Source: Candidatus Omnitrophota bacterium (GTDB lineage: Bacteria > Omnitrophota > Gorgyraeia > Gygaellales > Profunditerraquicolaceae). From it: a stretch of DNA of 64,000 bases. Each line of letters starts with the position of its first letter. Positions within the stretch are counted from its first letter, which is position 1. The stretch is from contig JBAZTA010000004.1 of assembly GCA_041662125.1 (NCBI GenBank), forward strand, positions 343 through 64,342, written 5' to 3'. The position numbers and the translations under genes are program-made. Of the stretch, positions 1 to 64,000 are shown one piece after another. The notes beneath the pieces were generated by a model that ran no database searches, was not told the DNA's origin, and worked only from the letters and a program-made list of their open reading frames with translations.

Positions 1-484
1 GTGTCGCCCCAGGAGAGGCGGTCCCATCCAACTGGGTTTCCATCTTTTGCTCAGCAGCTAAAGGTACCGTGCTGATCACGACTACGCGAGTATTAGGCTG
101 AGGAGCACCGGCAGTGTCATCCCAAGCATAAGTACCGACGAGTGCGTTTTCATCAGCAGCGGCATAATAACTATAGTTACCACTCCATCTGGCTAACGGC
201 GGCCATTTTTCAATATATGGGCCATCCCAACCGGCAATTCCGGCAACTGCGGCAGCAACACCAACAGGAGCAGTTCCAGCGGCAGCAGACGAAGGCGGCC
301 AAACACCGCAATCAGAGTAATAAGACATAACTGCCGTCTTGATCGACCTACAATCTTCAATAGTGCTGGCAACCTTTGATTTCTCAATCGCCTTGAAGGC
401 GTTCGGCGCGATGATCGCGGCTAAAATAGCGATAATAGCGATAACAACAATTAACTCGATTAATGTAAAACCTTTGTTTTTCAT
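1..484 (-). CDS. pilA: Type IV (major) pilin, class III signal peptide; 3' end runs off the window start
   Basis: Minus-strand translation from ATG at 484: MKNKG|FTLIELIVVIAIIAILAAIIAPNAF..., a canonical short prepilin leader ending in G, then F and E at +5. Continues without a stop to position 1 (..DCGVWPP..). Not in the ORF track because it is partial. G-rich RBS (GGGGGG) 5-10 nt upstream of the ATG. Confidence 0.8.
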   Translation of the reverse strand, partial: MKNKGFTLIELIVVIAIIAILAAIIAPNAFKAIEKSKVASTIEDCRSIKTAVMSYYSDCGVWPPSSAAAGTAPVGVAAAVAGIAGWDGPYIEKWPPLARWSGNYSYYAAADENALVGTYAWDDTAGAPQPNTRVVVISTVPLAAEQKMETQLDGTASPGAT

Positions 485-638
485 ATTCCCCCCCCTCACT
501 ACTCTTTATATTATGATAATTTTATGTAAAAACCTTCCCTCTCACCTCCTTCCACCAAATTAGGAATAAAGCCCTACATAAAAAAGTGTAGCATATACCC
601 CTGGGAAATTCAATCCTTTTAGTCAAACCTCAATTCTT

Positions 639-2372
639 TTAGCCTGATTCCAAGGTAACCCGAAAAACTTCTTCGGTTGTTGTAACACCCAGTATCAATT
701 TATCTAACGCAGCTTTACGCAAGGTCGTTAAACCTTCTTTTACGGCAACCTCGCGGATAACTTCAGCTGAAGAACGCGTCAGGACCATTTGTTGAATTCC
801 TGGCGACATCTTTAAAAGCTCATAAATACCGATCCTCCCCTTATACCCTGTTTTATTGCATATCTGGCAGCCGCGGCCGCGGCTGAATTTAATATCCTTG
901 CCTATTTTTTCTTCTAACCCTAAGCTTTTAAGCAATTCAGGCGCCGGAGCGTAATATTCTTTACACTTTTCACAAACCCGCCTGACTAAACGCTGAGCCA
1001 GGATACCCAATAACGATGAAGAGACTAAAAACGGCTCAACGCCCATATCAATTAAACGCGTAAAAGAAGATGCAGAATCATTCGTATGCAGCGTCGAGAA
1101 AACAAGATGGCCGGTAAGCGCGGCCTGTACCGCGATCTCAGCGGTTTCCTTATCTCTAATTTCTCCGACCATAACAATATCAGGGTCCTGGCGCAAAAAA
1201 GAACGCAAGGCGCTCGCAAACGTCAAACCCGCAATAGGATTGACCTGAACCTGGCGCATTCCCTGAAACTGATACTCAACCGGATCCTCAACAGTCATAA
1301 TATTGACATCTTCTTTATTAAGCATCTGCATACTGGAATATAGTGTCGTAGTCTTACCGCTGCCGGTAGGGCCGGTAACCAGGACAATGCCATAGGGAGA
1401 ACTAAGGATTTCTTTAAATAAAGACATTTCCCGGGAAGGAAACCCCAGCGATTCCAACCCTAAGACCAGCCCTGTTTTATCCAAGATCCTCAAAACCACA
1501 TTTTCTCCATGAACCGTAGGGCATGTGGAGACGCGAAAATCAATATTCTTGCTGCCGATCTTCATCATAATACGGCCGTCTTGCGGCAGGCGCTTCTCAG
1601 CAATATCCAGGTTTGACATGATCTTAAACCGGGATATGATCGCGCCGGCCAAATCACGCGGAAGAGACGGCTGATGACGCAGGATCCCATCAATACGGTA
1701 ACGAACATTTAAAAGCTTATCTTCCGGTTCGATATGAATATCCGAAGCTTTCATCTGCACTGCCTGCACAATAAGATGGTTGACTATTTTTATGATCGGA
1801 GCCTCTTCTCCAAGTTTCTCTCCGTCAACAAGTTTGTCTTTATCGATTGAAGCAATGATCTGCTGTAAATTAAACGCTGAACCCCCGTAATATTGGTCCT
1901 GGGCTTTACGAATATCTAATTCTTCGGCTAAAACCGGTTCCACATTAAGCTTGGTTATACGCTGCAGTTCATCGATAACGAAAACATTCTTAGGGTCCTG
2001 CATCGCGACAGTAAGCGTATTCTCAACTATGAAAACAGGGATCAATTTATACTTTCTGGAAAATTCCTCGGGGATAATCTTGATAACATCAGGTTCAATG
2101 ATATAGCCGGCAAGATTGAATTTAGCGATACCGGATTGGGAGGCTAGCGCCCGCTCTAATTCCTCCTGGCTGACCAATCCATTTTTAAGCAAGATCTCCC
2201 CTATCTTCTCAGTAGAAAACTTCTGCTGATCGAGAGCTTCTTTTAACTGAACCGGCGTGATCAAACCGCGTTCAATCAGTATTTCACCTAATTGTTTATG
2301 AAAACCTTCTGCCATAGTATGTATGTAATTTTCACCACAGGACTTGACGCAGGCGAGCATCCATCTCTTCAA
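639..2372 (-). CDS. PilB/GspE/MshE-family traffic ATPase with N-terminal MshEN (T2SSE_N) domains
   Basis: Walker A GPTGSGKTTTLYS, Asp/His boxes and a C-terminal tetracysteine (CEKC...CQIC). The N-terminus QLGEILIERGLITPVQLKEALDQQ plus the tandem KIGEILLKNGLVSQEELERALASQ match the 24-aa MshEN c-di-GMP-binding motif RLGxxLVxxGxITxxQLxxALxxQ. The true start is probably the internal Met at 2315 (MAEGFHK), which removes the 41-nt overlap with the upstream gene. Confidence 0.9.
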   Translation of the reverse strand: MKRWMLACVKSCGENYIHTMAEGFHKQLGEILIERGLITPVQLKEALDQQKFSTEKIGEILLKNGLVSQEELERALASQSGIAKFNLAGYIIEPDVIKIIPEEFSRKYKLIPVFIVENTLTVAMQDPKNVFVIDELQRITKLNVEPVLAEELDIRKAQDQYYGGSAFNLQQIIASIDKDKLVDGEKLGEEAPIIKIVNHLIVQAVQMKASDIHIEPEDKLLNVRYRIDGILRHQPSLPRDLAGAIISRFKIMSNLDIAEKRLPQDGRIMMKIGSKNIDFRVSTCPTVHGENVVLRILDKTGLVLGLESLGFPSREMSLFKEILSSPYGIVLVTGPTGSGKTTTLYSSMQMLNKEDVNIMTVEDPVEYQFQGMRQVQVNPIAGLTFASALRSFLRQDPDIVMVGEIRDKETAEIAVQAALTGHLVFSTLHTNDSASSFTRLIDMGVEPFLVSSSLLGILAQRLVRRVCEKCKEYYAPAPELLKSLGLEEKIGKDIKFSRGRGCQICNKTGYKGRIGIYELLKMSPGIQQMVLTRSSAEVIREVAVKEGLTTLRKAALDKLILGVTTTEEVFRVTLESG

Positions 2373-5300
2373 GCTTATTTAACCAGCTTTTCACCGCTTT
2401 CTCTTTCTTCCCCTGGGCTGATTCCGAATATATATTTTCCTCATTACCAGATTGCCGTATCTGGTTTGTTTTCCGTTTAGACATTTGATACTCTAACTGC
2501 TCTTTATCGCGTAGCGCTTCTTTACGCCTTTCTACTGCTGATTGCTGCTGGTCAATCTTGGCTTTTGCCGCCGATTCCCGCTTATCGAGTAATGGCTGCT
2601 GACCTTGAGATCGTATAAAACGTTTTTGCTGCTTTAACTCTGCCTGAAGCAGCTGTTCTTCTTTAACCCGCTGGCGCTTTTCTTCTTTAGCCGCCTCCAA
2701 CTCTTGAACGCGTTCCAACTTCTCTTTTTTCGCTGTTATCCGTTGTTCATGAATTTGTTTTTGTTGCTGGATTTTCTGCTCTACGAGCTGGAGTTTAGCT
2801 TCCTCAGCCTGTTTCAAGCGTTCTTGTTTTTGCTGCAGGGCCTCCTGATGCTGCGCAAGGCGCTGTTTTGCCAATTCCTGATCCTGCGAAGCCATTTGGC
2901 GCTTTTGCTCTTCAAGCTGATGTATACGCTCCTGTTCCTGCTTCTCTGCTGCCAGGCGCTTCTCTTCTTCTTCCTTGGCCAGCTGTTCCAGGCGCTTTTT
3001 TTCTTCTTCCTGAGCAAAAATACGGGCCGCCGAAACAGCCTGTTTTTGCTCTAACAGTTCTTTTTGTTTCTCCGCGATTTTCAGTTTCTTGGCTTCAGCT
3101 AACTTTGCCTGTTCTGCTGCTGCCTGCTTCTCCGCTGCCAGCTGCTTCTCTTCCGCTTCCTTAGCCAACCGTTCTTGGCGAACATTCTCGTCTTTAAGCT
3201 TCTTCAAACGCTCCTGCTTCTGGGCCTCTAAAACCAACCGGTTTGCTTTTTTAATCCCTGCCTGCTCTTCTGCTATCTGTTTCTGCTTTTCCTGGGCTGC
3301 TTTTTCCGCTGCCAACTGCTTCTCTTCCGCTTCCTTAGCCAACCGTTCTTGGCGAACATTCTCGTCTTTAAGCTTCTTCAAACGCTCCTGCTTCTGGGCC
3401 TCTAAAACCAACCGGTTTGCTTTTTTAACCCCTGCCTGCTCTTCTGCTGTCTGTTTCTGTTTTTCTTGTTCCTGCTTCTCTGCTGCCAGACGTTTCTCTT
3501 CCTCTTCCTTAGCCAGCTGTTCTTGGCGTTTTCTTTCTTCTTCAAGCTGTTTAAAACGTTCCTGCTTATTGATTTCCGCTGCCAACCTCTTTGCTGCTTT
3601 AAGGCTTGCCTGTTCCGCTGCTATTTGCTTCTGTTTTTCCTGTTCCTGCTTCTCCGCTGCCAAGCGTTTTTCTTCTTCTTCCTTGGCCAACTGTTCCGTT
3701 GATTTTTTTTCTCCGTCAGGCTTATGCAAAGTTTCCTGTTTCTTTTCCTCTATTGCCTTATTCCCGATCTGCCCTTTATCTCCTTTAGCCTTCTTTTGCA
3801 ATCTCTGTTTACGCAATTCTTCCTTTTGTATCCGCGCTTCTTCTAAAGAAACCTCTTTTCTTTTCGCAAGCCAGGCAGAAACATCTTCTTGCGACTGTTC
3901 TCCTCCCGCAGCCTGCGGAGATTTTTGCAGCTTTATCAAGGCCTGTTCCTGGGCCGCTACCCCTTCCGGCTTAAGCGCTTCCTGAGGCTTTAAAACCTCA
4001 ACCGATTGTTGCAGAGGGGCTATTGACTCTGCTTTTTTTTTAGCCTCCAGGGCTATTTGTTTTATCTGATCCGCTTGCTCTTGTCGGCGCTTCTTGTCTT
4101 GCGCAGCCTGTTTTAAACGCGCCTCTTTTTTCTCTTGAGCTTCCCGCTGCTTTATTTCTTTCTGTTTTCCTAATTGAATCTTCTGTATTTCAAGGGCCTG
4201 CTTTTGCTCTTCGATCTGAGCGAGGTAATTTTGTTCCTGCTCAGTTAATTGCTGAGTGCATTCTTTTTTTAATTTCTCCTCTTGCTTCTTTTTTTCTTGT
4301 TTTAATCTTTCCTGTTCCGCGGCTTTTTGCTTCTGTTTTTCTTCTTCAGCACGAACAAGTTCAGCCGCGCGCTGTTTTTCTTCCGCTTGCCGCTTTAACT
4401 CTTCCTGTTTTCTTTCTTCAGCGAGAAGCTTTCTTTCTTCCCTGATCTTTTCTTTTGCCGCTTCCAATTCTTGCAGCCGTTCCTGTTTTTCTTTCGCGGC
4501 TTCAAGCCGTTCCTCTGCCTTCTGCTTGGCGAGTTCTTCTTTATTTTTCTTTGTTTCTTCAAGCTTCTTAAGGAGCGCCTGTTTTCTTTGTTCTTCTGAT
4601 ACCTGTTTCTCTGCTGCCAGGCGTTTTTCTTCCTCTTGCTGAGCCAAATCTTCCTGCCGCTTCTGCTCCTGCGCAAGCTGCTTTATGCGCGCTTCTTTTT
4701 GTTGCTGGGCGAGTTTCCTTTTATCTTCTTTGAGCTTTTCCTGTTCACTTAAACGCTGTTTCCGCGCGTCTTCTTTTTGTTTCTTGCTGAGCTGCTTCTG
4801 GCGTTCCTCTTCCTGCCGTACGGCCTCTAACTGTTGCCGCTGCTGCAGCTGCTCTAATGCAAGTTTTTGCGTGATCAATTCCTGTTTCTTAGCCTCGATT
4901 TCCGCAAGGCGAGCCTGAGCCATACGCTCACGCTCCAGATTCTCTTCATTCAAACTTTTTTGTTCTTTTTGTTTTGCCAGGTCTTCTTGGCGCCTGCGTT
5001 CCTCATCTTGGGCAAAGAAGCGGGCCTGCGTGGCGATTCTTTTTTCTTCCTCCAAAGCAATCTGCCGCTGTATCTGGTCCTCTTCCTTAATATACTGATC
5101 TATCCTGTTTACCAAAGCGTTGATTCTGCCGTCCTCACCCAGATATTCTGTCTGCATGCCCGGGACGGTTTTCTGTACTGCCGAAGTTTCCTCAATTTTC
5201 TTATCCGTTCTGCACCCGGCCATGGAAGGAGCCGGCAGGGAATCAACTATTTTACTCTTATCTACCTGTATACCTGCCGGTGACTGCTCTTTTAAGAAAT

Positions 5301-5529
5301 CTTGGATCGCCTGCTTGCGCCTCAAAACCTCTGCTTTTTTCTTACGCAGCGCCTTGATATATTCCTCTTCTGCTTTGACCTTCTGCCGCACATCTTTCAG
5401 GCGCATTTCTTTTTCAACCGCGTTATTATCTTGAGCATAAGAGGCAGCGCTTCCCCAAAACATACATCCCATTACCCATACACCCGCGATCATAAAGAAT
5501 AATTTTTTCATCAGATAACCCCTAAGCAT
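2332..5529 (-). CDS. Giant (1065 aa) secreted E/K/Q-rich coiled-coil or single-alpha-helix protein with internal tandem repeats
   Basis: N-terminal signal peptide MKKLFFMIAGVWVMGCMFWGSAASYAQ. More than 800 aa of charged low-complexity helix (EEEKRLAAEKQEQEKQKQ...). Exact 58-aa (174-bp) tandem repeats are visible in the DNA at about 3131-3650. Its start codon abuts the stop of the upstream secretin gene (5529/5530). Confidence 0.8.
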   Translation of the reverse strand: MLRGYLMKKLFFMIAGVWVMGCMFWGSAASYAQDNNAVEKEMRLKDVRQKVKAEEEYIKALRKKKAEVLRRKQAIQDFLKEQSPAGIQVDKSKIVDSLPAPSMAGCRTDKKIEETSAVQKTVPGMQTEYLGEDGRINALVNRIDQYIKEEDQIQRQIALEEEKRIATQARFFAQDEERRRQEDLAKQKEQKSLNEENLERERMAQARLAEIEAKKQELITQKLALEQLQQRQQLEAVRQEEERQKQLSKKQKEDARKQRLSEQEKLKEDKRKLAQQQKEARIKQLAQEQKRQEDLAQQEEEKRLAAEKQVSEEQRKQALLKKLEETKKNKEELAKQKAEERLEAAKEKQERLQELEAAKEKIREERKLLAEERKQEELKRQAEEKQRAAELVRAEEEKQKQKAAEQERLKQEKKKQEEKLKKECTQQLTEQEQNYLAQIEEQKQALEIQKIQLGKQKEIKQREAQEKKEARLKQAAQDKKRRQEQADQIKQIALEAKKKAESIAPLQQSVEVLKPQEALKPEGVAAQEQALIKLQKSPQAAGGEQSQEDVSAWLAKRKEVSLEEARIQKEELRKQRLQKKAKGDKGQIGNKAIEEKKQETLHKPDGEKKSTEQLAKEEEEKRLAAEKQEQEKQKQIAAEQASLKAAKRLAAEINKQERFKQLEEERKRQEQLAKEEEEKRLAAEKQEQEKQKQTAEEQAGVKKANRLVLEAQKQERLKKLKDENVRQERLAKEAEEKQLAAEKAAQEKQKQIAEEQAGIKKANRLVLEAQKQERLKKLKDENVRQERLAKEAEEKQLAAEKQAAAEQAKLAEAKKLKIAEKQKELLEQKQAVSAARIFAQEEEKKRLEQLAKEEEEKRLAAEKQEQERIHQLEEQKRQMASQDQELAKQRLAQHQEALQQKQERLKQAEEAKLQLVEQKIQQQKQIHEQRITAKKEKLERVQELEAAKEEKRQRVKEEQLLQAELKQQKRFIRSQGQQPLLDKRESAAKAKIDQQQSAVERRKEALRDKEQLEYQMSKRKTNQIRQSGNEENIYSESAQGKKEKAVKSWLNKLEEMDARLRQVLW
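3131..3650 (-). repeat. Coding tandem repeat, period 174 bp: two near-identical copies plus a diverged third
   Basis: 3131-3294 and 3305-3469 are nearly base-identical (differences e.g. taatccc/taacccc and gctatctg/gctgtctg). A third, more diverged unit follows. On the minus strand this encodes LVLEAQKQERLKKLKDENVRQERLAKEAEEKQLAAEK..QEKQKQIAEEQAGIKKANR. Confidence 0.85.
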
Positions 5530-6798
5530 CTATTGCTTCATTTTTTCTACAACTACTTTTTCCACTTCCTCTAAAACCCTGAGGTCCTGTTCTTGCCTGC
5601 GCAGATCCTGCTCCAATGCTTCTCTTTCTGAAAGCAGGGAAGAATGTTTTTTATTGAGCATCTCGACCTTAGTCGCGGTTTCTTTTTGTTTTTTCTTTTC
5701 CTGAGCCTCTGCCACTAACACATCCTTTTCCTGTTTCTGTTTTTCCTGAAAATAATGCTTTCCCAGGCCGTACCTCTCCTGCTGCCCCATTTTTACAAAC
5801 TCATTCGGCGTGATTATCGTAGGAGAGACAAAGATCATTAATTCTGTCTTATCAAACGTGTCTTTCTTGCTTTTAAACAAATACCCAAAGCCGGGGATAT
5901 CTCCTAAAAAAGGTATCTTCGTTTCTCCCTTGATGACTTTATCTTTGATCAATCCGCCGATGATCAATGTCTGCCCGTTACCAACAATGACCTTCGTCGT
6001 TGCTTCACGCCGGTCAATAATGGGAACATTATATGACACCCCGGAAGCAGTCAGCGGCAACTCTCCGGTCTTTTCGCTTATCTGTGGATACAATTCCATA
6101 GCTATGTTGCCAGCTTCATTGATGGTCGGAGTTACCTTCAGGCTTATACCAACTTGTTCAAAATGTACTACCCAGGTCACCGTGGTGACGCCATCAGTGG
6201 TTGTCGCCTGCGGCTCGGCCCAAGGGACACTTTGAATGATCTTTAATTCCGCTTCACGGTTATTCACCGTTGTTATCCGCGGCGCAGAAAGGATGCTCGT
6301 ATCCACCGCGTTAGCTAACGTTTGCAATACCACATTGATATTATCATCAAATATGGCAAAAGTAAACGGCGTTTCCGAAACTCCTGATGACGACACCGGA
6401 GGGTATAAAGTATTTTTGTAGGAAAGGCTTTGAGTTATCGGCCCTGGTAACGCTCCCAAGGTACTTGCTGAGCCGGACTTTAAAGTGCCGATAGGCAGAT
6501 ATCCTTTATCCGCGAATAACCGCCAATTCACGCCTAAAGAGTGTTCTTTCTGTAATTTTGCTTCAATGACCCGGGCTTCGATCAAAACCTGCTGAGGAAC
6601 AGTATCCACCATTGCCAGGTAATCTTCAACCCGCTGGACGTTATCAGGATAATCGATCACAACAATAGAATTCGGCTCATTGCCATAGAGAACCTTTCCC
6701 TCCGTAGATAACAACGATCTAATGTTATCACTGACTTGTTGAGCATAAACTACGGAAAAGCAAAAAAGAAAAAATAAAACGTATCCTAACTTTTTCAT
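5530..6798 (-). CDS. Secretin core protein (one N-domain plus secretin C-domain) lacking an N0 domain; C-terminal EK-rich coiled-coil tail
   Basis: Signal peptide MKKLGYVLFFLFCFSVVYAQ. N-domain motif NSIVVIDYPDNVQRVEDYLAMVDTVPQQVLIEARVIEAKL. Secretin signature IPFLGDIPGFGYLFKSKKDTFDKTELMIFVSPTII. About 90 aa of charged C-terminal extension. Confidence 0.8.
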   Translation of the reverse strand: MKKLGYVLFFLFCFSVVYAQQVSDNIRSLLSTEGKVLYGNEPNSIVVIDYPDNVQRVEDYLAMVDTVPQQVLIEARVIEAKLQKEHSLGVNWRLFADKGYLPIGTLKSGSASTLGALPGPITQSLSYKNTLYPPVSSSGVSETPFTFAIFDDNINVVLQTLANAVDTSILSAPRITTVNNREAELKIIQSVPWAEPQATTTDGVTTVTWVVHFEQVGISLKVTPTINEAGNIAMELYPQISEKTGELPLTASGVSYNVPIIDRREATTKVIVGNGQTLIIGGLIKDKVIKGETKIPFLGDIPGFGYLFKSKKDTFDKTELMIFVSPTIITPNEFVKMGQQERYGLGKHYFQEKQKQEKDVLVAEAQEKKKQKETATKVEMLNKKHSSLLSEREALEQDLRRQEQDLRVLEEVEKVVVEKMKQ

Positions 6799-6852
6799 GT
6801 ATTCTCCTTCTCACTGATAGCCACTTCTATCCATACTACAGCAGGCATACTG

Positions 6853-7806
6853 CTAATTCGTAGTAGTTGCCGATGACGAGGAAGACGCACTGCCGGATGA
6901 GGAAGTAGTTCCCGTCGAGGTACTGCTCCCTGCCGTAGTAACAACGCCTACTATATCAGAAGCTTTTAAATACTTCATCTTAAAAATTTTACTTGTCATA
7001 CGCTGATCGATCTGTTTTAAATAATCTTCGATTTGCGCGGCATTCGGAGGATAATCAATAATAATAATTGAATTCGGGAGCTGCCCTAAAAGGATCTTTC
7101 CTTTCTCAGAAATAAGGTCATAGATCGTGCTTTCTTCCTTTTTTGCCTCAGCCGGCAGAGCCGCGTTACCCGCAGGAGATGCTACCGTCTTTGATTGGGC
7201 GCCTTGCGCTGCTTTCGCAGCTTCAAGCAGCTTCTTAGCTTGAATATATTTTAAAACAACCATCTTGGTAACCAGATGAGGACTGACCCGGATAATCGAA
7301 CCTTTTTTCTCTACCACCAGATTACTGATCTCAGCAATTCCTTCAAGAGCCTCTTCTAATGAAATGTTCGTAAAACTGGCGGTGATTTTCCCCTTGATAT
7401 CTTTATCAACCAAAATATTCAAATTATAATCATGCGCAATAACGCGGAACAAGTCAGACAACTCCACATTCCTTAACTCAATCGAATATGACGGCTGCTC
7501 ACTTTCTAAACGCTTGATCTCTAATACCGGCGCAGGCGCAGTTAATTCTTTTTTTACAACGTCTTTCTTTCCCGCATCCTTAACATCGGCTTCTGCTTTT
7601 TCGTCAGCCGGCTCTTCATCCTTACTATCGTCAACGCCGGAATCTTTTTGCCCAACGCTGGGCACCGAAGGCTTCGGTTGAGCCGGTTTTTCGGAATCCT
7701 CATTTTCCATTTCTGTCTGCGGCCGGGCAAACAATGGATCTTGGTAATTATAAAGCATAAAAAAGAAACCGATTAATCCGATAAACGCTATTTTCTTTAG
7801 TGTCAT
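6853..7806 (-). CDS. Secretin N0-N1 domain protein (N-terminal half of a split secretin) with acidic linker and Ser/Thr-rich C-terminal tail
   Basis: Signal/TM MTLKKIAFIGLIGFFFMLYNY. Acidic low-complexity stretch. N0/STN-like block SIELRNVELSDLFRVIAHDYNLNILVDKDIKGKITASFTNISLEEALEGIAEISNLVVEKKGSIIRV. N1-like block LPNSIIIIDYPPNAAQIEDYLKQIDQR. Tail TTAGSSTSTGTTSSSGSASSSSSATTTN. Confidence 0.65.
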   Translation of the reverse strand: MTLKKIAFIGLIGFFFMLYNYQDPLFARPQTEMENEDSEKPAQPKPSVPSVGQKDSGVDDSKDEEPADEKAEADVKDAGKKDVVKKELTAPAPVLEIKRLESEQPSYSIELRNVELSDLFRVIAHDYNLNILVDKDIKGKITASFTNISLEEALEGIAEISNLVVEKKGSIIRVSPHLVTKMVVLKYIQAKKLLEAAKAAQGAQSKTVASPAGNAALPAEAKKEESTIYDLISEKGKILLGQLPNSIIIIDYPPNAAQIEDYLKQIDQRMTSKIFKMKYLKASDIVGVVTTAGSSTSTGTTSSSGSASSSSSATTTN

Positions 7807-9863
7807 TTTTTAAGTCCTTGTTCTGAATTCAAATCTTTGCCACCGATGATAGATTCGAATTCTGTTTTATCAAGCCCTTTTCCCCACATGACTGTTACCT
7901 GATTTTTTTGCACACCGTACGCGAACAACTCTTTCGTCGCAAGATTCGAGAAAAAATCGCCCCGGCCCTCCTTGAAAACCCCCCGCTTATTTTCCTCGAC
8001 GGATATGCCCGGGTATTTTTTCTGAAGCCACTGTTTTTGCCCTTGCGCAAATTCTAACGCATCATCAATCGTATCCCAAAACGACACAAAACGTATGAGC
8101 CGGTTGCCCTGGCTATTTTCATACACCATAACACGATCACCCTGCCAACCCGAAACGGATTTATCGGAAGTTTCCTTGTCTAACAAGGTATTTAAAGATA
8201 TAAGGAGCGTAAATTCACCAAGGGTAGTTTCATAGATCTTTTTCCATTGCAGGGGGACCTTAACGCTCTCTTCAACAACGGGAACATCTTTTTCTGACGC
8301 TATTTCCCTGCCCACATACTTATGAGGATGCATGATCTCCTCCATGGAAACAGGAGGCGTTGTATAAACAGCATTAATGTCGCTCCAATTGAACTGCCGT
8401 AAATACGCCTGTATGAACCGCGCCCCATAACCGTATACATTATACCGGATATTCTGCTTTGCGTACTGTGATTGTTTTAGAAATTTATCTTCCAGCAAGG
8501 TAAAAACATCTTCAAGATTCTGCAGTTTCTTATCATCCTTGTTCAAAATATACTCAAGCATTACCGCGGTAGCATCCCCCTCTATAAGGGACTGACGGGC
8601 AAACGCCAGGTCAAAATTATCCCTCGTATGAAGGCGGTCAGAGAATTTCTCAATATCGTAGTTTTTATCCTGAAACGCATGCGCCAGCTCATGGACCGCG
8701 ACTACTTCGGCAAAATGAGGAGGCAGCCAATCTCCGATAAAAATCGTCTTTGTTTTAGGGTCATATAACCCCGCGATCGAAGAAATTTCCGCATTAAGCA
8801 TGCTTTCAAGATAATCCGCATCTTGATGCACTAAACCCAGCCATTTCATGACAAAACCTTCATTATCCCTGATTTCTTCAGGAAAATCATTATCCGATGC
8901 TGTTCTTAAAAGCTCCCCGAACGACACACGGTCTTTATATTCGACTTGAATCGTTTCTGGTTTCACCCAGCCTCGTATCTGCATAACTGCCTGCGTCAAA
9001 CCAGGAAGCATTCCTTTAAGCTTTTCTTTTTCTTGTGTGACCTTTTCTTCAACAACCGCGGGAATTGCCGATACAACCGGAACACCGAAATCGGAATAGG
9101 TGACGGTCTGCAAAATATACATATCACCCAGCTTGCCTTCAGCACGCAACAGGCGCGGAAGGAACGTATTGGCATCTACCCAGGTTTTGACCTTGATCTC
9201 ACCAACCACATTCCAATACGTAAACATTTGAGCGCCCAGCCTATACTGCAGGACAAAACAATCTTTGCCATTCCTTTTTTCAACACCAACCAGCTCAAGA
9301 GTTAAAGCGTCAGCCGCGGCTGCATTGATTGAAGCAAGGCTGTTTAAAACCCCGTATTCAACCGCTTGTTGAGCGTCTTTTGCCGAGATCTTCAATTGCT
9401 CGCATTTCCATTCCCGTTTATTCAAATCCCAGGTAAAAGGGATCCCCCTGATCATATACGTTTGTACCCATTGCGAAGTTGAAATACCGTTAGATAAAAG
9501 CAATGATACACTGACTCTACCGGTCGTCCGATAATCATCATGATTGGTAATTTCGCTCTTAAAATCTGATTTGATATGGAAAAGGGGGTTTTCAAGCCAC
9601 GTTTCGATTTCCATGTGCACAGAACGTGCTTTAAAAAATGCTGAGGTGGTTTTTTCCAGGATTTGATACGGGCTAAGTTTAACGCTTACTTGAGGGAATG
9701 AAGAAATTATCTGATGTTCTTTTTGGCCTTGCGCAGCAGTATCCGGTTTAGGCCCCATACAATCAGTTAAATTGATCCGCTGCCAACCGGCAAGTAACGG
9801 TAAAGCAATAACGAAGAACATGCCGACAGAGATTCTTTTTAATCCTGACCCTGTTTTCATCAA
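7803..9863 (-). CDS. Secreted or periplasmic HEXXH zinc-metallopeptidase-like protein (686 aa)
   Basis: N-terminal signal/TM (MFFVIALPLLAGW). HEXXH motif VVAVHELAHAFQD with a downstream Glu (SLIEGDATAV). No closer family assignment is possible by eye. Confidence 0.5.
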   Translation of the reverse strand: MMKTGSGLKRISVGMFFVIALPLLAGWQRINLTDCMGPKPDTAAQGQKEHQIISSFPQVSVKLSPYQILEKTTSAFFKARSVHMEIETWLENPLFHIKSDFKSEITNHDDYRTTGRVSVSLLLSNGISTSQWVQTYMIRGIPFTWDLNKREWKCEQLKISAKDAQQAVEYGVLNSLASINAAAADALTLELVGVEKRNGKDCFVLQYRLGAQMFTYWNVVGEIKVKTWVDANTFLPRLLRAEGKLGDMYILQTVTYSDFGVPVVSAIPAVVEEKVTQEKEKLKGMLPGLTQAVMQIRGWVKPETIQVEYKDRVSFGELLRTASDNDFPEEIRDNEGFVMKWLGLVHQDADYLESMLNAEISSIAGLYDPKTKTIFIGDWLPPHFAEVVAVHELAHAFQDKNYDIEKFSDRLHTRDNFDLAFARQSLIEGDATAVMLEYILNKDDKKLQNLEDVFTLLEDKFLKQSQYAKQNIRYNVYGYGARFIQAYLRQFNWSDINAVYTTPPVSMEEIMHPHKYVGREIASEKDVPVVEESVKVPLQWKKIYETTLGEFTLLISLNTLLDKETSDKSVSGWQGDRVMVYENSQGNRLIRFVSFWDTIDDALEFAQGQKQWLQKKYPGISVEENKRGVFKEGRGDFFSNLATKELFAYGVQKNQVTVMWGKGLDKTEFESIIGGKDLNSEQGLKK

Positions 9864-10322
9864 CTACGCTTCTCCCGGGACAACTGCTTCGATTTTAATA
9901 ATATACTCCCCTTGAGTATCTTTTAAAATAACATCTTCGGCATTAATCGTTATCACCTGTTTATTATCAATAATATCTCCGACTTCATACACCTGGCCGT
10001 TAATGATTGCTTTACTTTTATTTTTAGGCGAATGCATAATCGCCGATACCGTTAAATAATCAAGCGGGATTTGCGCGCTTTTATTTTCAAAAGATGATTC
10101 CTCATCTGTGCTTAAAAAAGGGTTCTGCCGGGGCAACGCGTCAAAATAAGAAGACTGCGGCGCCTGCACCGGAGCATCACCTGTTACCGCAAGAGCGGCC
10201 TTCTTTTTTGGTTTTGGCTCAGAAGACTGATCTGCCAAATGCCCTATTTCAGTTTCAGAGCTGCAGCCTCCGCAAGAAAAAGCAAACAATAAAATAAGCG
10301 AAAGGATCCTTATCTTATTCAA
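9864..10322 (-). CDS. PilP/GspC-HR-like lipoprotein
   Basis: Lipobox LFAFSCGGCSS. C-terminal beta-domain pattern AIINGQVYEVGDIIDNKQVITINAEDVILKD resembles PilP and the GspC HR domain, and is paralogous to 19885-20355. Starts with TTG at 10322, overlapping the upstream HTH gene by 8 nt. Confidence 0.55.
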   Translation of the reverse strand: MNKIRILSLILLFAFSCGGCSSETEIGHLADQSSEPKPKKKAALAVTGDAPVQAPQSSYFDALPRQNPFLSTDEESSFENKSAQIPLDYLTVSAIMHSPKNKSKAIINGQVYEVGDIIDNKQVITINAEDVILKDTQGEYIIKIEAVVPGEA

Positions 10323-10506
10323 TGCTGCCCCTTATAATCTTACTTAACTCATTAAGGTTCTGTTGGCTATATTGCCGCCAATGATTAATCGAATTGCGTT
10401 TTGGCTTTGGGAAAATCCCTTTTCTTTCGTAGCGGAAAAGGGTTTGTTTGGAAATCCCAAGTTTTTCCGCGGCCTCCTTAGCAGTATATATTATTTCTTG
10501 ATCCAT
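10315..10506 (-). CDS. Small excisionase/MerR-type HTH DNA-binding protein (63 aa)
   Basis: YTAKEAAEKLGISKQTLFRYERKGIFPKPKRNSINHWRQYSQQNL fits the Xis/AlpA-type helix-turn-helix pattern. It is a paralog of the N-terminal domain of 25688-26341. The C-terminal tail KIIRGSIE resembles a truncated prepilin leader. Confidence 0.65.
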   Translation of the reverse strand: MDQEIIYTAKEAAEKLGISKQTLFRYERKGIFPKPKRNSINHWRQYSQQNLNELSKIIRGSIE

Positions 10507-10692
10507 ATGCTGTAACTAATTGTGACACAGCTAACAACGCTTAAAAAAGCTTACATAAATAACCAAGTTTTACCTAACCATACCTGATACTATTTGATGA
10601 TACTTTAAACTATTAGATATAAATTGTCAAGAATTATATTTTTTCCTATAGTATCGTAAGTTTTTGCCACACAAATATATTCAACAAATCCC
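10507..10692 (-). promoter_or_regulatory. AT-rich promoter region of the HTH-led secretin operon
   Basis: The minus strand contains cTTGACAa (complement of 10626-10633) with AT-rich -10-like hexamers 16-17 bp downstream. This is the largest intergenic gap in the pilus region. Confidence 0.4.
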
Positions 10693-11526
10693 TTAAACCC
10701 GCGCAAGCTTCAAGAGTTTACTCTTGCTATCCTCAGAAATTTCTGAGAATTTTATACCTAAATAATACCGCTGTCTTTCCTGAATATTGCAATAAACAAT
10801 CTCTCCCTGAACCGCAATAACCTCATCACCGATCCCGGGATTCGGCCTAAATTCTATATCCACCGTAAGGCCTTTAGGCAGAAATAAGCATACCTGTAAA
10901 CTAACAGCTTTCCCGGATTCCGATATATTACAGGACACCCCCTCAACAGAAAGAATAGAACGCAATTGCACTTCTGTTCCTGCAAAGATAACACGCACAG
11001 GAACAGTTAAACTGCGGCGGCCTGATTCCCTGCGAAACGGTACCCCTTGTAAAGGATTTTTCTTGAATAATAACTTCTCCAGTTTAAAAAAATCTGCTTG
11101 CGGGCCGTAATATAAATCAAGCGCTTGCAGGATAGCGCGGGGAGAAGCAATCAACGGCTCTATCGTTGCCCCGCTCAGAGAAGCTATGCGGTCAAGTAAC
11201 GCAGTATCAAAAGGGTCCCCGCAAGCCACATACAACGTATTCTTTATTTTAAATAACGGGATACACTCATACTCCCGGCAAAAAGATTCGCTTAACCCTT
11301 GGAAGACATGCGCGCTAATTTTATAGTCCGGAATAGTTACGTAATTGACCGCGCTTTCCTGTGAGAAAAATACAAAAATATCTTCTTCGGTAAGATACTC
11401 CAGCTTTACCAACACACTCCAAATGGACCTGCCTAACTTCAACGCTTCCTGCTTGGCGTCAAGCAGTTGTTGCGAAGTAATCAACGTACTGCGGACAAGC
11501 TTCAACTCAAACTCTTCCATCGGCAA
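10693..11526 (-). CDS. MshEN (T2SSE_N)-PilZ two-domain c-di-GMP effector
   Basis: The N-terminal 140 aa is GSPII_E-N-like (LITSQQLLDAKQEALKLG...ACGDPFD...DLYYG). The C-terminus is a PilZ fold with RRESGRRS (RxxxR) and CNISESGKAV (D/NxSxxG). Confidence 0.7.
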   Translation of the reverse strand: MPMEEFELKLVRSTLITSQQLLDAKQEALKLGRSIWSVLVKLEYLTEEDIFVFFSQESAVNYVTIPDYKISAHVFQGLSESFCREYECIPLFKIKNTLYVACGDPFDTALLDRIASLSGATIEPLIASPRAILQALDLYYGPQADFFKLEKLLFKKNPLQGVPFRRESGRRSLTVPVRVIFAGTEVQLRSILSVEGVSCNISESGKAVSLQVCLFLPKGLTVDIEFRPNPGIGDEVIAVQGEIVYCNIQERQRYYLGIKFSEISEDSKSKLLKLARV

Positions 11527-11530
11527 TGCG

Positions 11531-12103
11531 CTATCCTTTTTCTTGCTGAGGGTAATACTTTTTTATAAAATCAGCCAGGTTTTCCGAAATCTTCTGTTCT
11601 TCAATAATATACATGCCTCCCTTAGTTAACTCTTCCGGAGATACCTGCGGGTACTTTTTCTGCATTGCTTCAAGCCATTCTGCCTGCTGACGGGCAATTT
11701 TCAGCAATACCCGGTTATCGCGGACCACATCAAAATAATCAAGCGACTGCTTCACGATCATTTTCAATTCTTCGTTTTCCCAGGGTTTGGTAATAAAGCG
11801 GTATACCTGCCCCTTATTGATTGCCTGAATAGCAGCTTCCAGGTCAGGATACCCGGTAAAAAGGATACGGATCGAATCAGGATAGAGCTGTTTAACTTTA
11901 ACCAGAAAATCAACGCCCTGGCCGTCTGGCAGGCGGTTGTCGGAAATGACTAAATCCACACCTCCTAAACTCTTGAGTTTATCAAGGCCTTCCTGAACAC
12001 AACCAGCAATATTTATATCCCTGTCTTCAGCGCGCAGCAGCCTGCTTAAACTGCTTAAAATATTCTGCTCATCATCAACGATTAAAATAGTATGGTTAGG
12101 CAT
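11531..12103 (-). CDS. Response regulator receiver (CheY-like REC) with short C-terminal extension
   Basis: ILIVDDEQNI...DLVISDNRLPDGQGVDFLVKVK...FTGYPD...ITKPW: phospho-acceptor Asp and conserved REC motifs. Confidence 0.85.
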   Translation of the reverse strand: MPNHTILIVDDEQNILSSLSRLLRAEDRDINIAGCVQEGLDKLKSLGGVDLVISDNRLPDGQGVDFLVKVKQLYPDSIRILFTGYPDLEAAIQAINKGQVYRFITKPWENEELKMIVKQSLDYFDVVRDNRVLLKIARQQAEWLEAMQKKYPQVSPEELTKGGMYIIEEQKISENLADFIKKYYPQQEKG

Positions 12104-12455
12104 TCTTTTGCTCCTCTAAATTTTTAACATAGTGATCGATATACTCCTTTCCGGAAGACGGAAAGATTTTTGTAAACATGACCCCCATGCCCGCCGCCTC
12201 TGAGCCACCCGCGGGCCTGCTCCACTGCACTATCCCTTCCGCATGAATGATCTTCTTTTCTTTGCCGCCTTCATCAAACTCAAACATGACCTCGATCTTG
12301 GCATTAGCCGGCTCTACCTTATCGGTTGAAACAAACATCCCTCCCGCGGAAATATCGCGGGTTTCGACATACTGCCAAAAACTTTTTCCTCTGACCTCTA
12401 CTCGTAGCTTAACAAACGCCCGCTTATATTGCCTTTTTTCGTCAAAAGCCCCCAT
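12096..12455 (-). CDS. Standalone PilZ-domain protein
   Basis: RQYKRAFVKL (RxxxR) and DISAGGMFV (DxSxxG) motifs. Confidence 0.75.
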   Translation of the reverse strand: MGAFDEKRQYKRAFVKLRVEVRGKSFWQYVETRDISAGGMFVSTDKVEPANAKIEVMFEFDEGGKEKKIIHAEGIVQWSRPAGGSEAAGMGVMFTKIFPSSGKEYIDHYVKNLEEQKNA

Positions 12456-12528
12456 CGTTTCTCCTGGTTATTGTATACGTTTCCCCAACCCCGTCCTTGC
12501 GCGCTTTAAAAAACTAAAACAATCTTAA

Positions 12529-13380
12529 TCATGACCCTTGAGGCGCCCTCGGCAATTGCACCACAAACGTTGTCCCTGCTCCAACAGTACTCTCCACCTT
12601 CACATCGCCGCCATGATGCTTAACAATATTATAGCTGACTGACAACCCAAGCCCCGTGCTTTTTTTGGTCGAGAAGAACGGATCGAAGATCTTCGGCAAG
12701 ACATCTTTTGCGATGCCAGTTCCGGTATCAATTACTTTAACATATACATTCCTGGCATCTTCATAGGTGCTCATCGTGATCGTCCCTTTATCAACGATAG
12801 CCTGGCTGGCATTAATCAACAGATTAAGGAAAACTTGAGACAATTGCGTCGTATCTGCCAATATCTTGGATTTTGCCTGATAGTCTTTTATGACCGTCAC
12901 CTTATACTTTATCTCATTCCAGACGATCGCAAGCACCGACTCCAGGACATGATTAATCTCAACCGCAGCATTCTGCGTCTCGCTTCTGCGGGAGAAAGTA
13001 CGCAGGTCAGAGACGATTTTCTTGATACGTACCGCCCCGTCAAGCGACTCCTGGTTCATCGCCTTCATGTCTTCGATCAATACCTTATTTTCTTTTTCCG
13101 TTAAAGAAATCTTTCCCTCGATCTGCTGGGTATAATCTTTAAGGCTTTGCAGGTTGCTGATTAGAAAACCGAGCGGATTATTGATCTCATGCGCGATACC
13201 CGCAGCCAACGTTCCCAAGGAAGCCATCTTTTCCATATGCACGATCTGAGCTTCGGCATCTTTTACAAGCTTTGTTTTCTCATCGACTTTTTTCTTCCAA
13301 AAGCTGTTCATGACAACGGTATATACCACGCAGGCAATAACGCTGATCGCGATCACTATGAGCATTCCCCCGATATTCAT
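12529..13380 (-). CDS. Sensor histidine kinase (TM anchor + DHp + HATPase_c, no sensor domain)
   Basis: N-terminal TM helix. H-box HEINNPLGF. N, G1 and G2 boxes (LLINASQA, IDTGTGIAKD, GLGLSVS). Confidence 0.85.
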   Translation of the reverse strand: MNIGGMLIVIAISVIACVVYTVVMNSFWKKKVDEKTKLVKDAEAQIVHMEKMASLGTLAAGIAHEINNPLGFLISNLQSLKDYTQQIEGKISLTEKENKVLIEDMKAMNQESLDGAVRIKKIVSDLRTFSRRSETQNAAVEINHVLESVLAIVWNEIKYKVTVIKDYQAKSKILADTTQLSQVFLNLLINASQAIVDKGTITMSTYEDARNVYVKVIDTGTGIAKDVLPKIFDPFFSTKKSTGLGLSVSYNIVKHHGGDVKVESTVGAGTTFVVQLPRAPQGS

Positions 13381-13457
13381 CTGCTTAACCCGCCCCTTCC
13401 CTATCCCGGCAGCAGGATATCTTCACCCGGCCGGGTCTCTTGTATGGTATCTATTCC

Positions 13458-14696
13458 CTAGTTCCCTTTAATAACGCGGATCATATTCCACAACGGCAGG
13501 AATATTGCCAACGCCATCCCGATAACCACCATTCCCAAGACCGCGGTCATCACCGGCTCGATCATCGTCGTTAGGTTTTTTATCGCATTCTTTACTTCCA
13601 AAGTAAAATATTCACACAATGAATCAAGCATGAGCGGCAACGCACCGCTCTTTTCTCCCACGGAGATCATGTAACCGACCAGGCGGGGGAAAAATTTACT
13701 GTTCAATACCGCTCCGGAAATACCCTTTCCGTCGGCAACATCGCGTTTAATAGCTTCGATCTCTTTTGCCAAAACAACATTGCCCAGCGTCATTCCGACG
13801 ATATCGATCGTATTGAGCACCGGCAAGCCCGCCTGATACAAAACACTTAACATCGAGGCAAAACGCAACATCGTTATTTTCGTATATACCTTTCCATAAA
13901 TATAGATCTTAAATTTTAAGCCATCCCAAAGGAACCTGCCTGAAGCGGTATTAATATACCACTTCACGAAAACAACTAATCCGATTATCGCCGGGAAGAG
14001 GATATACCAATAATACCGCAAGGTATCGCTGATAACGATCATCACCTGTGTCGGCAGGGGAAGATCGACTTTTGCTGCTTTATAGATCTGGGCGAACTGC
14101 GGAATAACAAAGATCGAAAGCACACAGACCGCGATTACCAGCGAGATCACGACCATTAACGGGTAACGCAGCGCTGCTTTGATATTCGTCTGGGTCTCTA
14201 AATCTTCTTCCAGCATATGCGCCAGGCGCAGCAAAACCTTTTCTAAAACGCCCGCGCTTTCCCCGGCGATCACCGTATTCACGTACAAGTCGGAAAAAAC
14301 ACCCGGGTGCTTCGCCATAGCCTGAGATAAACTTGATCCCCCTTCCACATCGCGCACCACCTGATGCAGGGCGTCTTTGAGCACGGGATCCTCGCATTGT
14401 TCCCCTAAAGCGGTTAACCCTTCCAGGATAGGAACCGCGGCTTTTATGATTGTGGCGAACTGCCGCGAGAAAATAACCAGCGACTCTATTTTTACTTTTT
14501 TTGACTGAGCAAAAAGCCCCCCAGACGAAACCCTTGATTTGGAGATCGAAGCATCTTTGGCTTTAACGCTGACATTGACCGGAATATACCCCATCTTCGC
14601 CAGCTTCGTCGTCAACTCCACTTCAGTTGAAGCGTCCATTTCGCCTTTAACAAGTTTTCCGTCTGAATCGACTGCCCGATATGCGTACGTTGACAT
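13458..14696 (-). CDS. pilC: Type IV pilus / T2SS inner-membrane platform protein PilC/GspF
   Basis: About 400 aa with duplicated T2SSF domains and three TM segments. Conserved motifs: FSRQFATIIKAAVPIL..L and GEKSGALPLMLDSL. Confidence 0.9.
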   Translation of the reverse strand: MSTYAYRAVDSDGKLVKGEMDASTEVELTTKLAKMGYIPVNVSVKAKDASISKSRVSSGGLFAQSKKVKIESLVIFSRQFATIIKAAVPILEGLTALGEQCEDPVLKDALHQVVRDVEGGSSLSQAMAKHPGVFSDLYVNTVIAGESAGVLEKVLLRLAHMLEEDLETQTNIKAALRYPLMVVISLVIAVCVLSIFVIPQFAQIYKAAKVDLPLPTQVMIVISDTLRYYWYILFPAIIGLVVFVKWYINTASGRFLWDGLKFKIYIYGKVYTKITMLRFASMLSVLYQAGLPVLNTIDIVGMTLGNVVLAKEIEAIKRDVADGKGISGAVLNSKFFPRLVGYMISVGEKSGALPLMLDSLCEYFTLEVKNAIKNLTTMIEPVMTAVLGMVVIGMALAIFLPLWNMIRVIKGN

Positions 14697-14722
14697 ATTT
14701 TACGATGCCTTTTTAGCCTGCT

Positions 14723-16387
14723 TTACAACTGCTCCGAGGAAACCCTTGAGATTTCTTCAATAGTAGTTACCCCTAACAAGACTTTCGATAACCCGTCTTC
14801 GCTTAAAAGTTTCATGCCGTTTTCCTGCCCTTTTTTACGCAAAGCAAGCGCGGATGCCTGCTGCACGATCATCTCTCTCATTTCATCACTGATCACCAAC
14901 AATTCAAAGATGCCGGCCCGGCCGCGGTAACCAGTGCCTTTACAACTGTCGCATCCTTTCCCGTGATATAATGTCACGTTCGAGGCGTTCGTCAAGCCCC
15001 ATTTTTCTAAGATAACTTTTGACGGCTGATACGGCTCTTTACAATTCTCGCAGATCTTCCTGACAAGCCGCTGCGCCATGACGCCGATTAAACAAGCGGA
15101 AATGAGAAACGGTTCAACTCCCATATTGACGAGCCGGGTCACTGCGGAAGGAGCATCATTGGTATGAAGCGTCGAGAACACTAAATGGCCGGTCAACGCT
15201 GCCTGGACAGCAATAACGGCAGTTTCTAAATCCCTGATTTCCCCCACCATAATCACGTCAGGATCCTGACGCAGTATAGCGCGCAAGCCATTGGCGAAAG
15301 TGATGCCGGCTTTTGCGTTAACCTGGATCTGCCGGATAAGCCCTAAACGATATTCCACAGGGTCTTCAATCGTAATAATGTGCCGGTCGATCGTATTGAT
15401 CGTGGTGAGCGCGGAATAGAGCGTGGTCGTCTTACCGCTTCCCGTCGGACCGGTTGAAAGGATGATGCCGTATGGCTTGGAGATCAAGCCCCGGTAACGA
15501 TCCAGGTCTGTCTGTGTCGCAAAACCCAACCGTTCCAGGCCGATCCTGACTGAAGCGGTATCCAAAAGCCTCATAACCAGGTTCTCTCCGTAAATAGTCG
15601 GAATAGTCGAAACACGGAAATCAATGATCTTTTCATCTACCTTAACCTGGAAATGGCCGTCCTGCGGGACCCTGCTTTCAGCAATATCCATCCCCGCTAA
15701 CACCTTCAAACGGGAAAGGATCGCCGGTTCCCATTCTTTGGGAGGAGAAGGGATCTCGTGCATAATACCATCGATACGGAAGCGTATGCGGGTCATATCC
15801 TGTTCGGGCTCAATGTGAATATCTGAGGCCCGGTCATGGACTGCCTGAGCAATAACCAAATCTACCAACTTAATAATTGAGGTGCCTTCCGAACGTGACT
15901 CTTTGGAAGGGGCAGACTCTTTGGTATTTAACCCCTCAAGCAAGTTTTTAGTAATCTTGCGCTCAACATATAAACGCTGCTGCGCGTCTGCGATATCCTG
16001 AGTGCCGGCATAATAAACTTCAATAGGCATCCCGGTATGCATCTGTATCTGGTCAATGGCGTATAAATCATTCGGGTCAGCCATGGCAACGCGCAGCGTA
16101 TTATTATCGATCTTAACCGGAATTGACTGTGTCTGGCGGGCTAACCCTTCCGGCACGGTTTTAATGAGCTCCTCGTCAAACTCGATATTTTCCAGGCTCA
16201 CATACTTAAAACCCAGCGATCGGGCGATAGTTTCATGCAAGAGAGGGCGGGAAACAATATTCATATCAACCAGGACTTTATCCAGCGGCCGCTTTAACAT
16301 TTTCATTTCCTGGCTTGCCCTGTCTATGTCCGCCTGATTAACCAATCCCGAGCTTAACAATAATCCTTCCAGATCTTTATCATTCAT
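14723..16387 (-). CDS. pilB: PilB/GspE-family assembly ATPase (second copy)
   Basis: N-terminal GSPII_E-N domain. Walker A GPTGSGKTTTLYSAL. C-terminal CxxC...CxxC (CENC...CDSC). Confidence 0.9.
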   Translation of the reverse strand: MNDKDLEGLLLSSGLVNQADIDRASQEMKMLKRPLDKVLVDMNIVSRPLLHETIARSLGFKYVSLENIEFDEELIKTVPEGLARQTQSIPVKIDNNTLRVAMADPNDLYAIDQIQMHTGMPIEVYYAGTQDIADAQQRLYVERKITKNLLEGLNTKESAPSKESRSEGTSIIKLVDLVIAQAVHDRASDIHIEPEQDMTRIRFRIDGIMHEIPSPPKEWEPAILSRLKVLAGMDIAESRVPQDGHFQVKVDEKIIDFRVSTIPTIYGENLVMRLLDTASVRIGLERLGFATQTDLDRYRGLISKPYGIILSTGPTGSGKTTTLYSALTTINTIDRHIITIEDPVEYRLGLIRQIQVNAKAGITFANGLRAILRQDPDVIMVGEIRDLETAVIAVQAALTGHLVFSTLHTNDAPSAVTRLVNMGVEPFLISACLIGVMAQRLVRKICENCKEPYQPSKVILEKWGLTNASNVTLYHGKGCDSCKGTGYRGRAGIFELLVISDEMREMIVQQASALALRKKGQENGMKLLSEDGLSKVLLGVTTIEEISRVSSEQL

Positions 16388-16388
16388 C

Positions 16389-17033
16389 TTAATCCCTGAT
16401 AGTCAACAATCTTCCAACCCACGCCTTTACTGCGTTGGCATCATCTGCTTCAGGCGCGCATTTGAGATACTTCTGATAATACTCAACCGCCTTTTTATTA
16501 TCTTTCAATTGTTCTTCATAGATAACACCCAGGTTATAGCAGGCATCAGCCTGATTCTGATTCAATGCCAGCGATTTCAAAAACATTTTTACTGCCTGGT
16601 TGAATTGCTTGGTTTTCAAATACTCGATCGCCAGGTTATAATATAAATCACTGCTCTGCGGCTCGATCTCAATGGCGCGCAGATAGAGCGGGATAGCGTC
16701 TTTTGATTGCTCTTTCTGGGACAAAAGCCATGCCCTGCGGGCTGAGGACACAGTAGGTTCATCGGCTGCCGGTGAGGCTTGCGCCGGCGGCGCTGTGCGG
16801 GGAGGTATTCCCCCCAGGAGATCCTGCGCTTTTTTTAATTCTTCGTCAGCAAGGGCATAATTTCCTTCCTGCATATATTTTTCCCCCGCAGAATAATACT
16901 CTTTTGCTTTCTTGATCTTATCAGTGGGAGAAAAAGAAGCCGCCTGGTATTCCTGGGCAGCGGCAAACACAGAAACGAACAAAACCCCTATCAGCATTCC
17001 CAGCGGAACTATACACGCGCGATCTTTTTTCAC
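16389..17033 (-). CDS. TPR-repeat protein with signal peptide, PilF/PilW-like secretin pilotin candidate
   Basis: Signal peptide followed by TPR repeats (AQEYQ...YYNLAIEYLKTKQFNQAVKMF...YNLGVIYEEQ). Sits between pilQ and pilB. Confidence 0.6.
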   Translation of the reverse strand: MKKDRACIVPLGMLIGVLFVSVFAAAQEYQAASFSPTDKIKKAKEYYSAGEKYMQEGNYALADEELKKAQDLLGGIPPRTAPPAQASPAADEPTVSSARRAWLLSQKEQSKDAIPLYLRAIEIEPQSSDLYYNLAIEYLKTKQFNQAVKMFLKSLALNQNQADACYNLGVIYEEQLKDNKKAVEYYQKYLKCAPEADDANAVKAWVGRLLTIRD

Positions 17034-17036
17034 CTG

Positions 17037-18377
17037 CTATTCTCCACGATTTTTAGGCAGCAATTCAACATCGACTTTCTTTCCTGCAGCCGCTGCCGGA
17101 TCCGCAGTATCAGAAGAAAAAGATGGATCAGCCAGTTTGAACATAGCGCTGACCTGCTGGAATTTATTTTGTAATTCGTTTAATTTCGCCTTAGTCTGGT
17201 TTAAATCATTGGCCAGGGTTTCCCGCTCTATTTGGACAGAAACATTCTGTTCCCGCAGCAGCGTGGATTCTTTTTTCATCTCTTTATATTTTGAGTAGAC
17301 CTCAAATGTCTTGGCGTCTGCTTCTTCCAGCCGCTGCTTTATAAAAGCCATCTCTTCTTTGCGGCGAGACAGCTCAGCCTCATTCTGCTTCATGGCTAAC
17401 TGTTCAGTCGCATGTACATCACTCAGATCGGAATAATCTTTGCGCAATTTCTCCAGCTGCGACTTAAACGAATTCATCTCTTTTACCAGGTCTTGATTTT
17501 TCTTATTCAAAAGCGCTAAACTCATCTTTTGTTTCTCGGTACGCTGCGCATACTCCTGTTTTTCCTGTATCAGCTTTGCCTCTCGAGCTTGAGCATCTTT
17601 TAATTCCCTGTCCAGCTTTTCCATAACCGGTTTTAAATCAGGCCCGCCGAGGGAAAGTTCTTGTAATGTTTTCTCCAAATCAAGCGCCTTCTGCGCTAAC
17701 AATGCTTTTTCATTTGCCACGCTGAGCAGCTGCCCTGAAACAGAATTCAAGCTGCTCTGTAACGCTTCTTTCTGGGACTGCGCTTCTGCGAACTGTTTCT
17801 TAAACGCCTGCAATTCTTCTTCCTTGTGCGCCAGGCTTTCACGTAACCGCTCTGTTTGTTCTTTATATATTGCTACCTGGTTCAACAACGAAGGGATCTG
17901 CGAATTAACCGAATCAAGTTCTTTCCCTAAATTTTCTAATTGAGCGATAAATTCATTCCCCTTATCCGGCTGGAGTTTCAACTCCGTCAAAATACGCTCT
18001 AATTGAGAAATCTTTTCTTTTACCGGTAGCGAAATATCAGCGCTGCCTTTGAGCTTCGCCAATTCTTTCTCCAGGCCCTCCTTTTGCTGAACTGCATCTT
18101 TCAACTGTCCCTGCAGGTCAATGACCTTTGATTTTACATCGAGAGCCTTTGCTTTTTCTTCGTTAAACGACTGATGCAGGGTAAGATTAAACTTACCGAA
18201 GCCATTGACCACTTCCCGTAATTGCCGCACCTGAGATTCCAGCATTGAAACGGAAATCCCGTCCTTATCCACGCCGCTTGCCGGCCGGGCTTTTTTAGAA
18301 AGCTTGACCGCTTGGAAAAGCACAAAAGAAAGCAGCATGACTACGATAAAAAGGATGAAGAGTTTTTTATCCGTCAT
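17037..18377 (-). CDS. Membrane-anchored long coiled-coil protein (446 aa), unknown T4P accessory
   Basis: N-terminal TM (LFILFIVVMLLSFVLF). The remainder is heptad-rich, Q/E/K/L-rich coiled coil. Confidence 0.5.
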   Translation of the reverse strand: MTDKKLFILFIVVMLLSFVLFQAVKLSKKARPASGVDKDGISVSMLESQVRQLREVVNGFGKFNLTLHQSFNEEKAKALDVKSKVIDLQGQLKDAVQQKEGLEKELAKLKGSADISLPVKEKISQLERILTELKLQPDKGNEFIAQLENLGKELDSVNSQIPSLLNQVAIYKEQTERLRESLAHKEEELQAFKKQFAEAQSQKEALQSSLNSVSGQLLSVANEKALLAQKALDLEKTLQELSLGGPDLKPVMEKLDRELKDAQAREAKLIQEKQEYAQRTEKQKMSLALLNKKNQDLVKEMNSFKSQLEKLRKDYSDLSDVHATEQLAMKQNEAELSRRKEEMAFIKQRLEEADAKTFEVYSKYKEMKKESTLLREQNVSVQIERETLANDLNQTKAKLNELQNKFQQVSAMFKLADPSFSSDTADPAAAAGKKVDVELLPKNRGE

Positions 18378-19789
18378 TTAACCTCTCTCATTTTAAGCTT
18401 CACCGGCCGGGGCAACTCAGTAACCATATTGCTCTCGCTGGCGATCAACGGTAAATCATTGTCTTTAATAATATGCGCAGTAACAAATATCAACAAGTCA
18501 GTCTTCTCAGTCGGGTTTTCAGTCGAACCGACTTCTTTCCGCTTAAAGAGAGCCCCCAAGAAAGGGATGTCTCCCAAGAAAGGGATTTTTTTCTCAGTCG
18601 TCGCTGCTTCATCCTTTACCATTCCGCCGATGACAACCGTTTGGCCGTCTCTAATCTGGACTTCTGTCTGCGCGGAGCGCGAAGATGTGATCGGGCCTTC
18701 TTTTACCCCATCGCGCTCAGAGGCGTATCCAACGAGGCTGCTCACTTCAGGTTTGAGCTTTAATTTAATATGCCCGTCAGGGCTGACCTGAGGGGTCACA
18801 TCCAGTTTAACCCCGACATTATAATTGGTCCAACCGGTGATCTCTAAATTCCCGGTAGTATCATTACGCTCATACGTCGGCAATGACAACACCTTCCCGA
18901 CATTGATCACGGCATTCTGATTATTGATGGTGACAATACGGGGGTTCGCGACAAGTCTCGTTTTATTGCGTGATTTCAAGAAATCAAGGATGGCCTGGAA
19001 AGCGGAAAAATCAAGGGTCCCAAAGGTAAAATCGCCCAAAACGGTATAGGGGAACCCCGTAGGATTAGCCGCATTAAAAGCAGCATCCGTTGCAGCTGCA
19101 CTAGGCAAATAATTTTGTACGAGCTCATTGCCGCCTTTGGGGCTGAAAGGAAACGTTATTGCCCGTTTTGCGCCGGTAGCCTTAATGGTCGTCGTCCAAT
19201 CGATCCCTAATTTATCGTTGACCGTAAGCGATGTCTCGATCATCTTGGCTTCGATCAAAACCTGAGAAGTCAATTCATCGAGGGATGGGACCATAGCTTC
19301 GATCTTATTAATTACGGAGAGCGAATCAGTAACAATGATCGAATTGGAACGGCTGTCGGCTTCGATTGAGCCGTCTGAAGAAAGAACTTTGGCGAGAGTA
19401 ACCTTGAGGATGGCGGCATCGGCATTATTGAGTTTAAAAAGTTTTGTCTGATTACCCTGTTTGACAACTTCATCCTGTGTCGTCACTTTATAGACATTAT
19501 CTTTCTTGGAGTAAGCAAAGCCATTAACGGTAACAATGGAATCCAGCGCTTGCTCAATACTGACATTGTTCAATTGCACGGTAACCAGTCCCTTGACCGT
19601 TTCCGAGAAAATAATATTCAGGTTATATTGTTTAGCCAGCTGGCGCAAAACATCCTTAATATCAACCTCGCGGAATTCCAGCGTTTCAATCATCTGCTGT
19701 TCTTGAGCAGCAAGGAAGCCGGCCCAAGACAAAAACAGCCCCAACAAGATAACAACACATAATTTCAGCCTGACCCGATTCTTACTCAT
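18374..19789 (-). CDS. pilQ: Type IV pilus secretin PilQ (N0 + N1 + secretin domain in one polypeptide)
   Basis: Signal peptide. N0 block VDIKDVLRQLAKQYNLNIIFSETVKGLVTVQL. N1 block SNSIIVTDSLSVINKIEAMVPSLDELTSQVLIEAKMIE. Secretin signature IPFLGDIPFLGALFKRK...DLLIFVTAHII. Confidence 0.9.
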   Translation of the reverse strand: MSKNRVRLKLCVVILLGLFLSWAGFLAAQEQQMIETLEFREVDIKDVLRQLAKQYNLNIIFSETVKGLVTVQLNNVSIEQALDSIVTVNGFAYSKKDNVYKVTTQDEVVKQGNQTKLFKLNNADAAILKVTLAKVLSSDGSIEADSRSNSIIVTDSLSVINKIEAMVPSLDELTSQVLIEAKMIETSLTVNDKLGIDWTTTIKATGAKRAITFPFSPKGGNELVQNYLPSAAATDAAFNAANPTGFPYTVLGDFTFGTLDFSAFQAILDFLKSRNKTRLVANPRIVTINNQNAVINVGKVLSLPTYERNDTTGNLEITGWTNYNVGVKLDVTPQVSPDGHIKLKLKPEVSSLVGYASERDGVKEGPITSSRSAQTEVQIRDGQTVVIGGMVKDEAATTEKKIPFLGDIPFLGALFKRKEVGSTENPTEKTDLLIFVTAHIIKDNDLPLIASESNMVTELPRPVKLKMREVK

Positions 19790-19884
19790 TATGAATGCCT
19801 CTTGGATAACACCTGATTTTTTCCTGATAAAAAATTATACCACACTCCCAGCAATAGTTTGACTATTTTTATACACGCCAAAGC

Positions 19885-20355
19885 TCATTGGTTTTGTTCC
19901 CCGGGAAACGTCAAATAAAAACTCTGGCTTTCTTTTTTAAGCAACACCTTTGCTTTCTGAACTTCAACGACTTCATAACCGCCTACCGCGTCGCCTTGCT
20001 TCACGATCTCATTATTAATAAAAGCGTAACCTGCCCTGCCTTTTCCGAAAGAGATGCCCTGGAGTTTAAGTTCATCCATTTTAAATTCTTTATCAAACAG
20101 GGCAATAAAAGGGTCGCGTCCCCAGCTAAGCTTGCCTCGCTCCAGCTGCTGGATACGCATAGTATCGCCGGCAGCCGGCGTTGCGGCAGACATCGATGGA
20201 GACAATACTGCCACCGGAGGGGCCAGCGACACGGTTGTTTGCGTCTCGGGGATCGGCGCTTTAGAAGGCTTCTTCTTTAAATTCCCCAACGTAACAAAGG
20301 CTAAAACGACGATAAGACAACCTGTTAAGATAAATTGTTTTATTTGTTTAGACAT
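19885..20355 (-). CDS. pilP: PilP-like pilus assembly protein
   Basis: N-terminal TM/lipoprotein-like segment. C-terminal beta-domain LQGISFGKGRAGYAFINNEIVKQGDAVGGYEVVEVQKAKVLL is typical of PilP and the GspC HR domain. Confidence 0.65.
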   Translation of the reverse strand: MSKQIKQFILTGCLIVVLAFVTLGNLKKKPSKAPIPETQTTVSLAPPVAVLSPSMSAATPAAGDTMRIQQLERGKLSWGRDPFIALFDKEFKMDELKLQGISFGKGRAGYAFINNEIVKQGDAVGGYEVVEVQKAKVLLKKESQSFYLTFPGEQNQ

Positions 20356-20375
20356 ACGTATTTAAAGATTAACCG

Positions 20376-20993
20376 CTATATTTCTAAAACCATGTACGTG
20401 CTCAAAAGCAGCGTTGCCACCAGGTCCCGAGTCTTTGCCGGCTCTTTTTCTTTTAACGCAGTCTGCACAACAACAGAAATATCCTTAACTGCCTTTTTAT
20501 CAATGGTTATCGACTCCACGATAAAAGCTACCTGCAATTTCCCGAGATTCGCTAAATATTCCCCCAATTCCTGGTAAGAACAATTGAGCACTACCTCAAT
20601 ATACACTTTATTGACACCGGGAGGAAGGTTTTCACTCGATGACCGTATATCATCGCGCGGCCGTATCGAAGATACCGACATATTATACTGGCTTATCGAG
20701 TAACCTAACAACGTGACCAGCCGCGGGACCTGTTTTTTATTAATTTCAGCGTCTTTAAATTCCTCCGCCTTCTTAGCAATATCTTCCATGGCTTTTTTGG
20801 GGTCAGGCAGCGCGCGGATAAGCGCCTCTGATTCCTGAAGCTTAAACTGTTGTTCGCTGAATTCAGTTTTAAGCTTATTCGCCGCCTTTGCCAATGCCCC
20901 CCCTAAAAATATCTGGATAAGGGCCAAAATAACGGCAGAAACAATAAAAATAAGCGCTATATCCTTAAGAGTGTTCCCGATTTTCTTCGCCAT
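20376..20993 (-). CDS. pilO: PilO-like bitopic inner-membrane protein
   Basis: N-terminal TM (IALIFIVSAVILALIQIFLGG), then a coiled coil, then a C-terminal ferredoxin-like region. Lies between pilMN and pilP. Confidence 0.6.
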   Translation of the reverse strand: MAKKIGNTLKDIALIFIVSAVILALIQIFLGGALAKAANKLKTEFSEQQFKLQESEALIRALPDPKKAMEDIAKKAEEFKDAEINKKQVPRLVTLLGYSISQYNMSVSSIRPRDDIRSSSENLPPGVNKVYIEVVLNCSYQELGEYLANLGKLQVAFIVESITIDKKAVKDISVVVQTALKEKEPAKTRDLVATLLLSTYMVLEI

Positions 20994-21004
20994 GATACTT
21001 TTTG

Positions 21005-22798
21005 CTAATATTCCAATTTACAGGTTATTTCGAACGTTGCCGCAGGGATTGAAGAATATTTATCCGGCTCGCTGGCAACTAAAACAACATCCTTAAAAAA
21101 AGGTGATTCCTCCAGCACCATCTGATACTGCGATAATGCCAGATCCACGATAGTATACTGAGAAACGATCCTGCCGCGCAAACGTATTTCTTTCGGTTCT
21201 TTTGCCGCTTCGGTACTGACCATCGAGAGCACGACATTCTTCGGCGTAATATTGCTAAGCTCTTTAAAAACCCCCCACCAAAGGGGCTGTTTTCCTATGG
21301 CTTTTTCCAAAAGGTCTTTGCGCTGATCTAAGCGTGTTTTCATATCTAAATACCCTCTTACCTGAGCAACCGTCGGTTCCAGGCGCAAAATTTCCTCCTG
21401 GGTCGCCTGAATAAGGCTTTTATACCTGACGTTATTAAGGTAGCTAAACCCGTGCATTACTAAAAATAAAAGCAAGGTTACCGGGAAGAAGAGTCTAAGC
21501 AACAACCGTAAAAAGAGTGTTTTTTGCTCTAACTTTTCAGTATTCGGCAAAAGATTTATTTTCCCGCCGCTGCCTAAACAAAGGCCAAAGGCTACCGCCA
21601 AATGTGGCGCAGCCTGTTCCATTACAAAATCCTGTTTTAAAACTCCTTTTTCGGTCCACCCCTTGATCGTCTTAAGCACATTAAGCCGTTCCACCTTCTT
21701 TAACCGTTCAAGATTATACAAAAAAAACTTATCAAGATTCTTCAAACGGGAGCTGCCGCCGGTAATATACAACTCCTCGATATTTTCGGCTTTAAACGTC
21801 TTGGCGTAATAACTGACGGTACGAGTGATCTCCATGATCAGCCGCTCCAGGGTCGGCCGAAACATCGTCGATATCTGTTCGCCCAGTAAAGCCCCGTAAT
21901 CCGTCAAGAACTCAGTCCGGGACTCGTCTTCCAGAGGAATACCGCAATTACGCTTGATCTTCTCGGCGTCATCAAAGCTTAATTCAATGGTCTGGCTCCC
22001 GGAATCTATTGGTTTTGCCATTGCCCGGGTCAAGTGGTCGCCGCCGACAGGGATATCGCGCATAAATACCAGGTCCCTGCCTTTATAAAAATTGAGCGTT
22101 GTATTATTAGCGCCCACATCAAGCAGCATAACGGTCTTATTCGCGGGTGCCTCGACACAAAAAGACACCAGGTTACCGAGCGCGTCAGGGATAATATTGA
22201 TCGCCACCGGACGGATATTGATATCTTTGAGGAACTGCATCTGCTCATCGAGAGCCAAGCGGTCAACCGCAATACAGGTTACCTGCAGGTTCGGCCCCTT
22301 ATCGTCCTGCCCGCGGCCGGTAATAAAAAAATCAAAAGACACGTTGTTGATATCGACCTGAAAAGGCATCCGTTTCTTCAATTCCAGGCCGATCAACCCG
22401 CGTAAATCTTTTTTATTGATCACCGGGACGCTCAGAGAAAAGACAAATATCCCTTTCCCGGAAATGGCAAGGCGGGCAAAGCGTGTTTTAATGGGGCTCT
22501 CAGCGATAAATTTCTTAATAATATCCTGAATGAGTTTTTTCTTGGCAAGAGCATCTTCCCTGATATCCAAAGGGATGCTGCGGATAACACAATCTGTTAT
22601 CAGGTATCCTTTGCTTATCTTCTGCAGCTGCAAAACCTTGATATGGCTTGAGCCAATGTCAATCCCGATAACATGCTGCCCGGAAGCAATAAAATTCTGG
22701 AAAGACGCAGCAAACACAGTCCAGAAATCATGAGATGACGATTTCGGCTTTGCCGGTTTCACAGCGCCCTGATTTCCCTTCGGTTTCTGATCGCTCAT
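21005..22798 (-). CDS. pilMN: Fused PilM (actin-like ATPase fold) - PilN protein
   Basis: N-terminal PilM block (VIGIDIGSSHIKVLQL...LDVGANNTTL...ITGGSS). After residue ~400, a TM helix (LFLRLLLRLFFPVTLLLFLVM) and a PilN-like periplasmic domain. Confidence 0.75.
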   Translation of the reverse strand: MSDQKPKGNQGAVKPAKPKSSSHDFWTVFAASFQNFIASGQHVIGIDIGSSHIKVLQLQKISKGYLITDCVIRSIPLDIREDALAKKKLIQDIIKKFIAESPIKTRFARLAISGKGIFVFSLSVPVINKKDLRGLIGLELKKRMPFQVDINNVSFDFFITGRGQDDKGPNLQVTCIAVDRLALDEQMQFLKDINIRPVAINIIPDALGNLVSFCVEAPANKTVMLLDVGANNTTLNFYKGRDLVFMRDIPVGGDHLTRAMAKPIDSGSQTIELSFDDAEKIKRNCGIPLEDESRTEFLTDYGALLGEQISTMFRPTLERLIMEITRTVSYYAKTFKAENIEELYITGGSSRLKNLDKFFLYNLERLKKVERLNVLKTIKGWTEKGVLKQDFVMEQAAPHLAVAFGLCLGSGGKINLLPNTEKLEQKTLFLRLLLRLFFPVTLLLFLVMHGFSYLNNVRYKSLIQATQEEILRLEPTVAQVRGYLDMKTRLDQRKDLLEKAIGKQPLWWGVFKELSNITPKNVVLSMVSTEAAKEPKEIRLRGRIVSQYTIVDLALSQYQMVLEESPFFKDVVLVASEPDKYSSIPAATFEITCKLEY

Positions 22799-23055
22799 CT
22801 TCTGGTAGCCCTCACCTTTACAATCTCTAACTCTTTAAGTATCTTTTCCTGATTACTGACTACCACCGCTAATTGAACAAGGATTTTTTTGTCAGCCTCG
22901 CTCGTATTTGCTAATACCTGATCTAGTTTTGCTTCCATCTTGGCAAGTTCATCGCCGCCTGCCGGCTCAACGGGACGCTGGGCGCGTAAAGTTGCATGTA
23001 CACAAAAACAAACCAGAGCTATTATCCCTATACCTACAGCTATTTTCTTTCCCAT
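22795..23055 (-). CDS. Small secreted or bitopic protein (86 aa), unknown
   Basis: N-terminal hydrophobic segment (IAVGIGIIALVCFCVHA). Translationally coupled between the PilX-like gene and pilMN. Confidence 0.4.
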   Translation of the reverse strand: MGKKIAVGIGIIALVCFCVHATLRAQRPVEPAGGDELAKMEAKLDQVLANTSEADKKILVQLAVVVSNQEKILKELEIVKVRATRR

Positions 23056-23067
23056 ACCAACACCTCC

Positions 23068-24573
23068 CTACTGTTCCTGCCAGGTAATAGAATCAAAGGC
23101 TCCGATAAAACCGTTATCTTTGACAAACCTGGTCGAATACCGTATCCTCACCCGCCCGTCTAAATAAACATCATTGCCCATCACAGACCTTCCATCAATA
23201 TAGTTAAGGTATATCGTGCCGTTCTGCGTATAAATAAGCCCGTCGAAATTCCGGGCATCTCTCCTTTGTGTCTCATTATTGTCTGACGGAGTTTCATAAG
23301 AAAGTATATTTCCATATTGTGTTGCCAGGTTCGGATAGGTCAGGCGAATAACCCTGCGGGAACGCCTCCCGCGGGGAACCCTTTGGCGCGAAGCGACCAT
23401 AGAGATTGCATCTTCCCCTTTAATAACAATATCTCTTTCCGCGACGAGGCTGGTGCCGTTAAAGGTGAGATTATCGTCTCTTACATCAAGAAGTAAATCT
23501 CCCGTGACATACCAGAGATTTTCATTGTCATAATCATGGTTGGGATTACTATGGTTTGAGTCATAGTAAAACCGCCTGGTTAAAGCCACATCTTCGTTGG
23601 CCAGCCAACGGTCAGCAGGCCGGGAATTAAAGTTAATGCTTGCGTCAAATTCCAAGGTAACTGTATTATTACTGATCCGGTTTACAATTACTCCCCAGTT
23701 TCTATAGCCCCATTTATTGGCAAGAATAAGATCTTCCCGCTTATTACGCAGCACCACCTCCTGAGTCCACGATGAACCTGACGGCCCGGGAGGGGGAGTA
23801 GTAAAAACATCGCTCTTTAACCGCACCTGCAACTGCCGGGCAGAAACCACGCTCACGCTATCAATAACCGCATCTAACTGCAAAGCGGTAGGAGCCCAGA
23901 CGCGGCTGCCCGCCTGGTCGCGAAAATACTGCATATCAATCCCCTGGTAACCGGTATCTGTGGGCACCCTATCCCGCAAACCGCTTGAAACATCCGGGAC
24001 ATTCAAATCGGCGGTTTCATTATGGGTAGAATTATTGTTTCCTTCATAGCCGTCTGTCGTATCAGCCGGACGGTCTACAACAACAATATCCCCGTCTATA
24101 GAAGAGTTGTTATGCCAATCTGACCAGTCAAAAAGATGTTTGATCGCACTTGCTTCATTGATTGTTCCCGCGGAAACGCTTAATTTCAATTGCCGCATTG
24201 CCAAGTATGAAGTTTCAGTGGGGACATAGCCTCTGACTTCTATGATCGCATCGCCTGCTTCCCCTGTTTGCGGGTTGCGGCAGCAGACGGTATACTCACC
24301 GGGGCTCAAAAAATATTTCGGCCGCTCACCCGTATCATTACAGTCACGGTCATTATTAAGGTCGGTCCGCCAGGTTGCATCATTCATATAGCGCACCAGC
24401 GCCCATTGGCCGCCTGACTCTGCGAGATTCAGCGCGCGTTCAGATTCCAATAAACGGGATGAAGCGTCAAAATCAGTCGAGATCATCGATGACAAAGACC
24501 ACCCCAGGAGCGCAAACATAAGCATGGCAAAAATTACAATGACCAAACTCATCCCTTTTTTATTCACCGACAT
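23068..24573 (-). CDS. Large PilX-N-domain minor pilin / putative tip protein (501 aa)
   Basis: N-terminus KKGMSLVIVIFAMLMFALLGWSLSS...ALNLAESGGQWAL matches the PilX_N pattern. A large beta-rich C-terminal region follows. Confidence 0.6.
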   Translation of the reverse strand: MSVNKKGMSLVIVIFAMLMFALLGWSLSSMISTDFDASSRLLESERALNLAESGGQWALVRYMNDATWRTDLNNDRDCNDTGERPKYFLSPGEYTVCCRNPQTGEAGDAIIEVRGYVPTETSYLAMRQLKLSVSAGTINEASAIKHLFDWSDWHNNSSIDGDIVVVDRPADTTDGYEGNNNSTHNETADLNVPDVSSGLRDRVPTDTGYQGIDMQYFRDQAGSRVWAPTALQLDAVIDSVSVVSARQLQVRLKSDVFTTPPPGPSGSSWTQEVVLRNKREDLILANKWGYRNWGVIVNRISNNTVTLEFDASINFNSRPADRWLANEDVALTRRFYYDSNHSNPNHDYDNENLWYVTGDLLLDVRDDNLTFNGTSLVAERDIVIKGEDAISMVASRQRVPRGRRSRRVIRLTYPNLATQYGNILSYETPSDNNETQRRDARNFDGLIYTQNGTIYLNYIDGRSVMGNDVYLDGRVRIRYSTRFVKDNGFIGAFDSITWQEQ

Positions 24574-24608
24574 CTTTGCCTCTTTTGTAAAAAGAAATAT
24601 TTCCTATC

Positions 24609-25148
24609 CTAAAGGTTTCTAAAAAATATCTGCGCTGTCACGGTCTTATCTAAAGTCCTATCGGAACCACTTGAAACAAAAACCATGGCGATCTTGATAC
24701 GATAAATATCAGACTCTTGCGGATTAAGCAAGGGCGAAGCAATCGGCGCATTATTTGCGTTATAGTAGGTAAACGTCACCGCGCTGAGGCCGCTTACCAA
24801 AACATTCTCGATAGTATTGCTGCCCCGGATCAAAGCATTACCTGAAAATCGATAACGGATCATCGTATCGCTGACATCCATAAAGCGGAATTCCGACGAG
24901 CCTGCCGTATAAACCGATAAGGCATCTTTGATCTGCCGCATCTCCCGGGACATACGCATCAATGCCATCCGCCCCTGGCTGACCGATTCACTGCGAAAAG
25001 AAATAAAGCGCCATAAATCAATTACTCCTTTGACATATAGCGATGAAGTTGCAGTTAAAACACCGACGATCACCATGACCGTTACCAACTCTATCAACGT
25101 GACTGCTTTTTTACGCTGCACACAGACAGATATATCACGGGTAATCAT
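24609..25148 (-). CDS. Pseudopilin / minor pilin
   Basis: Prepilin-type N-terminus QRKKAVTLIELVTVMVIVGVLTA. Confidence 0.65.
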   Translation of the reverse strand: MITRDISVCVQRKKAVTLIELVTVMVIVGVLTATSSLYVKGVIDLWRFISFRSESVSQGRMALMRMSREMRQIKDALSVYTAGSSEFRFMDVSDTMIRYRFSGNALIRGSNTIENVLVSGLSAVTFTYYNANNAPIASPLLNPQESDIYRIKIAMVFVSSGSDRTLDKTVTAQIFFRNL

Positions 25149-25163
25149 TACGTGCTATCCCCT

Positions 25164-25706
25164 CTAATAAGCGCCGACAATAGTTGTTAAACTTATATCG
25201 CTTGCTAAATTATTGCTCCGGGAAACGTTCACCTGAATACGTTTATAACAGCACTGAGAGCAACTATTGCAATCCGTCTGCTCTACACACGAAGAAACCG
25301 CACCACAAGCTCCCCAGGCATTCCCGCTCAAATTCACATAATCGATCGCGATTGTGCGCGTGTACCCCAAAGCAGGTGTGGTAACCAAAGAGTCAGTGCA
25401 CCCGACAAAATCATCAACATCATTAAAAGTATCTTTATCATTCCTGTTTTCCCCGCTCTCCGCGCCAAAAGAAGCGCTGGGAGTCCAGGGAGAAGTATCA
25501 TTATTATCAAAGCTTTTTGACTTGACCTCTTCCATTAATTGCTGCGCGTAAAACGCCGCGTCCGCTAAAGATTCTGAACGGACTGACCGCCACGAAACAT
25601 CAGACCACATCGTCATTAATACCGGCACGCTAAAACCCAAGACCACGATTATGACGATCAACTCAATTAACGACATACCCTTATTATTCATTGCACCCTC
25701 ACCCAT
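25164..25706 (-). CDS. Pseudopilin / minor pilin (GspI/PilV-like)
   Basis: MNNKG|MSLIELIVIIVVLGFSVPVL: leader ending in G, Glu at +5. Confidence 0.7.
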   Translation of the reverse strand: MGEGAMNNKGMSLIELIVIIVVLGFSVPVLMTMWSDVSWRSVRSESLADAAFYAQQLMEEVKSKSFDNNDTSPWTPSASFGAESGENRNDKDTFNDVDDFVGCTDSLVTTPALGYTRTIAIDYVNLSGNAWGACGAVSSCVEQTDCNSCSQCCYKRIQVNVSRSNNLASDISLTTIVGAY

Positions 25707-26341
25707 CCGGTATTTGGCGAAACATAAACGCTCAAATCCTCGTTACGGCAGCTAAACCTGACCTGTCCGTCGGCAGCTAACGGATTGCCCGTGGCGTCTT
25801 GAGGGACACCCTGCCAATCAAAACAGAGGATATTAGAACTCCCAAAACTTGCCGTTGTAATGCTTATTCCTTTAAACTGCGGGTCATTGACAAAATCAAC
25901 CCTGAAATTATTACGGCCAAAAGGAGACAGGGCGAAACTATTATCTAATTTCTGGACATCATATCGATTCGTCGGATTATTATAGAATGTTATCTTGTAA
26001 GTCTGGTGGCGGGAAACAGCAAGCTGCTGCACATAGCGGATATCTGAAACTGTTTTTTGTACTGCGCTGGCGAGTTTCATGGAATAAAAACTATCAATGC
26101 GGGGAATTGCAAGGCCCACCATGATCCCGATAATAGCCATCACCATGATCAGCTCAACCAGGCTCATACCCCGGCCCAAGATCTGTTCCATCTTGCGAAG
26201 GTCATCTTCCGAATATTCCCGCCACTGATTGATACGATTTCTCCGCGGTGTTGGAAAAATTCCTTTCTTTTCATAGCGAACCAGAGTTTGCTTAGAGAGC
26301 CTTAATTTCTCCGCAATCTCTGAAGCGCGAAAAATGCGCAT
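25688..26341 (-). CDS. Excisionase-type HTH domain fused in-frame to a prepilin leader + GspH/FimT-like pseudopilin
   Basis: Residues 1-50: EIAEKLRLSKQTLVRYEKKGIFPTPRRNRINQWREYSEDDL (HTH, paralog of 10315-10506). Residues 51-58: MEQILGRG, a leader-like segment ending in G. Then MSLVELIMVMAIIGIMVGLAIP, the mature pseudopilin N-terminus with Glu at +5. No stop codon between the two modules. AGGAG RBS 7 nt upstream of ATG 26341. Confidence 0.7.
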   Translation of the reverse strand: MRIFRASEIAEKLRLSKQTLVRYEKKGIFPTPRRNRINQWREYSEDDLRKMEQILGRGMSLVELIMVMAIIGIMVGLAIPRIDSFYSMKLASAVQKTVSDIRYVQQLAVSRHQTYKITFYNNPTNRYDVQKLDNSFALSPFGRNNFRVDFVNDPQFKGISITTASFGSSNILCFDWQGVPQDATGNPLAADGQVRFSCRNEDLSVYVSPNTGWVRVQ

Positions 26342-26471
26342 CTAAAAGCTCCTGATATGGTTTAATACTATTTGTCATAATTTTATTATATTATAGGAAA
26401 TTGTCAAGATAAATATCATTTAAACACTTAAGATATATTGGGTTAAATAGAATATAACGGGTATTGGTTAA
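26342..26471 (-). promoter_or_regulatory. Sigma70-type promoter of the T4P operon
   Basis: Minus strand: cTTGACAa (complement of 26399-26406), a 16-bp spacer, TAAAAT, then AGGAGcttttagATG. Confidence 0.5.
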
Positions 26472-27902
26472 TCAGAGAATTTGATGATCGGGGATTTTTG
26501 TTAATAATTCCTTTGCCTCCCCTATTACAAACATAGAACCTGTAATAAGGATAACATCATCGCGCTGGGCAATTTTTTGAGCCAATGATAAAGCGGTTTT
26601 AACATTAACAACAACCCGGACACAATCGTCAGCGATCATACCTTCCATCCGCAAGAAAATATCCTGGGGCTTTGCTGCCCGGTTGTTCTGAGCTTTGGTA
26701 AGCATGACCTTCTGACTCAAAGGAACCAGGGCTTTACATATGCCGGCAATATCTTTATCCCGGGAAATCCCTAATACAAGAATTACTTTTTTGCCAGGGA
26801 ACAACTTTACCAACGACTGTTTAAGCATCTCTGCGGAAGCGGCATTGTGAGCGCCGTCTAAAATGATCCATGGCTCTCTCGATATGATCTCAAATCTTCC
26901 CGGCCAAAGCGTATTATATAAACCATTTTTACATGCCTTTTCTGAGACGCTTACGTGATAATATTTCTTGAGCGCCCCTACGATTCCCAGCGCCACTGAA
27001 GCATTGATCAATTGATGCTCTCCTAATAAAGGCGTACGCATCTTATGAAAATTCCCTAAACGGCCGCTGACTGAGAACTCCTGATAATCAAGCCGGCTCT
27101 GCAGTAATCGATATCTGATATCACTGCCGACTTTATAGAGTGGCGCCGGCAGGCTGGAACATTTTAGTTCAATCACTTGTAGCGCTGCCTTTTCCTGCGG
27201 CGCGGTAATCACGACAGGGCGTTTCCCTGCCTCTCCTGAACGCTCTGGCGCTTTAATAATGCCTGCTTTCTCTGTGGCAATCGCAGCAAGTGTAGACCCA
27301 AGTTTATGCGTATGGTCATAACTGATAGAAGTAATCGCGCAAACAAGGGAATCAACCACATTAGTAGAATCGATCCTCCCCCCTAACCCGGTTTCTAAGA
27401 CGACAAAATCGGCATGCTTCTCTTTATAATATACAAAGGCTACAATCGTCAGGACCTCAAAAAAAGTCAGCGGGCCGTATTTCGACGTACGGTTATACCG
27501 GTTTATCAATGGTTTTAAGCCTTGTGTCAGCCGCACCAGCTCTTTCTCGGATATCATTCCTTCAAAATCTTTTTTCACACCCCCGCGCATCCGCACAAGA
27601 GGCGGCTGCTTTGATCGCATAAGAACCCTGATCCTCTCCCTGACATTAAACAAATGCGGCGAAGTAAAAAGCCCGACAATATATCCTGCCTCACGCAGCA
27701 TATACGCTACCATCGCACAAACCGACCCCTTGCCCTTGGTACCGGCGACATGAATGATCTTAAGGCTATCCTGAGGATTATGTATGCTCGTTAAGAAATC
27801 CTTGATACGCTCCAGCTTCAAAGATTGCTTATACGGATAATGAACCTTTTTCTCGTAATTGATAAAAGAATTTAAATACTGCAGTGTCTGCTGATATGTC
27901 AT
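26472..27902 (-). CDS. folC: Bifunctional folylpolyglutamate synthase / dihydrofolate synthase
   Basis: Mur-ligase P-loop HVAGTKGKGS. TSPHLFNVRERI motif. Overall FolC architecture. Confidence 0.85.
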   Translation of the reverse strand: MTYQQTLQYLNSFINYEKKVHYPYKQSLKLERIKDFLTSIHNPQDSLKIIHVAGTKGKGSVCAMVAYMLREAGYIVGLFTSPHLFNVRERIRVLMRSKQPPLVRMRGGVKKDFEGMISEKELVRLTQGLKPLINRYNRTSKYGPLTFFEVLTIVAFVYYKEKHADFVVLETGLGGRIDSTNVVDSLVCAITSISYDHTHKLGSTLAAIATEKAGIIKAPERSGEAGKRPVVITAPQEKAALQVIELKCSSLPAPLYKVGSDIRYRLLQSRLDYQEFSVSGRLGNFHKMRTPLLGEHQLINASVALGIVGALKKYYHVSVSEKACKNGLYNTLWPGRFEIISREPWIILDGAHNAASAEMLKQSLVKLFPGKKVILVLGISRDKDIAGICKALVPLSQKVMLTKAQNNRAAKPQDIFLRMEGMIADDCVRVVVNVKTALSLAQKIAQRDDVILITGSMFVIGEAKELLTKIPDHQIL

Positions 27903-27920
27903 AACGGGGATATGAAGCGT

Positions 27921-29480
27921 TTAATGTTTAAAGTGGCGCACGCCTGTCAGGACCATAGCAATGGTATGTTTATCACAGGCCTTAATGATCTCGGGATCGG
28001 CGATAGAGCCGCCCGGCTGAATAATTGCGCGCACCCCTTTTTTTGCCGCTTCCAAGATTGAATCCGGCTTAGGAAAGAAACCATCGGAAGCCAGGCAGGA
28101 ATTGATAGTATTCTTGCCTGCTTTTGTTTTGGCGATAATAACCGAATCAACCCTCGAGCTTTGGCCTGCGCCAATACCGATAGTTTTTGTCCCTTTGGCC
28201 AAAACGATGGCATTTGATTTAACGTGCTTGGCGACTTTCCAGGCGAATAAAAGCGAGTTTAACTGCGCCTGAGTCGGTTTTTTACGGGTAACGGTCTTAA
28301 GATCTTCTTGACGAACGAGCTCAAGATCTTTATCCTGCAATAACAGCCCGCCGGATACTTTTTTAAAATCACAATCCTTGCGCATATCGATGTCTTTCAA
28401 TTCCAGAACCCTCAGATTTTTCTTTACGCTGAAAACCTTTAGCGCGTCGCGGTCAAAACCAGGAGCAATAATACATTCTAAAAACCCGCTCTCGACAATA
28501 ACCCGGGCAGCCTTTGCGTCGACTTGGCGGTTTAAACCCACAATCCCTCCGAACGCAGAAAGAGGGTCGCCCGCAAACGCCTCCTGATACGCTTTGGTTA
28601 TATCCTTTGCTTCGGCGACACCACAGGGATTATTATGTTTTACAATGACTGCTGCCGGAGATAAGAATTCTTTCAGCAATTCCCAGGCGCTGTTTAAATC
28701 AAGGATATTATTAAAAGAAAGTTCTTTGCCCTGTACCTGCCTCAAAGAAGCCATGCCACAAAGCGCCCCCTGGTCCCGGTAAAATGCCGCTGCTTGATGA
28801 GGGTTTTCCCCATAACGCAGATCCTGTATTTTAGTAAACGATAATTCCAGTTTTGCCGGGAAAGAAGTATTGGTGGCTCTGCCACCAATAGCTTTTTTAC
28901 TGAGGTATTGATAAATCGCTTCGTCGTATTGCGCAGTGCTCTTAAAAACCTGCGCTGCGAATCCCCGCGCGGTCTTTTCGCTGACACACCCCTGGGTTTC
29001 CTCCAATTCTTTGATCAATGACGGGTATTGAGAAACAGATGAAACTACCACTACTGAACAGAAGTTTTTTGCCGCCGAACGCAGCATTGACGGGCCGCCG
29101 ATATCGATATTCTCAATAGCCTCTTCTTCGGCAACACCGGGCTTTTGCACGGCCTTTTCAAACGGATAAAGATTAACCACCGCCATATCGATCAAACCGA
29201 TCCCCAAACTTTCAAGTTTTTGAATATGTTCGGGATTTTGACGCACCGCCAGAAGCCCGCCATGGATCTTCGGATGCAGCGTTTTAACTCTGCCGTCGAG
29301 TATTTCCGGAAAACCAGTATAATCGGAAACGTCTTTTACGGCGATACCCTTATCCCTCAATAATTTCGCCGTTCCTCCCGTCGAAAGGATCTCAACGCCG
29401 AACGCATTGAGCGTTTTCGCCAGCTCCACGATACTTGTTTTATCCGATACGCTAATGAGCGCTCTTTTTATTTTTATCAT
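27921..29480 (-). CDS. purH: Bifunctional AICAR transformylase / IMP cyclohydrolase
   Basis: MGS-like N-terminus KRALISVSDKTSIVELAKTL..GVEILSTGGTAKLL. AICARFT core. 519 aa. Confidence 0.9.
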   Translation of the reverse strand: MIKIKRALISVSDKTSIVELAKTLNAFGVEILSTGGTAKLLRDKGIAVKDVSDYTGFPEILDGRVKTLHPKIHGGLLAVRQNPEHIQKLESLGIGLIDMAVVNLYPFEKAVQKPGVAEEEAIENIDIGGPSMLRSAAKNFCSVVVVSSVSQYPSLIKELEETQGCVSEKTARGFAAQVFKSTAQYDEAIYQYLSKKAIGGRATNTSFPAKLELSFTKIQDLRYGENPHQAAAFYRDQGALCGMASLRQVQGKELSFNNILDLNSAWELLKEFLSPAAVIVKHNNPCGVAEAKDITKAYQEAFAGDPLSAFGGIVGLNRQVDAKAARVIVESGFLECIIAPGFDRDALKVFSVKKNLRVLELKDIDMRKDCDFKKVSGGLLLQDKDLELVRQEDLKTVTRKKPTQAQLNSLLFAWKVAKHVKSNAIVLAKGTKTIGIGAGQSSRVDSVIIAKTKAGKNTINSCLASDGFFPKPDSILEAAKKGVRAIIQPGGSIADPEIIKACDKHTIAMVLTGVRHFKH

Positions 29481-29513
29481 CTGTTCCCCTTAATTTTACT
29501 GTACTAGGTGCGG

Positions 29514-30245
29514 CTATTTATTAAACCTGAAATTGGCAAGGTCAGCATCCTGCATAATATAATCTTTCTGTTCAAGGCGCTGCTTTCCCGCCTGTTTCGC
29601 CTGCGTTTCACCGCCTGCCTGAATAAAATCATTGAACCCGATAATTTCCGCGCGGATAAAACCTTTCTGAATATCAGAATGTATTACTCCCGCGGCCTCC
29701 CAGGCAGTTGCCCCCTGCTTAAGGCTCCAGGCGCGGTTTTCTTTATCACCAACCGTAAAAAAGCTGATATAACCGCTCTCCTTATATGCCTTGGCTAAAA
29801 CGCTACTTATATCTTCCAACTCCTGTTTCTCGACGCAAACGACCGGTTTACCCGTCACTAAACCATAGCCGGACATCAATTCTTTTTCTTGCGGGGTTAA
29901 AGGAGAACTGAAAATAAATTCCTCTTTTTCCAGGACCGCTTTCAATTTTTGCAACAACGCTTTTTCATCATCTGAAGCGCTGCGGCCCAGGCGGCCTTCG
30001 ACAAATTCCAGGTCCTTGATGATCAAATCAGTGCGGGAATCAGAGAAGGTCAGAATAGCGTCAGCATTCGGGATTTCGTTTTCTCCGACCAACTCAACCT
30101 GGACAGAGGTCTTTTTCTTTGCCTTGACTAATTTATCCACCTGGTCAAGGCGGACATCTTTGATATTTTGTTTCCCTATGGTTATATCCGGGAGAGCATA
30201 AAGAGCGATTTTCATGTTTTTTATGCGTGCATAACTTATGAGCAT
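29514..30245 (-). CDS. YchF/Ola1-like protein lacking the P-loop (G1) region; coiled-coil + TGS (DUF933) C-terminus retained
   Basis: The C-terminus NRAWSLKQGATAWEAAGVIHSDIQKGFIRAEIIGFNDFI...AKQAGKQRLEQKDYIMQDADLANFRFN aligns closely with E. coli YchF [38 protein letters not shown]...KDYIVKDGDVLNFLFN. The N-terminus begins at about YchF residue 35 (DVRLDQVDKL vs DPRLDQLAEI). No GxxxxGKS is present. No upstream space remains, because the EF-G-like gene ends at 30294. Confidence 0.7.
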   Translation of the reverse strand: MLISYARIKNMKIALYALPDITIGKQNIKDVRLDQVDKLVKAKKKTSVQVELVGENEIPNADAILTFSDSRTDLIIKDLEFVEGRLGRSASDDEKALLQKLKAVLEKEEFIFSSPLTPQEKELMSGYGLVTGKPVVCVEKQELEDISSVLAKAYKESGYISFFTVGDKENRAWSLKQGATAWEAAGVIHSDIQKGFIRAEIIGFNDFIQAGGETQAKQAGKQRLEQKDYIMQDADLANFRFNK

Positions 30246-30293
30246 ACTAGCTCACCAAGCTATCAACGCGGTTAAATACCTTTTCGTTTTTAA

Positions 30294-32270
30294 TTAGTGG
30301 TGCTCTGCGTGCGCGTGATCCTCTTCGTGTTTCTTGGAAGCCAGGTATTGGCTGATAATCGTAGACGCAATCTTATGCGGGGCTTCTGCGTAATGGGAAA
30401 ACCGCATAGTATAGGAACCGCGGCCGCCGGTAATCGAACGCAGATCATTGGCATAGGTAAACATTTCAGACGCCGGCACTTGCGACTTAACGACCTGGGA
30501 TTTCCCCAAAACATCCATCCCGATCATATGCCCCCGGCGGGAATTGATATCTCCTGATATTGCGCCAAGAAATTCTTCAGGAATAACAACTGCTACATCC
30601 ATAACCGGCTCCAGTAAAACCGGGCCTGCTTCAGCAACCGCTTTTCGCAGAGCCATGGCTCCTGCGATCTGAAAGGCCATGTCGGAGGAATCAACATCAT
30701 GATACGAACCATCGACAAGCGTGACCCTGACATCCACAATCGGATATCCCGCCACCGCCCCTTCGGCGCACGCCTGGCGTATCCCTTTTTCAGCGGAGGG
30801 AATAAAATTTCTCGGGATCGCCCCACCAAAGACTTTATCAAGGAACTCAAAGCCTTTACTTCTTTCTAAAGGCTCGATCTCAATCCACACATCGCCGTAT
30901 TGGCCGCGGCCTCCAGACTGGCGTTTAAACTTCCCCTGCACCCGCGCTTTTTTCGTAATTGTTTCTTTATAGGATACTTTCGGGATGCCGAGGTCGACCT
31001 CGACGTTAAACCTCTTTTTCATCCGCTCAACCATGATCGCCAAATGCAGATCGCCTAACCCGGAAACGATCAACTCTTTAGTCTGCTGATCATGGGTAAC
31101 TTTAAAGGTAAGATCCTCTGCCGCCAGCTTATGCAGGGCATTGGCGATCTTATCCTCGTCATTTCGTGATTTCGGGTTTACCGATGCTGATATCGCCGGC
31201 TCAGGGAACGCAACCGGCTCAAAACGAACAGGGTCTTTTTCGTCAGCAAGCGAATCTGATGTGACGGTATCTTTTAATTTAGAGATAGCGACAATATCTC
31301 CGCAGGATGCAAAATCAACCTGCCGTTGTTCTTTTCCCTGCAGGATATAAATATGGCCGATGCGCTCCTTAACCTGCTTACTCACATTATAGAATGCGGT
31401 ATTGGATAGTAAAGAGCCGGAGAATACGCGCAGAAGCGTCAAATGGCCGACGTATGGATCAGATATCGACTTAAAAACAAAGGCGGAAAAATGAGCTTCA
31501 GGAGAAAGGACGATCTCCCTGGTTTCTTCCGGCTTTAACGGATTACTCGCAGTTACTTTCGCGCGCTCCAAAGGATTCGGGAGATATTTAAGGATCGCAT
31601 CCAAGAACTCCACCACCCCTGTATCAGTAGTAGCGGAACCTGTAAGCACCGGAAAAATCTTTCGTTTGATCACTGCCTGCCGCAGGCTCACCGTTAATTC
31701 TTCCGCTGATAACGCGGCACCGTTCAAATATTTCTCCAGGAGCGTATCATCGCTTTCCGCAACAACTTCCACCAATTCAGGGGCACTCAAATCAGCAATG
31801 ATCACCGCTTTTTTTGAAAGCCTGTTTTGAATATCAGCAACTACCCCTGTAACATCAACCCCTTCTTTATCAGTTTTATTGATAAAAATAATACAGGGTA
31901 ATCCGGCATCCTCTGCCATCTGCCATGCCCGTTCAGTCCCCACTTCAACGCCGGCGGTCACATCGATAACGATCCCCGCGCTATCGACCGCCCGCAGGCC
32001 CGAAAGAACTTCTCCGAGAAAATCCGCGTAACCGGGAGCATCAACAATCTGGATCCGGGAATCCCTGCAATCACAAAACACAAAGCTTGCGTTAATCGAA
32101 CTCTTGCGCGCTATTTCATCAAAACTATAATCGCTCGTGGTAGTTCCGTCGGCGATCGCGCCCTTTCGTGTCGTCGCCTTACAGAGGAAAAGCATGCTTT
32201 CCGCAAGAGAAGTCTTCCCGCACTGCGCGTGGCCTAACAAAATGAGACTGCGCTTATTTTTTACGTCCAT
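30294..32270 (-). CDS. EF-G-family translational GTPase paralog (658 aa) with His-rich C-terminal tail
   Basis: G1 GHAQCGKTS, G3 DAPGYADF, G4 NKTD, G5 GSATT. EF-G domain II-V-like remainder. Ends KKHEEDHAHAEHH. Confidence 0.75.
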   Translation of the reverse strand: MDVKNKRSLILLGHAQCGKTSLAESMLFLCKATTRKGAIADGTTTSDYSFDEIARKSSINASFVFCDCRDSRIQIVDAPGYADFLGEVLSGLRAVDSAGIVIDVTAGVEVGTERAWQMAEDAGLPCIIFINKTDKEGVDVTGVVADIQNRLSKKAVIIADLSAPELVEVVAESDDTLLEKYLNGAALSAEELTVSLRQAVIKRKIFPVLTGSATTDTGVVEFLDAILKYLPNPLERAKVTASNPLKPEETREIVLSPEAHFSAFVFKSISDPYVGHLTLLRVFSGSLLSNTAFYNVSKQVKERIGHIYILQGKEQRQVDFASCGDIVAISKLKDTVTSDSLADEKDPVRFEPVAFPEPAISASVNPKSRNDEDKIANALHKLAAEDLTFKVTHDQQTKELIVSGLGDLHLAIMVERMKKRFNVEVDLGIPKVSYKETITKKARVQGKFKRQSGGRGQYGDVWIEIEPLERSKGFEFLDKVFGGAIPRNFIPSAEKGIRQACAEGAVAGYPIVDVRVTLVDGSYHDVDSSDMAFQIAGAMALRKAVAEAGPVLLEPVMDVAVVIPEEFLGAISGDINSRRGHMIGMDVLGKSQVVKSQVPASEMFTYANDLRSITGGRGSYTMRFSHYAEAPHKIASTIISQYLASKKHEEDHAHAEHH

Positions 32271-32464
32271 ATGCTTAGCACTCCTTTGTAATAATAACGT
32301 TTATGTTAATTATTATTGAGTCAAAGAAAAAAGCAGCATAAGTAGTAAAATATCCGGATTGTATTATATATAGGTAAAATTATATCTCAGAGCCGAAAGG
32401 CGGTCAAGGAAATAAAACATACACGAATTCAACCAGGGAGCAAAAGTTTTTGGTTGATTTTAGA

Positions 32465-33652
32465 TTACTCGAGATAGGTATAGATTTTCCCTTTATAGTT
32501 ACGCAAAACGTACTTGCCTTTTGCCTGGGAAAGCACATAATTGGAACTGATAGGGATCTTTCCACCGCCACCAGGGCCGTCGATAACATAGGTCGGGACA
32601 GCATACCCTGAAGTATGGCCGCGCAGTTTCTCCATAATATTAATGCCCACTGCCACGGGAGTGCGGAAATGGCCGCTGCCCTTTACCGGGTCACATTGAT
32701 AAATATAATACGGACGAACCCTGATCTTGAGCAGATCATGCATCAGTTTACGCATAATATAGGGCCGGTCATTAATACCCTGCAACAAGACAGTCTGGCT
32801 TCCTAACGGGACCCCTGCTTCAGACAGCATGTCGCAAGCGATCTTACAGCGCCTGGTAATTTCTTTCGGATGGTTAAAATGAATACTCATCCAAATCGGT
32901 GAATACTTCTTCAGTGTGGAGATCAACCCTTCAGTAATACGCTGCGGGAGAGTTACCGGAACCCTGGTACCGATGCGCAAGAATTCGACATGCGGTATCG
33001 CGCGCAGTTTCTTCAGCAGGTCACCCAACACATCATCCTCAAGCAATAAGGGATCGCCTCCGGAAATCAATACATCACGGATCTTTTTATTGCCGCGGAT
33101 ATAATCGAGGGCCGCATCCAGCTTATTTAATGAGCCGACCGCGCCGCTATCTTCCTTTCCCACTAACCTTCTTCTGGTGCAATGGCGGCAATACATAGCA
33201 CATTGTTCAGTAACCAAAAGTAGAATACGGTCCGGGTAGCGGTGCACTAAATGGGGAGCGGGAGAATCACGGTCTTCCGCGCATGGATCAACCATTTCGT
33301 AGGGCCCGATCTGAAATTCACTCAACGTAGGAACTGCCTGGCGCCTGATAGGGCAGCGGGTATCTTCCTGATCGATCAAAGTCGCCCAGTACGGGGTAAT
33401 AGCCATTGCCATTCTCCCCTTGGCATTTTTGAGACCTTCTTCCTCTTCAGGAGTAAGCTTAATAATCTGGCTGATTTGCTCTATCTTGGTAACACGGTTT
33501 TTTAACTGCCACCGCCAATCTTCCCAATCCAGCGGATTAACATCCTTATACAAGCTTATCTGCTGGTAATCCCTGCCCCTTTTTCCCGGCCGGGGGGCTG
33601 TTAAACTTTCTGGCAGTAATTTTTGGCTTTCTGTTACCACCGGATTATTCAT
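32465..33652 (-). CDS. KamA-family radical SAM aminomutase (lysine 2,3-aminomutase-like)
   Basis: Radical SAM CxxxCxxC as CAMYCRHCTRRR (KamA: CSMYCRHCTRRR). KIRDVLISGGDPLL. 395 aa with C-terminal Cys/His residues. Confidence 0.85.
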   Translation of the reverse strand: MNNPVVTESQKLLPESLTAPRPGKRGRDYQQISLYKDVNPLDWEDWRWQLKNRVTKIEQISQIIKLTPEEEEGLKNAKGRMAMAITPYWATLIDQEDTRCPIRRQAVPTLSEFQIGPYEMVDPCAEDRDSPAPHLVHRYPDRILLLVTEQCAMYCRHCTRRRLVGKEDSGAVGSLNKLDAALDYIRGNKKIRDVLISGGDPLLLEDDVLGDLLKKLRAIPHVEFLRIGTRVPVTLPQRITEGLISTLKKYSPIWMSIHFNHPKEITRRCKIACDMLSEAGVPLGSQTVLLQGINDRPYIMRKLMHDLLKIRVRPYYIYQCDPVKGSGHFRTPVAVGINIMEKLRGHTSGYAVPTYVIDGPGGGGKIPISSNYVLSQAKGKYVLRNYKGKIYTYLE

Positions 33653-34652
33653 CTTTTGATTTCCTCCTTTTATACGCGCTCATTAATATCGATTCGATCA
33701 AATCATCATAGGTCATTCCCGCCGCATACGCCATGATCGGGAAATTCGATTCTTTGGGATTAAGCCCGGGCAACGGATTTATCTCCAGGACATAGGGGAT
33801 ATTATCCTCACTTAGCCGTATATCCGTACGGGAAATATCGAGGCAGCCAACCGCCCGATGAGTACGTAACGCGACTTCTTTAATTTTCTTTTCTGTTTCT
33901 CTATCCAGGCGTGCCGGGCAATAGAATGTCGGCGTCAACCCCATTTCGACATTCCCCTGGAATTCTTTCATGCGCCAGGAATAAAAATATTCACCGCTCT
34001 TAGCGCAACTCGAAAAATCTATTTCCAAGATAGGCAAAACTTCTGTTTTACCGTTTTCTAAGACACCGACCGTAAACTCTCTGCCTTCGATAAATTCCTC
34101 TACCAATACTTCCTGCTTATAAAAAGAAATGATTTCATTTGCTTTATCAAAAAGCTCTTGCGGTGAATGGACCACGTTTGATTTATTAATGCCTTTGGCG
34201 GAACCTTCGCAATTCGGTTTGAGGATCAAAGGAAAACGCAAAGAGGGATCGAGCTTTTCATTGCCTTTTACTAAGATCTGGAAAGGCGGCGTGGGAATAT
34301 TTTCCGCTTTCAGGATCTTTTTGGTAAGCGCCTTATTTAAAGCCAGCGCCAACGAAAGGGTATTAGAACCGGTATAGGGAATATTCAAATAATCCAAGAT
34401 CGCCGGGACCTCGGATTCACGGAACTTACCGTGGTTTCCCTCGGCAATATTAAAGACCATATCAGCGCTATGCTTCTTGAAGAAAGAGAATAGGTTTGAA
34501 CGCTCCACATCAACATAGTCGACACTATGCCCCCGGGACCGCAGCGCGGACGTGATCGCGTGGATAGTCTCTTCGGAATCAAATTCGGAATAATAATCCG
34601 CAGGCTTTGTTTCGTCTTCTTTTTTAAGGTTACACGTCAGGGTAATCTTCAC
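33645..34652 (-). CDS. ATP-grasp ligase, D-Ala-D-Ala-ligase-like (copy 1)
   Basis: Ddl-size (335 aa). ATP-grasp motifs FPLILKPNCEGSAKGI, EEFIEGREFTVGVL, YVLEINPLPGL. Confidence 0.75.
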   Translation of the reverse strand: MKITLTCNLKKEDETKPADYYSEFDSEETIHAITSALRSRGHSVDYVDVERSNLFSFFKKHSADMVFNIAEGNHGKFRESEVPAILDYLNIPYTGSNTLSLALALNKALTKKILKAENIPTPPFQILVKGNEKLDPSLRFPLILKPNCEGSAKGINKSNVVHSPQELFDKANEIISFYKQEVLVEEFIEGREFTVGVLENGKTEVLPILEIDFSSCAKSGEYFYSWRMKEFQGNVEMGLTPTFYCPARLDRETEKKIKEVALRTHRAVGCLDISRTDIRLSEDNIPYVLEINPLPGLNPKESNFPIMAYAAGMTYDDLIESILMSAYKRRKSKDE

Positions 34653-34672
34653 CCTGCCCTTCCTTTCCTTTT

Positions 34673-35665
34673 TTACGTAAGATTATAGCGTTTCAAGGCG
34701 CTTCTTAAAATCCTGCCAATAATTTCATTGTACGAAATGCCAAGAGCCTTGGCGACGGCCATAAACACATCTTCCGAAGATAGCGACGGCAGCGGATTGA
34801 TCTCCAAGACATAGGGTTTACCTTTTTCATCAACCCGGAAATCAATCCTGCCAAAATCCTGGCATTCGATCGCGTTATAGGTGTCAAGCGCCAGGCTGCT
34901 TAATTCAGCAGCCAATTCCGGCTTTATTTTTGCCGGGCAGACATATTCTAAAGCATCCGACTTAATATGCCCAAACGTATAGAATTTATCATTAAGTTTT
35001 AATTTCCCGTCGATCTTGATCTGCACGATCGGCATGACTTCCGGAGGGTCGTTGCCGATGATGGCAACGGTAAATTCTTCCCCGCGGATGAATTCCTCAA
35101 CCAGCGCAGGCTGCTTATACGTATTAATCACATACTCAACCTGCTTTTTTAATTCTTCCATATTCTCCACGCGCGAATTATCATTCATCCCTTTCGAAGA
35201 CCCTTCAAACCTGGGTTTAACGATCATAGGAAAACGAGCATGGTCCATATCCGGAAAAGGGTTGTCATCAGGCTTGACTTCAAAAGATTTCGGCGTCCTG
35301 ATATCATCGGCAATAAAGATCTTTTTTGCCATCAGCTTATCAAGCGATAATCCCAAACTCAAGGCGTCAGCGCCGACAAAAGGAATACCCGCCATCTCAA
35401 GCAAAATCGGGACCTGCGACTCACGGTTCCTGCCGGAAATCCCTTCGGAGATATTAAAGACAATGTCAACTTTGAGATCGCTGATATTATCCAAGAGATT
35501 CATTACATTGCCGATCTTCTTTACCTTAAACCCCTGAGACTCAATCGCCTTTGCGATAACATCGATGGTCGAGGGGTGGTCAAATTCGGCATTCGCGTCC
35601 GGAGGATCGCCCTCTTTGAATTCGTAATCAGTTTTTAAATCGTATGTTAAGCCGATTGTTTTCAT
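34673..35665 (-). CDS. ATP-grasp ligase, D-Ala-D-Ala-ligase-like (copy 2, paralog of 33645-34652)
   Basis: FPMIVKPRFEGSSKGM, EEFIRGEEFTVAII, YVLEINPLPSL. 330 aa. Confidence 0.75.
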   Translation of the reverse strand: MKTIGLTYDLKTDYEFKEGDPPDANAEFDHPSTIDVIAKAIESQGFKVKKIGNVMNLLDNISDLKVDIVFNISEGISGRNRESQVPILLEMAGIPFVGADALSLGLSLDKLMAKKIFIADDIRTPKSFEVKPDDNPFPDMDHARFPMIVKPRFEGSSKGMNDNSRVENMEELKKQVEYVINTYKQPALVEEFIRGEEFTVAIIGNDPPEVMPIVQIKIDGKLKLNDKFYTFGHIKSDALEYVCPAKIKPELAAELSSLALDTYNAIECQDFGRIDFRVDEKGKPYVLEINPLPSLSSEDVFMAVAKALGISYNEIIGRILRSALKRYNLT

Positions 35666-35882
35666 CGCATATAAAAAATAAAGGCTCTTCCCATATAGAG
35701 CCTTTTAAAGTTTTTACCTGATTTTTCCAATGTCCCTACCTATCCTCCCTAAAAAAATTAATAAATACTACACTGTTACATTTAATTTTTTATCACATCT
35801 ATCAAGTTTGTCAAGTATTTTCTATCGACGGGAAAAAAGCGCGGGGAAAAAATTTTTTCACCACAGCGAATTATATGAAGTA

Positions 35883-36620
35883 TTACGCCGTAAATTCAAT
35901 ATTTCCCCAGCTGGCAAAACGATCGCCAAACACTATAACAGCGCCGCTGATACCTTTAAGCGACCGGGCAAAATCGATTGCAGCGGGCAAATCTTCCTGC
36001 GTATGCACGCGGTTACCGACCGCAGTAGCAGCGGCATCAGCCAATGACGCATCTGCGGCAATAATAACAACGCTGTCGGCGCAGCCAAAACTTAGTGAAT
36101 GCCCGACGGTACCTGATGACGTACAAATTCCCATCGGTTTAATCCCTGGCTTTATTTTAAGACAGATCTTTTGCGATAACACAGAACTCCCCGAATAAAT
36201 ACTCAAAATTCTAGGTTGAGTTGTTTTTAAGAAAATGTCCCCCCCATTTTCAATAATAACATCTCTATACCCCTTACGCAGGAGGGATGTTCCCAAAAAC
36301 TTTGCGATTGCACCTGCGACTGCCGCCATTGGCCCAACATTTGCCTGGAGAGCGGCCCGGCCCATATCCCTGACGATCAAAGGAGCCGTTTTTTCCACAG
36401 CAAGCGGAGAGAGGCTCGTCAGGAAACGATGGTCTTTCTGGATATAGCCTTCAATGTGCCGGCGAAGCAAACGGATCTTGTCCTCAACGAAATCTTTATC
36501 AACCGGTTTATCGGTCAAAATATGCAGGTCGGTCTCTTGCACCGCAACTTCGGCCTTGCATAATCCCGAAGCCTTCACCCAATCCCGATAAGATCTTTTC
36601 TGGTATTTATCGCTTTTCAT
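35883..36620 (-). CDS. UPF0280-family (ApbE-superfamily-like) protein
   Basis: 245 aa with Gly-rich core GPMAAVAGAIA, resembling the archaeal/bacterial UPF0280 family. Recognition is weak. Confidence 0.4.
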   Translation of the reverse strand: MKSDKYQKRSYRDWVKASGLCKAEVAVQETDLHILTDKPVDKDFVEDKIRLLRRHIEGYIQKDHRFLTSLSPLAVEKTAPLIVRDMGRAALQANVGPMAAVAGAIAKFLGTSLLRKGYRDVIIENGGDIFLKTTQPRILSIYSGSSVLSQKICLKIKPGIKPMGICTSSGTVGHSLSFGCADSVVIIAADASLADAAATAVGNRVHTQEDLPAAIDFARSLKGISGAVIVFGDRFASWGNIEFTA

Positions 36621-36673
36621 TTATTCGTTAGTATCGTTATGTTCGTTTAAATCGTTGAACGACATTAACGATA

Positions 36674-37312
36674 TTAACCCTTTATCTCTTCTATCGTAAT
36701 GCCGCAGACAGCGAGATCTTTTATAAGCTGCGCAGTGCCCTGGTACACAAATGCCCGGATGCCCAGCGTACGGGCCTTGGCGACTAAATCCGCCCGATCG
36801 TCGAGGTAAAACGCCTCCGACGGGATCACTCCCAATACGGACATTGTTTGAGCATAAATCTGAGGATGGGGTTTCGTCAATCCGGTCTCAAAAGAAGTAA
36901 CGATGTGGGGAAAAATATCAAAAATCTCAAATTGTTTTTTGATATACTCAAAATGCAAAATATTGGTATTAGTGAGAACCGCCACTTTATAATCCTGCCG
37001 CAGGCGCGCCGCTATTTGCGCCGTAGACACATTATCTTCTGTCAAAAAAAAGATCTCGTTCCATATCGGCTTGAAAGCTTTATAGCTAAGAGAAAGTCGC
37101 AGCGTTTTTTTTATCTTTAAGAAAAACTCATGCGGCCTGACCCTGCCTTCTTCAAAAAACTTCAGAAGTTTAACCGATCCAAACACAAGCGAGGAAATTT
37201 GCTCGGGATTTTTGTCCGTAAAAGCGGATATCCGGGACACCGCCCGCATAGTATCAAAACTGACCAAGACATTACCCAAGTCAAAAATAATAGCTTTGAT
37301 ACGAACGCTCAT
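36674..37312 (-). CDS. HAD-superfamily hydrolase/phosphatase
   Basis: Motif I IIFDLGNVL (DxG), motif II LTNT, C-terminal YLDD. Confidence 0.75.
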   Translation of the reverse strand: MSVRIKAIIFDLGNVLVSFDTMRAVSRISAFTDKNPEQISSLVFGSVKLLKFFEEGRVRPHEFFLKIKKTLRLSLSYKAFKPIWNEIFFLTEDNVSTAQIAARLRQDYKVAVLTNTNILHFEYIKKQFEIFDIFPHIVTSFETGLTKPHPQIYAQTMSVLGVIPSEAFYLDDRADLVAKARTLGIRAFVYQGTAQLIKDLAVCGITIEEIKG

Positions 37313-37329
37313 AGTATGCTGAATAAGGG

Positions 37330-38301
37330 TTAATTATTGATATCCCTGGATTTCTTAAATAAGTCGAGGAACCGGTCTTCGTATTCCCGGTAGACATTCC
37401 ATTTATCCAGTTCAGCTTTTAATTGATGGGCTTTTGAGATATCCGTCTTTGCATCAACAAAAAGCTTTTCAATTTTTTCTTTCACGGACTGCGGAAGCTT
37501 GGTGAGCTGGCTTAAACTTTTCCTTATCATTTCAATCTCTTCTTCATTGATAGGGGCAGGGGATGCGGAGCCGCCGACTTTTAAGAAATCCATCAGCTTG
37601 TTGATTTGTTCCTCTACCCCATGGATCTGTTCAACCAGGCCGGTGAAATCTATCTGCAGGTTAATGATCTTGCCGACAGTCTCCAAAAGGGCAAGCGAAG
37701 CACGGGGGTTCTCGATCTGAATAGTGTACAGAGGGATTTCACCTAAAAGGCAGATCCCATCCAAACCTTCTCGTTTTGCCAGGCCTAAAAACAGGCCATT
37801 CAAACCGCTGATCTGGCCTTCGGATAATACCTGAAAATCGAACTTTTTCAAACCGGCGTTGAGCTGCGGCGACGTCGCGGTTAACCATACGTTCGGCGCT
37901 TGGTTATGGTCAATGGGCTGCGGCATAGCAGCAAAACCGATCACCATCTTGACTTTATATGCCTTGGCCAAAGAAATGATCCGTTTACAGTATTCTTCGG
38001 CCTGTTCTAAATCCGGCTGCGAATCACTGGCAAAGATGATCAGGTCATTTTTACCCGTTTTATTCTTCCAGAAATAAAATTTGCTTTTCGGCAACTCCGG
38101 CAACCGCAAAATTCCGTCTACAACATTACTTCCCGTTAAATAAAAAAAATCTTCCGGGGGGATCTCTGCGAATTCCGAAGCCATGAGCTTCTCAATAAGA
38201 TACGTTGCCGCTTTGATCGCGACCTCTCCCATTCCGGGCCATGCTACAATTAAATACGGGCTCTTCAGCCGCGGTTTTTTATGTACCGTAATACCTTCCA
38301 T
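37330..38301 (-). CDS. PAC2-family protein (COG1938/DUF75)
   Basis: LIVAWPGMGEVAIKAATYLIEKL and the later GLNGLFLGLAKREGLDGICLLGEIPLY match the PAC2 family pattern G.PG.G.VG..A, then GLL.G.A...G. Recognition is by pattern only. Confidence 0.5.
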   Translation of the reverse strand: MEGITVHKKPRLKSPYLIVAWPGMGEVAIKAATYLIEKLMASEFAEIPPEDFFYLTGSNVVDGILRLPELPKSKFYFWKNKTGKNDLIIFASDSQPDLEQAEEYCKRIISLAKAYKVKMVIGFAAMPQPIDHNQAPNVWLTATSPQLNAGLKKFDFQVLSEGQISGLNGLFLGLAKREGLDGICLLGEIPLYTIQIENPRASLALLETVGKIINLQIDFTGLVEQIHGVEEQINKLMDFLKVGGSASPAPINEEEIEMIRKSLSQLTKLPQSVKEKIEKLFVDAKTDISKAHQLKAELDKWNVYREYEDRFLDLFKKSRDINN

Positions 38302-38334
38302 AGCAGAGGCTCCTTAATAGCCAATACGTTAAGG

Positions 38335-39459
38335 CTAAAATTTAAAATCTGTTAAAAACTTCTCTAAGACTACCGTTCCCTGATAAAGGTTATCCAGCGA
38401 AACATATTCATTACTGATATGGGCGCAACCTTCGGAACCAAAACCCGTTGCCACCGCCGGAATTGACTGCTCCTGAAAGAACGTAATGACGGTCGCTCCT
38501 TCTGAACCGCAAATCCTCGGTTTTATCTTACAGGCGCGCATTGCCGCAGTCAAATATTTTACCAACGGATGCCCTTGATCGATACAATACGGTTTTTGGA
38601 TCCCTTCAACTTCTATTACGAATTTCCGGCTGTGCTTCTTAACAATATCTTTTACCATGCGCAAAAGAGAACCGGCCTCTGTCCCGGGCAAAAACCGGAA
38701 ATCAAGCTCAAGTTCACACCAATCGGCAACCACATTGACTTTATCACCGCCCTTAATGGTTCCGACATTGAGCGTCGGAGGCAACAAATACCGGTTTTTT
38801 CTAAAACGCATTTTCCTGCTTTTCAACTCTGCAACTATCCTGACCGCGGCATCAATAGCGTTATCGCCGCGCCACGGATAAGCACCATGAGCTCTTTTGC
38901 CTTCAAGTTTGACCTTGACGTGCAAAAGCCCCTTCTGGGCGACAATGATCTCAAATTCTTCTGTATCAAGCACGACAGCCGCGTCTACTTTGATTATACT
39001 CTTTTTAAGCAAGGGAATCAATCCCCAGGTAGACCCGCTTTCTTCGTCAGCTGTGGCAGCAAGCACCAGATTATAATACAAACCTGCCTTATTTTCAACA
39101 ATACTATGTATTGCTTCTACTGCGCAGGCAAGGTTTCCTTTACAATCGGTTGCACCGATGCCATAGAGTTTATTTTGCACAACCACGCCGGCAAAAGGGT
39201 CACAACGCCATTTTCTGCCGGCAGGAACCGTATCTAAATGCGGAGTTACCAGTAATGAATGGTGCGTATCCTTACCCAGTAAATACGCTATCACATTAGG
39301 ACGGTTTTTCTTAAATGCAACTATTTTTACGCGCAGGCCCAATTTTTCAAGATACGTTTTTAGGAAACAGGCAATTGCCGTTTCATTACCCGGAGGATTT
39401 TGAGAATCAATTTTTATTAACTGCCGAGTAAGATCTATCAATCGTTTCTTATTGATCAT
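38335..39459 (-). CDS. M20-family metallopeptidase/deacylase (ArgE/DapE-like)
   Basis: HLDTVP, GATDCKG, ATADEESGS and a dimerisation-domain insert. 374 aa. Confidence 0.8.
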   Translation of the reverse strand: MINKKRLIDLTRQLIKIDSQNPPGNETAIACFLKTYLEKLGLRVKIVAFKKNRPNVIAYLLGKDTHHSLLVTPHLDTVPAGRKWRCDPFAGVVVQNKLYGIGATDCKGNLACAVEAIHSIVENKAGLYYNLVLAATADEESGSTWGLIPLLKKSIIKVDAAVVLDTEEFEIIVAQKGLLHVKVKLEGKRAHGAYPWRGDNAIDAAVRIVAELKSRKMRFRKNRYLLPPTLNVGTIKGGDKVNVVADWCELELDFRFLPGTEAGSLLRMVKDIVKKHSRKFVIEVEGIQKPYCIDQGHPLVKYLTAAMRACKIKPRICGSEGATVITFFQEQSIPAVATGFGSEGCAHISNEYVSLDNLYQGTVVLEKFLTDFKF

Positions 39460-39487
39460 GCTTTCCTTCCGGGGGAAACGACAACAC

Positions 39488-42309
39488 TTAGAACGCGTGG
39501 CTCAAACCCACCCAAAAATGCGTGCTCTCTTTTGAGTCATTAATAGGCCGGGCAATATCAAAGCGAAGCACCACCTTTTCCAGAAACCCGACGATATCAA
39601 AATGCAGGCGCAGCCCTACCCCTGCGTTTTTCTTAAAGTTGGCTGATCCAAAATCGTTATACCAGGCCTTAGCGATATCAAAAAACCCGACTGCCTGGAT
39701 CTTATTCAGGCAAAAAACATTATCCAAGAAATACATTTTCATATCGCCGCAGAGCGGAAAACGGTATTCCGCTGACCCTAACATCATGCGCGAGCCCTCT
39801 ACCGTTTCCCTGCCATACCCTCGCAAACCATCCGCGCCGCCGAGATCAAAAAGGCCCTTTTCACCCGAACCTCCCCATCCAACCTTCAGGCGTGTCGCTA
39901 ATTTCTGTGAAAACTTAGGTAAAAGCAAACGGTAAGTATCTAATTCTAAACTCGTGCGCCAAAAAGATTCATTTCCTCCCAGGAAGTGGCCTGCGAATTC
40001 CTGCTGAGGGATTAATTTCCAGCCATAATCCGGGTCTGAATACGGGCCATACCGGCACAACGAAGCAGCCAACCCCAGGATTGTTTCATCAGTCTTCCTA
40101 TAGACGATATTACGCGCGTCTTCTGCGCCATTAACACTGACCTGCTGGTCAAGTTTTTGATCCTTCAAAAGATACAAGGTAACATGATCATTCAGGTCAA
40201 AAATACCATAGCGCGCCGGCCATAATTCGCGCCGGATATACAGCTTGCCCCCAGATACATCTTGACGGCCCAAACGATACTGGCGGTTAAAAACATCCAC
40301 TCCTACAGATACCTGTTTATTAAAAAGATGGGGAAATTCATAGCCTGCCGTATATTCTGATTCTTTATCATTAAAATTATAGAGAGAAGAAACTTTCACT
40401 AATCCGTCATAGGGTTTTGCCGCAGATGCCGCCGCCCCAAGCCACTGTCCACGCAGATCAGGGCCAAGAACCACATTATAAGATCCATCCGGCATAAGCG
40501 AAGGTATCTCATAGGCGAAAAAGTACCAGGGGACTGGTTTAAGGAAAATATTCCTCGGCCACGAATTGTTTACCCGGTCTAAATCCAGGATGATCTTTTT
40601 ATCAGGGTCTACAACGACTTTTGAAACAGTTTTCCCCCCGGTAAGAGGTATGGGTATATTTTTCCCCGCCCCATCCCACGGGAAAATGCTCTCTGTCCCG
40701 TCATGATAGGTGATCTTTGTTTCTACCGGCATTACTATCAAACCGCGGTTTTCTAAAATAAATGCGCCGCGGGCAACCGGCTTAACAGCGTAATCGCAAG
40801 CCTGCTTAGTCTTAAGCCATCCGTGAAAGAACAGCGTAAGATCTTTCCCCGACTCTTCATTACAGATCCTCATAAAATCATCAAAACTAAAATTCTTAAA
40901 CCTGAATTCCCCGGTATAACGTTTCATAACACCTTCAAATACCTGGCTGCCAACCTCGGCATTGAGCATCTCTAAAACAGCTGCCCCTTTGCCATAGGTC
41001 AAAGCAAATATTGATGACGGCTCCTGAAAACTCGAAAGGTCGCTCACAACCGGCCCGTCGAGGCCGTTTTTCGCTAAATACAGGTAGCGAGCGACTGTTG
41101 AGCCGTGAAAAGAAAAGTTGGGAACAAGCCATCGTATCCCTGGCGGTAAGGTCAAAACTTGAGCATCAGGCCCATAGGTATGCTCTAAATAGCGCAATAT
41201 CCAATATGAATTCATACCTTCATCAAGGAACATCTCCCTGTATTCATCAGAACCAATGATATTATAAAACCACTGATGGCCGGTTTCATGCGCTATCAAG
41301 AAATTAAAATACCGCTCTAAGAATCCCGGCACGCGATAAACACGGGTATCAATAAATATAAAACAGGAAGACTGGCATCCGCCGTAGCCTAAATAACTAG
41401 GGACTATGGAGAATGCTTTATACGGATATGACCCAAAACGCTCGGCGTAATACCGCATTAATGAGGCCGCGTACGAAGCCGCAGCAACAGCTCTTTTTTC
41501 GTCACCTTTAAGATAATATGATTGGATCGTCACCTCACCGGAAGCTATGGAATGGACTAAAAAAGATTTGCTGACTCCCAAAGCAAAATCCCTGACCGGG
41601 AATTCAGTCTCCATCATCAGGGTTTTTGTCCCGTCAGGATTGTCTGTTTTGGTTTTTACCAAAGCCGTAGAAGCTACAACTTCATCCTGAGGAAGCGTAA
41701 GGGTAACTTTGTAGTAAGAGGCTTCACTGAAATACGGCTGATGATAGATATAAAAAGGATAATTGTGCCAGCCGGACTTATCCACTACGCTTAAAAGCGG
41801 ATACCAGCGGGCAAGGCTGGTGATCCCCTGATGCCAGCCGAACCTGCCGTACGCATGGGGGATATCTACCTTAAAATCTAAGATGATCTCTTGTGAATCT
41901 CCGGGTTTAAGCGATGAATCAAGTCCAACCTTAAGAATTGTCTGATCATCCCCTTCCATACGATAAGAAAGAACATTGCCGCGAGAGGATATTTTTTCTA
42001 TTTTTAAATCGCCTCCCTGAAACCCTTCAGGGAAAGGATCCATCTTAAAATAACCGGCATAGCGGTACATAAAGCCAATTTCTTTCTTTGTATACCGGCG
42101 ATGAGGATAAACGTGAAAATACAGGGCGTCAAGGGCCGTATCGGAATTATTGGTAAATATTACTTTCTGGCTTGCGGTGATCGTGTGATTTTTGGTATCA
42201 AGCCGTGCGGTGATCTCATACCGGGGACACTCAGCGGCGAAAGAAAGCAAAAAGTTAAAGAGGCAGAAAAAAAGTGAAAAAAATAATACCACCTTTAAGC
42301 TCTTATTCA
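39488..42309 (-). CDS. M1-family (aminopeptidase N-like) zinc peptidase domain fused to a C-terminal Omp85/surface-antigen beta-barrel
   Basis: Signal peptide MNKSLKVVLFFSLFFCLFNFLLSFAAE (probable start near 42309; the longest ORF extends to 42481). Gluzincin motif HETGHQWFYNIIGSDEYREMFLDEGMNSYW, i.e. HExxH...W..N..(18)..E. C-terminus DLGGADGLRGYGRE...GVGLRLHFDIVG...WVGLSHAF ends in Phe like outer-membrane barrels. Confidence 0.7.
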
Positions 42310-42347
42310 TGCTTATCCTCATTCTATAATCCCACAATTGTGATCCC

Positions 42348-44300
42348 TTAGTTCTCAAGTTCCAAAGGATTATAATTATAATACGCGAACAACGTATACA
42401 CCGTGCCTGAAACAGCTCCTGTCTTTTTTCCCGCCGGAGTAGACCATCCATGCCCGGTATCAACGGATTCCGCAGAAGCATACGGCAGGCATCCTTCCCC
42501 CTGGCCTGAAGGCGAAGGGCTAGAAATTATCAACGTACACAAATCGACCATATATTCATTTGCTTTCTGATCATAGACTTTGGCCTTGCCCAGCATATCT
42601 TTTTTCTTATAATAATTTGACATTATTTTAAACGACAAGATCATCTGAGCGGTCCATTCGGTAGAAATCACTCCTCCCCGGGAGAGATGCCTCTGTGGAG
42701 CAAAATCAAAGCCTTTGATCTTAATCGCTTCGCCTGACGGACCGACCGAGGGGACTTCGACCACGCAATTTTCCTCGGCAAATTCAATGATTTTATCGGG
42801 ATGCATCCTATTCTCTTCCAATTTTTCAGGGCCCAGCGCCGCGATCGCCCAGGCATACGTATCGGTAGCGATCGTTGAATCTCCTTTACCGCGGATAATC
42901 GGAATATCTACCTTATCATAAATATGCCCGATCAACCAACGAAACACCCTGTCCCGCGCCTCTGCGTACAACTGATTTTTGGTTATGGTATACAACATAT
43001 CGAAAAACGCGTAAGCATCCAGGTTATGCTCGGTAGAATACCAGCTGATATTAGGGCCGCCGCGGATGCCGCCTTCTTCATCTTGGCCCTGCAAAGTAAT
43101 CATCACCTGAGCGATTTCCTCAGCTAACCGCATATATTTGGTATCCTGTGTTTTCTTTGTATAGTGCAACACCGCGATCCCCAGCCAGATATTAGGGCCG
43201 CTGTGCACAATATATTCTGCGGGGCTGCCGTCTTTAGCATCATAGGCATTGACAAATAACCCCTCTCTTCGCTTTGCTTTGTGCGCGTAGAATTCCAATG
43301 TTTTCCTGGCGCGCTCATAATCGGAAAAGTTCGTGTAAGCCTGAATTGCCAGAGACTGGTCATACGTAAACGCCCAGCCGTCAACTTGCGCATCGCCTTC
43401 AAAGCTCATCACCAGGCCTGTCCGGGGATTTTGATGCAACGCCAGCCATTGATACATTTTATTGAAATTTTCTTTCTGCAAAACAGATTTCTTCTCATCT
43501 AAACGCAATAATTCTTCCGTCACCGTGGTCTCACGGTGTTGCAAATCGATCAGCTTCTCCTGGAGCGGAGCTTTTTCCTGCCTCAACTGCTCAATTAATT
43601 TCCTAAGCTCTTCTACTTTCTTGCCGGTCTTGGCCTCCTCTAATTTAGTACCTTCTTCAAGAAAAGTTTTCTCATCTTCCACGGTCTTAATACGCACCTG
43701 TAACGCTTCTATCTTACGCTGCAAATCTTCTTTATCTTTATTAATGGAGGTGATCTTTTGTTTGGCGATAATTGATTCCTGCAAGATATTAACCAGCTGA
43801 CTGATCAAACTTTTATTGCCCTGAATGAGTTTTGCGTTGACATAGCTGTTAAAAACGAGTGCTGCGGAAAAAATAAGAATTATCGAATAGACTACAGGAA
43901 TGAATAATTTTTTCATCCACACATAACGCATGAGCCGAGTATTACCGCTGCGTTCGATGGAATCATAATTTAAACCGATAAGGTACTTATTGGCATTAAC
44001 CGCGACATCTTTGATCCAGGAAACGCTTGCCCGGGCAAAAACCGGCTGCCGGCCTAAAGGGCTTTCGATTTCTAAGATAACCCGGGTTGATTGGCTCTTC
44101 ATCGTCTGAATCAACTCAGAGGAAAGGTTATTAACGCGCAGGCACAAGCCTCCTTTTCCTATATCATTCGTAAAACCCTGCAGCCAAACAGAAAGAAAAG
44201 ACTGCTCATCGGCAGCACCTACTAACCGGAACTGAACCGGAAATACCGAATCAAGCCTGACATATTTTCGACGGTTGAGAGCTTCGTGATCAATCTCCAT
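42348..44300 (-). CDS. PilZ - TM - coiled-coil - (alpha/alpha)6 glycoside-hydrolase/epimerase-like domain protein
   Basis: N-terminal RRKYVRL and DIGKGGLCL (PilZ). One TM segment (LFIPVVYSIILIFSAALVF). An approximately 120-aa coiled coil. The C-terminal 350 aa carry a six-hairpin-like repeat pattern; the family is uncertain. Confidence 0.55.
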   Translation of the reverse strand: MEIDHEALNRRKYVRLDSVFPVQFRLVGAADEQSFLSVWLQGFTNDIGKGGLCLRVNNLSSELIQTMKSQSTRVILEIESPLGRQPVFARASVSWIKDVAVNANKYLIGLNYDSIERSGNTRLMRYVWMKKLFIPVVYSIILIFSAALVFNSYVNAKLIQGNKSLISQLVNILQESIIAKQKITSINKDKEDLQRKIEALQVRIKTVEDEKTFLEEGTKLEEAKTGKKVEELRKLIEQLRQEKAPLQEKLIDLQHRETTVTEELLRLDEKKSVLQKENFNKMYQWLALHQNPRTGLVMSFEGDAQVDGWAFTYDQSLAIQAYTNFSDYERARKTLEFYAHKAKRREGLFVNAYDAKDGSPAEYIVHSGPNIWLGIAVLHYTKKTQDTKYMRLAEEIAQVMITLQGQDEEGGIRGGPNISWYSTEHNLDAYAFFDMLYTITKNQLYAEARDRVFRWLIGHIYDKVDIPIIRGKGDSTIATDTYAWAIAALGPEKLEENRMHPDKIIEFAEENCVVEVPSVGPSGEAIKIKGFDFAPQRHLSRGGVISTEWTAQMILSFKIMSNYYKKKDMLGKAKVYDQKANEYMVDLCTLIISSPSPSGQGEGCLPYASAESVDTGHGWSTPAGKKTGAVSGTVYTLFAYYNYNPLELEN

Positions 44301-44303
44301 AAA

Positions 44304-46718
44304 CTACTTTTTCCTTTCTACAACCACTTTCTGCTTAATTTTCTGGGCAAGAAGCTCATATATTTTCTTAAAATCAGCGTATTGTTCCTGAGGGATGAGC
44401 GTTTTCTTTAATTCAATTGACTGTTTAAAAGAAATACGCTTATTTTTATACGCGTATCCCACGCTGAAACGAAACCAACTATTATCCTCAAAGATATTAT
44501 CCGGCAGGAACTTTACGTTAAAATCAGCGGGGAGCTGGATCTCCATCAGAGTCTCTTTATTATTCAAGAACCCGAAATCCAACGCATACCTGCGGCTATC
44601 TTGAGCGACTAATGAAAGGTCCAGGTACGCCAGCTGAGGCAATATACGCAATGCCCCGGCGATGGTCGCGTATTCGCTGCCGCTAAAAGCATACTCAAGC
44701 ACTAACGGCTTATTGAAATCATCCGTATTCTGTATAGCATATTTTCCCAAACGGGCCCCTACGGATATTTCCTGTATTTTTTCTTCCAGGTGCTGGCGGA
44801 TCAATTCCGGAGGCGTATACAAAACCCAATACCGCTGCATCTGGTTATAAACCCCCGCAGCAGAAATTATTTTTTCTCCCGTAATACGGTCATCGCTTTG
44901 TATTGCAAGCGACAAATCCTGCCTGAGCTGATTATGCACCGCTTGATAGAGCGGCGTCACGAGGACCTCAAAACCCTCATCTTTGCATACTAAGACTATC
45001 CGTGACTGGTCATCCTGGGGCAAATCGCCAAACGCGCACGTCTCAGCAGTAGGATCAACAAAAACTAATTTTCCCTCCCATACAACCGCCGCGATGGCAT
45101 GATTAAAAAGTATCGAAGGAAAATCTTCACTGGCGTTATAGGAATCTTTTGTCGCGATAAGCACCGGATAGGCTTCAATACCGACCTCTCGCAGCATCGT
45201 CACTAACAAGACCGCTTTATCCTTGCAATCGCCATATTTATTCTGAAAAATATCCGCTGCCTTATGCGGCTCATACCCTGCCTGGCCGTATTCAACCGCG
45301 ACATAACGGATCTTCGTAGCGGCAAAGCTGCAGAGCGCGCGTATTTTCTCTTCGGCAGAAACGGCATGAGACAATAATTCCTTCACCTTATTCTTAATCG
45401 CAGCGTCCGCCTGGATCTTATCCCGGGCAAGCTGCCACCACCAATCATAAATCTCCTTCCACGACTCAAAAGTTGAAACAAGAAACGACGGATTAATCTC
45501 TGAAGCCGCAGGCATATCAGATTCCGGGATCACCTGAGGAATATCCTTGAATTGCCACGAATACACCAGCGCGCCTTTTTCCTCACTGATCACCGGTTCC
45601 AGAGAAGCACCGAAATCATTATATTTTTCATTGATCTTTTTAATATGCAGCTCTGTATTTTTCGGTATGGTAATGGAAAATTTCGCCTGGATCACAGGCT
45701 CAGAGGTCTGGAGGGGATACGGGAAAGCAAAATCTTTTTTATTCACCAACCGGTTACGCGAGATCTTTACTTTATATTCAATGATAGAGCCTTCGGCTAT
45801 CTCAGGAAAAGAAATAATAAAGATCCGCGCGTTGCTGTAAAGCGGGAAATTAAGGTATTTGGAGACATCGCGCATATGGCGGCTGCCGACATCGACCAGA
45901 GTACCGTCAGGCTTAATGGTCCGCGCGTATTCCACCTGAAGTTTTTCGTACGTCGAATCGTACTCTATATGCGCCTCGGAAAACGCATCCTTACCCCTCT
46001 CATTTAAGATCTTAATCAGATAATGCTCATAGGAGACCTGGGTATTTTCCGCAGAAACTTCGATACTTTCGTCGGCAAGCAGGATCAATGCGCCTGCCTG
46101 AGGGTATTTCTCCGACGACGGCGCGCTGACCAAGATCGTGTTGATCTCGGGGCTGACATCTTTTATATGCAGGCCTTCCACCTGCTTTTCTATTTGACGG
46201 ATACGCTCACCCGCGAGGGAGCTATAGGCCTCAAGGGCAGGCAAAGACAAGCCGGCTATCTTTTTATACGATTCAAGGGCGCTGTCAAAAAGATTGAGTT
46301 TTTCACAGGTTAAACCGCGGTAATATAAATATTGGGCATCTGAGTTAAGTTCCTGCTGATTAAGAATCCCCAGGGCATCAGTATAACTGCCCATCATATA
46401 GTATGAGATCGCCAGCCACTTCTTCGCTGCGGCAGTAGGCAGCCGCTTAAACTCTCCCGCAGCTTCCAGGAATTTTCCCTGACGGTAATACAATTCCCCC
46501 AGCTCAAACCCTATAGTTTCGGAATTGCTGCCGGCAGCAAGCAAACTCTTATACATATCCACCGCTTTCTGATAATCTAACTGGGATGCCTGGGCATAAA
46601 TCCTGGCTTGCTCCAACTCAGATTTCTTAGGAGTGCAGCCGCAAAAAGTTAAAAGCACAAGAGCATATACAAATGACCTTAAGAATCTCTTTCGTATGAT
46701 TTCTTTGGGTTTATTCAT
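44304..46718 (-). CDS. Transglutaminase-like cysteine protease family lipoprotein with N-terminal TPR and DUF3857-like region
   Basis: Lipobox LLTFCGC. TPR repeats. Transglutaminase core QNKYGDCKDKAVLLVTMLREVGIEAYPVLI with the catalytic Cys. Confidence 0.7.
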   Translation of the reverse strand: MNKPKEIIRKRFLRSFVYALVLLTFCGCTPKKSELEQARIYAQASQLDYQKAVDMYKSLLAAGSNSETIGFELGELYYRQGKFLEAAGEFKRLPTAAAKKWLAISYYMMGSYTDALGILNQQELNSDAQYLYYRGLTCEKLNLFDSALESYKKIAGLSLPALEAYSSLAGERIRQIEKQVEGLHIKDVSPEINTILVSAPSSEKYPQAGALILLADESIEVSAENTQVSYEHYLIKILNERGKDAFSEAHIEYDSTYEKLQVEYARTIKPDGTLVDVGSRHMRDVSKYLNFPLYSNARIFIISFPEIAEGSIIEYKVKISRNRLVNKKDFAFPYPLQTSEPVIQAKFSITIPKNTELHIKKINEKYNDFGASLEPVISEEKGALVYSWQFKDIPQVIPESDMPAASEINPSFLVSTFESWKEIYDWWWQLARDKIQADAAIKNKVKELLSHAVSAEEKIRALCSFAATKIRYVAVEYGQAGYEPHKAADIFQNKYGDCKDKAVLLVTMLREVGIEAYPVLIATKDSYNASEDFPSILFNHAIAAVVWEGKLVFVDPTAETCAFGDLPQDDQSRIVLVCKDEGFEVLVTPLYQAVHNQLRQDLSLAIQSDDRITGEKIISAAGVYNQMQRYWVLYTPPELIRQHLEEKIQEISVGARLGKYAIQNTDDFNKPLVLEYAFSGSEYATIAGALRILPQLAYLDLSLVAQDSRRYALDFGFLNNKETLMEIQLPADFNVKFLPDNIFEDNSWFRFSVGYAYKNKRISFKQSIELKKTLIPQEQYADFKKIYELLAQKIKQKVVVERKK

Positions 46719-46773
46719 AGGACTCCCTCGTAAACTAAAATTATATCGCTTTTACTCATCCGTGCATAGCGCT

Positions 46774-47610
46774 TTATTTTAACCTTAGCTTCATCAACCG
46801 CCTTGCATACTGTGCCATTAAATCTTTTGTTATATTCCCCGCAGCGCCTTTTCCGATATCGCGCCCCTGAAGCGATACCAACGGCATAATACCAATAAGC
46901 GAGTTTGTCAAAAAACCCTCATCAGCGGATCTTAAATCATCTAAACAAAATTTCCCTTCATCAATTTTATACCCGCTTTTTTTCCCGAGAGTAATAACCA
47001 GTTGACGGGTAACCCCCGGCAAACAGCCGCACGTCAGCGCAGGAGTCATGATCTTTTTTCTTTTCACCAAAAAAATATTTGACCGCGCTCCTTCTGCAAT
47101 AAAACCCCGGGTATTTAAAATAATCGCCTCATCACAACCTTTCTTTCGAGCTTCTTGGGCTGCTAATTGAAACAAAAGCCGGCTGGTTGTTTTAACCTGC
47201 GCGAAGGCGTACTGTTGGTCCTGCCTTAATGAGGAAACACAGGCAGAAAAACCTTTCTGGTATTGCAAACTCGTATACGCCTTATAGGGCTTGACCGTAA
47301 CGACCGTATAAACCCCTGGCGCTGATTTATAGAGGCTCAACCTCACAACGGCATCTTGGTAACCATTGATCCTTATGGCGCGGCGGATGATCCCTGACAG
47401 ATCGGAACATGAATACGGGACCGCCAGAGTAAGCTTGCGGGCAGCGCCCAAGATCCTCTTGAGATGCTGCGGCAGGCAGACAATAGTGCAACCTATGGCG
47501 CGCATGGTTTCAAAAACCCCCCAACCGTACAATAATCCGGGCTCTGAAACAGGGATAACTGCTTGAGCGGGGCTCACAAATTTCCCATTTATAAAAATTT
47601 TCTCGCTCAT
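46774..47610 (-). CDS. pabC: Class IV aminotransferase, aminodeoxychorismate lyase-like
   Basis: Fold-type IV PLP enzyme (FINGKFV...GVFETMRA...). Assigned as pabC because it overlaps pabB by 4 nt and folC is nearby. Confidence 0.65.
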   Translation of the reverse strand: MSEKIFINGKFVSPAQAVIPVSEPGLLYGWGVFETMRAIGCTIVCLPQHLKRILGAARKLTLAVPYSCSDLSGIIRRAIRINGYQDAVVRLSLYKSAPGVYTVVTVKPYKAYTSLQYQKGFSACVSSLRQDQQYAFAQVKTTSRLLFQLAAQEARKKGCDEAIILNTRGFIAEGARSNIFLVKRKKIMTPALTCGCLPGVTRQLVITLGKKSGYKIDEGKFCLDDLRSADEGFLTNSLIGIMPLVSLQGRDIGKGAAGNITKDLMAQYARRLMKLRLK

Positions 47611-49016
47611 GTAATTGCCTCAAACATGGCCCGGGCTTTAACCAATGTTTCCCGGTATTCTTTTTCAGGATCTGAATCAGCGACGATCCCCCCACCAACG
47701 CCAAAATATACCTTATTATTTCTTTTAACTATCGTTCGGATCAAAATATTAAAATCCATCTCTCCTGAAAAACTGAAATACCCCAAACTTCCCGTATAGA
47801 GAGAACGCCCGAGCGGCTCTAATTCATCAATAATCTCCATGGCGCGGATCTTAGGGCAGCCGGTGATCGATCCGCCCGGGAAACAGGCTTTCATCAAATC
47901 AACCCTGTCCTTATCGTGCCTAAGCCTGCCCTCAACCGTAGCAGTAGTCTGAAAGACAGTAGTGTACTCTTCCAGGGTTCGCAATCTCTTGACTTTCACC
48001 GAACCGTATGCGCAGACCCTTCCCAGATCGTTCCTTTCAAGGTCCACGATCATCACTAATTCCGCCCGGTCTTTATCGCTTGAGAGTAATTCTTTCTTTA
48101 ACTTCAAATCATACGCCTTGCTCTTTGAACGGGGACGGGTGCCTTTCATAGGAGAAGTTTCAACCCTATCCTTGCGCAGGCTCAAGAATCGTTCCGGGGA
48201 AGAACTCAAGACCTGGAAATCACCCGCGTCAAAATATGCGCTGAAATTCGACGGGCTGATACGGCGCAACCGCTCGTAAATACTCACGGCATCATCGCGG
48301 CAGGGGCCGCAAAACCGCTGCGACAAATTAACCTGATAAATATCCCCCCGTTTTATATATGCCTTGGCTTTCTTGACTGCCCGGCAATATGCTTCTTTGC
48401 TGAAATTTGACCGAAACCCTCCGGAAACGCGGCGTTGAGAGTATTTTCGCGGGACAGAATGATACGCAGTCACCCGCGAGAGCATCGAAACAATTTTCTT
48501 GAAATTACTTTCACACAATGCTTTTGCTGCAGAGAGCTTCTTCTCCGGGAATCCTGCGGAGAAAATAAAAAGTTTACGCGTAAGGTTATCAATAATCACC
48601 ATGGTATTATAAAAAGCGAAATAGCTTTCCGGGATCGCCAAAGATTCCTTTTGTCTTCGGCATACGGATGTTTCAAAGCCCACCCCGAGATCATACGTAA
48701 CGTACCCCAGCGCGCCTCCTAAAAAAGGGATACAGTTGCCGGGGATCGATAAACGGTATTCATTAAGCCTCTTGCGGAGATCAGGTAACGGGTCACGCCG
48801 GCCACTTTTAAGAACATAAAAAGGGTCTGCGCCTATGAATGAATACCGGCCGGCTCCCCCGCGCGTAAGGCTGCTGTCCAGAAAAAACGAGTTTTTTTCA
48901 TCCTTAAACGCGGCAAAAACAGAAAAAGGGTCAACGCGTAATTTATATGATTTCAAGATGTAATATGCCATCGATCCTAAATGTCCGTTCTTCATTACGT
49001 AAACAACAAAACCCAA
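47607..49016 (-). CDS. pabB: Aminodeoxychorismate synthase component I (chorismate-binding enzyme)
   Basis: GGALGYVTYD, PGGSITGCPKIRAMEIIDELE, RSLYTGSLGYFSFSGEMDFNILIRT. The true start is probably an internal Met, since it overlaps the upstream exonuclease gene. Confidence 0.8.
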   Translation of the reverse strand: MGFVVYVMKNGHLGSMAYYILKSYKLRVDPFSVFAAFKDEKNSFFLDSSLTRGGAGRYSFIGADPFYVLKSGRRDPLPDLRKRLNEYRLSIPGNCIPFLGGALGYVTYDLGVGFETSVCRRQKESLAIPESYFAFYNTMVIIDNLTRKLFIFSAGFPEKKLSAAKALCESNFKKIVSMLSRVTAYHSVPRKYSQRRVSGGFRSNFSKEAYCRAVKKAKAYIKRGDIYQVNLSQRFCGPCRDDAVSIYERLRRISPSNFSAYFDAGDFQVLSSSPERFLSLRKDRVETSPMKGTRPRSKSKAYDLKLKKELLSSDKDRAELVMIVDLERNDLGRVCAYGSVKVKRLRTLEEYTTVFQTTATVEGRLRHDKDRVDLMKACFPGGSITGCPKIRAMEIIDELEPLGRSLYTGSLGYFSFSGEMDFNILIRTIVKRNNKVYFGVGGGIVADSDPEKEYRETLVKARAMFEAIT

Positions 49017-49767
49017 CCAGATACTGGCGGCGTTTGTCCTGTTTTATTGAACGCGGGATCACTTCCCTCTCGGAAACTGCCGCGGCAGAGCTGGAGAAAT
49101 ACCGGATTTTCAATTTAACGCCAAGGCCGATCGCCTCCTGGATCTCTGCCACTTTTTGATTATTGTTATCTTCAAGAAAATCCGCCTGCACACCAAAAAG
49201 GCTGACAAAATCACGAAAATCAGTTATTCCTTTTTGCTCCAGAGCAAGGCGCAGCTTCAAAAACACTTCCCACGTCATTTCCACATCGGAGAACGCGCGA
49301 TGTTTTTGCTGTGTATGAATCCCTAATTTCTGAGAAATAAACCACAACGCATAGCGTTCCTGCCCCGGAAGCAGTTTACGCGCCATAGAAAGAATATCGA
49401 CAATGACCGTTTCTTCGGGAAGACATGCTCCAGCCAATCCCAATTCGATCTTCAAGAACTCCAGGTCGAACGGGGCATTATAAGAACACAGGCAGCTGCC
49501 GCGTATAAAATTGAGGAATTCAGGTATAACCTCGAGCATGCGGGGCGCGCCGCGTAATTCTTCCTGCGTGATCTGGTTAACCAGGAAAGCTCCGGGAGAA
49601 ATAAGCCTTTGCGGATTAACCAGTGTCTGAAAAACCGCTATTTTTCTCTCACCCAAAAATCGCAGGCCCGCGATCTCCACGATCCGATCGCCAGAGCGGG
49701 GGTCCAATCCGGTAGTTTCAGTATCAAAAATAGTAAACTCGACTTCTTCCAGCTTTTTACGCATCAT
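48943..49767 (-). CDS. DEDDh 3'-5' exonuclease (DnaQ/epsilon-like) with C-terminal extension
   Basis: Exo I FDTETTGLDP. Exo II and Exo III (H...D) present. Confidence 0.75.
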   Translation of the reverse strand: MMRKKLEEVEFTIFDTETTGLDPRSGDRIVEIAGLRFLGERKIAVFQTLVNPQRLISPGAFLVNQITQEELRGAPRMLEVIPEFLNFIRGSCLCSYNAPFDLEFLKIELGLAGACLPEETVIVDILSMARKLLPGQERYALWFISQKLGIHTQQKHRAFSDVEMTWEVFLKLRLALEQKGITDFRDFVSLFGVQADFLEDNNNQKVAEIQEAIGLGVKLKIRYFSSSAAAVSEREVIPRSIKQDKRRQYLVGFCCLRNEERTFRIDGILHLEII

Positions 49768-49788
49768 CGTTACCGTTATCCTATCCGC

Positions 49789-50682
49789 TTAAGGTTTCCT
49801 GGCTATATAATTGGGGATTACCCGCAGCGGATGATATGACTCTTTTACTTTTTTAAGGTTCTCCAGCCCCGAATCATCCATGATATTGATATAGCGGTAC
49901 TCTTTTAATTCTTCAGAGAACCGGCGAAAAATGAATTGGCTTAATCCTTTTACTGAAAGATCGCTTACCTCATAGGCTACACAAAACGTATCGTCGCTTA
50001 GTTTAAAACCAAACGTGAATGCTTTAACCTTTGAATCGATCATAACCAGCCTCCCCGTCATTTTAAACAGAGGGTATTCTTCTAATAATACCATCAAGCT
50101 CTTCAGGCTATCGCCTAACATACCCTGATACACCGTATCCTGATTTCCGAGGCTGCGGGATCGCATCCAATACCGGTAGAGCTCCAGGCAATCTTGCTTA
50201 TCTTCTGCCGTATAGGGCTGGTAAGAAGCACTCGAATGTTTTTCAAAGTAATTAACCGCCGCGCGTTTTGACTTAAACTGGTTCCCTTTTAACGCCGCCA
50301 GGTCTTGGCGCAAACACAGGTAATCGCCGAATTTCCTGCTGCACGCAAACCCGTGATTCCGGTAAAAAACGCTGTCACTTTCTTCAATATTCTCAATGCG
50401 CGAAACACCCGGCGCGGTATTACGCCGGGCCATTATCTCAAAGGCTGCATCGATAACCGCAGGCTTGATTTCCGCTGCCAGCGGCGGCAGATACATAAAA
50501 GTGCCAATGTTATCAGAAAAGAACACACAGAGGGATCCATTGATAATACCCCACGAGATTGAAAAAAGGGCTTTCCAGATATAAATATTCTCAAAAGCAT
50601 AGGCGCTCAAAACATGAGGCTTAAGAGCGAGGAACTCATCAAAGATCAATCTATCTTCCGCGGCGAGTGTTTTAAGCTCCAT
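49789..50682 (-). CDS. DUF2156/MprF-C-like putative aminoacyl-tRNA-dependent transferase fold protein
   Basis: About 300 aa, resembling the standalone LPG-synthase C-terminal domain (ALKPHVLSAYAFENIYIWKALF...). Recognition is weak. Confidence 0.3.
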   Translation of the reverse strand: MELKTLAAEDRLIFDEFLALKPHVLSAYAFENIYIWKALFSISWGIINGSLCVFFSDNIGTFMYLPPLAAEIKPAVIDAAFEIMARRNTAPGVSRIENIEESDSVFYRNHGFACSRKFGDYLCLRQDLAALKGNQFKSKRAAVNYFEKHSSASYQPYTAEDKQDCLELYRYWMRSRSLGNQDTVYQGMLGDSLKSLMVLLEEYPLFKMTGRLVMIDSKVKAFTFGFKLSDDTFCVAYEVSDLSVKGLSQFIFRRFSEELKEYRYINIMDDSGLENLKKVKESYHPLRVIPNYIARKP

Positions 50683-50685
50683 AAG

Positions 50686-51171
50686 CTATAATGCTATCTC
50701 GAAAATATCCAACACGTTTTCGTATGACTGGATCAACTGGGGATTTTCTTTAAGGGTTTTCTTAACATCGGAAGAATTAAAAAAACTTTTTAAATAGGCG
50801 CAGTAATCCTTGTATTGCGCCAAATGCGTGTTTTCTTTCATATAGGGGCAGCGCAGGTCAACAGCAAGAAAGACCCTCTTGCCTTGCCGATTAATCAGGA
50901 ATGGGTAAAGCTGACACTCAAAAGGATGGACACTGTAGATCTTGCACCGGCTATCTTTCTGGTTCAGGAACTGGCAGGCAAAATTCCCCTGCTCGGAATT
51001 TACGATCAGGCCGATCTTCCTGGTATGAGGAGCTAACCGTATTTTTTCTTCTTCTAAAAGCTGCGGCTCCCAGATAGTTTCCTCTCCGGCAAACCTGCAG
51101 CATCCCTGACAGCGCAAACAATAGCCCTGGACAATAAACGGTTGTAATTTCTCCATTTCATTTAACGACAC
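50686..51171 (-). CDS. YkgJ/UPF0153-family Fe-S or zinc cluster protein
   Basis: CxxCxxCC motif CLRCQGCC plus additional conserved Cys (CKIY...ECQLY...LRCPY). Confidence 0.65.
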   Translation of the reverse strand: MSLNEMEKLQPFIVQGYCLRCQGCCRFAGEETIWEPQLLEEEKIRLAPHTRKIGLIVNSEQGNFACQFLNQKDSRCKIYSVHPFECQLYPFLINRQGKRVFLAVDLRCPYMKENTHLAQYKDYCAYLKSFFNSSDVKKTLKENPQLIQSYENVLDIFEIAL

Positions 51172-51478
51172 TTCCCAATTTCATCTCCCGCCCGGGAGAA
51201 ACAACCGCGATCCCCGACTCATCAGAAGCGGCTAAAATCATTCCCTGGCTTTCCACACCCCGAAGCAGTGCCGGCTCTAAATTGTCGATCACAACAACCT
51301 GCTTACCCAGTAAATCTTCTTTTTTATAGGAATTCCTGATGCCGGCGACAATCTGCCTGGTCTTATCCCCCAGATCGACAATCAACACATACAGCCTATC
51401 CGCATTGGGATGTTCATTAACTTCTTTTATTGTAGCAACTTTGAGCTCTAATTTCTTAAAATCTTCTATGCTGACCAT
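51158..51478 (-). CDS. tRNA-binding domain protein (CsaA/Trbp111/EMAP-II-like OB fold)
   Basis: FKKLELKVATIKEVNEHPNADRLYVLIVDLGD..RQIVAGI...GMILA matches the MetRS-C-terminal/CsaA tRNA-binding fold. Confidence 0.8.
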   Translation of the reverse strand: MVSIEDFKKLELKVATIKEVNEHPNADRLYVLIVDLGDKTRQIVAGIRNSYKKEDLLGKQVVVIDNLEPALLRGVESQGMILAASDESGIAVVSPGREMKLGSVVK

Positions 51479-51508
51479 ATACCCTCCACTATCTCGATAT
51501 ACTAAGTA

Positions 51509-52153
51509 TTACGGTTTATTTTCGTTATGCGGCATTGTATGCTTATCCTGAGGGGAGTTTGCCGGGTTGATCATTCCTCCGGAAACAATCAATTTTATGG
51601 CGTCTTTAATACTGATATCAAGGAATACTACTTCGCTGCGGGGGACAAACAATAAAAATCCAGTCGTCGGATTTGGGACAGTAGGGACAAAAACTGAAAG
51701 CAGCTCGCTCTGAGCCTTTTCCTGCGCCTCCGGCAAACCTTGATTGGTTACAAATCCGATCGTCAAAGTATTATTAGGCAAACAGCGTACCAGCACCGTT
51801 TTCTTAAAAGCAACCTTTTCTTCCGAAAACAAAAATTCAAATATCTGCTTAAGCGGCGAATAGATATACCCCATAAAAGGGAACCTGCTGATCATTTGCC
51901 CGAAAAAACGGTGCGTCAGCCTCCCGATAAGGTTTTTACTCAAGAAGCCTATTGCAGTAATCAAGGTCAAAAAAAGGATAAAGCCCAGCCCGTATATCTG
52001 GATACCCCAGGCCCTTTGCAGTAAAATATTGATGAACCTGCCTAAAATATTGTCAATAGAGATAAAAATGATGAAAAGGATATAAATACTTAAATACAAG
52101 GGGAGGATTACAACCAGTCCGGTAATAAAATATTTTTGTAAACGCTTAATCAT
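51509..52153 (-). CDS. DUF502-family membrane protein
   Basis: Two N-terminal TM helices, then the conserved cytoplasmic domain pattern (..RCLPNNTLTIGFVT..). Confidence 0.6.
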   Translation of the reverse strand: MIKRLQKYFITGLVVILPLYLSIYILFIIFISIDNILGRFINILLQRAWGIQIYGLGFILFLTLITAIGFLSKNLIGRLTHRFFGQMISRFPFMGYIYSPLKQIFEFLFSEEKVAFKKTVLVRCLPNNTLTIGFVTNQGLPEAQEKAQSELLSVFVPTVPNPTTGFLLFVPRSEVVFLDISIKDAIKLIVSGGMINPANSPQDKHTMPHNENKP

Positions 52154-52159
52154 AAGATG

Positions 52160-52462
52160 TCATCGTAGCCGGTCCGCAATATCAAATAAGGTCCGGACCA
52201 GGAATGATTGCAAAAACATAATTAATAAAAAGGCAATAACGGGGGAAATATCAATGCTCAATTTCAGCCGGAAAGGAAGCAGCCGGCGGATCGGTATTAA
52301 CACCGGTTCGGTTACCATATGTAAAAACTGGACAATCGGATTATGGGGATCAGCATTGACCCAGCTTATCAAGGCACGGATCAAAATAAGCCAATAGAAC
52401 GCCGTCAAGACGAAATTGACAATATATGCTATTGCCTGAATTAAATTTGCCAGCACAAACAT
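52160..52462 (-). CDS. yggT: YggT/Ycf19-family membrane protein
   Basis: 100 aa, two TM helices. LIRALISWVNADPHNPIVQFLHMVTEPVLIPIRR is the hallmark YggT motif. Confidence 0.8.
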   Translation of the reverse strand: MFVLANLIQAIAYIVNFVLTAFYWLILIRALISWVNADPHNPIVQFLHMVTEPVLIPIRRLLPFRLKLSIDISPVIAFLLIMFLQSFLVRTLFDIADRLR

Positions 52463-52618
52463 CGTATGCCTCCTTCGTCAGAAAAACTAACACCAGCGCC
52501 TTTTCAATTAAGCCAGGTGTTTCTAATATTTTGTTAGTTTACTTTACCATAAAAAATCAAAACAATCAATTACTGTCGCCTCTGCATGGCACGCATATAA
52601 ACTCTGTCATAAAAGATT

Positions 52619-53776
52619 TTACTGCGCAGGGGGATGCTGTTGCAGTGATTCCAGAAAAGCAGGATCGAACGCATATCCCAAAGACTCGGCATGACGAACA
52701 TCTGCCCACGCCAAATCATATTCTCTTTGAGTAGTATAAATCTTCGCGCGAAGAGCATAACTGACTACATGCTCCGGATTAACTGTTAACGCTTGATTAA
52801 GATCTGCCAAGGCACGCTCATGGTCTTCCTTCTTAAAATAGATTATCGCCCGTTCATAATAAGCCCAATCCAAAGGCGATTTCTTTACTTCCAGGGCAAT
52901 GACATTAGTATAATCATCCATCGCTAAATCAAAATCCCCTTTTTGATAATACGCTGCCCCGCGATTAAAGTATGCGTTAACAGCATAACGGTTTATTTCA
53001 AGAGCCTTATTACAATCACTGATGGTTTGATCATACTCCCCCATCTTACGAAAGGACCATGCCCGTAAGACCAAAGCAGGCACATGAGCTGGTTTAATAG
53101 TTAAGACGTAACTACAATCCTCAATAGCCAGAGCATATTCTTTTTTCTCAAAATATGCTTGAGCCCTGCCTTCGTAAATTTTGGCAATTTCCGGAGCAAG
53201 TTTTATAGCATCATTAAAATATGCAATAGCCTGATCAAAATTATTATTATTTAAGGCCTCGACCCCAGCTTCATAAAAACCTGCGGCAGCAGATTGCATA
53301 CCCTGGTTTTTGAGATCATTTTTAACAGTCTTTCCCTCTTGACTCTCTGGGACTGTTCTCACCATTTGAGATTCTTCAATAGTACTTACCCAAGTATTGT
53401 TTAAGTCCTCCTCCTTATCTTCCTTATCTTCCTTATCTTCCTTATCCTCCTTATCCTTATCTACGGAGACAGTTTCAAGGTCCTGGGCTTGTACTTCAGT
53501 TTCAACAGTTTCGCTACTCTCGTTCTTTAAACCTATGGTATTTGAGGGAGGCTCTTTAACAAAACTTAAAATTTCTGAGTTAAAATAGGTCAAAAGAACT
53601 TTATTGACTTTAATGGTAATGTACTCGGGGGTCATTTCGATAATAGTGCCTTCTTCTCTCTGTCCAGAGTTCAGGATAACAACGTCGGCAAAAACAAACG
53701 GTATACACCCAAAGACGCAAAGTATCACGATACCAGCTTTTACCTTATTAAATACCCTTCTTTTCATTTCACACAT
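52619..53776 (-). CDS. Secreted TPR-repeat protein with acidic (DKE)n microsatellite-encoded linker
   Basis: Signal/TM. DKDKEDKEDKEDKEDKEE encoded by a 9-bp tandem repeat at 53401-53460. Five or more C-terminal TPR units. Confidence 0.7.
   Translation of the reverse strand: MCEMKRRVFNKVKAGIVILCVFGCIPFVFADVVILNSGQREEGTIIEMTPEYITIKVNKVLLTYFNSEILSFVKEPPSNTIGLKNESSETVETEVQAQDLETVSVDKDKEDKEDKEDKEDKEEDLNNTWVSTIEESQMVRTVPESQEGKTVKNDLKNQGMQSAAAGFYEAGVEALNNNNFDQAIAYFNDAIKLAPEIAKIYEGRAQAYFEKKEYALAIEDCSYVLTIKPAHVPALVLRAWSFRKMGEYDQTISDCNKALEINRYAVNAYFNRGAAYYQKGDFDLAMDDYTNVIALEVKKSPLDWAYYERAIIYFKKEDHERALADLNQALTVNPEHVVSYALRAKIYTTQREYDLAWADVRHAESLGYAFDPAFLESLQQHPPAQ
53401..53460 (-). repeat. In-frame 9-bp microsatellite (tccttatct-like, about 6 units)
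   Basis: The DNA reads ctccttatcttccttatcttccttatcttccttatcctccttatc directly. Confidence 0.85.
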
Positions 53777-54060
53777 CCTGCATACTTATTATTTCTCATC
53801 AGGAATGCTCTTACTGCATTCTCACTCCTGTAAGAACGCCTCCATAATTGATATATTATAACATAGCCGGCAGATAAAGATAAATTAGAATGATTCCCCG
53901 ATATAGATACTTCTTTTATAAAACGGCTTGGCTTACCGGAAAGCGCCCTCAAAACTTTTACTGTACCACTAAAGAAAAGTTTCCAAAAGGGGAAAAATAT
54001 AAATACTCAAAAGGCTTAAGGATTATCTTAGAGAAGGGAAGAATGTGGAACAACAAGGCT

Positions 54061-54097
54061 GCGAAAAACCATCTCTTTACGGTTGATGGTTTTTCGC
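54061..54097 (-). terminator. Perfect 13-bp inverted repeat hairpin immediately downstream of tRNA-Asp
   Basis: GCGAAAAACCATC-tctttacggtt-GATGGTTTTTCGC. No clean U-tract follows, so intrinsic-terminator function is only probable. Confidence 0.5.
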
Positions 54098-54112
54098 CAT
54101 AGGCAGAAACAA

Positions 54113-54188
54113 CGGGGTCGACGGGATTTGAACCCGCGATCTTCGCCGTGACAGGGCGACGTGTTAAACCGAGCTACACCACGACCCC
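54113..54188 (-). tRNA. tRNA-Asp (anticodon GTC)
   Basis: Minus strand: GGGGTCG..GTGTAGCTCGGTTTAACAC..TCGCC-CTGTCAC-GGCGA..GCGGGTTCAAATCCCGTCGACCCCG. The 7-bp acceptor stem pairs. Anticodon loop CU-GUC-AC. CCA is not encoded. Confidence 0.85.
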
Positions 54189-54293
54189 AAAAATAGTCTA
54201 TATCCTAAAGCAGAAATGCTATTGTAAATCAATTTCCGATCTTTTTCAATACTTTATTTTCCAAAGCCTAGCGACCATCGACTATAGACTAAA

Positions 54294-54370
54294 TGGTGGG
54301 CGATAGAGGACTTGAACCCCTGACCCTCTGCGTGTAAAGCAGATGCTCTAACCAGCTGAGCTAATCGCCC
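54294..54370 (-). tRNA. tRNA-Val (anticodon TAC)
   Basis: Minus strand: GGGCGATTAGCTCAGCTGGTTAGAGCATCTGCTTTACACGCAGAGGGTCAGGGGTTCAAGTCCTCTATCGCCCACCA. Acceptor GGGCGAT/ATCGCCC. Anticodon loop TT-TAC-AC. CCA is encoded. Confidence 0.85.
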
Positions 54371-54389
54371 TTCTACGCTAATCAACAAA

Positions 54390-54495
54390 TAAAACCCTCG
54401 GTGTAGCTTCGAAGGGCTTTGCCCTTCTACACAATTCAATCAGTAAAACTCCGGTGTAGCTTCGAAGGGCTATTTCTTCGAAGCCCTACCATCTC
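54390..54495. repeat. Two tandem ~53-bp units, each with a strong hairpin, between the V-ATPase operon end and tRNA-Val
   Basis: Unit 1 contains cggtgtagcttc-GAAGGGC-ttt-GCCCTTC. Unit 2 contains cggtgtagc-CTTCGAAG-ggctattt-CTTCGAAG, where the octamer is self-complementary. Confidence 0.6.
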
Positions 54496-54565
54496 CTGCT
54501 TTATCAATGGGCGAAGAAGAACATCCGAAGATTATAAATCAAAATAAACTATTAGGCAAGAACTC

Positions 54566-55024
54566 TTATACCCCTGCCAACTTTCCTAAAATGCCAAGTG
54601 TAAAAGCCATGACAAAAAGCGCCACGGTTTCTGTCATACCCAAAATAACTAAATAATTACCAAACCCCTTGCCTGTTTCTCCCATGGCATCGCAAGCGCA
54701 GGCTGCGCATTTACCCTGCCAATACGCTGACAGACCGATCGCTATTCCGGCAAAAGCGCCTATACCCCATAAATACTGGCCCTTCGCGGCTAATTCATAC
54801 ATTTTATTCATAACGATCATCCCGTAGATGGTCTGGGTCAACGGAGCGCCAACAAAAGCGACTAACATAAATGAAGCTGTTTTATTCTGCGCGTAATTCT
54901 TCTTCCAGGCGCCTATCGCGCTCATACCGGCAACCCCTGCCCCGACCCCTGAACCGCACGCGGAAAAAGCAAGAACCAGGATCAACCCCAGATCTTTGAA
55001 TTGTGAAGCTAAACTTGTATCCAT
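54566..55024 (-). CDS. atpK: V-type ATPase proteolipid subunit K (c-ring)
   Basis: 152 aa, four TM helices, Gly/Ala-rich GSGVGAGVAGMSAIGA, with the conserved acidic residue in the last helix (MTETVALFVMA). Confidence 0.85.
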   Translation of the reverse strand: MDTSLASQFKDLGLILVLAFSACGSGVGAGVAGMSAIGAWKKNYAQNKTASFMLVAFVGAPLTQTIYGMIVMNKMYELAAKGQYLWGIGAFAGIAIGLSAYWQGKCAACACDAMGETGKGFGNYLVILGMTETVALFVMAFTLGILGKLAGV

Positions 55025-55041
55025 ATCCTCTCCTTTTTAAT

Positions 55042-56811
55042 TTATTGTTTTAACGGTTTATACGCGCTCCCGCTCCAGGTCACGCTCGCGTGCCCGGAAA
55101 ATTCCAATACATTTAACCTGACACCGTGCACTAACACCGACATCGGGCCTAAAACAATATTTAAACCATGCCCGACAATAAGGATCATAACGCCCACCAG
55201 CGCAGCCGGCCCGCCGCCTTTGCCTAAACTTGCCGACATACTATTACATGTTTCGGCAATTGCCATTCCCGCCATCCCTACCGCGAAAAGACGGACATAC
55301 GATACCACATCAGTAAAATTATTCATCAGGCTTAATGCCACTGCCCCTAATCCCTCGCCGACACTTTTAAACATATTTCTTTGAGGATTAGTAAATAAAA
55401 CCACCAACATAATACCTGAACAAAGGATCCAGGGGACAAAGACCGGCAAGGTATCTGCCAGGATAAGCATTTTAGCGAAAAAATAAGAGCTCCAAAGAAC
55501 GCAGATCCAGCCAACATCAGCCAGAGCGGTCAAAGAAGGCCATTTTAATGCTACCCGCCACGAATGCGCAATCGTGAGATGAAGCGCTCCGAGGAAAAAA
55601 CAAAATGCCTGCATGAATTTAGTGTCATTTAAAATCGGGACAAGGGGTCGTAAACCAATTTTTACAAACCATTCCTGGCCAAAGAAAGCCCCTGTTAATA
55701 ACCCCCAGATAATGGCACAGGAACTTAAAACATAGAGAAGAGGAAACAGATGTTTATCTTTTATCTTAGCCCCTAGTTTTTTCTGCGCGAACATGGTTAA
55801 AGCAAAATATGCCAGCCCGTACCCGGCGTCTCCTATCAGTATCCCGAAAAAAACACTAAAGAAAATAAAGAACACGGCACTGACATCCAGTTCGCGATAG
55901 CCGGGGATAATTTCCAGAAGTTTAAAAACAGGATTAATAAGAGAAACCCAGCGGGGATTACGGATCAACACCGGAACTTCCTCCTCATCAGCAGGCGTAT
56001 CGATCGCGATGCCCCATTGTTCCTTTCGGGCAGCCGCAGATACTATTTCAACGGTATCAACCGGGATAAAACCTTCTAAATAAACGATGCTCTTCTCCTG
56101 CCCCATCCCGCGTAAAGCTTCCTGGAATTCCATCTCTTTTTCCAATTCGCCTTTAATATATTGCAAACGCTGCCGGATACATATAAATTTATGGATATCC
56201 TTACGAATATTCTCCATTGCCGCGTTATCCTGTGCCAACCGCGCTTTCATTGCCGCAAGGCCCATTTTCGGCAGGATAAGCTCCTTAAAGGGAATATCTA
56301 TTTTTTCACGGGAAATAATCGCGCAATAAATCATGCCTTTTTCAGCCGATACTGTCTTAACGACCGCTTCTGCCGGAATACGGGACAACTCAGGGGCTGG
56401 TATTTTATAGAGGCGGATATAAATATTCTTTTCAGCTAAATCCTTGAAAGCATCGGGATTAAAGTCGCCCCATGGTTCCCATTCGCTGATATTATGTATG
56501 ATACTCTTAGAATATTCCTGCAGCTGGTCCATACGTTTGTGCAAATCAATGATATGTTTAGCGGTATATTTCCAGTCAAGGGGCTCCTGCGCCATCTCCA
56601 TACACGCTAAATCCTTAATTTCATATTTGAACAATATCTCTATGGCTTCACCGATAAAAGTAATATCTTCCTGAAGGCTGACAATATCTTTCCCGCGGGG
56701 AGCCTGGATGTGCCGCACATGCACTATTCCCAAAGAACGCAGCATACGCAAAGCAGAAAGGTTATCCTTCTCTTGCACCAGTAATGTGATCTTTTTCATT
56801 GGGACTATCAT
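55042..56811 (-). CDS. atpI: V-type ATPase subunit I (a-subunit, stator/proton channel)
   Basis: 589 aa. Soluble N-terminal half with coiled coil, then a C-terminal polytopic membrane domain with the conserved Arg-containing helix (..YVRLFAVGMAG..). Confidence 0.85.
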   Translation of the reverse strand: MIVPMKKITLLVQEKDNLSALRMLRSLGIVHVRHIQAPRGKDIVSLQEDITFIGEAIEILFKYEIKDLACMEMAQEPLDWKYTAKHIIDLHKRMDQLQEYSKSIIHNISEWEPWGDFNPDAFKDLAEKNIYIRLYKIPAPELSRIPAEAVVKTVSAEKGMIYCAIISREKIDIPFKELILPKMGLAAMKARLAQDNAAMENIRKDIHKFICIRQRLQYIKGELEKEMEFQEALRGMGQEKSIVYLEGFIPVDTVEIVSAAARKEQWGIAIDTPADEEEVPVLIRNPRWVSLINPVFKLLEIIPGYRELDVSAVFFIFFSVFFGILIGDAGYGLAYFALTMFAQKKLGAKIKDKHLFPLLYVLSSCAIIWGLLTGAFFGQEWFVKIGLRPLVPILNDTKFMQAFCFFLGALHLTIAHSWRVALKWPSLTALADVGWICVLWSSYFFAKMLILADTLPVFVPWILCSGIMLVVLFTNPQRNMFKSVGEGLGAVALSLMNNFTDVVSYVRLFAVGMAGMAIAETCNSMSASLGKGGGPAALVGVMILIVGHGLNIVLGPMSVLVHGVRLNVLEFSGHASVTWSGSAYKPLKQ

Positions 56812-57422
56812 ACCAGAGCCTCTTCCAACTCAGCTTCTTCTATTTTTCTTTTCGCGATCTTACTGCGGCCGACCGCGTTTGCCATCTGGTCTCCGATATA
56901 GATCTTGATCAACCGTATCGCTTCTTCCGCTTCAGGGATCTTGACTTTTTCAAAAAGATTGACCCGCTGTGTAGTAACGCGCAACTCCTGCCTTAAGACC
57001 TGGACACCTCTTTGAACCACGATGATCTCCTGCTGCAAAGAAACAAGGGTTTTACATGCCTCGACTGCCGCATCAACCCATAAGGGCGCCAAGAACAGAT
57101 CATATTCAAGGACCTCAAAATCAACACTGCTCAATACCGGAACATCGACTCCCGCGATATTCTTAGTATCTCTATTCACGCGCAGAAGCTTTACCAGAGA
57201 GCCGATCTTGACCCCTTGATCAGCAAGCACCCCTGCCCATGGCTCAAAAGCCTTGCGCTTGAGTTCTAATGCCAAGAGCTTTTCAGCCAGGAGGCTGTTC
57301 TGCCGGATGATCTCTATCTGCAATTGCTGTTTCTTAAGTTGCAGCGTAGGGAGATAGCGCGCGTACTGTTTAAGCGCATCCCGCTGTTTCTTGAGCTCTC
57401 CCTTAGTTAATTTAATCTTCAT
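56808..57422 (-). CDS. atpD: V-type ATPase subunit D (central stalk)
   Basis: MKIKLTKGELKKQRDALKQYARYLPTLQLKKQQLQ is the classic subunit D N-terminus. 204 aa. Confidence 0.85.
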   Translation of the reverse strand: MKIKLTKGELKKQRDALKQYARYLPTLQLKKQQLQIEIIRQNSLLAEKLLALELKRKAFEPWAGVLADQGVKIGSLVKLLRVNRDTKNIAGVDVPVLSSVDFEVLEYDLFLAPLWVDAAVEACKTLVSLQQEIIVVQRGVQVLRQELRVTTQRVNLFEKVKIPEAEEAIRLIKIYIGDQMANAVGRSKIAKRKIEEAELEEALV

Positions 57423-57445
57423 ACATACACCTTATTACCTATGGA

Positions 57446-58738
57446 CTATTTCGGCCAATACTCCTCAATCAATGATTTCTTGATCCCGGTTTCTTCAGGA
57501 GCAAAACATTCCCGCAATATCATCCATGCCTTATCCAAAGCTTTTTCCAGGGGGATATTCAACTTAAGCGACATCATTTCCTGTTCAAATAGAACCCCGT
57601 ATTTCAAAAGTTTTTTATCCCAGCTGCTCATCTGAAAACCCATTGATTGTTTCTCGCGGGTCTCCCGATAATTGGCAAATAACTGGATCAGGGTATCCAT
57701 AATAACGCGATGGTCGCTCCTGGTATTGCCGTTTACCTGCTGCTTTAAACGGCTGAGCGACCCAAACGGTTCGATAACTCCGTTCTTCAAATAAAACTGC
57801 CCTTCGGTTATATAGCCGGTATTATCAGGGACCGGATGAGTCACATCATCCCCGGGCATGGTGGTCGCAGCGAGGATAGTAATGGAGCCGGCGGTATCAA
57901 AATCAACCGCTTTTTCATAACGGGAAGCCAGTTGGCTGTAAAGATCTCCGGGATATCCTCTATTGGAAGGGACCTGCTCCATCGTGATCGCGACTTCTTT
58001 TAAGGCATCACAAAAATTAGTCATATCGGTCAAAAGCACCAAAACCCGCTTATTGGCAAGCGCGAACTGCTCGGCGACCGCTAAACAAATATCAGGGACA
58101 AGCAGGCACTCGACCGTCGGATCTGCCGCGGTATGCATAAAAAAGATAGAGCGCGAAAGCGCGCCGTGCGCCTGCAACGTTTCTTTAAAAGAAAGGTATT
58201 CGTCGTATTTAAGGCCTAGGCCGCCTAAAATAATAATATCGATCTCCGCCTGGATGGCGATACGCGCCAGTAATTCATTATACGGCTCACCCGCGATAGA
58301 AAAAATGGGCAGCTTCTGCGACTCGACCAATGAATTAAAGACATCGATCATGGGAAGGCCGGTACGGATCATTTTATTGGGAATGATCCTTTTAACCGGG
58401 TTGACCGGCGGCCCGCCGATATCAATGAGATTTTCCGAAAGAGCCACGCCCTTGTCCAAAGGAACGCCGCTTCCGTTAAAGATCCTGCCGAGCAGGTTCT
58501 CTCCGCTTGCGATACGCATCGGGTGTCCCAGAAAACGGACCTTATCTCCCGTCGAAATACCCTTACTCCCGGCAAAGACCTGCAACGAGACTTTTTTGCC
58601 GTCGAGCCTGATGACCTGGGCAAGCGAGACTTCCCGGCGGGTCGTGACTTCGGCGATATCCATATAACCGACGCCTTCGGCTTCCACGGTGATCACATCG
58701 CCGGCGATCTGAATGATATTCGTATATACCTTATGCAT
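57446..58738 (-). CDS. atpB: V-type ATPase subunit B (regulatory)
   Basis: 430 aa. A3B3-family fold without a canonical P-loop (..[16 protein letters not shown]..). Confidence 0.85.
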
Positions 58739-60479
58739 AGGTTGCTTCCTTCTTGCCTTTACGCTTACAATCGATTTCAGCGGTAATTTCCTGTTCTATT
58801 TTTTTGAATTCTTCACTCTGCCACTCTGAAGAATTCCACCCTTTAAAAAGCTGCCTTAATTTTTGAAAGAATTGCAGCGCTGCCTCTTTTTCATCAAAGG
58901 CGAATTCCGCGTCTAAGATCTGCTGGATGAAATTAAAAATGTATTTTTGCCTCTCGGCGGGAGTGGCCTCATCAACCGAATCAAATGCATCCTGCTGCAA
59001 ATAGACAGAATCAAAAAACTCTCCCTTGAGGTATTCCAGATAATCAGCTAAAGAAGTCCCTTCTTCGCCGATAACTTTCATCATCTGAGAGACATCATGA
59101 CTCTTGCGCAAGATATCATGCCCCCGCGCTGCCTGTTCTGCAGCGACAAAACTGGGATATTTACTCCAGCTGATCAAAGGGTCTATAGCCGGATACCTGC
59201 GGGCATTGGAACGCTCGCGGGAAAGGCCGTGGAAAGCGCCAACCACCTTAAGGGTTGCCTGGGTCACCGGCTCTTCAAAGTTTCCTCCGGCAGGGCTTAC
59301 CGTCCCTCCAATAGTAACAGACCCTGTTTTACCGTTGTATAAACGAACAACCCCTGAGCGTTCATAAAAAGAGGCGATGCGCGATTCAAGATACGCGGGG
59401 AACGCTTCTTCTCCGGGGATCTCTTCGAGCCTCCCGGACATCTCTCTCATGGCCTGGGCCCAACGGGAGGTAGAATCGGCCAAAAGCAAAACCTGCAGGC
59501 CCATCTGACGGTAATACTCAGCGATGGTCACCGCGGTATATACGCTTGATTCCCGGGCAGCCACCGGCATAGAACTGGTATTACAAATAATGACCGTCCG
59601 GTCGCTTAACGGTTTACCCGTGCGGGGATCGGTGATCTCAGGGAATGTTTTAAGCGTCTCAACGACTTCCCCTGCCCGCTCACCGCAGGCGGCGATAATA
59701 ACGATGTCGACTTCCGCGTGGCGGCTGGTAAGCTGCTGCAAAACTGTCTTTCCCGCGCCGAAAGGCCCGGGGATACAATAGGTGCCGCCGCGGGCAACCG
59801 GAAATAATGAATCGATCAAACGCATCTTCGTGACTAAGGGTTCTGTCGGCCTTAATTTCTCCTCATATGCCCGGATGGGAAGCTTCACCGGCCAGGTCTG
59901 TTTTAGATAAGCGTCATGGATTTTTCCGTCACGGTCTTTGAGTTGAGCGATACTCTGGCTGAAATTATATTTTCCCGGCTTGGCAATAGAAACAACTTCC
60001 TGCACACCGCGCAAATTAAACGGGACCATAATATAATGTGTAAACACCTTTTCCGAAACAAACCCCAGGGTTTCTCCGGGACGCAGGCGCTCTCCTATTT
60101 TACAGGCAGGGCTGAATTGCCAGTCTTGTTGGCCTGACAAAGCTTCCAGATACTCACCGCGCTTCAAGAAAAAACCCTGCTTCTGGGCGAGCAATGGCAA
60201 CGGATTCTGCAATCCATCAAATATCTGCCCCAAAAGCCCCGGGCCCAATTCTACGGAAAGCAGTTCATCGCTGAATTCAGCTTCATCTCCAATCAAGAGC
60301 CCCGCTGTGTCTTCATAAACCTGCATTTCCGCACGCGCTCCCCTGACACGGATCACTTCAGCTTTCAGGCGTTCTTGCCCATGAAGGATAAAAGCAACCT
60401 CGTTCTGAATAATAAACTCTTTTGTCTCAACGGTAACCATATTACCGTTTATCTTTACGATCCTTCCTTTTCTTTTCAT
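58731..60479 (-). CDS. atpA: V-type ATPase catalytic subunit A
   Basis: Walker [10 protein letters not shown]. 582 aa with the non-homologous insert region characteristic of A subunits. Confidence 0.9.
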
Positions 60480-60507
60480 AGTCTTCTGAGCCTTTTTAAC
60501 GTACGAG

Positions 60508-61056
60508 TTAAGCTGGTCCTGCCTCTATATCCTTGAGCGTTTTATCCAATAAAACGCCCCTTTCGGCCAGGCGGATATTTTCCCAGCGAAGCAAAATTAA
60601 AAGTTTAAGCGCATACACGATCAAAAAATCAAAATCAAAGAAATGCCCCCCGGCTATTTCTTCTAATTTATTCCATCGCTCTTGGTCAAGGGTTTTCTCC
60701 GCTTCCAAAACTGAAACATTCCGGTACGCATGGAGCGCGATATGAGTAATATACGGCTCCACATATCCGTCATCCACACGCATATATTTTAACGGGTCGA
60801 TCTTTTTTCTCCCCGCACGGATTTTGACCAATTCATTCCTGAGGTCCCGGTCAAATTCATACCAGGTATCAAGCGTCGAATGGATACCGCCGTACGGATG
60901 CTCATCCATATGCGGGATTTCCGCAAGCACCAGCCTTTCCTTCTCAGGAATAAACCCCTCGCACAATTGCAGAAACCGCTCATAGGAAAAAGGTGGCTTA
61001 GCCCCAAACATAAGCATCGGGAGACTTGCTATAACATACGTATAATACTGTGCCAT
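60508..61056 (-). CDS. Conserved hypothetical protein of bacterial V-ATPase operons (DUF2764-like; position of subunit C/F)
   Basis: 182 aa between atpE and atpA. This is the gene order of Chlamydia/Bacteroidetes/Spirochaete-type V-ATPase operons. No motif was recognised. Confidence 0.4.
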   Translation of the reverse strand: MAQYYTYVIASLPMLMFGAKPPFSYERFLQLCEGFIPEKERLVLAEIPHMDEHPYGGIHSTLDTWYEFDRDLRNELVKIRAGRKKIDPLKYMRVDDGYVEPYITHIALHAYRNVSVLEAEKTLDQERWNKLEEIAGGHFFDFDFLIVYALKLLILLRWENIRLAERGVLLDKTLKDIEAGPA

Positions 61057-61059
61057 ATC

Positions 61060-61662
61060 CTAAACGTCCTTCAGGACCGCTTTCAGCGCCGGCTTTAAAT
61101 ACGCGCCGATATATTCGGCGAGCGCCTTATCGGTAAAATCAAAATGGGATTTTCCCCCGTCATAACTGATCACAAACCCTCCTAAAACATCTTCTGAAGG
61201 CTTCAGAGTGATCCCTGCCTTGAACTGGTCCTTAAGCTTCTCAATAAAATATTTTTCTAACGCCGCGCAATCTTCTTTTTTCAGCGAAACAATTGTCTGC
61301 GCATTTTCTTTGGCGCTTGCTTCCTTGATCAGTGACGCCAGGATCTTTGCCAACTCTTCAGGCGAAAGCGCCTGACGGATATTCGAGACAATCAGGGCAT
61401 CGAGGGTAGCAATAATCTCTTTCTTCAATCCCAAGAGCATATCCCGCGCTGCCTGGCCCAAAAGCGCTGTAGTATTTTTTTTCAGGAGAAACACCTCATC
61501 TTTGGCTGCCAAAACGATCCCATGAGCTTCAACAGTAGCTTTTTCAATGATCACCGCGGCCTTTTTCACAGCCTCTTTTTTTATTTCCCGCGCGTTTTCC
61601 TCGGCGGCCCTGACCCCTTCCTGGTTTATTTTTTCTATCAAATCTTTGATCTGCTCTGCCAT
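61060..61662 (-). CDS. atpE: V-type ATPase subunit E (peripheral stalk)
   Basis: 200 aa. Long N-terminal helix (MAEQIKDLIEKINQEGVRAAEENAREIKKEAVKKAAVIIEKA). First gene of the operon. Confidence 0.75.
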   Translation of the reverse strand: MAEQIKDLIEKINQEGVRAAEENAREIKKEAVKKAAVIIEKATVEAHGIVLAAKDEVFLLKKNTTALLGQAARDMLLGLKKEIIATLDALIVSNIRQALSPEELAKILASLIKEASAKENAQTIVSLKKEDCAALEKYFIEKLKDQFKAGITLKPSEDVLGGFVISYDGGKSHFDFTDKALAEYIGAYLKPALKAVLKDV

Positions 61663-61686
61663 AGTTATCTCCTACTCTCAATAATA

Positions 61687-62400
61687 TTATGCTTTACGAT
61701 GGATATCCCTGAGATATTCCTCGACGGCTTTTAACGGATCAGCCGCCTCCAAGATCGGACGGCCGACAACTAAAAAATCGCTTCCTGCTTTGACCGCCTC
61801 CGCCACAGTCGCGGTCCTTTTTTGGTCGTCAGCTGATTTTATATCAGGGCGGATGCCCGGGGTGACAATAACAAATTGCTGTTTAAGCTCTCCGCGCAAA
61901 AAAGCAGCCTCACGCACTGAACAAACAACCCCCCCTAACCCGCTTTCCAGGCTCTGCGCTGCTAAACGCAAAACTTCTCCCGGAGCCGCTTCCTGACTTG
62001 TCAAAACAGTGACCCCCAACAAAACAGGTTTTCTTATTTTAAGTTTTTCTGATTCCTCGGTTGCGGCACGGCTTGCGGCCTGAAGCATTACAGCCCCGCC
62101 GGAAGCATGCAACGTCATCATCTCTACCTGTTGCCCCACTGCCTGCCGGACCGCGCAGGCAACAGTATTCGGAATATCATGGAATTTCAAATCCAGAAAA
62201 ACACCCGCCCCTTTTTTACGAATATACTCTATGATAGACGGGCCTGCTTGTGTAAAAAGCTGTAAACCGACTTTAAAGATCTTGACCTGAGGATACAGGA
62301 TACTGATAAAATTGTGCGCCTTAGAAATAGTATCAACATCTAAAGCGAGTATAAGCTCAGGCGCGGCAGGTTGTTGGCCAGAAGAAGGCATTTGGCTCAT
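61687..62400 (-). CDS. pyrF: Orotidine 5'-phosphate decarboxylase
   Basis: LILALDV, DLKFHDIPNTV and VTVL motifs of the short-type OMPDC. Confidence 0.85.
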   Translation of the reverse strand: MSQMPSSGQQPAAPELILALDVDTISKAHNFISILYPQVKIFKVGLQLFTQAGPSIIEYIRKKGAGVFLDLKFHDIPNTVACAVRQAVGQQVEMMTLHASGGAVMLQAASRAATEESEKLKIRKPVLLGVTVLTSQEAAPGEVLRLAAQSLESGLGGVVCSVREAAFLRGELKQQFVIVTPGIRPDIKSADDQKRTATVAEAVKAGSDFLVVGRPILEAADPLKAVEEYLRDIHRKA

Positions 62401-63326
62401 AATTGTAATGACCCTCGCAATAATGAAATATCATTCATATTATTCTCTACAAGGTATTGCTTAATACCATCAATAATTTCTATACTGACGCCGGGATTAA
62501 TAAAATTCGCCGTGCCTATGGCGACAGCAGATGCACCGGCAATAAAAAATTCCAAGGCGCTTGCAGTATCCATGATCCCGCCCATCCCGATGACAGGGAT
62601 CTTTACCGCGCGAGAAGTTTCCCAAACCATTTTCACCGCAACCGGCCTGATAGCAGGCCCGCTTAATCCGGCAACACCAGCGGCAATTTTAGATTTCCGC
62701 GTATTAACATCAATACTCATCCCGGTAAGCGTATTGATCAAAGAAACCGCGTCACTTCCCGCGGTTTCGGCGGCAAGCGCTATATCACCGATACAGGTAA
62801 CATTAGGAGACAATTTAGTAATTAAAGATTTTTTGGTAACCTTACGGACTGCCCTTACTAAATCATAGGTCGCTTGAGGGTCTTGAGAAATCAAATGCCG
62901 CGCCTTTTCCACGTGAGGCTTCACATTGGGACAGGATATATTCAGTTCAATTGCGCCGATTTCTTTTACCGCATCAACAGCATCTACGATCTTAATAAAC
63001 TCATCAATGCCGCCTTGGGAAGCGACGCTTAAAATAATCGGAACCCCTGTTTTCTTTAAAAATCCCAGTTTGTCGCGCAAGAAAACATCTAATCCGGGAT
63101 TTTCTAATCCTATAGAATTAAGTAAACCCGCAGGCGTTTCACAGGTACGGGGCATGGGATTACCGGAACGAGGGAACAACGTTACCGTCTTGGTAACAAG
63201 AGCTCCCAGCTTCTTCAGATCAATAAAATCCTGGAATTCCTCTCCATAGCCAAAGGTGCCTGAACAAACCATTACCGGATTCTTCAAACACAACTTTCCT
63301 ATTTTTGTTGCAAGAGACGGATTCAT
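62397..63326 (-). CDS. pyrD: Dihydroorotate dehydrogenase catalytic subunit (class 1B)
   Basis: LKNPVMVCSGTFGYG, ENPGL, catalytic-Cys region NISCPN, IGMGGI. 4-nt overlap with pyrF. Confidence 0.85.
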   Translation of the reverse strand: MNPSLATKIGKLCLKNPVMVCSGTFGYGEEFQDFIDLKKLGALVTKTVTLFPRSGNPMPRTCETPAGLLNSIGLENPGLDVFLRDKLGFLKKTGVPIILSVASQGGIDEFIKIVDAVDAVKEIGAIELNISCPNVKPHVEKARHLISQDPQATYDLVRAVRKVTKKSLITKLSPNVTCIGDIALAAETAGSDAVSLINTLTGMSIDVNTRKSKIAAGVAGLSGPAIRPVAVKMVWETSRAVKIPVIGMGGIMDTASALEFFIAGASAVAIGTANFINPGVSIEIIDGIKQYLVENNMNDISLLRGSLQL

Positions 63327-63354
63327 GCGTTATTCATACTCCCTTTTACCCCTG

Positions 63355-64000
63355 TCACCAAACAAGAGAACCTGCCTCAAAGACAGGCCCGTCCTTACAG
63401 ACCCGTTTATATCCATTGGTAGTCTTGACCACGCACCCTAAACAGGCGCCGATACCGCAGGCCATATGCTCCTCTAACGATAGCTGCGCGGAGATATTTT
63501 TTTCACGGGCAATACGGCTTACTTCTTTTAACATCGGCTTGGGGCCGCAGGCATATATCGTAACAGGTAACTTGTAACGAGTAACTCGTAATACCTTCTC
63601 TAATAAATCGGTGACATAGCCTTTAAAACCAAGAGAGCCGTCGTCAGTAGATATCTTCACAGCATACCCAAATTTCTCCAATTCCTTTTTGCACATGATA
63701 TGTCTTTTAGTCTTACATCCGATTAAAACAAGGTTCTTTGCTTTTTGCTCACTGAATTTATCGCGCGCCAACTTTTCTGCAAGATAAGCAAGCGGAGCTA
63801 CACCCATACCCCCTGCTACAAGTATCGAGCATCGAGCATTCTGTATTGAGAAACCGTTCCCTAAGGGCCCAAGGATATCACAAAAATCTCCGGGTTTCTT
63901 TTCTGATAATGCTTGAGTACCCTTGCCGCGGACTTCATAAAGGATATCCACGGTTTGTTTTCTTTGATTAACCGCATGAACCCCGAACGGCCTGCGCAAT
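63355..64000 (-). CDS. pyrK: Dihydroorotate dehydrogenase electron-transfer subunit (FAD/NAD-binding, 2Fe-2S); N-terminus probably beyond the window end
   Basis: C-terminal CGIGACLGCVV and YKRVCKDGPVF give a 2Fe-2S Cys cluster. Ferredoxin-reductase-like fold (LVAGGMGVAPL). The ORF reaches 63999 of 64000, so it is likely truncated. Confidence 0.75.
   Translation of the reverse strand, partial: LRRPFGVHAVNQRKQTVDILYEVRGKGTQALSEKKPGDFCDILGPLGNGFSIQNARCSILVAGGMGVAPLAYLAEKLARDKFSEQKAKNLVLIGCKTKRHIMCKKELEKFGYAVKISTDDGSLGFKGYVTDLLEKVLRVTRYKLPVTIYACGPKPMLKEVSRIAREKNISAQLSLEEHMACGIGACLGCVVKTTNGYKRVCKDGPVFEAGSLVW

Follow-up and report, generated by a model that had tools for sequence, protein, structure and literature searches.

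What do signalling genes embedded in a pilus locus act upon, when this locus encodes two motor ATPases for a single platform protein? The control of type IV pili and type II secretion by c-di-GMP takes two forms, operating either through the motor's own MshEN domain or in trans, through PilZ and FimX, in the Xanthomonas-type systems. The question is raised by a cluster of pilus/secretion genes from an uncultured Omnitrophota bacterium, contained in a stretch of 64,000 nucleotides (hereafter, the window), where four adjoining minus-strand genes encode a histidine kinase (HK), a stand-alone PilZ protein, a REC response regulator and a protein in which MshEN and PilZ domains are fused (the fusion). 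The first operon comprises minor pilins, PilM-N, PilO, a secretin, ATPase 1 and GspF. The whole locus encodes two PilB-type ATPases and two secretins, versus only one GspF/PilC, one PilM-N and one PilO, and a major-pilin-like gene comes after ATPase 2 (Table 1). In our best reading, the machine is a type IVa-pilus/T2SS-like one of Omnitrophota, and the four genes would constitute an accessory signalling unit that closes its first operon on the 3' side.

Table 1. Genes, domains and motifs of the locus (coordinates are positions in the window).
Feature	Length or residues	Coordinates	Strand	Profile match or remark
ATPase 2, second PilB/GspE-type	577 aa as called	639..2372	-	Pfam T2SSE 473.8 bits, and MshEN
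ATPase 2, tandem MshEN motif	27-79	2136-2294	-	
Small MerR-type HTH protein	63 aa	10315..10506	-	ORF list; MerR Pfam matches on orthologues; first gene of the downstream module
MshEN::PilZ fusion	277 aa	10693..11526	-	Pfam MshEN 70.8 bits (residues 60-143), PilZ 40.3 bits (residues 165-274)
Fusion, degenerate MshEN_N four-helix part (ND0)	5-57	11356-11514	-	
Fusion, MshEN_C	60-143	11098-11349	-	
Fusion, flexible linker	146-167		-	
Fusion, R166-E-S-G-R170	166-170	11017-11031	-	RxxxR
Fusion, PilZ barrel	165-274	10705-11034	-	
Fusion, N200-I-S-E-S-G205	200-205	10912-10929	-	[D/N]xSxxG
REC response regulator	190 aa	11531..12103	-	Pfam Response_reg 67.3 bits; REC is residues 1-120
Stand-alone PilZ	119 aa	12096..12455	-	Pfam PilZ 45 bits
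Stand-alone PilZ, R8-x-x-x-R12	8-12	12420-12434	-	
Stand-alone PilZ, D34-I-S-A-G-G39	34-39	12339-12356	-	
Histidine kinase	283 aa	12529..13380	-	Pfam HisKA 36.7 bits, HATPase_c 87.4 bits
HK, phospho-acceptor His64	64	13189-13191	-	
GspF/PilC platform protein	412 aa	13458..14696	-	Pfam T2SSF 195.7 bits; sole GspF/PilC in the locus
ATPase 1, first PilB/GspE-type	554 aa	14723..16387	-	Pfam T2SSE 459.9 bits
ATPase 1, degenerate MshEN_N motif	5-57	16217-16375	-	DLEGLLL.../KMLKR/PLDKVLV...

The positions and domains that a sequence-only reading of the window had assigned to the four genes, all on the minus strand, were borne out by significant Pfam matches for all four of them (HisKA/HATPase_c, PilZ, Response_reg and MshEN). 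The kinase, rightly described as a sensor-less membrane protein, possesses a single N-terminal membrane helix (about residues 5-27) followed by HisKA and HATPase_c, and no sensor domain; it scores 237 bits with the NCBIfam model T2SS_HK, under the cutoff of 450. Its AHE[IV]NNPL, LNxxxNxxQA, DxGxG, FDPFF and GLGLS motifs (the H-box and the N, G1, F and G2 boxes) are kept in 17 orthologues, and the D10, D11, T83 and K106 residues of the response regulator are invariant in a 41-sequence alignment, as is its phospho-acceptor D55. Judging from these alignments, HK and REC keep all catalytic residues. The regulator had been taken for a REC-only protein; the REC domain is there, but it is followed by a conserved C-terminal tail of about 70 amino acids, predicted as a long helix (110-150) and a low-confidence segment ending with KKYYP (AF2 pLDDT of 81.7 for the protein). 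No Pfam family matched this tail, and among NCBIfam models the protein matched NosR-family HD-GYP regulators best, over their N-terminal 143 residues. REC-plus-tail proteins form a large family (313 clusters, >120 full-length members), and relatives at 53-57% identity sit in the same cassette, the REC gene of which overlaps the PilZ gene by 8 bp in the window.

A canonical PilZ domain combines a RxxxR and a (D/N)xSxxG motif, about 30 residues apart, with a six-stranded barrel. Both motifs are intact in the two PilZ domains of the cassette and invariant in their immediate families, so that the degeneracy that could have undermined the sequence-only reading did not appear. In the stand-alone PilZ (TIGR02266: 49 bits, under the cutoff of 68.7) R8, R12, D34, S36 and G39 do not vary among 23 members of the family. 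Similarly, the C-terminal domain of the fusion exceeds the PF07238 cutoff (40.3 versus 22.5 bits), and its R166xxxR170 and N200xSxxG205 motifs, which are invariant in 32 family members, were found in 25 of 26 orthologues; the second motif reads [DN]xSxxA in some distant lineages. We predict that this domain is an apparently intact c-di-GMP sensor. The stand-alone PilZ was also compared with the Xanthomonas/Pseudomonas PilZ group (XAC1133/PA2960), marked by lost c-di-GMP motifs and by a C-terminal motif V for binding PilB ND1, and was found not to belong to it, its c-di-GMP motifs being retained; single-sequence matches to 3CNR, 3DSG and 7LKO (E-values of 0.03-0.1) vanished when the family profile was used.

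The rest of the fusion is a full PilB-type N-terminal domain (ND0 and ND1) devoid of an ATPase. Its start is likely Met3 (coordinate 11520), yielding a 275-aa protein as long as the 100%-identical database protein P0001. The MshEN fold is indicated by the score with PF05157 (70.8 bits versus a gathering cutoff of 23.1) and by the AF2 model, in which helices and strands follow the order of this fold, the four-helix ND0 (pLDDT >90) preceding the alpha/beta ND1. The whole model (pLDDT 85.7, pTM 0.57) consists of two confident domains joined by a low-confidence linker, which, together with the pTM value, fits mobile domains. In Foldseek searches the N-terminal domain matched PilB-N (7LKM) and the MshEN domain of Vibrio cholerae MshE (5HTL, TM 0.74), with which it shares the same two-subdomain fold, and its sequence profile matched 7LKO; the C-terminal domain matched the PilZ domains of BcsA, YcgR and MotI, the matches including 5Y6F, 2RDE, 3KYF and 5VX6.

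We predict, however, that the MshEN domain of the fusion is nucleotide-blind, and hence is not a c-di-GMP receptor, on the following grounds. First, the tandem MshEN_N motif is respected at only 13/22 positions under relaxed and 8/22 under strict scoring, and the NCBIfam c-di-GMP_motif model NF053729 yields 20.7 bits, under its cutoff of 38. Second, in an HMM alignment to PilB and MshE the guanine-contacting Gly3 is replaced by Glu in motif 1 and by Trp in motif 2, where Arg-Leu-Gly has become Ser-x-Trp, while Gln24 is lost from both motifs (to Ala and Glu) and Arg1 has turned into Glu and Ser. Third, the degeneracy is family-wide, the Trp at motif-2 position 3 becoming Phe or Tyr in distant lineages. 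Fourth, the same kind of motif loss is found in non-binding domains: experiments have shown that departures similar to these, or slighter, abolish binding in XpsE (G11V, G40L, Q61V and others; PMC5013675) and in PilF GSPII-A (PMC11731258).

The two motors differ in the same respect. ATPase 2, which likely starts at Met20 (coordinate 2315) and then has 558 aa, as do its orthologues, carries two 24-residue MshEN motifs separated by a spacer of exactly five residues, QLGEILIERGLITPVQLKEALDQQ / KFSTE / KIGEILLKNGLVSQEELERALASQ, which agree with the motif of Wang et al. (2016) at 21/22 relaxed and 19/22 strict positions (NF053729: 63.2 bits versus the cutoff of 38). Gln or Lys stands at position 1 in place of Arg, and the orthologues respect 22/22 relaxed positions. 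The claim of a near-perfect duplicated 24-mer thus stands for the match to the consensus and fails for the likeness between the two copies, which are identical at 10/24 positions. These motifs and their spacer are those of the MshE/MshEN receptors V. cholerae MshE, PilF GSPII-B and Myxococcus xanthus PilB, and they align in register with the c-di-GMP-binding PilF GSPII domains and M. xanthus PilB. ATPase 1 reaches 16/22 relaxed and 12/22 strict positions (NF053729: 21.8 bits, under the cutoff), both Gly3 being replaced by acidic residues; about 50 orthologues have 15-18/22 relaxed positions and have also lost both Gly3. The predicted division of labour between a motor with a canonical motif and a motor with a degenerate one is conserved. 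Consequently, of the at least four c-di-GMP receptor modules counted earlier, the alignment to MshE and PilB retains ATPase 2 and discards the fusion MshEN, leaving three supported, predicted sites: the two PilZ domains and the ATPase 2 MshEN. As noted before, no enzyme of c-di-GMP metabolism was detected in the window, neither GGDEF, EAL nor HD-GYP in a domain scan of the ORFs of at least 90 aa (apart from a few short or window-edge ORFs and a 1065-aa coiled-coil ORF), nor GG[DE]EF in a six-frame scan; a REC-GGDEF gene lies nearby in one related locus (L027).

To place the cassette in its lineage, 50 non-redundant related loci were compared, nearly all labelled Omnitrophota where named. The fusion follows GspF/PilC in 47/50 of them, with an intact frame and a constant length of about 270-290 aa over loci spanning 33-73% identity. 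Around it, HK, PilZ, REC and a small two-helix membrane protein, which occurs in relatives and is deleted in the window, vary to give at least eight architectures. In 13/50 loci the fusion stands without HK, PilZ or REC, and five more lack both HK and REC. HK and REC are gained or lost together in most architectures, the exceptions being loci with REC and no HK or PilZ (L054, L060, L068); two others have the fusion and the stand-alone PilZ without HK or REC (L026, L040). In roughly half of the loci the fusion marks the boundary between the two modules. The cassette invariably keeps its place behind GspF in the upstream module, including in loci where the second module does not adjoin it and the fusion is followed by RecA, HtrA and AlaRS (L008) or by DnaA, DnaN and GyrBA (L014). 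As judged from this gene order, the four-gene set is a conserved signalling cassette and a feature of the lineage. The arrangement is indeed uncommon, since clustering at 50% identity gives about 26 full-length MshEN::PilZ clusters among 1.84 billion representative proteins, and we found no description of such a fusion in the literature searched. Purifying selection acts on the fusion (dN/dS of 0.12-0.17), whose best-conserved segment is the RxxxR linker (86% identity). Its protein sequence diverges 3-6 times faster than those of the neighbouring cytoplasmic proteins, with 70-73% amino-acid identity to the closest relatives versus 91-96% for these neighbours; this could reflect relaxed constraint instead of co-evolution with a partner.

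We propose, with a probability of roughly 40% for the explanation as a whole, that the fusion is an ATPase-less docking module placing the machine under c-di-GMP control in trans. The fusion would be the constant hub, in which the nucleotide pocket of MshEN is dead and the RxxxR-bearing linker ties this domain to the PilZ barrel. By binding at the linker and the barrel, c-di-GMP would clamp one domain against the other, the way it does in YcgR, PlzD and PP4397, and the clamping would alter the docking of the MshEN-like domain onto a PilM-N/GspL-type platform or the N-terminal domain of an ATPase. We infer this docking target solely from the behaviour of ND1 in the GspE-GspL and PilB-PilZ structures. 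In this way c-di-GMP control would be extended in trans to ATPase 1, the MshEN motif of which presumably cannot bind the nucleotide, while ATPase 2 would sense c-di-GMP directly through its canonical motif. The kinase, the REC-plus-tail protein, the stand-alone PilZ and, in relatives, the two-helix membrane protein would be optional inputs added around the fusion, providing phosphorylation and a second c-di-GMP signal; the stand-alone PilZ may act on the HK-REC pair, like HapZ, or directly on the fusion. Such compensation for ATPase 1 is not obligatory, because in one locus (L051) the fusion is absent and yet the ATPase 1 motif is equally degenerate.

Several known systems share parts of this design. 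Like YcgR, PlzD/VCA0042, PP4397 and MotI, the fusion has a C-terminal PilZ barrel after a flexible RxxxR linker and an N-terminal partner-binding domain; this domain is YcgR_N/PilZN in the YcgR-type effectors, which target the flagellar motor, whereas it is a PilB-type MshEN in the fusion, the presumed target of which is the pilus/secretion machine. The fusion differs from the MshE-type ATPases in having no ATPase and in lacking both Gly3, Gln24 and Arg1 in its motifs. In Xanthomonas, the motif-less ND0 of PilB leaves the c-di-GMP input to come in trans, via PilZ on ND1 and FimX (PMC8389850). This PilB-PilZ-FimX complex (7LKO/7LKM) likewise couples a motif-less PilB N-terminal domain to a PilZ-fold protein, but there the proteins are separate and PilZ does not bind c-di-GMP, which is sensed by FimX, whereas here MshEN and PilZ form one polypeptide and PilZ keeps its motifs. 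The REC protein resembles PilG/PilH in its canonical phospho-acceptor pocket, its lack of a DNA-binding output and its presence in a pilus locus; it differs from them by its helical tail of about 70 aa and by a minimal membrane kinase in place of a Chp/CheA system. Finally, HapZ (PA2799) gates SagS phosphotransfer (bioRxiv 10.1101/2020.02.11.943704), and here too the gene of a PilZ protein with one domain and intact motifs sits between those of a kinase and a REC protein. This likeness comes from gene context, which speaks for it in the HK-containing loci and against it in the two loci where PilZ occurs without HK and REC; together with the loci where REC occurs without HK or PilZ, they imply that a strict HapZ-like triad is not the general rule.

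The HapZ precedent, the 8-bp gene overlap, the preserved catalytic residues and the size and recurrence of the REC-plus-tail family would also suit a locus primarily regulated by HK-REC in the manner of PilG/PilH, where both PilZ proteins are mere HapZ-like modulators of phosphotransfer and the fusion MshEN serves only for localisation. We consider this unlikely, because the loci harbouring the fusion without HK and REC indicate that the fusion functions without a phosphorelay. The sequence-only reading had suggested that such arrangements may define how the two outer modules are chosen. Spelled out, the fusion would mimic the N-terminal domain of a motor and vie with ATPase 1 or 2 for the only GspF/PilM-N/PilO platform, so that the choice of motor and secretin would fall to c-di-GMP and phosphorylation. 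This idea is possible, if doubtful. It accounts for the paired ATPases and secretins facing one platform, for the major-pilin-like gene after ATPase 2 and for the frequent position of the fusion at the module junction, and the dN/dS of the fusion is close to the values of the second module's envelope proteins, which evolve fast. Furthermore, the fusion MshEN HMM scores the N-terminal domains of ATPase 2 at 87-98 bits and those of ATPase 1 at 44-61 bits; generic PilB proteins, however, reach about 80 bits with this HMM, so that the preference largely reflects the divergence of ATPase 1. A choice between modules is weakened further by the constant association of the cassette with the upstream module, even where the other is not adjacent. 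We regard as quite improbable that the fusion, as a free-standing docking-domain mimic responding to c-di-GMP (and to phosphorylation where HK and REC are present), occupies or frees the single PilC/PilM-N platform and thereby decides between the c-di-GMP-sensing and the non-sensing PilB-type motor.

Two other readings concern the degenerate MshEN_N of the fusion. It may have changed ligand, Trp36 (motif-2 position 3) and Trp15 forming a new stacking site for another nucleotide or a peptide: W36 is nearly invariant (it is kept in the distant P0068, P0073, P0075 and P0076, and elsewhere gives way only to Phe or Tyr), E7 and E57 are conserved, and ND0 is confidently predicted. Conserved aromatics may, however, just fill an empty pocket and stabilise the bundle, and we found no precedent in the literature searched, which makes this a very long shot. 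The degenerate motif and an evolution faster than that of the neighbouring cytoplasmic genes might even be those of a decaying remnant without function, derived from a PilB paralogue by loss of the ATPase; this is effectively refuted by the conservation data, namely a dN/dS far below 1, the intact frame and constant length, the retention in nearly all of the loci, the invariant PilZ motifs and the confidently predicted fold.

If the docking reading holds, both known solutions to c-di-GMP control would stand side by side in one locus, together with a third one, a motor docking domain deprived of its ATPase and nucleotide pocket and fused to an apparently functional PilZ. Should the motor-switch reading be true instead, type IV filament systems would possess a mode of motor switching not described before, operating in ultra-small, possibly host-dependent Omnitrophota, whose pili of this kind presumably serve to attach them to other cells. 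As the fusion is near-constant in a phylum without cultured representative, it offers a concrete, purifiable handle on the regulation of these pili; the proteins are small and soluble, with clear predictions as to which domain binds c-di-GMP. The mix-and-match additions of HK, REC, PilZ and small membrane protein provide a natural series for studying how second-messenger and phosphorelay inputs are layered on one effector. With domains that are all known, a mechanism that is deduced and organisms that are uncultured, the locus is a useful lead rather than a surprise.

The downstream module begins with a gene overlooked in the sequence-only reading, which encodes the small MerR-type protein of Table 1. 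Its orthologues are 54-93% identical, and a promoter-like site, TTGACA-17-TAAAGT, recognised by consensus match only, lies upstream of it on the minus strand (10602-10630).

Pfam searches upheld the four domain assignments that the sequence-only reading had made for the cassette genes, which close the first module (A) of the pilus locus. The kinase is indeed without a sensor, consisting of HisKA and HATPase_c preceded by a single N-terminal membrane helix; the stand-alone PilZ protein (119 aa) is a PilZ domain; the response regulator (190 aa) is a REC protein; and the MshEN::PilZ chimera (277 aa), hereafter the fusion, holds MshEN at residues 60-143 and PilZ at residues 165-274. Judging from orthologues, the fusion probably starts at Met3 (coordinate 11520, 275 aa). 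In the REC protein, a standard receiver is followed by a long helix (residues 110-150) and a C-terminal tail, which has low confidence in the AF2 model yet is conserved in sequence, and which matched no Pfam family.

The window has a GC content of 45% and carries almost all its genes on the minus strand. We read its type IVa-pilus/T2SS-like locus as two modules. Module A comprises, in order of transcription, minor pilins, a PilM-N fusion, PilO, a 156-aa protein, a secretin, a 446-aa coiled-coil protein, a TPR protein, ATPase 1, GspF/PilC and the four cassette genes. Module B, which lies beyond a 186-bp spacer bearing a promoter-like site, comprises a 63-aa MerR-type gene, a GspC-like protein, a 686-aa putative metallopeptidase, a secretin encoded as two genes, a 1065-aa coiled-coil protein, ATPase 2 (like ATPase 1, of the PilB/GspE type) and a major-pilin-like gene running off the window. 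The MerR-type gene, which is absent from the sequence-only reading, overlaps the 5' end of the GspC-like gene; in relatives, too, it heads the second module (54-93% identity). The secretin split is likewise kept in relatives. The 1065-aa ORF is rich in Lys, Glu and Gln, with internal repeats and a strong AT skew (−0.40), and its size is unstable: 1105 and 1221 aa in close relatives, with far shorter ORFs in distant ones.

Coordinates of the features discussed (window positions unless a related locus, L, is named)
Feature	Position	Strand	Remark
Type IVa-pilus/T2SS-like locus	639-25742		two modules
PilM-N	21005-22798		module A
ATPase 1	14723-16387		module A, before GspF/PilC
GspF/PilC	13458-14696		module A, before the cassette
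Histidine kinase	12529-13380	-	cassette
Gap	12456-12528		73 bp, small membrane protein gene deleted
Stand-alone PilZ	12096-12455	-	cassette
REC	11531-12103	-	cassette
Fusion	10693-11526	-	cassette
Promoter-like site	10602-10630		just upstream of the MerR-type gene
MerR-type HTH gene	10315-10506	-	63 aa
Secretin, first gene	6853-7806	-	N0/STN and Secretin_N, Ser/Thr-rich tail
Secretin, second gene	5530-6798	-	secretin core with own signal peptide
Coiled-coil ORF	2332-5529	-	1065 aa
ATPase 2, called ORF	639-2372		likely overlong
Peptidase_M1-Omp85 ORF	39488-42526	-	1012 aa
V/A-type ATPase operon	~54566-61671	-	~30 kb from the pilus locus
Small membrane protein	L005:1794-1997		relative
Small membrane protein	L025:7701-7910		relative
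Small membrane protein	L026:7729-7944		relative
Kinase orthologue with PAS	L007:7590-8870		relative
AAA_22 gene	L003:6016-6864		relative
AAA_22 gene	L027:2406-3248		relative
REC-GGDEF gene	L027:11262-12218	-	relative, 4.7 kb downstream of the cassette

The duplicated MshEN 24-mer reported for ATPase 2 is real: its two copies, separated by a 5-residue spacer, match 21 of the 22 relaxed motif positions (Wang et al., PMC5013675), score 63.2 bits against the NCBIfam c-di-GMP_motif model (cutoff 38) and align in register with domains experimentally proven to bind c-di-GMP. From orthologues, ATPase 2 probably starts at Met20 (coordinate 2315, 558 aa), so that it would no longer overlap the gene upstream, as the called ORF does by 41 bp. 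In ATPase 1 the motif is degenerate (16/22 positions, the glycine at position 3 being acidic in both copies). The canonical motif is kept in all ATPase 2 orthologues and in no ATPase 1 orthologue.

The MshEN domain of the fusion calls for a closer reading, as the Pfam model spans chiefly the C-terminal subdomain and it is the N-terminal four-helix part that houses the c-di-GMP site. There, the fusion matches 13/22 relaxed and 8/22 strict positions, and it reaches 20.7 bits against the c-di-GMP_motif model with its cutoff of 38. With the register fixed by aligning the 32 family members, through an HMM, to PilB of Geobacter and Myxococcus, the guanine-contacting Gly of motif 1 is replaced by Glu, the Arg-Leu-Gly of motif 2 by Ser-x-Trp, and the terminal Gln is gone from both motifs. 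Residues E7, W36 and E57 vary little or not at all across the family, and the motif-2 Trp is kept in distant members, with Phe or Tyr as the sole substitutes. These changes are of the same kind as those (G11V, G40L, Q61V and others) that cost XpsE its c-di-GMP binding (PMC5013675). The GSPII-A domain of PilF does not bind c-di-GMP although one of its motifs is near-perfect, the other keeping 45% of the key consensus positions (PMC11731258); neither motif of the fusion exceeds that 45%.

The degeneration of the PilZ motifs that might have been feared was not seen: RxxxR and [D/N]xSxxG are intact in both PilZ domains, R166xxxR170 and N200xSxxG205 being invariant in the 32 members of the fusion family, and R8xxxR12 and D34xSxxG39 in 23 members of the stand-alone family. 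The sequence-only reading had counted at least four c-di-GMP receptor modules. Since the fusion MshEN is degenerate on alignment to PilB, both PilZ domains are canonical and the ATPase 2 motif is real, a total of three predicted sites, not four, is well supported.

In the AF2 model of the fusion (pLDDT 85.7, pTM 0.57), both domains are predicted with confidence, and the linker between them (residues 146-167), which holds the RxxxR motif, has low confidence. With Foldseek, the N-domain matched MshE (5HTL, TM 0.74), the GSPII domains of PilF and the N-domain of Xanthomonas PilB (7LKM), and the C-domain matched the PilZ domains of BcsA, YcgR, MotI, PlzD and PP4397. The fusion PilZ is not a recognizable duplicate of the stand-alone PilZ (no significant BLASTP similarity, E >1). 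The HMM of the fusion MshEN scores ATPase 2 at 87-98 bits and ATPase 1 at 44-61 bits; as generic PilB proteins also score about 80 bits, this gap mostly reflects divergence of ATPase 1, and we rejected a specific origin from the ATPase 2 N-domain. As for the stand-alone PilZ, a single-sequence search gave weak matches to 3CNR, 3DSG and 7LKO (E 0.03-0.1; W69 is paired with a Trp), which vanished with a 23-sequence profile, so that kinship with the Xanthomonas-type PilB-binding PilZ is kept only as a possible lead.

The fusion family comprises 34 clusters at 90% identity, and about 26 full-length clusters at 50% identity among 1.84 billion representatives. Its members come from 20 GTDB species genomes, most of them labelled Omnitrophota and a few labelled Planctomycetales or Deltaproteobacteria or bearing no phylum label. 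When the window proteins were mapped onto 107 fetched loci, 50 non-redundant loci of module A extended far enough downstream to be compared. All but three of these (L051, L073 and L076) encode the fusion, which in each of the 47 is the final gene of the series that follows GspF. The order HK-(small membrane protein)-PilZ-REC-fusion occurs in 24 loci and variants of it in two; the fusion stands alone in 13, and follows the small membrane protein directly in three, with an intervening REC in three others, or with an intervening PilZ in two. Roughly half of the loci have module B 3' of the fusion, and the others have housekeeping genes there. Together, these gene orders show the fusion as a conserved, putative hub with variable inputs.

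The small membrane protein (69-71 aa, two membrane helices), conserved between kinase and PilZ in many relatives, stays where the kinase is missing; its gene is frameshifted in L001 (the closest relative), L002 and L006, and deleted in the window. One kinase orthologue (L007) has a cytoplasmic PAS domain instead of the membrane anchor. Between ATPase 1 and GspF, many relatives (L003, L027 and others) carry an additional AAA_22 (GspA/ExeA-like) gene, and their ATPase 1 is longer by some 50 aa; the window has neither feature.

As solved complexes show ND1 domains bound to GspL/PilM and to PilZ (PMC8389850), we propose that the PilB N-domain of the fusion, devoid of its ATPase and predicted to be blind to the nucleotide, is most plausibly a docking module. 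The intact PilZ and RxxxR linker suggest that c-di-GMP could drive a closure of the two domains, as in YcgR-type proteins. Because ATPase 1 is predicted to be unable to bind c-di-GMP and the fusion travels with its operon, c-di-GMP would control module A in trans and ATPase 2 directly. If the fusion replaced the ATPase 1 site, loci without it might retain a canonical ATPase 1 motif; L051, the single such locus compared, has the same degenerate motif, which at most counts mildly against such a replacement.

The sequence-only reading had instead suggested that the cassette may define how the two outer modules are chosen, and such a selector remains a live rival to control in trans through the fusion, as the locus holds two motors but one platform. 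A strict HapZ-like role of the stand-alone PilZ cannot, from gene content, be the general rule, since some lineages have PilZ without the kinase and some have REC without it. As had been noted, no GGDEF or EAL domain, nor any HD-GYP domain, occurs among the scanned window ORFs of at least 90 aa. The REC-GGDEF gene of L027 shows, as far as its domains predict, a lineage able to make c-di-GMP, and suggests its product as a possible target of the sensor-less kinase.

Compared with its two closest relatives (L001 and L005), the fusion has 70-73% identity and a dN/dS of 0.12-0.17, versus 92-96% and 0.02-0.07 for HK, PilZ, REC, GspF, ATPase 1 and the MerR gene, these ratios being rough because dS is near saturation. 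Its protein-level rate is 3-6 times that of its cytoplasmic neighbours and akin to that of the module B envelope proteins, the RxxxR linker being the best-conserved segment (86% identity). Recombination was rejected as the cause of the low identity, the DNA alignment being unbroken across the gene. Given this continuity, a dS about equal to or somewhat above that of the neighbours, and a dN 4-6 times higher, the protein seems to have evolved faster and not to have been replaced.

All component domains of the cassette are already known. Wang et al. (PMC5013675) listed MshEN fusions with REC, HD-GYP, CheA, CheX, cyclases and kinases, PilZ not being among them. Seymour et al. (PMC10066038) described T4aP clusters across Omnitrophota in a paper where c-di-GMP appears nowhere. 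We found no description of an MshEN-PilZ architecture or of an Omnitrophota pilus signalling cassette in the literature searched, the coverage of which is incomplete, so that this absence is no proof.

Outside the pilus locus, the V/A-type ATPase operon encodes subunits c, I, D, A/B and E-like; published work noted non-respiratory ATPases near Omnitrophota T4aP clusters, but of the F type. Another ORF carries both a Peptidase_M1 domain and an Omp85 outer-membrane barrel, an unusual pairing.

Follow-up and report, generated by a model that had tools for sequence, protein, structure and literature searches.

A MerR-like winged helix in the leader position of a minor pilin from Omnitrophota: a candidate transcriptional regulator that prepilin peptidase may release

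The first gene of a T4P operon in a Candidatus Omnitrophota bacterium encodes, in a single uninterrupted reading frame of 217 aa with an ATG start (25688..26341, minus strand; positions are those of the window, the whole 64-kb stretch of DNA that was analysed), a MerR-like winged helix, a prepilin cleavage motif and a FimU/GspH-like minor pilin. A preliminary description of this DNA had reported an HTH, a prepilin leader site and a pseudopilin in one ORF, and both the architecture and the 217-aa frame were confirmed. By prediction, a protease site separates the cytoplasmic DNA-binding domain of the fusion from its transmembrane segment, and the sequence suggests that the peptidase maturing the pilin probably also frees a regulator of the pilus genes. 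We consider it slightly better than an even chance that the product is a polyprotein, from which prepilin peptidase would yield a BldC-like autoregulator and a mature minor pilin, tying regulator supply to pilin insertion and processing; here we infer the cleavage, the DNA binding and the sign of the regulation.

The full-length architecture was found in 44 protein clusters (43-92% identity), and the fusion lies in one frame in 9 GTDB species representatives. All of these homologues and representatives sit at the head of the same pilus operon. Purifying selection at the codon level extends through the HTH-pilin junction. Half of the invariant alignment columns of the fusion family (15/30) fall within residues 13-41 of the HTH, which is the best-conserved part of the protein (dN/dS 0.025-0.030, vs 0.051-0.078 for the pilin). 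The frameshift or sequencing error considered beforehand was not seen: the same in-frame junction recurs across independent assemblies (JGI, ENA, NCBI, Logan), and an assembly or sequencing artefact, whether a frameshift or a chimera of two genes, is refuted by this conservation and deserves practically no weight. The architecture and the conservation of the fusion are real.

In a second, independent fusion, P0077, known from a single 1.3-kb contig, the DNA-binding part is an unrelated HTH_17 domain scoring 62 bits, and a homologous pilin follows it at the same junction (RRDKG↓LTLIE; the arrow marks the predicted cut). No relatives with its architecture were found, and its HTH resembles those of HTH_17-PTS-EIIA proteins. 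A word-index search for an HTH joined to any pilin N-terminus returned only solo regulators and ordinary pilins, a weak negative because the index failed to recover most known fusions. Long N-terminal extensions of other pilins (P0056, P0064, P0069, P0158, P0174 and others) gave no domain match and are probably mis-called starts.

The N-terminal domain (residues 1-58; 26168..26341, minus strand) corresponds to the predicted released fragment, which ends in ...ILGRG and carries a net charge of +7. It matched MerR_1 (PF13411; 35.7 bits, cut-off 21.6) and MerR (PF00376; 29.2 bits, cut-off 28.2), with a weaker match to HTH_17. Of the earlier excisionase/MerR-type assignment, the MerR-type part was therefore upheld by the profiles, whereas HTH_17 stayed below its cut-off. 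Modelled alone with AF2, residues 1-58 formed a beta-alpha-alpha-beta-beta-alpha winged helix (pLDDT 92.6) in which helix 3 comprises residues 45-54 and a 4-residue linker follows, residues 55-58 being coil. The segment MEQILGRG (51-58), previously read as a separate leader, is instead the end of helix 3 plus this linker, and therefore the whole 58-residue domain occupies the leader position. Structural analogues of the domain are the AlpA and Xis excisionases, RdfS and BldC, all of them small winged-helix proteins that stand alone and, as monomers, bind to direct repeats. The coiled-coil dimerisation helix and effector region of MerR are absent; after helix 3 comes the pilin transmembrane helix. 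The HTH also had a weak PDB match, 5v0m (E about 0.3), entitled 'type IV pilin protein'; it was discarded as spurious, since the aligned segment is the soluble helix from a pilin in truncated form.

A typical prepilin leader is a short hydrophilic peptide of 5-30 residues without a fold, and in this operon the leaders of the neighbouring pilins run to 5-15 residues. The leader of the fusion is 58 residues long and folded, and is thus not of the short, unstructured, hydrophilic kind. We know of no demonstration that a prepilin with a folded domain as its leader is cleaved.

The remainder of the protein, the predicted mature minor pilin (residues 59-217; 25691..26167, minus strand), starts with the hydrophobic helix alpha1N (~26167-26102) and continues into a FimU/EpsH-like globular domain. 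The AF2 model of the fusion (pLDDT 85.8) showed the lollipop fold of pilins, a long N-terminal helix with a beta-sheet head. Foldseek searches with residues ~59-217 gave FimU and EpsH structures as the best matches (E 3e-5 to 1e-3; 4ipu E=3e-5, 2qv8 TM 0.73, also 4dq9 and 9a1f_Q). PF12019 was not matched in this protein and does match several homologues and pilin-only relatives. Close pilin-only orthologues, matched by the pilin HMM at E 1e-60 to 1e-71, carry leaders of the usual short kind (for example MKNKG↓FTLIE), and therefore the pilin half is probably a bona fide peptidase substrate. By its modelled fold and its place at the head of the minor-pilin set, the segment from residue 59 to 217 appears to be a FimU/GspH-type minor pilin. 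Like FimU and GspH (EpsH, XcpU), the family has the canonical G↓FTLIE N-terminus and comes first in its minor-pilin set, ahead of two further pilins and a PilX-like protein. Unlike the known members, whose leaders are short and unstructured, it carries a folded DNA-binding domain of 58 residues, and the 217-aa protein scored only 28.2 bits against the GspH equivalog TIGR01708 (cut-off 80).

The predicted prepilin peptidase site (26153..26173, minus strand) reads R57-G58↓M59-S60-L61-V62-E63 and places the cut between codons 26170-26168 and 26167-26165; we infer cleavage here from TIGR02532 and from the statistics of the family. Residues 57-79 scored 22.6 bits against TIGR02532 (prepilin cleavage/methylation; cut-off 16.3); Pfam N_methyl fell just under its cut-off in this protein (18.8 vs 21.2) and is precomputed as present in many homologues. 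Across 34 aligned members, position -1 is Gly in 33 and Ala in one, -2 is Arg or Lys in 29, +1 is Phe in 26, +2 is Thr in 32 and +5 is Glu in all 34, which bears out the canonical mature pseudopilin N-terminus with Glu at +5 that had been read from this sequence. In one sub-clade the linker is 3 residues longer (IIGRSSAG↓L, IIGRGNSG↓F) and the Gly at -1 is still kept. Prepilin leaders end in Gly or Ala, are cytoplasmic and are cut at the cytoplasmic face (PMC10191384). The topology argument of the preliminary description is sound, in that the predicted cut after Gly58 would leave a ~58-aa HTH polypeptide in the cytoplasm. No prepilin peptidase gene was found within the 64-kb window; homologues adjoin the operon headed by the solo HTH (see below) in the related loci L021 and L034.

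The ribosome-binding site of the fusion ORF, AGGAG at 26353-26349, is 7 nt 5' of its ATG, and the same motif precedes codon 1 in 10/10 fusion loci. The in-frame ATG codons at 51 and 59 and the TTG at 55 in this genome would allow the pilin to be made mainly from Met51 or Met59, with the full-length fusion a minor or incidental product after recent loss of a stop codon. We rate this explanation very unlikely. A Shine-Dalgarno sequence precedes codon 51 in 0/10 loci; position 51, which belongs to the hydrophobic core of helix 3, is occupied by Leu or Phe in 7/34 members, and position 59 is Phe in 26/34. At locus L009 the sole in-frame start in the 30 codons before the junction is the TTG at codon 55, which has no Shine-Dalgarno sequence. 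The fusion is also old, to judge from its 43-92% identity and its monophyly. The alternative start at Met51 that had been suggested is thus not conserved, and an internal start at Met51 or Met59 was rejected as a conserved mechanism.

In the AF2 model of the full-length protein, helix 3 and the pilin helix are drawn as one continuous helix across Gly58, with a pLDDT of about 70-77 there, and only about 4 linker residues precede the membrane. If real, such an uninterrupted helix could hinder access of the peptidase. The fusion might then be an uncleaved, membrane-tethered bitopic regulator of the ToxR/CadC kind, the HTH acting from the membrane or being held inactive at it and the pilin domain acting outside the cytoplasm as a sensor or as a partner of the pilus machinery; one-component regulators tethered to the membrane form an established class. 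We consider this unlikely. The Gly or Ala at -1, the basic residue at -2, the Phe/Thr/Leu at +1 to +3 and the invariant Glu at +5 are conserved even where linker length differs, and their importance is for cleavage and the assembly of filaments, not for simple anchoring. The nearest pilin orthologues are prepilins of the ordinary kind, the solo relatives stop at the junction, and with practically no linker the HTH would need DNA to be brought to the membrane surface.

Solo versions of the HTH include a free-standing paralogue in the same window (10315..10506, minus strand; 63 aa, ending in ...IIRGSIE), which is 58% identical to fusion residues 3-55, scores 45.5 bits against PF13411 and, with support from synteny, heads a T2SS-like filament operon. 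The loci examined contain about 40 ORFs for solo HTHs, and the protein database about 75 clusters of 59-81 aa. Several of these proteins stop exactly at the predicted cut, ending in ...ILGRG (L021, L036) or ...ILGRI. The fused HTHs make up a single clade that branches from within the solo HTHs, and their invariant residues (S16, Q18, T19, R22, Y23, E24, K25, R34, N38, W40, R41) are also conserved in the solo proteins. As far as can be judged from sequence, then, the HTH domain works on its own as a stand-alone protein. Regulators of about 60 aa heading filament operons are a widespread family in Omnitrophota, a phylum without a genetic system.

Upstream of the fusion gene lies a sigma-70-type promoter (26380..26407, minus strand) with the -35 box TTGACA at 26407-26402, a 16-nt spacer and the -10 box TAAAAT at 26385-26380 (11/12 matches), conserved in orthologous loci; the fusion gene is indeed first in the T4P operon and directly behind a strong promoter, as had been proposed. 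Starting 3 nt past the -10 box, a putative operator (26348..26377, minus strand) comprises three 10-bp-phased direct-repeat units, TGACAAATAG, TATTAAACCA and TATCAGGAGC, the last of which overlaps the AGGAG. The promoter and putative operator of the solo gene (10570..10630, minus strand) are paralogous to these, with a -35 box at 10630-10625, a 17-nt spacer, the -10 box TAAAGT at 10607-10602 and units at 10599-10570 (CATCAAATAG, TATCAGGTAT, GGTTAGGTAA). The preliminary description had pointed to TTGACAA at 26399 and 10626 as a possible target of the released fragment. The relation between the two promoters stood, but TTGACAA itself is merely the -35 hexamer and was dismissed as a binding site; the specific element common to the fused and solo promoters is CAAATAGTAT, that is, the TATYAR repeats.

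The pair TATYAR-N4-TATYAR occurred 30 times in 2 x 1.03 Mb, and 24 of the 30 occurrences fell in the 200 nt that precede HTH genes, regions that make up 0.43% of the sequence searched. Repeat spacings are almost exclusively 10, 20, 30 or 40 bp; promoters of HTH genes carry 2-5 direct repeats with 10-bp spacing, those of the fusion genes having two strict TATYAR units and one degenerate unit. The position of the array is fixed relative to the -35 and -10 boxes and not to the start codon. Pilin-only orthologues have a different promoter without the TATYAR array. Operator-like sites elsewhere in the window, such as 29671, 50116 and 30544-30559, the last of them within coding sequence, showed no conservation as arrays. 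The array downstream of the -10 box is thus likely to be the operator of the HTH proteins, which defines a candidate operator for the ~60-aa regulators of Omnitrophota. The classic MerR mechanism, with a palindrome in a 19-20-bp spacer, was rejected: the spacers measure 16-17 nt, and the conserved repeats, which lie downstream of the -10 box, are in direct orientation.

One point against the polyprotein reading is that the genome already encodes a solo regulator besides the fused copy; another is that this solo protein could by itself be what binds the fusion-promoter array. As the recognition helices of the two are almost identical, the prepilin might be cleaved and the winged helix not be a transcription factor here, but a bulky leader that gates or delays the processing and incorporation of the FimU-like pilin, or a protein-binding module (cf. 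CbpM, DafA), that is afterwards degraded while the operator is served by the solo protein. This we hold to be quite unlikely, since the invariant residues of the fused HTH are the same as those conserved in the solo proteins, a dN/dS of 0.03 is hard to square with a mere spacer, and the fusion gene retains the operator array found with every HTH gene.

For the polyprotein we propose the following course of events. Translation would initiate at Met1 behind the conserved AGGAG, and the hydrophobic helix from residue 59 to about 80 would act as a signal anchor, leaving the positively charged winged helix in the cytoplasm and the FimU-like domain outside. A PilD-type peptidase would cut after Gly58 at the cytoplasmic face and yield two products: a normal mature minor pilin, which would enter the pilus-priming complex, and a free 58-aa protein ending in ...ILGRG, co-linear and co-terminal with free-standing Omnitrophota regulators of 59-64 aa. 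The released domain, like the solo paralogue, would bind the TATYAR repeats at 26377-26348 and 10599-10570 as head-to-tail monomers. It would most probably repress both operons, because the repeats lie immediately downstream of the -10 boxes. How much active regulator the fusion gene supplies would depend on whether the minor pilin is inserted into the membrane and processed, and the pilus operon would thereby come under negative feedback that is delayed and stoichiometric. In a more far-reaching form, put forward tentatively and at somewhat less than even probability, the leader would be a BldC-like repressor active only after pilin insertion and processing, and prepilin peptidase the releasing protease of a transcription factor; the cell would therefore meter transcription of the pilus operon and of a second filament/secretion operon by the flux of pilin maturation. 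As to its origin, the fusion likely arose from a duplicated solo regulator gene that, with its promoter and operator, became joined in frame to a downstream fimU-like gene, and we propose that it was tolerated because the peptidase regenerates both products.

BldC of Streptomyces, a MerR-like protein of 68 aa, binds variable numbers of direct repeats as monomers arranged head to tail (PMC5859096). Like BldC, the solo protein (63 aa) and the predicted fragment (58 aa) are MerR-type winged helices without a coiled coil or effector domain; BldC differs in that it is not known to form part of a membrane protein and in its repeat unit, which is AATT-N4-C instead of TATYAR. A PDB sequence search with the HTH returned no BldC chain at E<=1. 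Excisionases, AlpA and RdfS (HTH_17 superfamily) are likewise small winged-helix proteins that oligomerise on direct repeats, and the P0077 fusion uses an HTH_17 domain; they act, however, in site-specific recombination of mobile elements, whereas here there is no integrase context and the genes head pilus or secretion operons.

Proteolytically released factors are known from pro-sigma-K/SpoIVFB, pro-sigma-E/SpoIIGA, the RIP cascades acting on anti-sigma factors and Notch/presenilin; the GXGD-type aspartyl membrane proteases include presenilins as well as prepilin peptidases. In these systems, as predicted here, a regulator lies within a membrane-associated precursor and is freed by a membrane-embedded protease. 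There, cleavage is a regulated signal and the remainder is discarded or is a receptor, whereas in the fusion the protease would be a housekeeping maturase and the other half a structural product. In Pseudomonas aeruginosa, how much pilin the inner membrane contains feeds back on transcription of the pilus genes through PilA-PilS and through minor pilins-FimS/AlgR (PMC5979040). As proposed for the fusion, the minor-pilin operon is itself a regulated target, but in P. aeruginosa a histidine kinase contacts the membrane pilins, and here the proposed signal is a regulator encoded in the prepilin.

Prepilin leaders are usually viewed as short and disposable, and prepilin peptidase as an enzyme of maturation and nothing more. 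That a conserved and strongly selected DNA-binding domain takes the place of the leader implies that a leader can be a second gene product, and that the processing of pilins can have a direct link to transcription. It also offers a simple model of how type IV filament operons may sense their own subunit supply, for which only two-component inventory control in Pseudomonas has been available so far. In the full-text literature outside subscription-only journals, we found no report of an HTH-prepilin fusion, of a factor released by prepilin peptidase, of Omnitrophota pili with MerR or of a folded, functional prepilin leader. If true, the more far-reaching form of the model would make this the first leader of any prepilin to have its own function, and would add a bacterial parallel to the release of transcription factors by GXGD proteases in Notch/presenilin. 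Should the peptidase tolerate a folded leader, this would be useful for engineering cleavable membrane-tethered regulators.

Both operons that carry the array lie on the minus strand. Behind the fusion gene, the T4P operon (10693..25691) continues with two short-leader minor pilins, the first of which (25164..25691) starts by an ATGA overlap at 25691 (MNNKG↓MSLIE), and then with a PilX-like protein, a PilM-PilN fusion, PilO, a PilP-like protein and PilQ. These are followed by a coiled-coil protein, a TPR protein, PilB and PilC, and at the end by a histidine kinase, a PilZ protein, a response regulator and an MshEN-PilZ protein. The T2SS-like operon headed by the solo HTH (2..10322) encodes a T2SSB-like lipoprotein, a DUF6782 metallopeptidase, a split secretin (317 aa + 422 aa), a 1065-aa protein without known function, a T2SSE ATPase and a T2SSG-like pseudopilin that runs past the window edge.

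The ORF at 25688-26341 (-) encodes a protein of 217 aa, whose ATG start is preceded by AGGAG 7 nt upstream. Residues 1-58, which carry a net charge of +7, scored above the Pfam gathering thresholds for MerR_1 (35.7 versus 21.6) and MerR (29.2 versus 28.2), with a sub-threshold Pfam score for HTH_17, and residues 57-79 matched the prepilin cleavage/methylation model TIGR02532 (22.6, cut-off 16.3). The helix-turn-helix (HTH) domain that the preliminary description had placed at the N-terminus and the prepilin start behind it, the latter with Glu at +5 in all 34 members, were thus both recovered. A full-length AlphaFold2 model built on a 34-sequence alignment (pLDDT 85.8) consisted of a strand, two helices, a beta-hairpin wing, a single long helix (45-111) and a beta-sheet head. 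By structure, the head and helix matched FimU, a minor pilin, and two pseudopilins, EpsH and XcpH; the pilin half is structurally a FimU/GspH-type minor pilin and would function as one, though with sequence scores below the equivalog cut-off. In the model, helix 3 runs unbroken into the pilin helix across Gly58, at lower confidence there (pLDDT ~70-77), and residues 55-58 are coil when the HTH domain is modelled in isolation, placing the predicted cleavage site four residues from the folded domain. What had been taken for a separate leader, MEQILGRG (51-58), actually consists of the last residues of helix 3 and a linker of four residues, and the leader position is therefore taken by the entire HTH domain.

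The fusion is real and conserved. Among 5.8 billion proteins searched, 44 clusters shared 43-92% identity with the fusion protein, each of them full length and with precomputed MerR and N_methyl domains; public annotation of the fusion proteins reads 'MerR family transcriptional regulator' or 'prepilin-type cleavage/methylation domain protein'. Scanning one genome per GTDB species, we detected the in-frame fusion in 9 representatives, all Omnitrophota MAGs, a few of them deposited under other names. Such fusions in related genomes had been proposed as a check, and their conserved reading frame excludes a sequencing error or frameshift that splits the gene. The HTH was the best-conserved region of the alignment, residues 13-41 holding half of the invariant columns, and dN/dS against the two closest orthologues was lower in codons 1-58 (0.025-0.030) than in the pilin part (0.051-0.078). 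At the junction, position -1 was Gly in 33 members and Ala in 1 (of 34), -2 was Arg or Lys in 29, +1 Phe in 26 and +2 Thr in 32. A sub-clade with a linker three residues longer (IIGRSSAG/LT..., IIGRGNSG/FT..., the slash marking the predicted cut) retains Gly at -1. Independent initiation at Met51 had been offered as an alternative. Because 7/34 members have Leu or Phe at position 51, position 59 is mostly Phe, and AGGAG precedes codon 1 in 10/10 fusion loci, with a ribosome-binding site before codon 51 absent from all ten, we rejected internal initiation at codon 51 or 59 as a conserved feature.

A tblastn search of the window with the fusion protein revealed a second, HTH-only copy (10491-10333, 58% identity), within a solo ORF of 63 aa at 10315-10506 (-) (MDQEIIYTAKEAAEKLGISKQTLFRYERKGIFPKPKRNSINHWRQYSQQNLNELSKIIRGSIE; MerR_1 45.5 bits), whose recognition helix is near-identical to that of the fused HTH. 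About 40 solo ORFs of 58-66 aa were present in the loci fetched from related genomes, and the protein database held ~75 solo clusters of 59-81 aa. In four loci the solo gene is tandemly duplicated (L019 2211-2668, L021 6543-6942, L029 2866-3241, L038 7974-8344), the copies abutting or overlapping by a few bases. The fusion and a solo gene coexist in at least four genomes, on one contig (L001/L040, L003/L033, L005/L052) or within one MAG (L002/L045). By neighbour joining, the fused HTHs fell into one clade nested among the solos. Solo C-termini (...ILGRG, ...ILGRI, ...IIRGSIE) line up with the fusion junction ...ILGRG/FTLIE, so that a cut after Gly58 would restore a protein of natural size and end.

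The solo gene heads a second operon of conserved order in at least 25 Omnitrophota loci. Behind it come genes for a T2SSB-like lipoprotein, in many cases a DUF6782 peptidase, a secretin in two parts, the ATPase T2SSE and a pseudopilin of T2SSG-like type; in a few loci (L056, L058) it heads other filament operons. In the window this T2SS-like operon (2-10322 (-)) encodes the T2SSB-like lipoprotein, a DUF6782 metallopeptidase, a secretin divided between two proteins (an N-domain protein of 317 aa and a secretin protein of 422 aa), a 1065-aa protein that gave no Pfam match, the T2SSE ATPase and the T2SSG-like pseudopilin.

The fusion gene was described as the first of the T4P operon, directly behind its promoter, and this was confirmed by a near-consensus promoter (-35 TTGACA 26407-26402, 16 nt, -10 TAAAAT 26385-26380, (-)) and by the pilus genes downstream. 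These encode two minor pilins whose leaders are of the usual kind (the gene for the first begins at an ATGA overlap, MNNKG/MSLIE), a PilX-like protein, PilM-PilN, PilO, a PilP-like protein and PilQ, and later PilB, PilC, a histidine kinase, PilZ proteins and a response regulator, an order common to 9/9 other fusion loci. PilM-PilN is a single fused 597-aa protein (21005-22798 (-); PilM_2 45-408, PilN 510-595). The signalling genes at the operon end (10693-13380 (-)) are those for the histidine kinase (12529-13380 (-)), a PilZ protein (12096-12455 (-)), a receiver-only response regulator (11531-12103 (-)) and an MshEN-PilZ protein (10693-11526 (-)). Since MshEN and PilZ are both c-di-GMP-binding domains, this suggests second-messenger control of the operon in addition to the HTH.

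Relatives of the pilin half in a 50%-identity representative library were mostly ordinary prepilins. In the closest, L010 and L013-L016 (E 1e-60 to 1e-71 with the pilin HMM), the leader is short, as in MKNKG/FTLIE, and from this sequence comparison we conclude that the pilin half is a peptidase substrate of the usual kind, to which the HTH has been added. Two FimU-like orthologues (L011 7968-8594, L012 7824-8477) carry a conserved 41-residue leader, MN[IT]QR[VI]KKKN..G[LF]TP[VT]PFIYLNSFR...KKVRG/, which no longer matches the HTH model and may be a decayed fusion remnant that lost helices 1-2. A prepilin peptidase gene was absent from the 64-kb window; homologues ~31% identical to Firmicute PilD/ComC were found in other loci, 1.3-1.5 kb upstream of the solo-HTH operon (L021 4286-5095, L034 5869-6672). 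In one further relative, P0077, known from a single 1255-bp metagenome contig (L081 513-1157, inside a minor-pilin gene set), an HTH_17 domain (62 bits) unrelated to the fused HTH is fused at the equivalent position (RRDKG/LTLIE) to a homologous pilin. The nearest matches of this excisionase-type HTH are spirochaete HTH_17-PTS-EIIA proteins; its independent fusion suggests, from this one contig, that the HTH-pilin arrangement can arise repeatedly.

Both HTH genes of the window have a common promoter architecture, and an exact 10-mer, CAAATAGTAT, occurs in both promoters and nowhere else in the 64 kb. Over 39 non-redundant upstream regions, the top 7-mers were the -35 CTTGACA (56-fold enriched) and ATAGTAT, CAAATAG and TATCAGG (25-50-fold). 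Alignment anchored on the -35 showed 2-5 direct TATYAR repeats beginning a few bases past the -10, with unit-to-unit distances of 10 bp (24 times), 20 (10), 30 (4) and 40 (2) and almost no others. The units lie at 26377-26348 (-) for the fusion gene, the last overlapping the ribosome-binding site, and at 10599-10570 (-) for the solo gene. TATYAR-N4-TATYAR occurred 30 times in 1.03 Mb (both strands), 24 of them no more than 200 nt ahead of an HTH gene (0.43% of the searched space), and the arrays, seen in the window and upstream of HTH genes in L001-L061, are almost exclusive to mini-MerR gene promoters. The only other exact match in the window, TATCAGGAGATATCAA at 30544-30559 (-) inside a GTPase-like gene (30294-32270), is probably due to chance; L001 has a similar site, located elsewhere. 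The position of the array is fixed relative to the promoter and not to the start codon, which argues for action at the DNA rather than the RNA level. In pilin-only orthologues the promoter is another one (CTTGATATTTA...TATAAT) and the array is missing. The array thus accompanies the HTH coding sequence, as an autoregulatory operator would, and is a candidate operator of a head-to-tail binding regulator. Two solo lineages with altered recognition helices (L056 and L061, with SKSTIL and SKETIK instead of SKQTL) have TATAG-type units, not TATCAA, two cases that hint at protein-operator covariation.

The leader of a prepilin stays in the cytoplasm on membrane insertion and is cut off by the peptidase after Gly/Ala at the cytoplasmic face (PMC10191384), and BldC, a 68-aa MerR-like monomer, binds head-to-tail to variable numbers of direct repeats (PMC5859096). 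Combined with the anatomy of the fusion gene, these properties make a polyprotein of BldC-like regulator and FimU-like minor pilin its best-supported reading. The peptidase would separate residues 1-58 from the pilin, and the released regulator, together with the solo paralogue, would sit on the phased repeats that lie over the start of transcription in each of the two operons, a location that makes repression of both the most likely outcome. The fused copy would mature only after membrane insertion and processing. The simplest origin would be duplication of a solo gene and in-frame fusion of the copy, promoter and operator included, to the gene that follows, a fusion tolerated because the peptidase would regenerate both products. 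Release of the HTH by pilin processing, the central idea of the preliminary description, is strengthened by the solo paralogue and the shared operator and is the best-supported explanation.

A full-text literature search found no description of this architecture or of Omnitrophota pili with MerR. The fusion HTH has the fold of MerR regulators but lacks the dimerisation/effector region and the palindromic operator in a long spacer; with these two defining features missing, it should not be classed as a canonical MerR regulator, and its mode of action would be that of BldC or of small winged helices of the excisionase type. Pro-sigma-K, pro-sigma-E and Notch/presenilin are proteolytically released transcription factors, which the whole fusion resembles by analogy. 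A similar functional analogy can be drawn with pilin inventory control by PilS and FimS (PMC5979040). Unlike in all of these, the protease of the fusion would be the housekeeping prepilin peptidase, and both halves would be products.

Follow-up and report, generated by a model that had tools for sequence, protein, structure and literature searches.

A conserved aminomutase–ATP-grasp ligase operon of Omnitrophota with a putative role in β-lysine peptide synthesis

The closest known systems include AblA/AblB, which forms N-ε-acetyl-β-lysine in methanogens and some bacteria, EpmB/EpmA, which β-lysylates EF-P, the PylB/PylC step of pyrrolysine biosynthesis and the negamycin biosynthetic cluster of Kitasatospora, an actinomycete antibiotic pathway with hydroxylase, N–N-bond-forming and methylation enzymes. 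Carnosine synthase is an ATP-grasp ligase that joins a β-amino acid to an α-amino acid, and S58 β-aminopeptidases (DmpA/BapA) hydrolyse peptides of β- and α-amino acids (PMC9235088). No description of a pairing between an aminomutase and Ddl-like ligases was found in the searchable literature. Such a pairing is analysed here in a 64 kb stretch of a Candidatus Omnitrophota genome (the window).

Gene set and linkage

Seven adjacent genes had originally been read as a single small-molecule pathway. All seven ORFs (7/7) were located on the minus strand at the coordinates below, and the family assigned to each was confirmed with Pfam and NCBIfam; the promoter predicted in the 217 nt gap (35666–35882) is also present.

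39459–38335, minus: M20 deacylase, variable neighbour
38301–37330, minus: PAC2, variable neighbour
37312–36674, minus: HAD, variable neighbour
36620–35883, minus: UPF0280/ApbE-like, variable neighbour
35883–39459, minus: M20–PAC2–HAD–UPF0280 block, outside the core, linkage varying among loci
35785–35814, minus: σ70-type triad promoter, TTGACA and extended −10 TGTGATAAAAAAT, preceded by an A-rich tract
35673–35757, minus: conserved 5′ leader, candidate attenuator or cis-regulatory RNA
35665–34673, minus: AgA (ATP-grasp A), Ddl-fold ATP-grasp ligase of an uncharacterised subfamily
34652–33645, minus: AgB (ATP-grasp B), paralogue of AgA with the catalytic residues kept
33652–32465, minus: KamA, lysine 2,3-aminomutase, radical SAM and PLP dependent (assigned by HMMs and alignment with 2A5H)
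35665–32465, minus: triad operon AgA–AgB–KamA with its own promoter, leader and 3′ hairpin
32429–32457, minus: hairpin just past the KamA stop codon, 3′ end of the triad operon
32407–32379, minus: near-consensus promoter of the next gene, directly after the hairpin

The gene order had to be corrected in two respects: KamA, taken to be the first gene, is the last in transcription order, and its overlap (8 nt) is with the second ATP-grasp gene, AgB, and not with the first. The seven genes are co-directional as predicted, but this is uninformative because every real gene of the 64 kb window lies on the minus strand.

The triad is conserved across Omnitrophota and is also found in other lineages. 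In Omnitrophota, KamA comes after AgA in every one of 64 loci and AgB was found in 66 of 72; the latter is missing in a few deep lineages, in which KamA comes directly after AgA. The median identity of the triad is 71–73%, compared with 63% for the adjacent PurH. The other four genes are more loosely attached. Upstream of AgA in 49 Omnitrophota loci, M20 was present in 30, PAC2 in 34, HAD in 29 and UPF0280 in 21 (43–69% of loci), with M20, PAC2 and HAD together in 28, and in two loci (L043 and L058) the four are displaced by kilobases. Metagenome loci of other lineages were scanned using distant relatives (∼40% identity to AgA) as seeds, and loci of at least 4 kb were counted; KamA lay within 3 kb of an ATP-grasp gene in 23 of 45, and M20, PAC2, HAD and UPF0280 were not among the families recurring beside the ATP-grasp/KamA pair in these loci. 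Conservation of the neighbourhood was therefore borne out for AgA–(AgB)–KamA, the adjacency of which exceeds chance (64/64 loci and gene fusions), and only in part for the other four genes. On balance, the unit of function is best taken as an operon of three genes rather than a set of seven. The suggestion of horizontal acquisition was not supported: both PAC2 and UPF0280 turn up repeatedly among Omnitrophota loci, and the G+C content stays level at 0.43–0.47.

Fusions of the two enzyme types occur in both orders (KamA::ATP-grasp, P0319; ATP-grasp::KamA, P0331). Each is rare and represented by one or two sequences, and P0331 may be a frameshift artefact since its gene order is that of the AgB–KamA overlap. 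KamA links are found in three separate subclusters of the ligase family, and an ATP-grasp::GNAT fusion adjoins a KamA fusion in one locus (L091). Among the best 150 family representatives 47 are at least 520 residues long, most of them being tandem double ATP-grasp proteins and a few carrying another N-terminal extension. Partners in other lineages comprise small GNATs, which are also carried by the ligase/KamA clusters and are not recognised by the AblB model, an S58 (DmpA/BapA-family) peptidase, Na+/H+ exchangers and a GntC/VioD-like PLP enzyme. In Myxococcota and Bdellovibrionota, tandem ligases of the AgA/AgB family always precede the S58 peptidase; these loci are without KamA, so the ligase family is not restricted to β-lysine.

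KamA and the ATP-grasp ligases

In lysine 2,3-aminomutase the ε-ammonium group of lysine is bound by Asp293 and Asp330, which are replaced in glutamate 2,3-aminomutase. KamA is 56% identical to the Clostridium subterminale enzyme (2A5H; E = 1.7e-143) and keeps both equivalents (in YQCD and VID), as do nearly all ligase-linked KamAs, so that the active-site comparison favours the lysine-type assignment. The CAMYCRHC segment (CxxxCxxC radical-SAM motif) aligns with C125–C132 of 2A5H and VIDGPGGGGKI with K337, the PLP lysine of the GGGGK loop; the Arg134 equivalent is also conserved. KamA scored 361 against the subfamily model TIGR00238 (cut-off 199) and 525.4 against TIGR03820, the AblA equivalog, a score equal to the cut-off of 525.4 and obtained over profile positions 6–360 of 417, so that the C-terminal ∼50 residues are missing from the match. 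The EpmB model TIGR03821 gave 242.3 bits, below its cut-off of 369.3, in keeping with the earlier view that KamA is not EpmB, and the HMMs for glutamate and arginine aminomutases were both below their cut-offs. By these comparisons KamA is predicted to be a lysine-type enzyme of the clostridial/AblA rather than the EpmB type.

AgA and AgB are paralogues (40% identity) with the three-domain ATP-grasp fold and the catalytic Lys/Arg/Asp/Glu/Asn set of Ddl, the residues of which are invariant in both. The signature of AgA is AEFD … FNIxEGxxGRNRES … E-x-NPLP. The best NCBIfam Ddl scores were 203.5 for AgB and 182.2 for AgA (cut-off 243), TIGR01205 gave 162–166 (cut-off 245.7) and the Pfam N-terminal Ddl domain was not detected. 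The His63/GEDG segment of Ddl is replaced by E-G-x-x-G-R-N-R-E-S, with Glu74 at the His63 position; the positions of Ser281/Leu282 are occupied by Asp/Val in AgA, and the D-Ala2 pocket positions are acidic. The closest fold matches were dipeptide-forming Ddl enzymes, with RimK and LysX also among the structural neighbours, and AgA gave a weak Pfam match to the TTL family. With scores below all Ddl cut-offs, AgA and AgB are assigned outside ordinary Ddl, and the expected separation of the pair from the ligase of peptidoglycan synthesis was upheld.

Promoter, leader and 3′ end

The triad promoter had 10/12 matches in the promoter scan, and a block CTTGACAA-N∼13-TTGTGATAAAAAAT is kept upstream of the leader in most of the inspected Omnitrophota loci. 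The leader consists of GGAGG, 13–15 nt, AA(A/G)TTG(G/A)AAAA, 10–25 nt and a GC-rich hairpin with a U-tract. This terminator-like hairpin lies at 35705–35680 and the leader ends 8 nt ahead of the start codon of AgA, which, unlike the neighbouring genes, has no Shine–Dalgarno sequence; a terminator hairpin directly before such a start implies attenuation-type control. Nine pairs were found for the leader, four of them with compensatory changes (alignment A3, RNAalifold).

A covariance model (R1) run over 1.31 Mb matched 63 times, once in a locus and always immediately ahead of AgA, and 25 of the matched loci lay outside the seed. Among 85 other loci it matched only L163, an Omnitrophota-type locus in the other-lineage scan, and the leader pattern occurs once in the window. 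The leader is Omnitrophota-specific and confined to the region upstream of the triad operon. None of the Rfam 15 families (e.g. the lysine riboswitch) matched it in the window when the gathering threshold was applied, and an E-value search of 32200–36000 returned two chance-level lncRNA matches alone. The 3′ end of the operon is marked by the hairpin after KamA and the near-consensus promoter that follows it.

Putative product, alternatives and known systems

KamA would convert L-lysine to β-lysine, probably the (S) form by similarity to the clostridial enzyme. AgA and AgB would each form an amide bond after activation of a carboxylate to the acyl phosphate. In this way β-lysine would become part of a small soluble peptide, which would be a dipeptide in one-ligase lineages; two-ligase lineages would make a tripeptide or two products. 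Transcription would start at the dedicated strong promoter and run through the conserved leader under attenuation-type control. Functional coupling of aminomutase and ligases is supported by linkage and fusions and fits a β-lysine-containing peptide, in line with the original prediction of a β-amino-acid (pseudo)peptide; an undescribed small peptide of this kind is the probable product of the triad. Genomic context and the fusions suggest that the ligases use β-lysine directly as a substrate, and the invariant Arg and Glu/Asp of the remodelled site would go well with a partner that is charged, such as Asp, Glu or Lys. The product may serve as a cytoplasmic solute or nitrogen-rich metabolite, or else as an envelope precursor; an osmolyte role is not obvious in the freshwater and groundwater from which Omnitrophota are mainly sampled.

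That all seven genes form one pathway, with M20 deacylating or recycling the β-lysine peptide, is unlikely. The genes are adjacent and closely packed in the window, M20, PAC2 and HAD accompany AgA in over half of the 49 loci, and hydrolases such as the S58 peptidase accompany the ligase family elsewhere. However, roughly one-third to one-half of loci lack the four genes or have them at a distance of kilobases, with UPF0280 often missing; they are separated from the triad by the conserved promoter and leader and do not recur beside the ligase/KamA pair in other-lineage loci. The window is moreover single-stranded in gene direction and the large-scale synteny takes in housekeeping genes. We give about the same low probability to attachment of β-lysine to a protein (EF-P, another translation factor or a ribosomal protein) by an ATP-grasp analogue of EpmA/RimK. 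The strong conservation of the triad could come from an essential structural or translational role instead, and the genes immediately past the triad in the window encode an EF-G paralogue and a YchF C-terminal-domain protein, which take this place in 34 of 55 and 38 of 53 loci, respectively; the TTL-family match of AgA and the likeness to RimK and LysX point the same way. Against this, KamA resembles the clostridial/AblA type and not EpmB, the EF-G-like gene is served by a near-consensus promoter of its own and is linked in only part of the Omnitrophota, the partners elsewhere are GNATs, the S58 aminopeptidase and natural-product-type enzymes, and the closest folds belong to dipeptide-forming Ddl enzymes.

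Some ATP-grasp enzymes are known to extend peptidoglycan precursors by amino acids, and the Ddl-family fold and phylum-wide conservation would also agree with β-lysine modification of an envelope precursor (a stem peptide or cross-bridge). We regard this as improbable, as no mur, ddl or fem genes were found in the window or the syntenic loci and the fusions and partners indicate soluble small molecules. Modification of a folate or pterin tail, for example by adding β-lysine to p-aminobenzoate or a glutamate tail, seems very improbable. PurH and FolC come after the triad (PurH within reach in 41 of 48 loci), followed in several loci by MnmE and GTP cyclohydrolase I; the window, too, contains PabB and PabC (46774–49016), and a deep-lineage locus (L093) reads ATP-grasp, KamA, a 190-residue protein, PabB, PabC, PurH, a 178-residue protein and FolC. 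This association is limited to Omnitrophota-type loci, where it may be inherited gene order, and the inspected other-lineage loci contained no folate genes with the sole exception of L163; we know of no precedent for such a modification.

Beyond the favoured small β-lysine peptide, a speculative extension is that most sampled Omnitrophota make a new β-lysyl (iso)peptide, for example a free N-ε-(β-lysyl)-lysine-type compound or a di- or tripeptide of an acidic amino acid and β-lysine, by a new Ddl-like 'β-lysine ligase' subfamily under the control of a cis-regulatory leader of a new class, perhaps a lysine- or Lys-tRNA-responsive attenuator, and that the same ligase family is behind widespread β-amino-acid peptides. 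If so, it would underlie an unrecognised class of such peptides in Myxococcota, Bdellovibrionota and other uncultured lineages.

Several described systems differ from the triad. For lysine fermentation (KamA with KamDE, Kdd, Kce and Kal), the B12-dependent β-lysine 5,6-aminomutase and the downstream genes are absent from the window ORFs and the syntenic loci. Ddl/VanA differs in the HMM scores and D-Ala-binding residues (His63, GEDG loop, Ser281/Leu282) and in genomic partner, which for AgA and AgB is KamA and not mur/fts genes. EpmB/EpmA shares with the triad a KamA-family aminomutase and an ATP-dependent former of β-lysyl amides, but EpmA is a LysRS paralogue whereas the triad ligases are ATP-grasp enzymes, and the aminomutase is not of the EpmB type; as predicted, no EpmA (LysRS-like) ligase is encoded within the 64 kb window, nor is an EF-P with an acceptor lysine. 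The hydroxylase, N–N-bond-forming and methylation enzymes of the negamycin cluster are not found at the triad, which is phylum-wide and not sporadic. Carnosine synthase belongs to another ATP-grasp subfamily; the likeness to it and to DmpA/BapA lies in the tandem ligases that precede the S58 peptidase, a gene that is not linked in Omnitrophota loci, just as KamA is not linked in S58 loci. An AblB-type GNAT is encoded neither in the window, in agreement with the prediction, nor beside the triad in 86 Omnitrophota loci. As in AblA/AblB, β-lysine would be supplied by a lysine 2,3-aminomutase, here one scoring exactly at the cut-off of the same subfamily (TIGR03820), and a small solute would arise from it by modification of an amine or carboxyl group; the difference is that the partners in the triad are ATP-grasp ligases, which would form an amide bond with an amino acid instead of acetylating. 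The triad is a new version among the known β-lysine pathways.

Gene set and enzyme families

The seven open reading frames of the original prediction were all present on the minus strand, and their families were confirmed by Pfam and NCBIfam. In order of transcription they are:

39459-38335, minus strand, M20
38301-37330, minus strand, PAC2
37312-36674, minus strand, HAD
36620-35883, minus strand, UPF0280/ApbE-like, followed by a 217-nt gap
35665-34673, minus strand, ATP-grasp A (AgA), a Ddl-like ligase
34652-33645, minus strand, ATP-grasp B (AgB), its paralogue
33652-32465, minus strand, KamA (lysine 2,3-aminomutase), overlapping AgB by 8 nt

The genes are co-directional as had been reported, which is uninformative because every real gene of the 64 kb lies on the minus strand; the GC skew is negative over the entire window, consistent with a single coding strand.

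KamA was matched to the lysine 2,3-aminomutase of C. subterminale (2A5H) with E = 1.7e-143 and 56% identity over residues 32-395, and it lacks the C-terminal ~50 residues of the clostridial enzyme. An exact look-up of the protein gave no record; a cluster (P0001) that NCBI assigns to Candidatus Omnitrophota, the source of the window, is 100% identical to it. Comparison of the active site, which had been proposed as a check of specificity, showed a Lys-type enzyme with the CxxxCxxC motif, Arg134, Asp293, Asp330 and the PLP lysine loop all kept. The score against the AblA model (525.4 bits) equals the cut-off exactly. KamA fell far under the cut-offs of the models for glutamate 2,3-aminomutase and arginine 2,3-aminomutase and far below that for EpmB, in agreement with the original view that the genes do not match EF-P beta-lysylation.

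AgA and AgB (40% identical to one another) were likewise correctly set apart from ordinary Ddl, as they scored under every curated Ddl threshold; their Pfam match is limited to the C-terminal Ddl domain. Neither paralogue varies at the ATP/Mg catalytic residues. Their substrate region has been remodelled: an F-N-x-x-E-G-x-x-G-R-x-R-E-S signature replaces His63 and the GEDG loop of Ddl, an A-E-F-D motif stands in place of the Glu15 segment and the positions of the D-Ala2 pocket are acidic. A closer solved structure or a specific curated family was not found by structure and NCBIfam comparison.

Linkage within and beyond the Omnitrophota

The window proteins were compared with 86 Omnitrophota loci by tblastn. 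AgA was followed by KamA in all 64 loci of sufficient length and AgB was found in 66 of 72; in a few deep lineages, and likewise in loci L092 and L093, AgB is missing and KamA comes directly after AgA. Upstream of AgA, M20 was found in only 30, PAC2 in 34, HAD in 29 and UPF0280 in 21 of 49 loci, and in L043 and L058 these four genes lie ~5 kb away. The single seven-gene pathway that had been proposed was not borne out by these counts; the underlying observation stands, and the core idea, that an aminomutase and ligases together make a peptide with a beta-amino acid, holds when limited to the AgA-AgB-KamA triad (35665-32465, minus strand). Horizontal acquisition of PAC2 and UPF0280, also suggested originally, was not supported, given a missing compositional signal and the recurrence of both genes across the phylum. 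Nothing else in the region is as well conserved as the triad: its median identity across Omnitrophota loci is 71-73%, against 63% for PurH, 60% for M20 and 47% for HAD. Since this conservation exceeds that of core purine genes, the product is probably important for the physiology of this mostly uncultured phylum.

The surroundings of the triad were inspected as well. A fusion of an M1 aminopeptidase to an Omp85 outer-membrane beta-barrel (~950-1000 aa) lies at 39488-42481 (minus strand) and also in L003, L005 and L092; the architecture is unusual and is conserved just upstream of M20 in several Omnitrophota loci. At 30294-32270 (minus strand) an EF-G paralogue of 658 aa is encoded, the G-domain match of which is ~45 residues short, followed at 29514-30245 (minus strand) by a 243-aa protein that matches the C-terminal domain of YchF only and lacks a GTPase domain. 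About two thirds of the Omnitrophota loci share this pair (EF-G paralogue downstream in 34 of 55, YchF-C protein in 38 of 53). PabB and a PabC-like protein are encoded upstream (46774-49016, minus strand) and PurH and FolC downstream (26472-29480, minus strand), with MnmE and GTP cyclohydrolase I near the triad in other loci; in L093 (2424-11071) the order is ATP-grasp, KamA, a 190-aa protein, PabB, PabC, PurH, a 178-aa protein and FolC. This folate/one-carbon neighbourhood may mean that the functions are linked, or the gene order may simply have been inherited. A second lysine-related enzyme, ~10 kb from the triad (49789-50682, minus strand), is a stand-alone 297-aa protein; its match is to the aminoacyl-tRNA transferase (double-GNAT) domain at the C-terminus of phosphatidylglycerol lysyltransferase, and it gave no NCBIfam match. 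The segments 639-22798 and 54566-61662 (both minus strand) hold two type IV pilus/type II secretion gene sets and a V/A-type ATPase operon; the sets include two T2SSE ATPases, T2SSF, a PilM-PilN fusion, PilZ/MshEN proteins and three secretin-related open reading frames, two with the secretin domain and one with N-terminal secretin domains only. Genes for tRNA-Asp and tRNA-Val are located at 54112-54370.

Other lineages were sampled through 50%-identity cluster representatives and a metagenome scan; a scan of genome contigs was saturated by Omnitrophota and gave hits in no other phylum. With AgA as the query, 1,047 clusters (50% identity) at E < 1e-30 were recovered from 1.84 billion cluster representatives. 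Among the best 150 of these, 47 were at least 520 aa long, mostly tandem double ATP-grasp proteins and a few with a different N-terminal extension; a Pfam search of the N-terminal extensions of some ATP-grasp relatives found no domain. Two of the best 150 were fusions to KamA, in the order KamA-ATP-grasp (P0319) and ATP-grasp-KamA (P0331). On the P0319 contig an ATP-grasp::GNAT fusion and Na+/H+ exchangers come after the KamA fusion. P0331 (L090, 5022-9258) adjoins a GntC/VioD-like (capreomycidine-synthase-like) PLP enzyme and a RaSEA-like radical-SAM protein, and this locus resembles a small natural-product cluster. Both lysine-binding aspartates are kept in the ligase-linked KamAs with the sole exception of P0331, which has Gln at the Asp293 position and may, because of this replacement, act on a different substrate.

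The metagenome scan was seeded with distant single-domain relatives of the ligases and returned 80 loci, of which the 45 with a length of at least 4 kb and a called ligase gene were counted. KamA lay within 3 kb of the ligase in 23 of the 45, two ligase genes were present in 16 and a small GNAT was adjacent in seven, with gene orders such as 'Ag Ag GNAT KamA' and 'GNAT KamA Ag'. The GNATs linked to the module elsewhere did not match the AblB model. M20, PAC2, HAD and UPF0280 were not among the recurrent neighbour families of the other-lineage loci. Within the ligase family, KamA linkage was spread over three distinct subclusters. This spread, the fusions and the linkage in other lineages establish that the pairing of aminomutase and ligase is real, recurrent and ancient.

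One non-Omnitrophota lineage (L136, L139, L140, L145, L159, L170) has the recurring order opposite-strand TatC, ATP-grasp, PAS histidine kinase, sigma-54-dependent response regulator, single-domain response regulator, KamA, second ATP-grasp and PUA-domain methyltransferase. In Myxococcota and Bdellovibrionota (L087 8001-11173, L088 8001-11173, L089 8001-11432) a fused double ATP-grasp protein of ~680 aa, a member of the same ligase family, is invariably followed by an S58 peptidase (DmpA/BapA family), and KamA is absent from these loci; the two genes look like an uncharacterised pair that would make and hydrolyse a peptide, which may contain a D- or beta-amino acid.

Promoter, leader and operon end

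The promoter anticipated in the 217-nt gap was located at 35814-35785. It is of the sigma-70 type, strongly conserved, and consists of an A-rich tract, CTTGACAA, ~13 nt and TTGTGATAAAAAAT. A conserved leader starts ~30 nt downstream of the -10 element and is made up of GGAGG, 13-15 AT-rich nt, the motif AA(A/G)TTG(G/A)AAAA, 10-25 nt and, ending 8 nt ahead of the AgA start codon, a GC-rich hairpin plus U-tract. The hairpin carries compensatory changes across divergent lineages. A Shine-Dalgarno sequence is missing at AgA and present at the neighbouring genes. When 38 leaders were used to build a covariance model, it gave exactly one hit per Omnitrophota locus, always immediately upstream of AgA (63 in 1.31 Mb, of which 25 lie outside the seed); its single hit in 0.68 Mb of other loci was in L163, an Omnitrophota-type locus. 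No known RNA family in Rfam matched the leader, whether searched at the gathering threshold or by E-value. The leader is a clearly delimited candidate regulatory RNA of a new kind.

Other readings of the leader were rejected. In L004 a 59-aa open reading frame stops at the AATTGA of the motif, but the reading of the leader as the tail of such a gene was dismissed, since half of the loci have TTGG without a stop and the frame is absent from the window. A conserved leader peptide read from the TTG was not supported, as it would vary from 3 to 22 codons with a variable stop position. Conservation of this putative uORF is confined to two or three codons at its start (E/K, K/N), and a uORF starting at the TTG is possible though its length varies. 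The spacing of GGAGG and TTG was, on inspection only, unsuitable for a sigma-54 or alternative promoter. In L005, L011, L015, L016, L018 and others a short element with inverted repeats (CATAACTTATG ... CATAAGTTATG), perhaps a small mobile element or a repeat, lies between the leader hairpin and AgA.

KamA is followed by a hairpin (32457-32429) and then by the near-consensus promoter of the EF-G paralogue/YchF-C pair (32407-32379; TTGACC, 17 nt, TATAAT). With its own promoter, a leader bearing a terminator-like hairpin, and this 3' hairpin and next promoter, the triad is an independent operon and, judged from these sequence features, is probably controlled by attenuation.

Proposed function and comparison with known systems

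The best-supported function is the synthesis of beta-lysine and its ligation into a small peptide: KamA would make beta-lysine and one or both ATP-grasp ligases would join it by an amide bond to one or two partner molecules. Three alternatives have less support than ligation into a small peptide. The ligases could instead beta-lysylate a protein, for which the adjoining EF-G-like and YchF-C genes speak; the triad could be tied to folate metabolism, in keeping with the persistent proximity of PurH, FolC and PabBC; or it could modify the cell envelope. To our knowledge, beta-lysine is known only as an acetylated osmolyte, an EF-P modification, a fermentation intermediate and a part of a few antibiotics. 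If the small-peptide assignment is true, a phylum-wide KamA with dedicated ATP-grasp ligases, backed by fusions, would constitute a new route for beta-lysine and probably lead to a new metabolite, and a function would be assigned to a large family now annotated 'D-alanine--D-alanine ligase'.

The triad and its leader are phylum-wide and unmatched in curated families and in the literature searched (ATP-grasp with aminomutase or beta-lysine; Omnitrophota aminomutase; beta-aminopeptidase with ATP-grasp), in which no description of a KamA/Ddl-like ligase module was found. The triad shares with AblA/AblB the combination of an aminomutase and an amine-modifying enzyme, and with PylB/PylC that of a radical-SAM lysine isomerase and a Ddl-like ligase. 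Carnosine synthase with BapA follows a similar logic, as does the negamycin cluster, the sole precedent found in that literature. The triad belongs to none of these systems; together with its dedicated leader, it is a variation on the known beta-lysine pathways.
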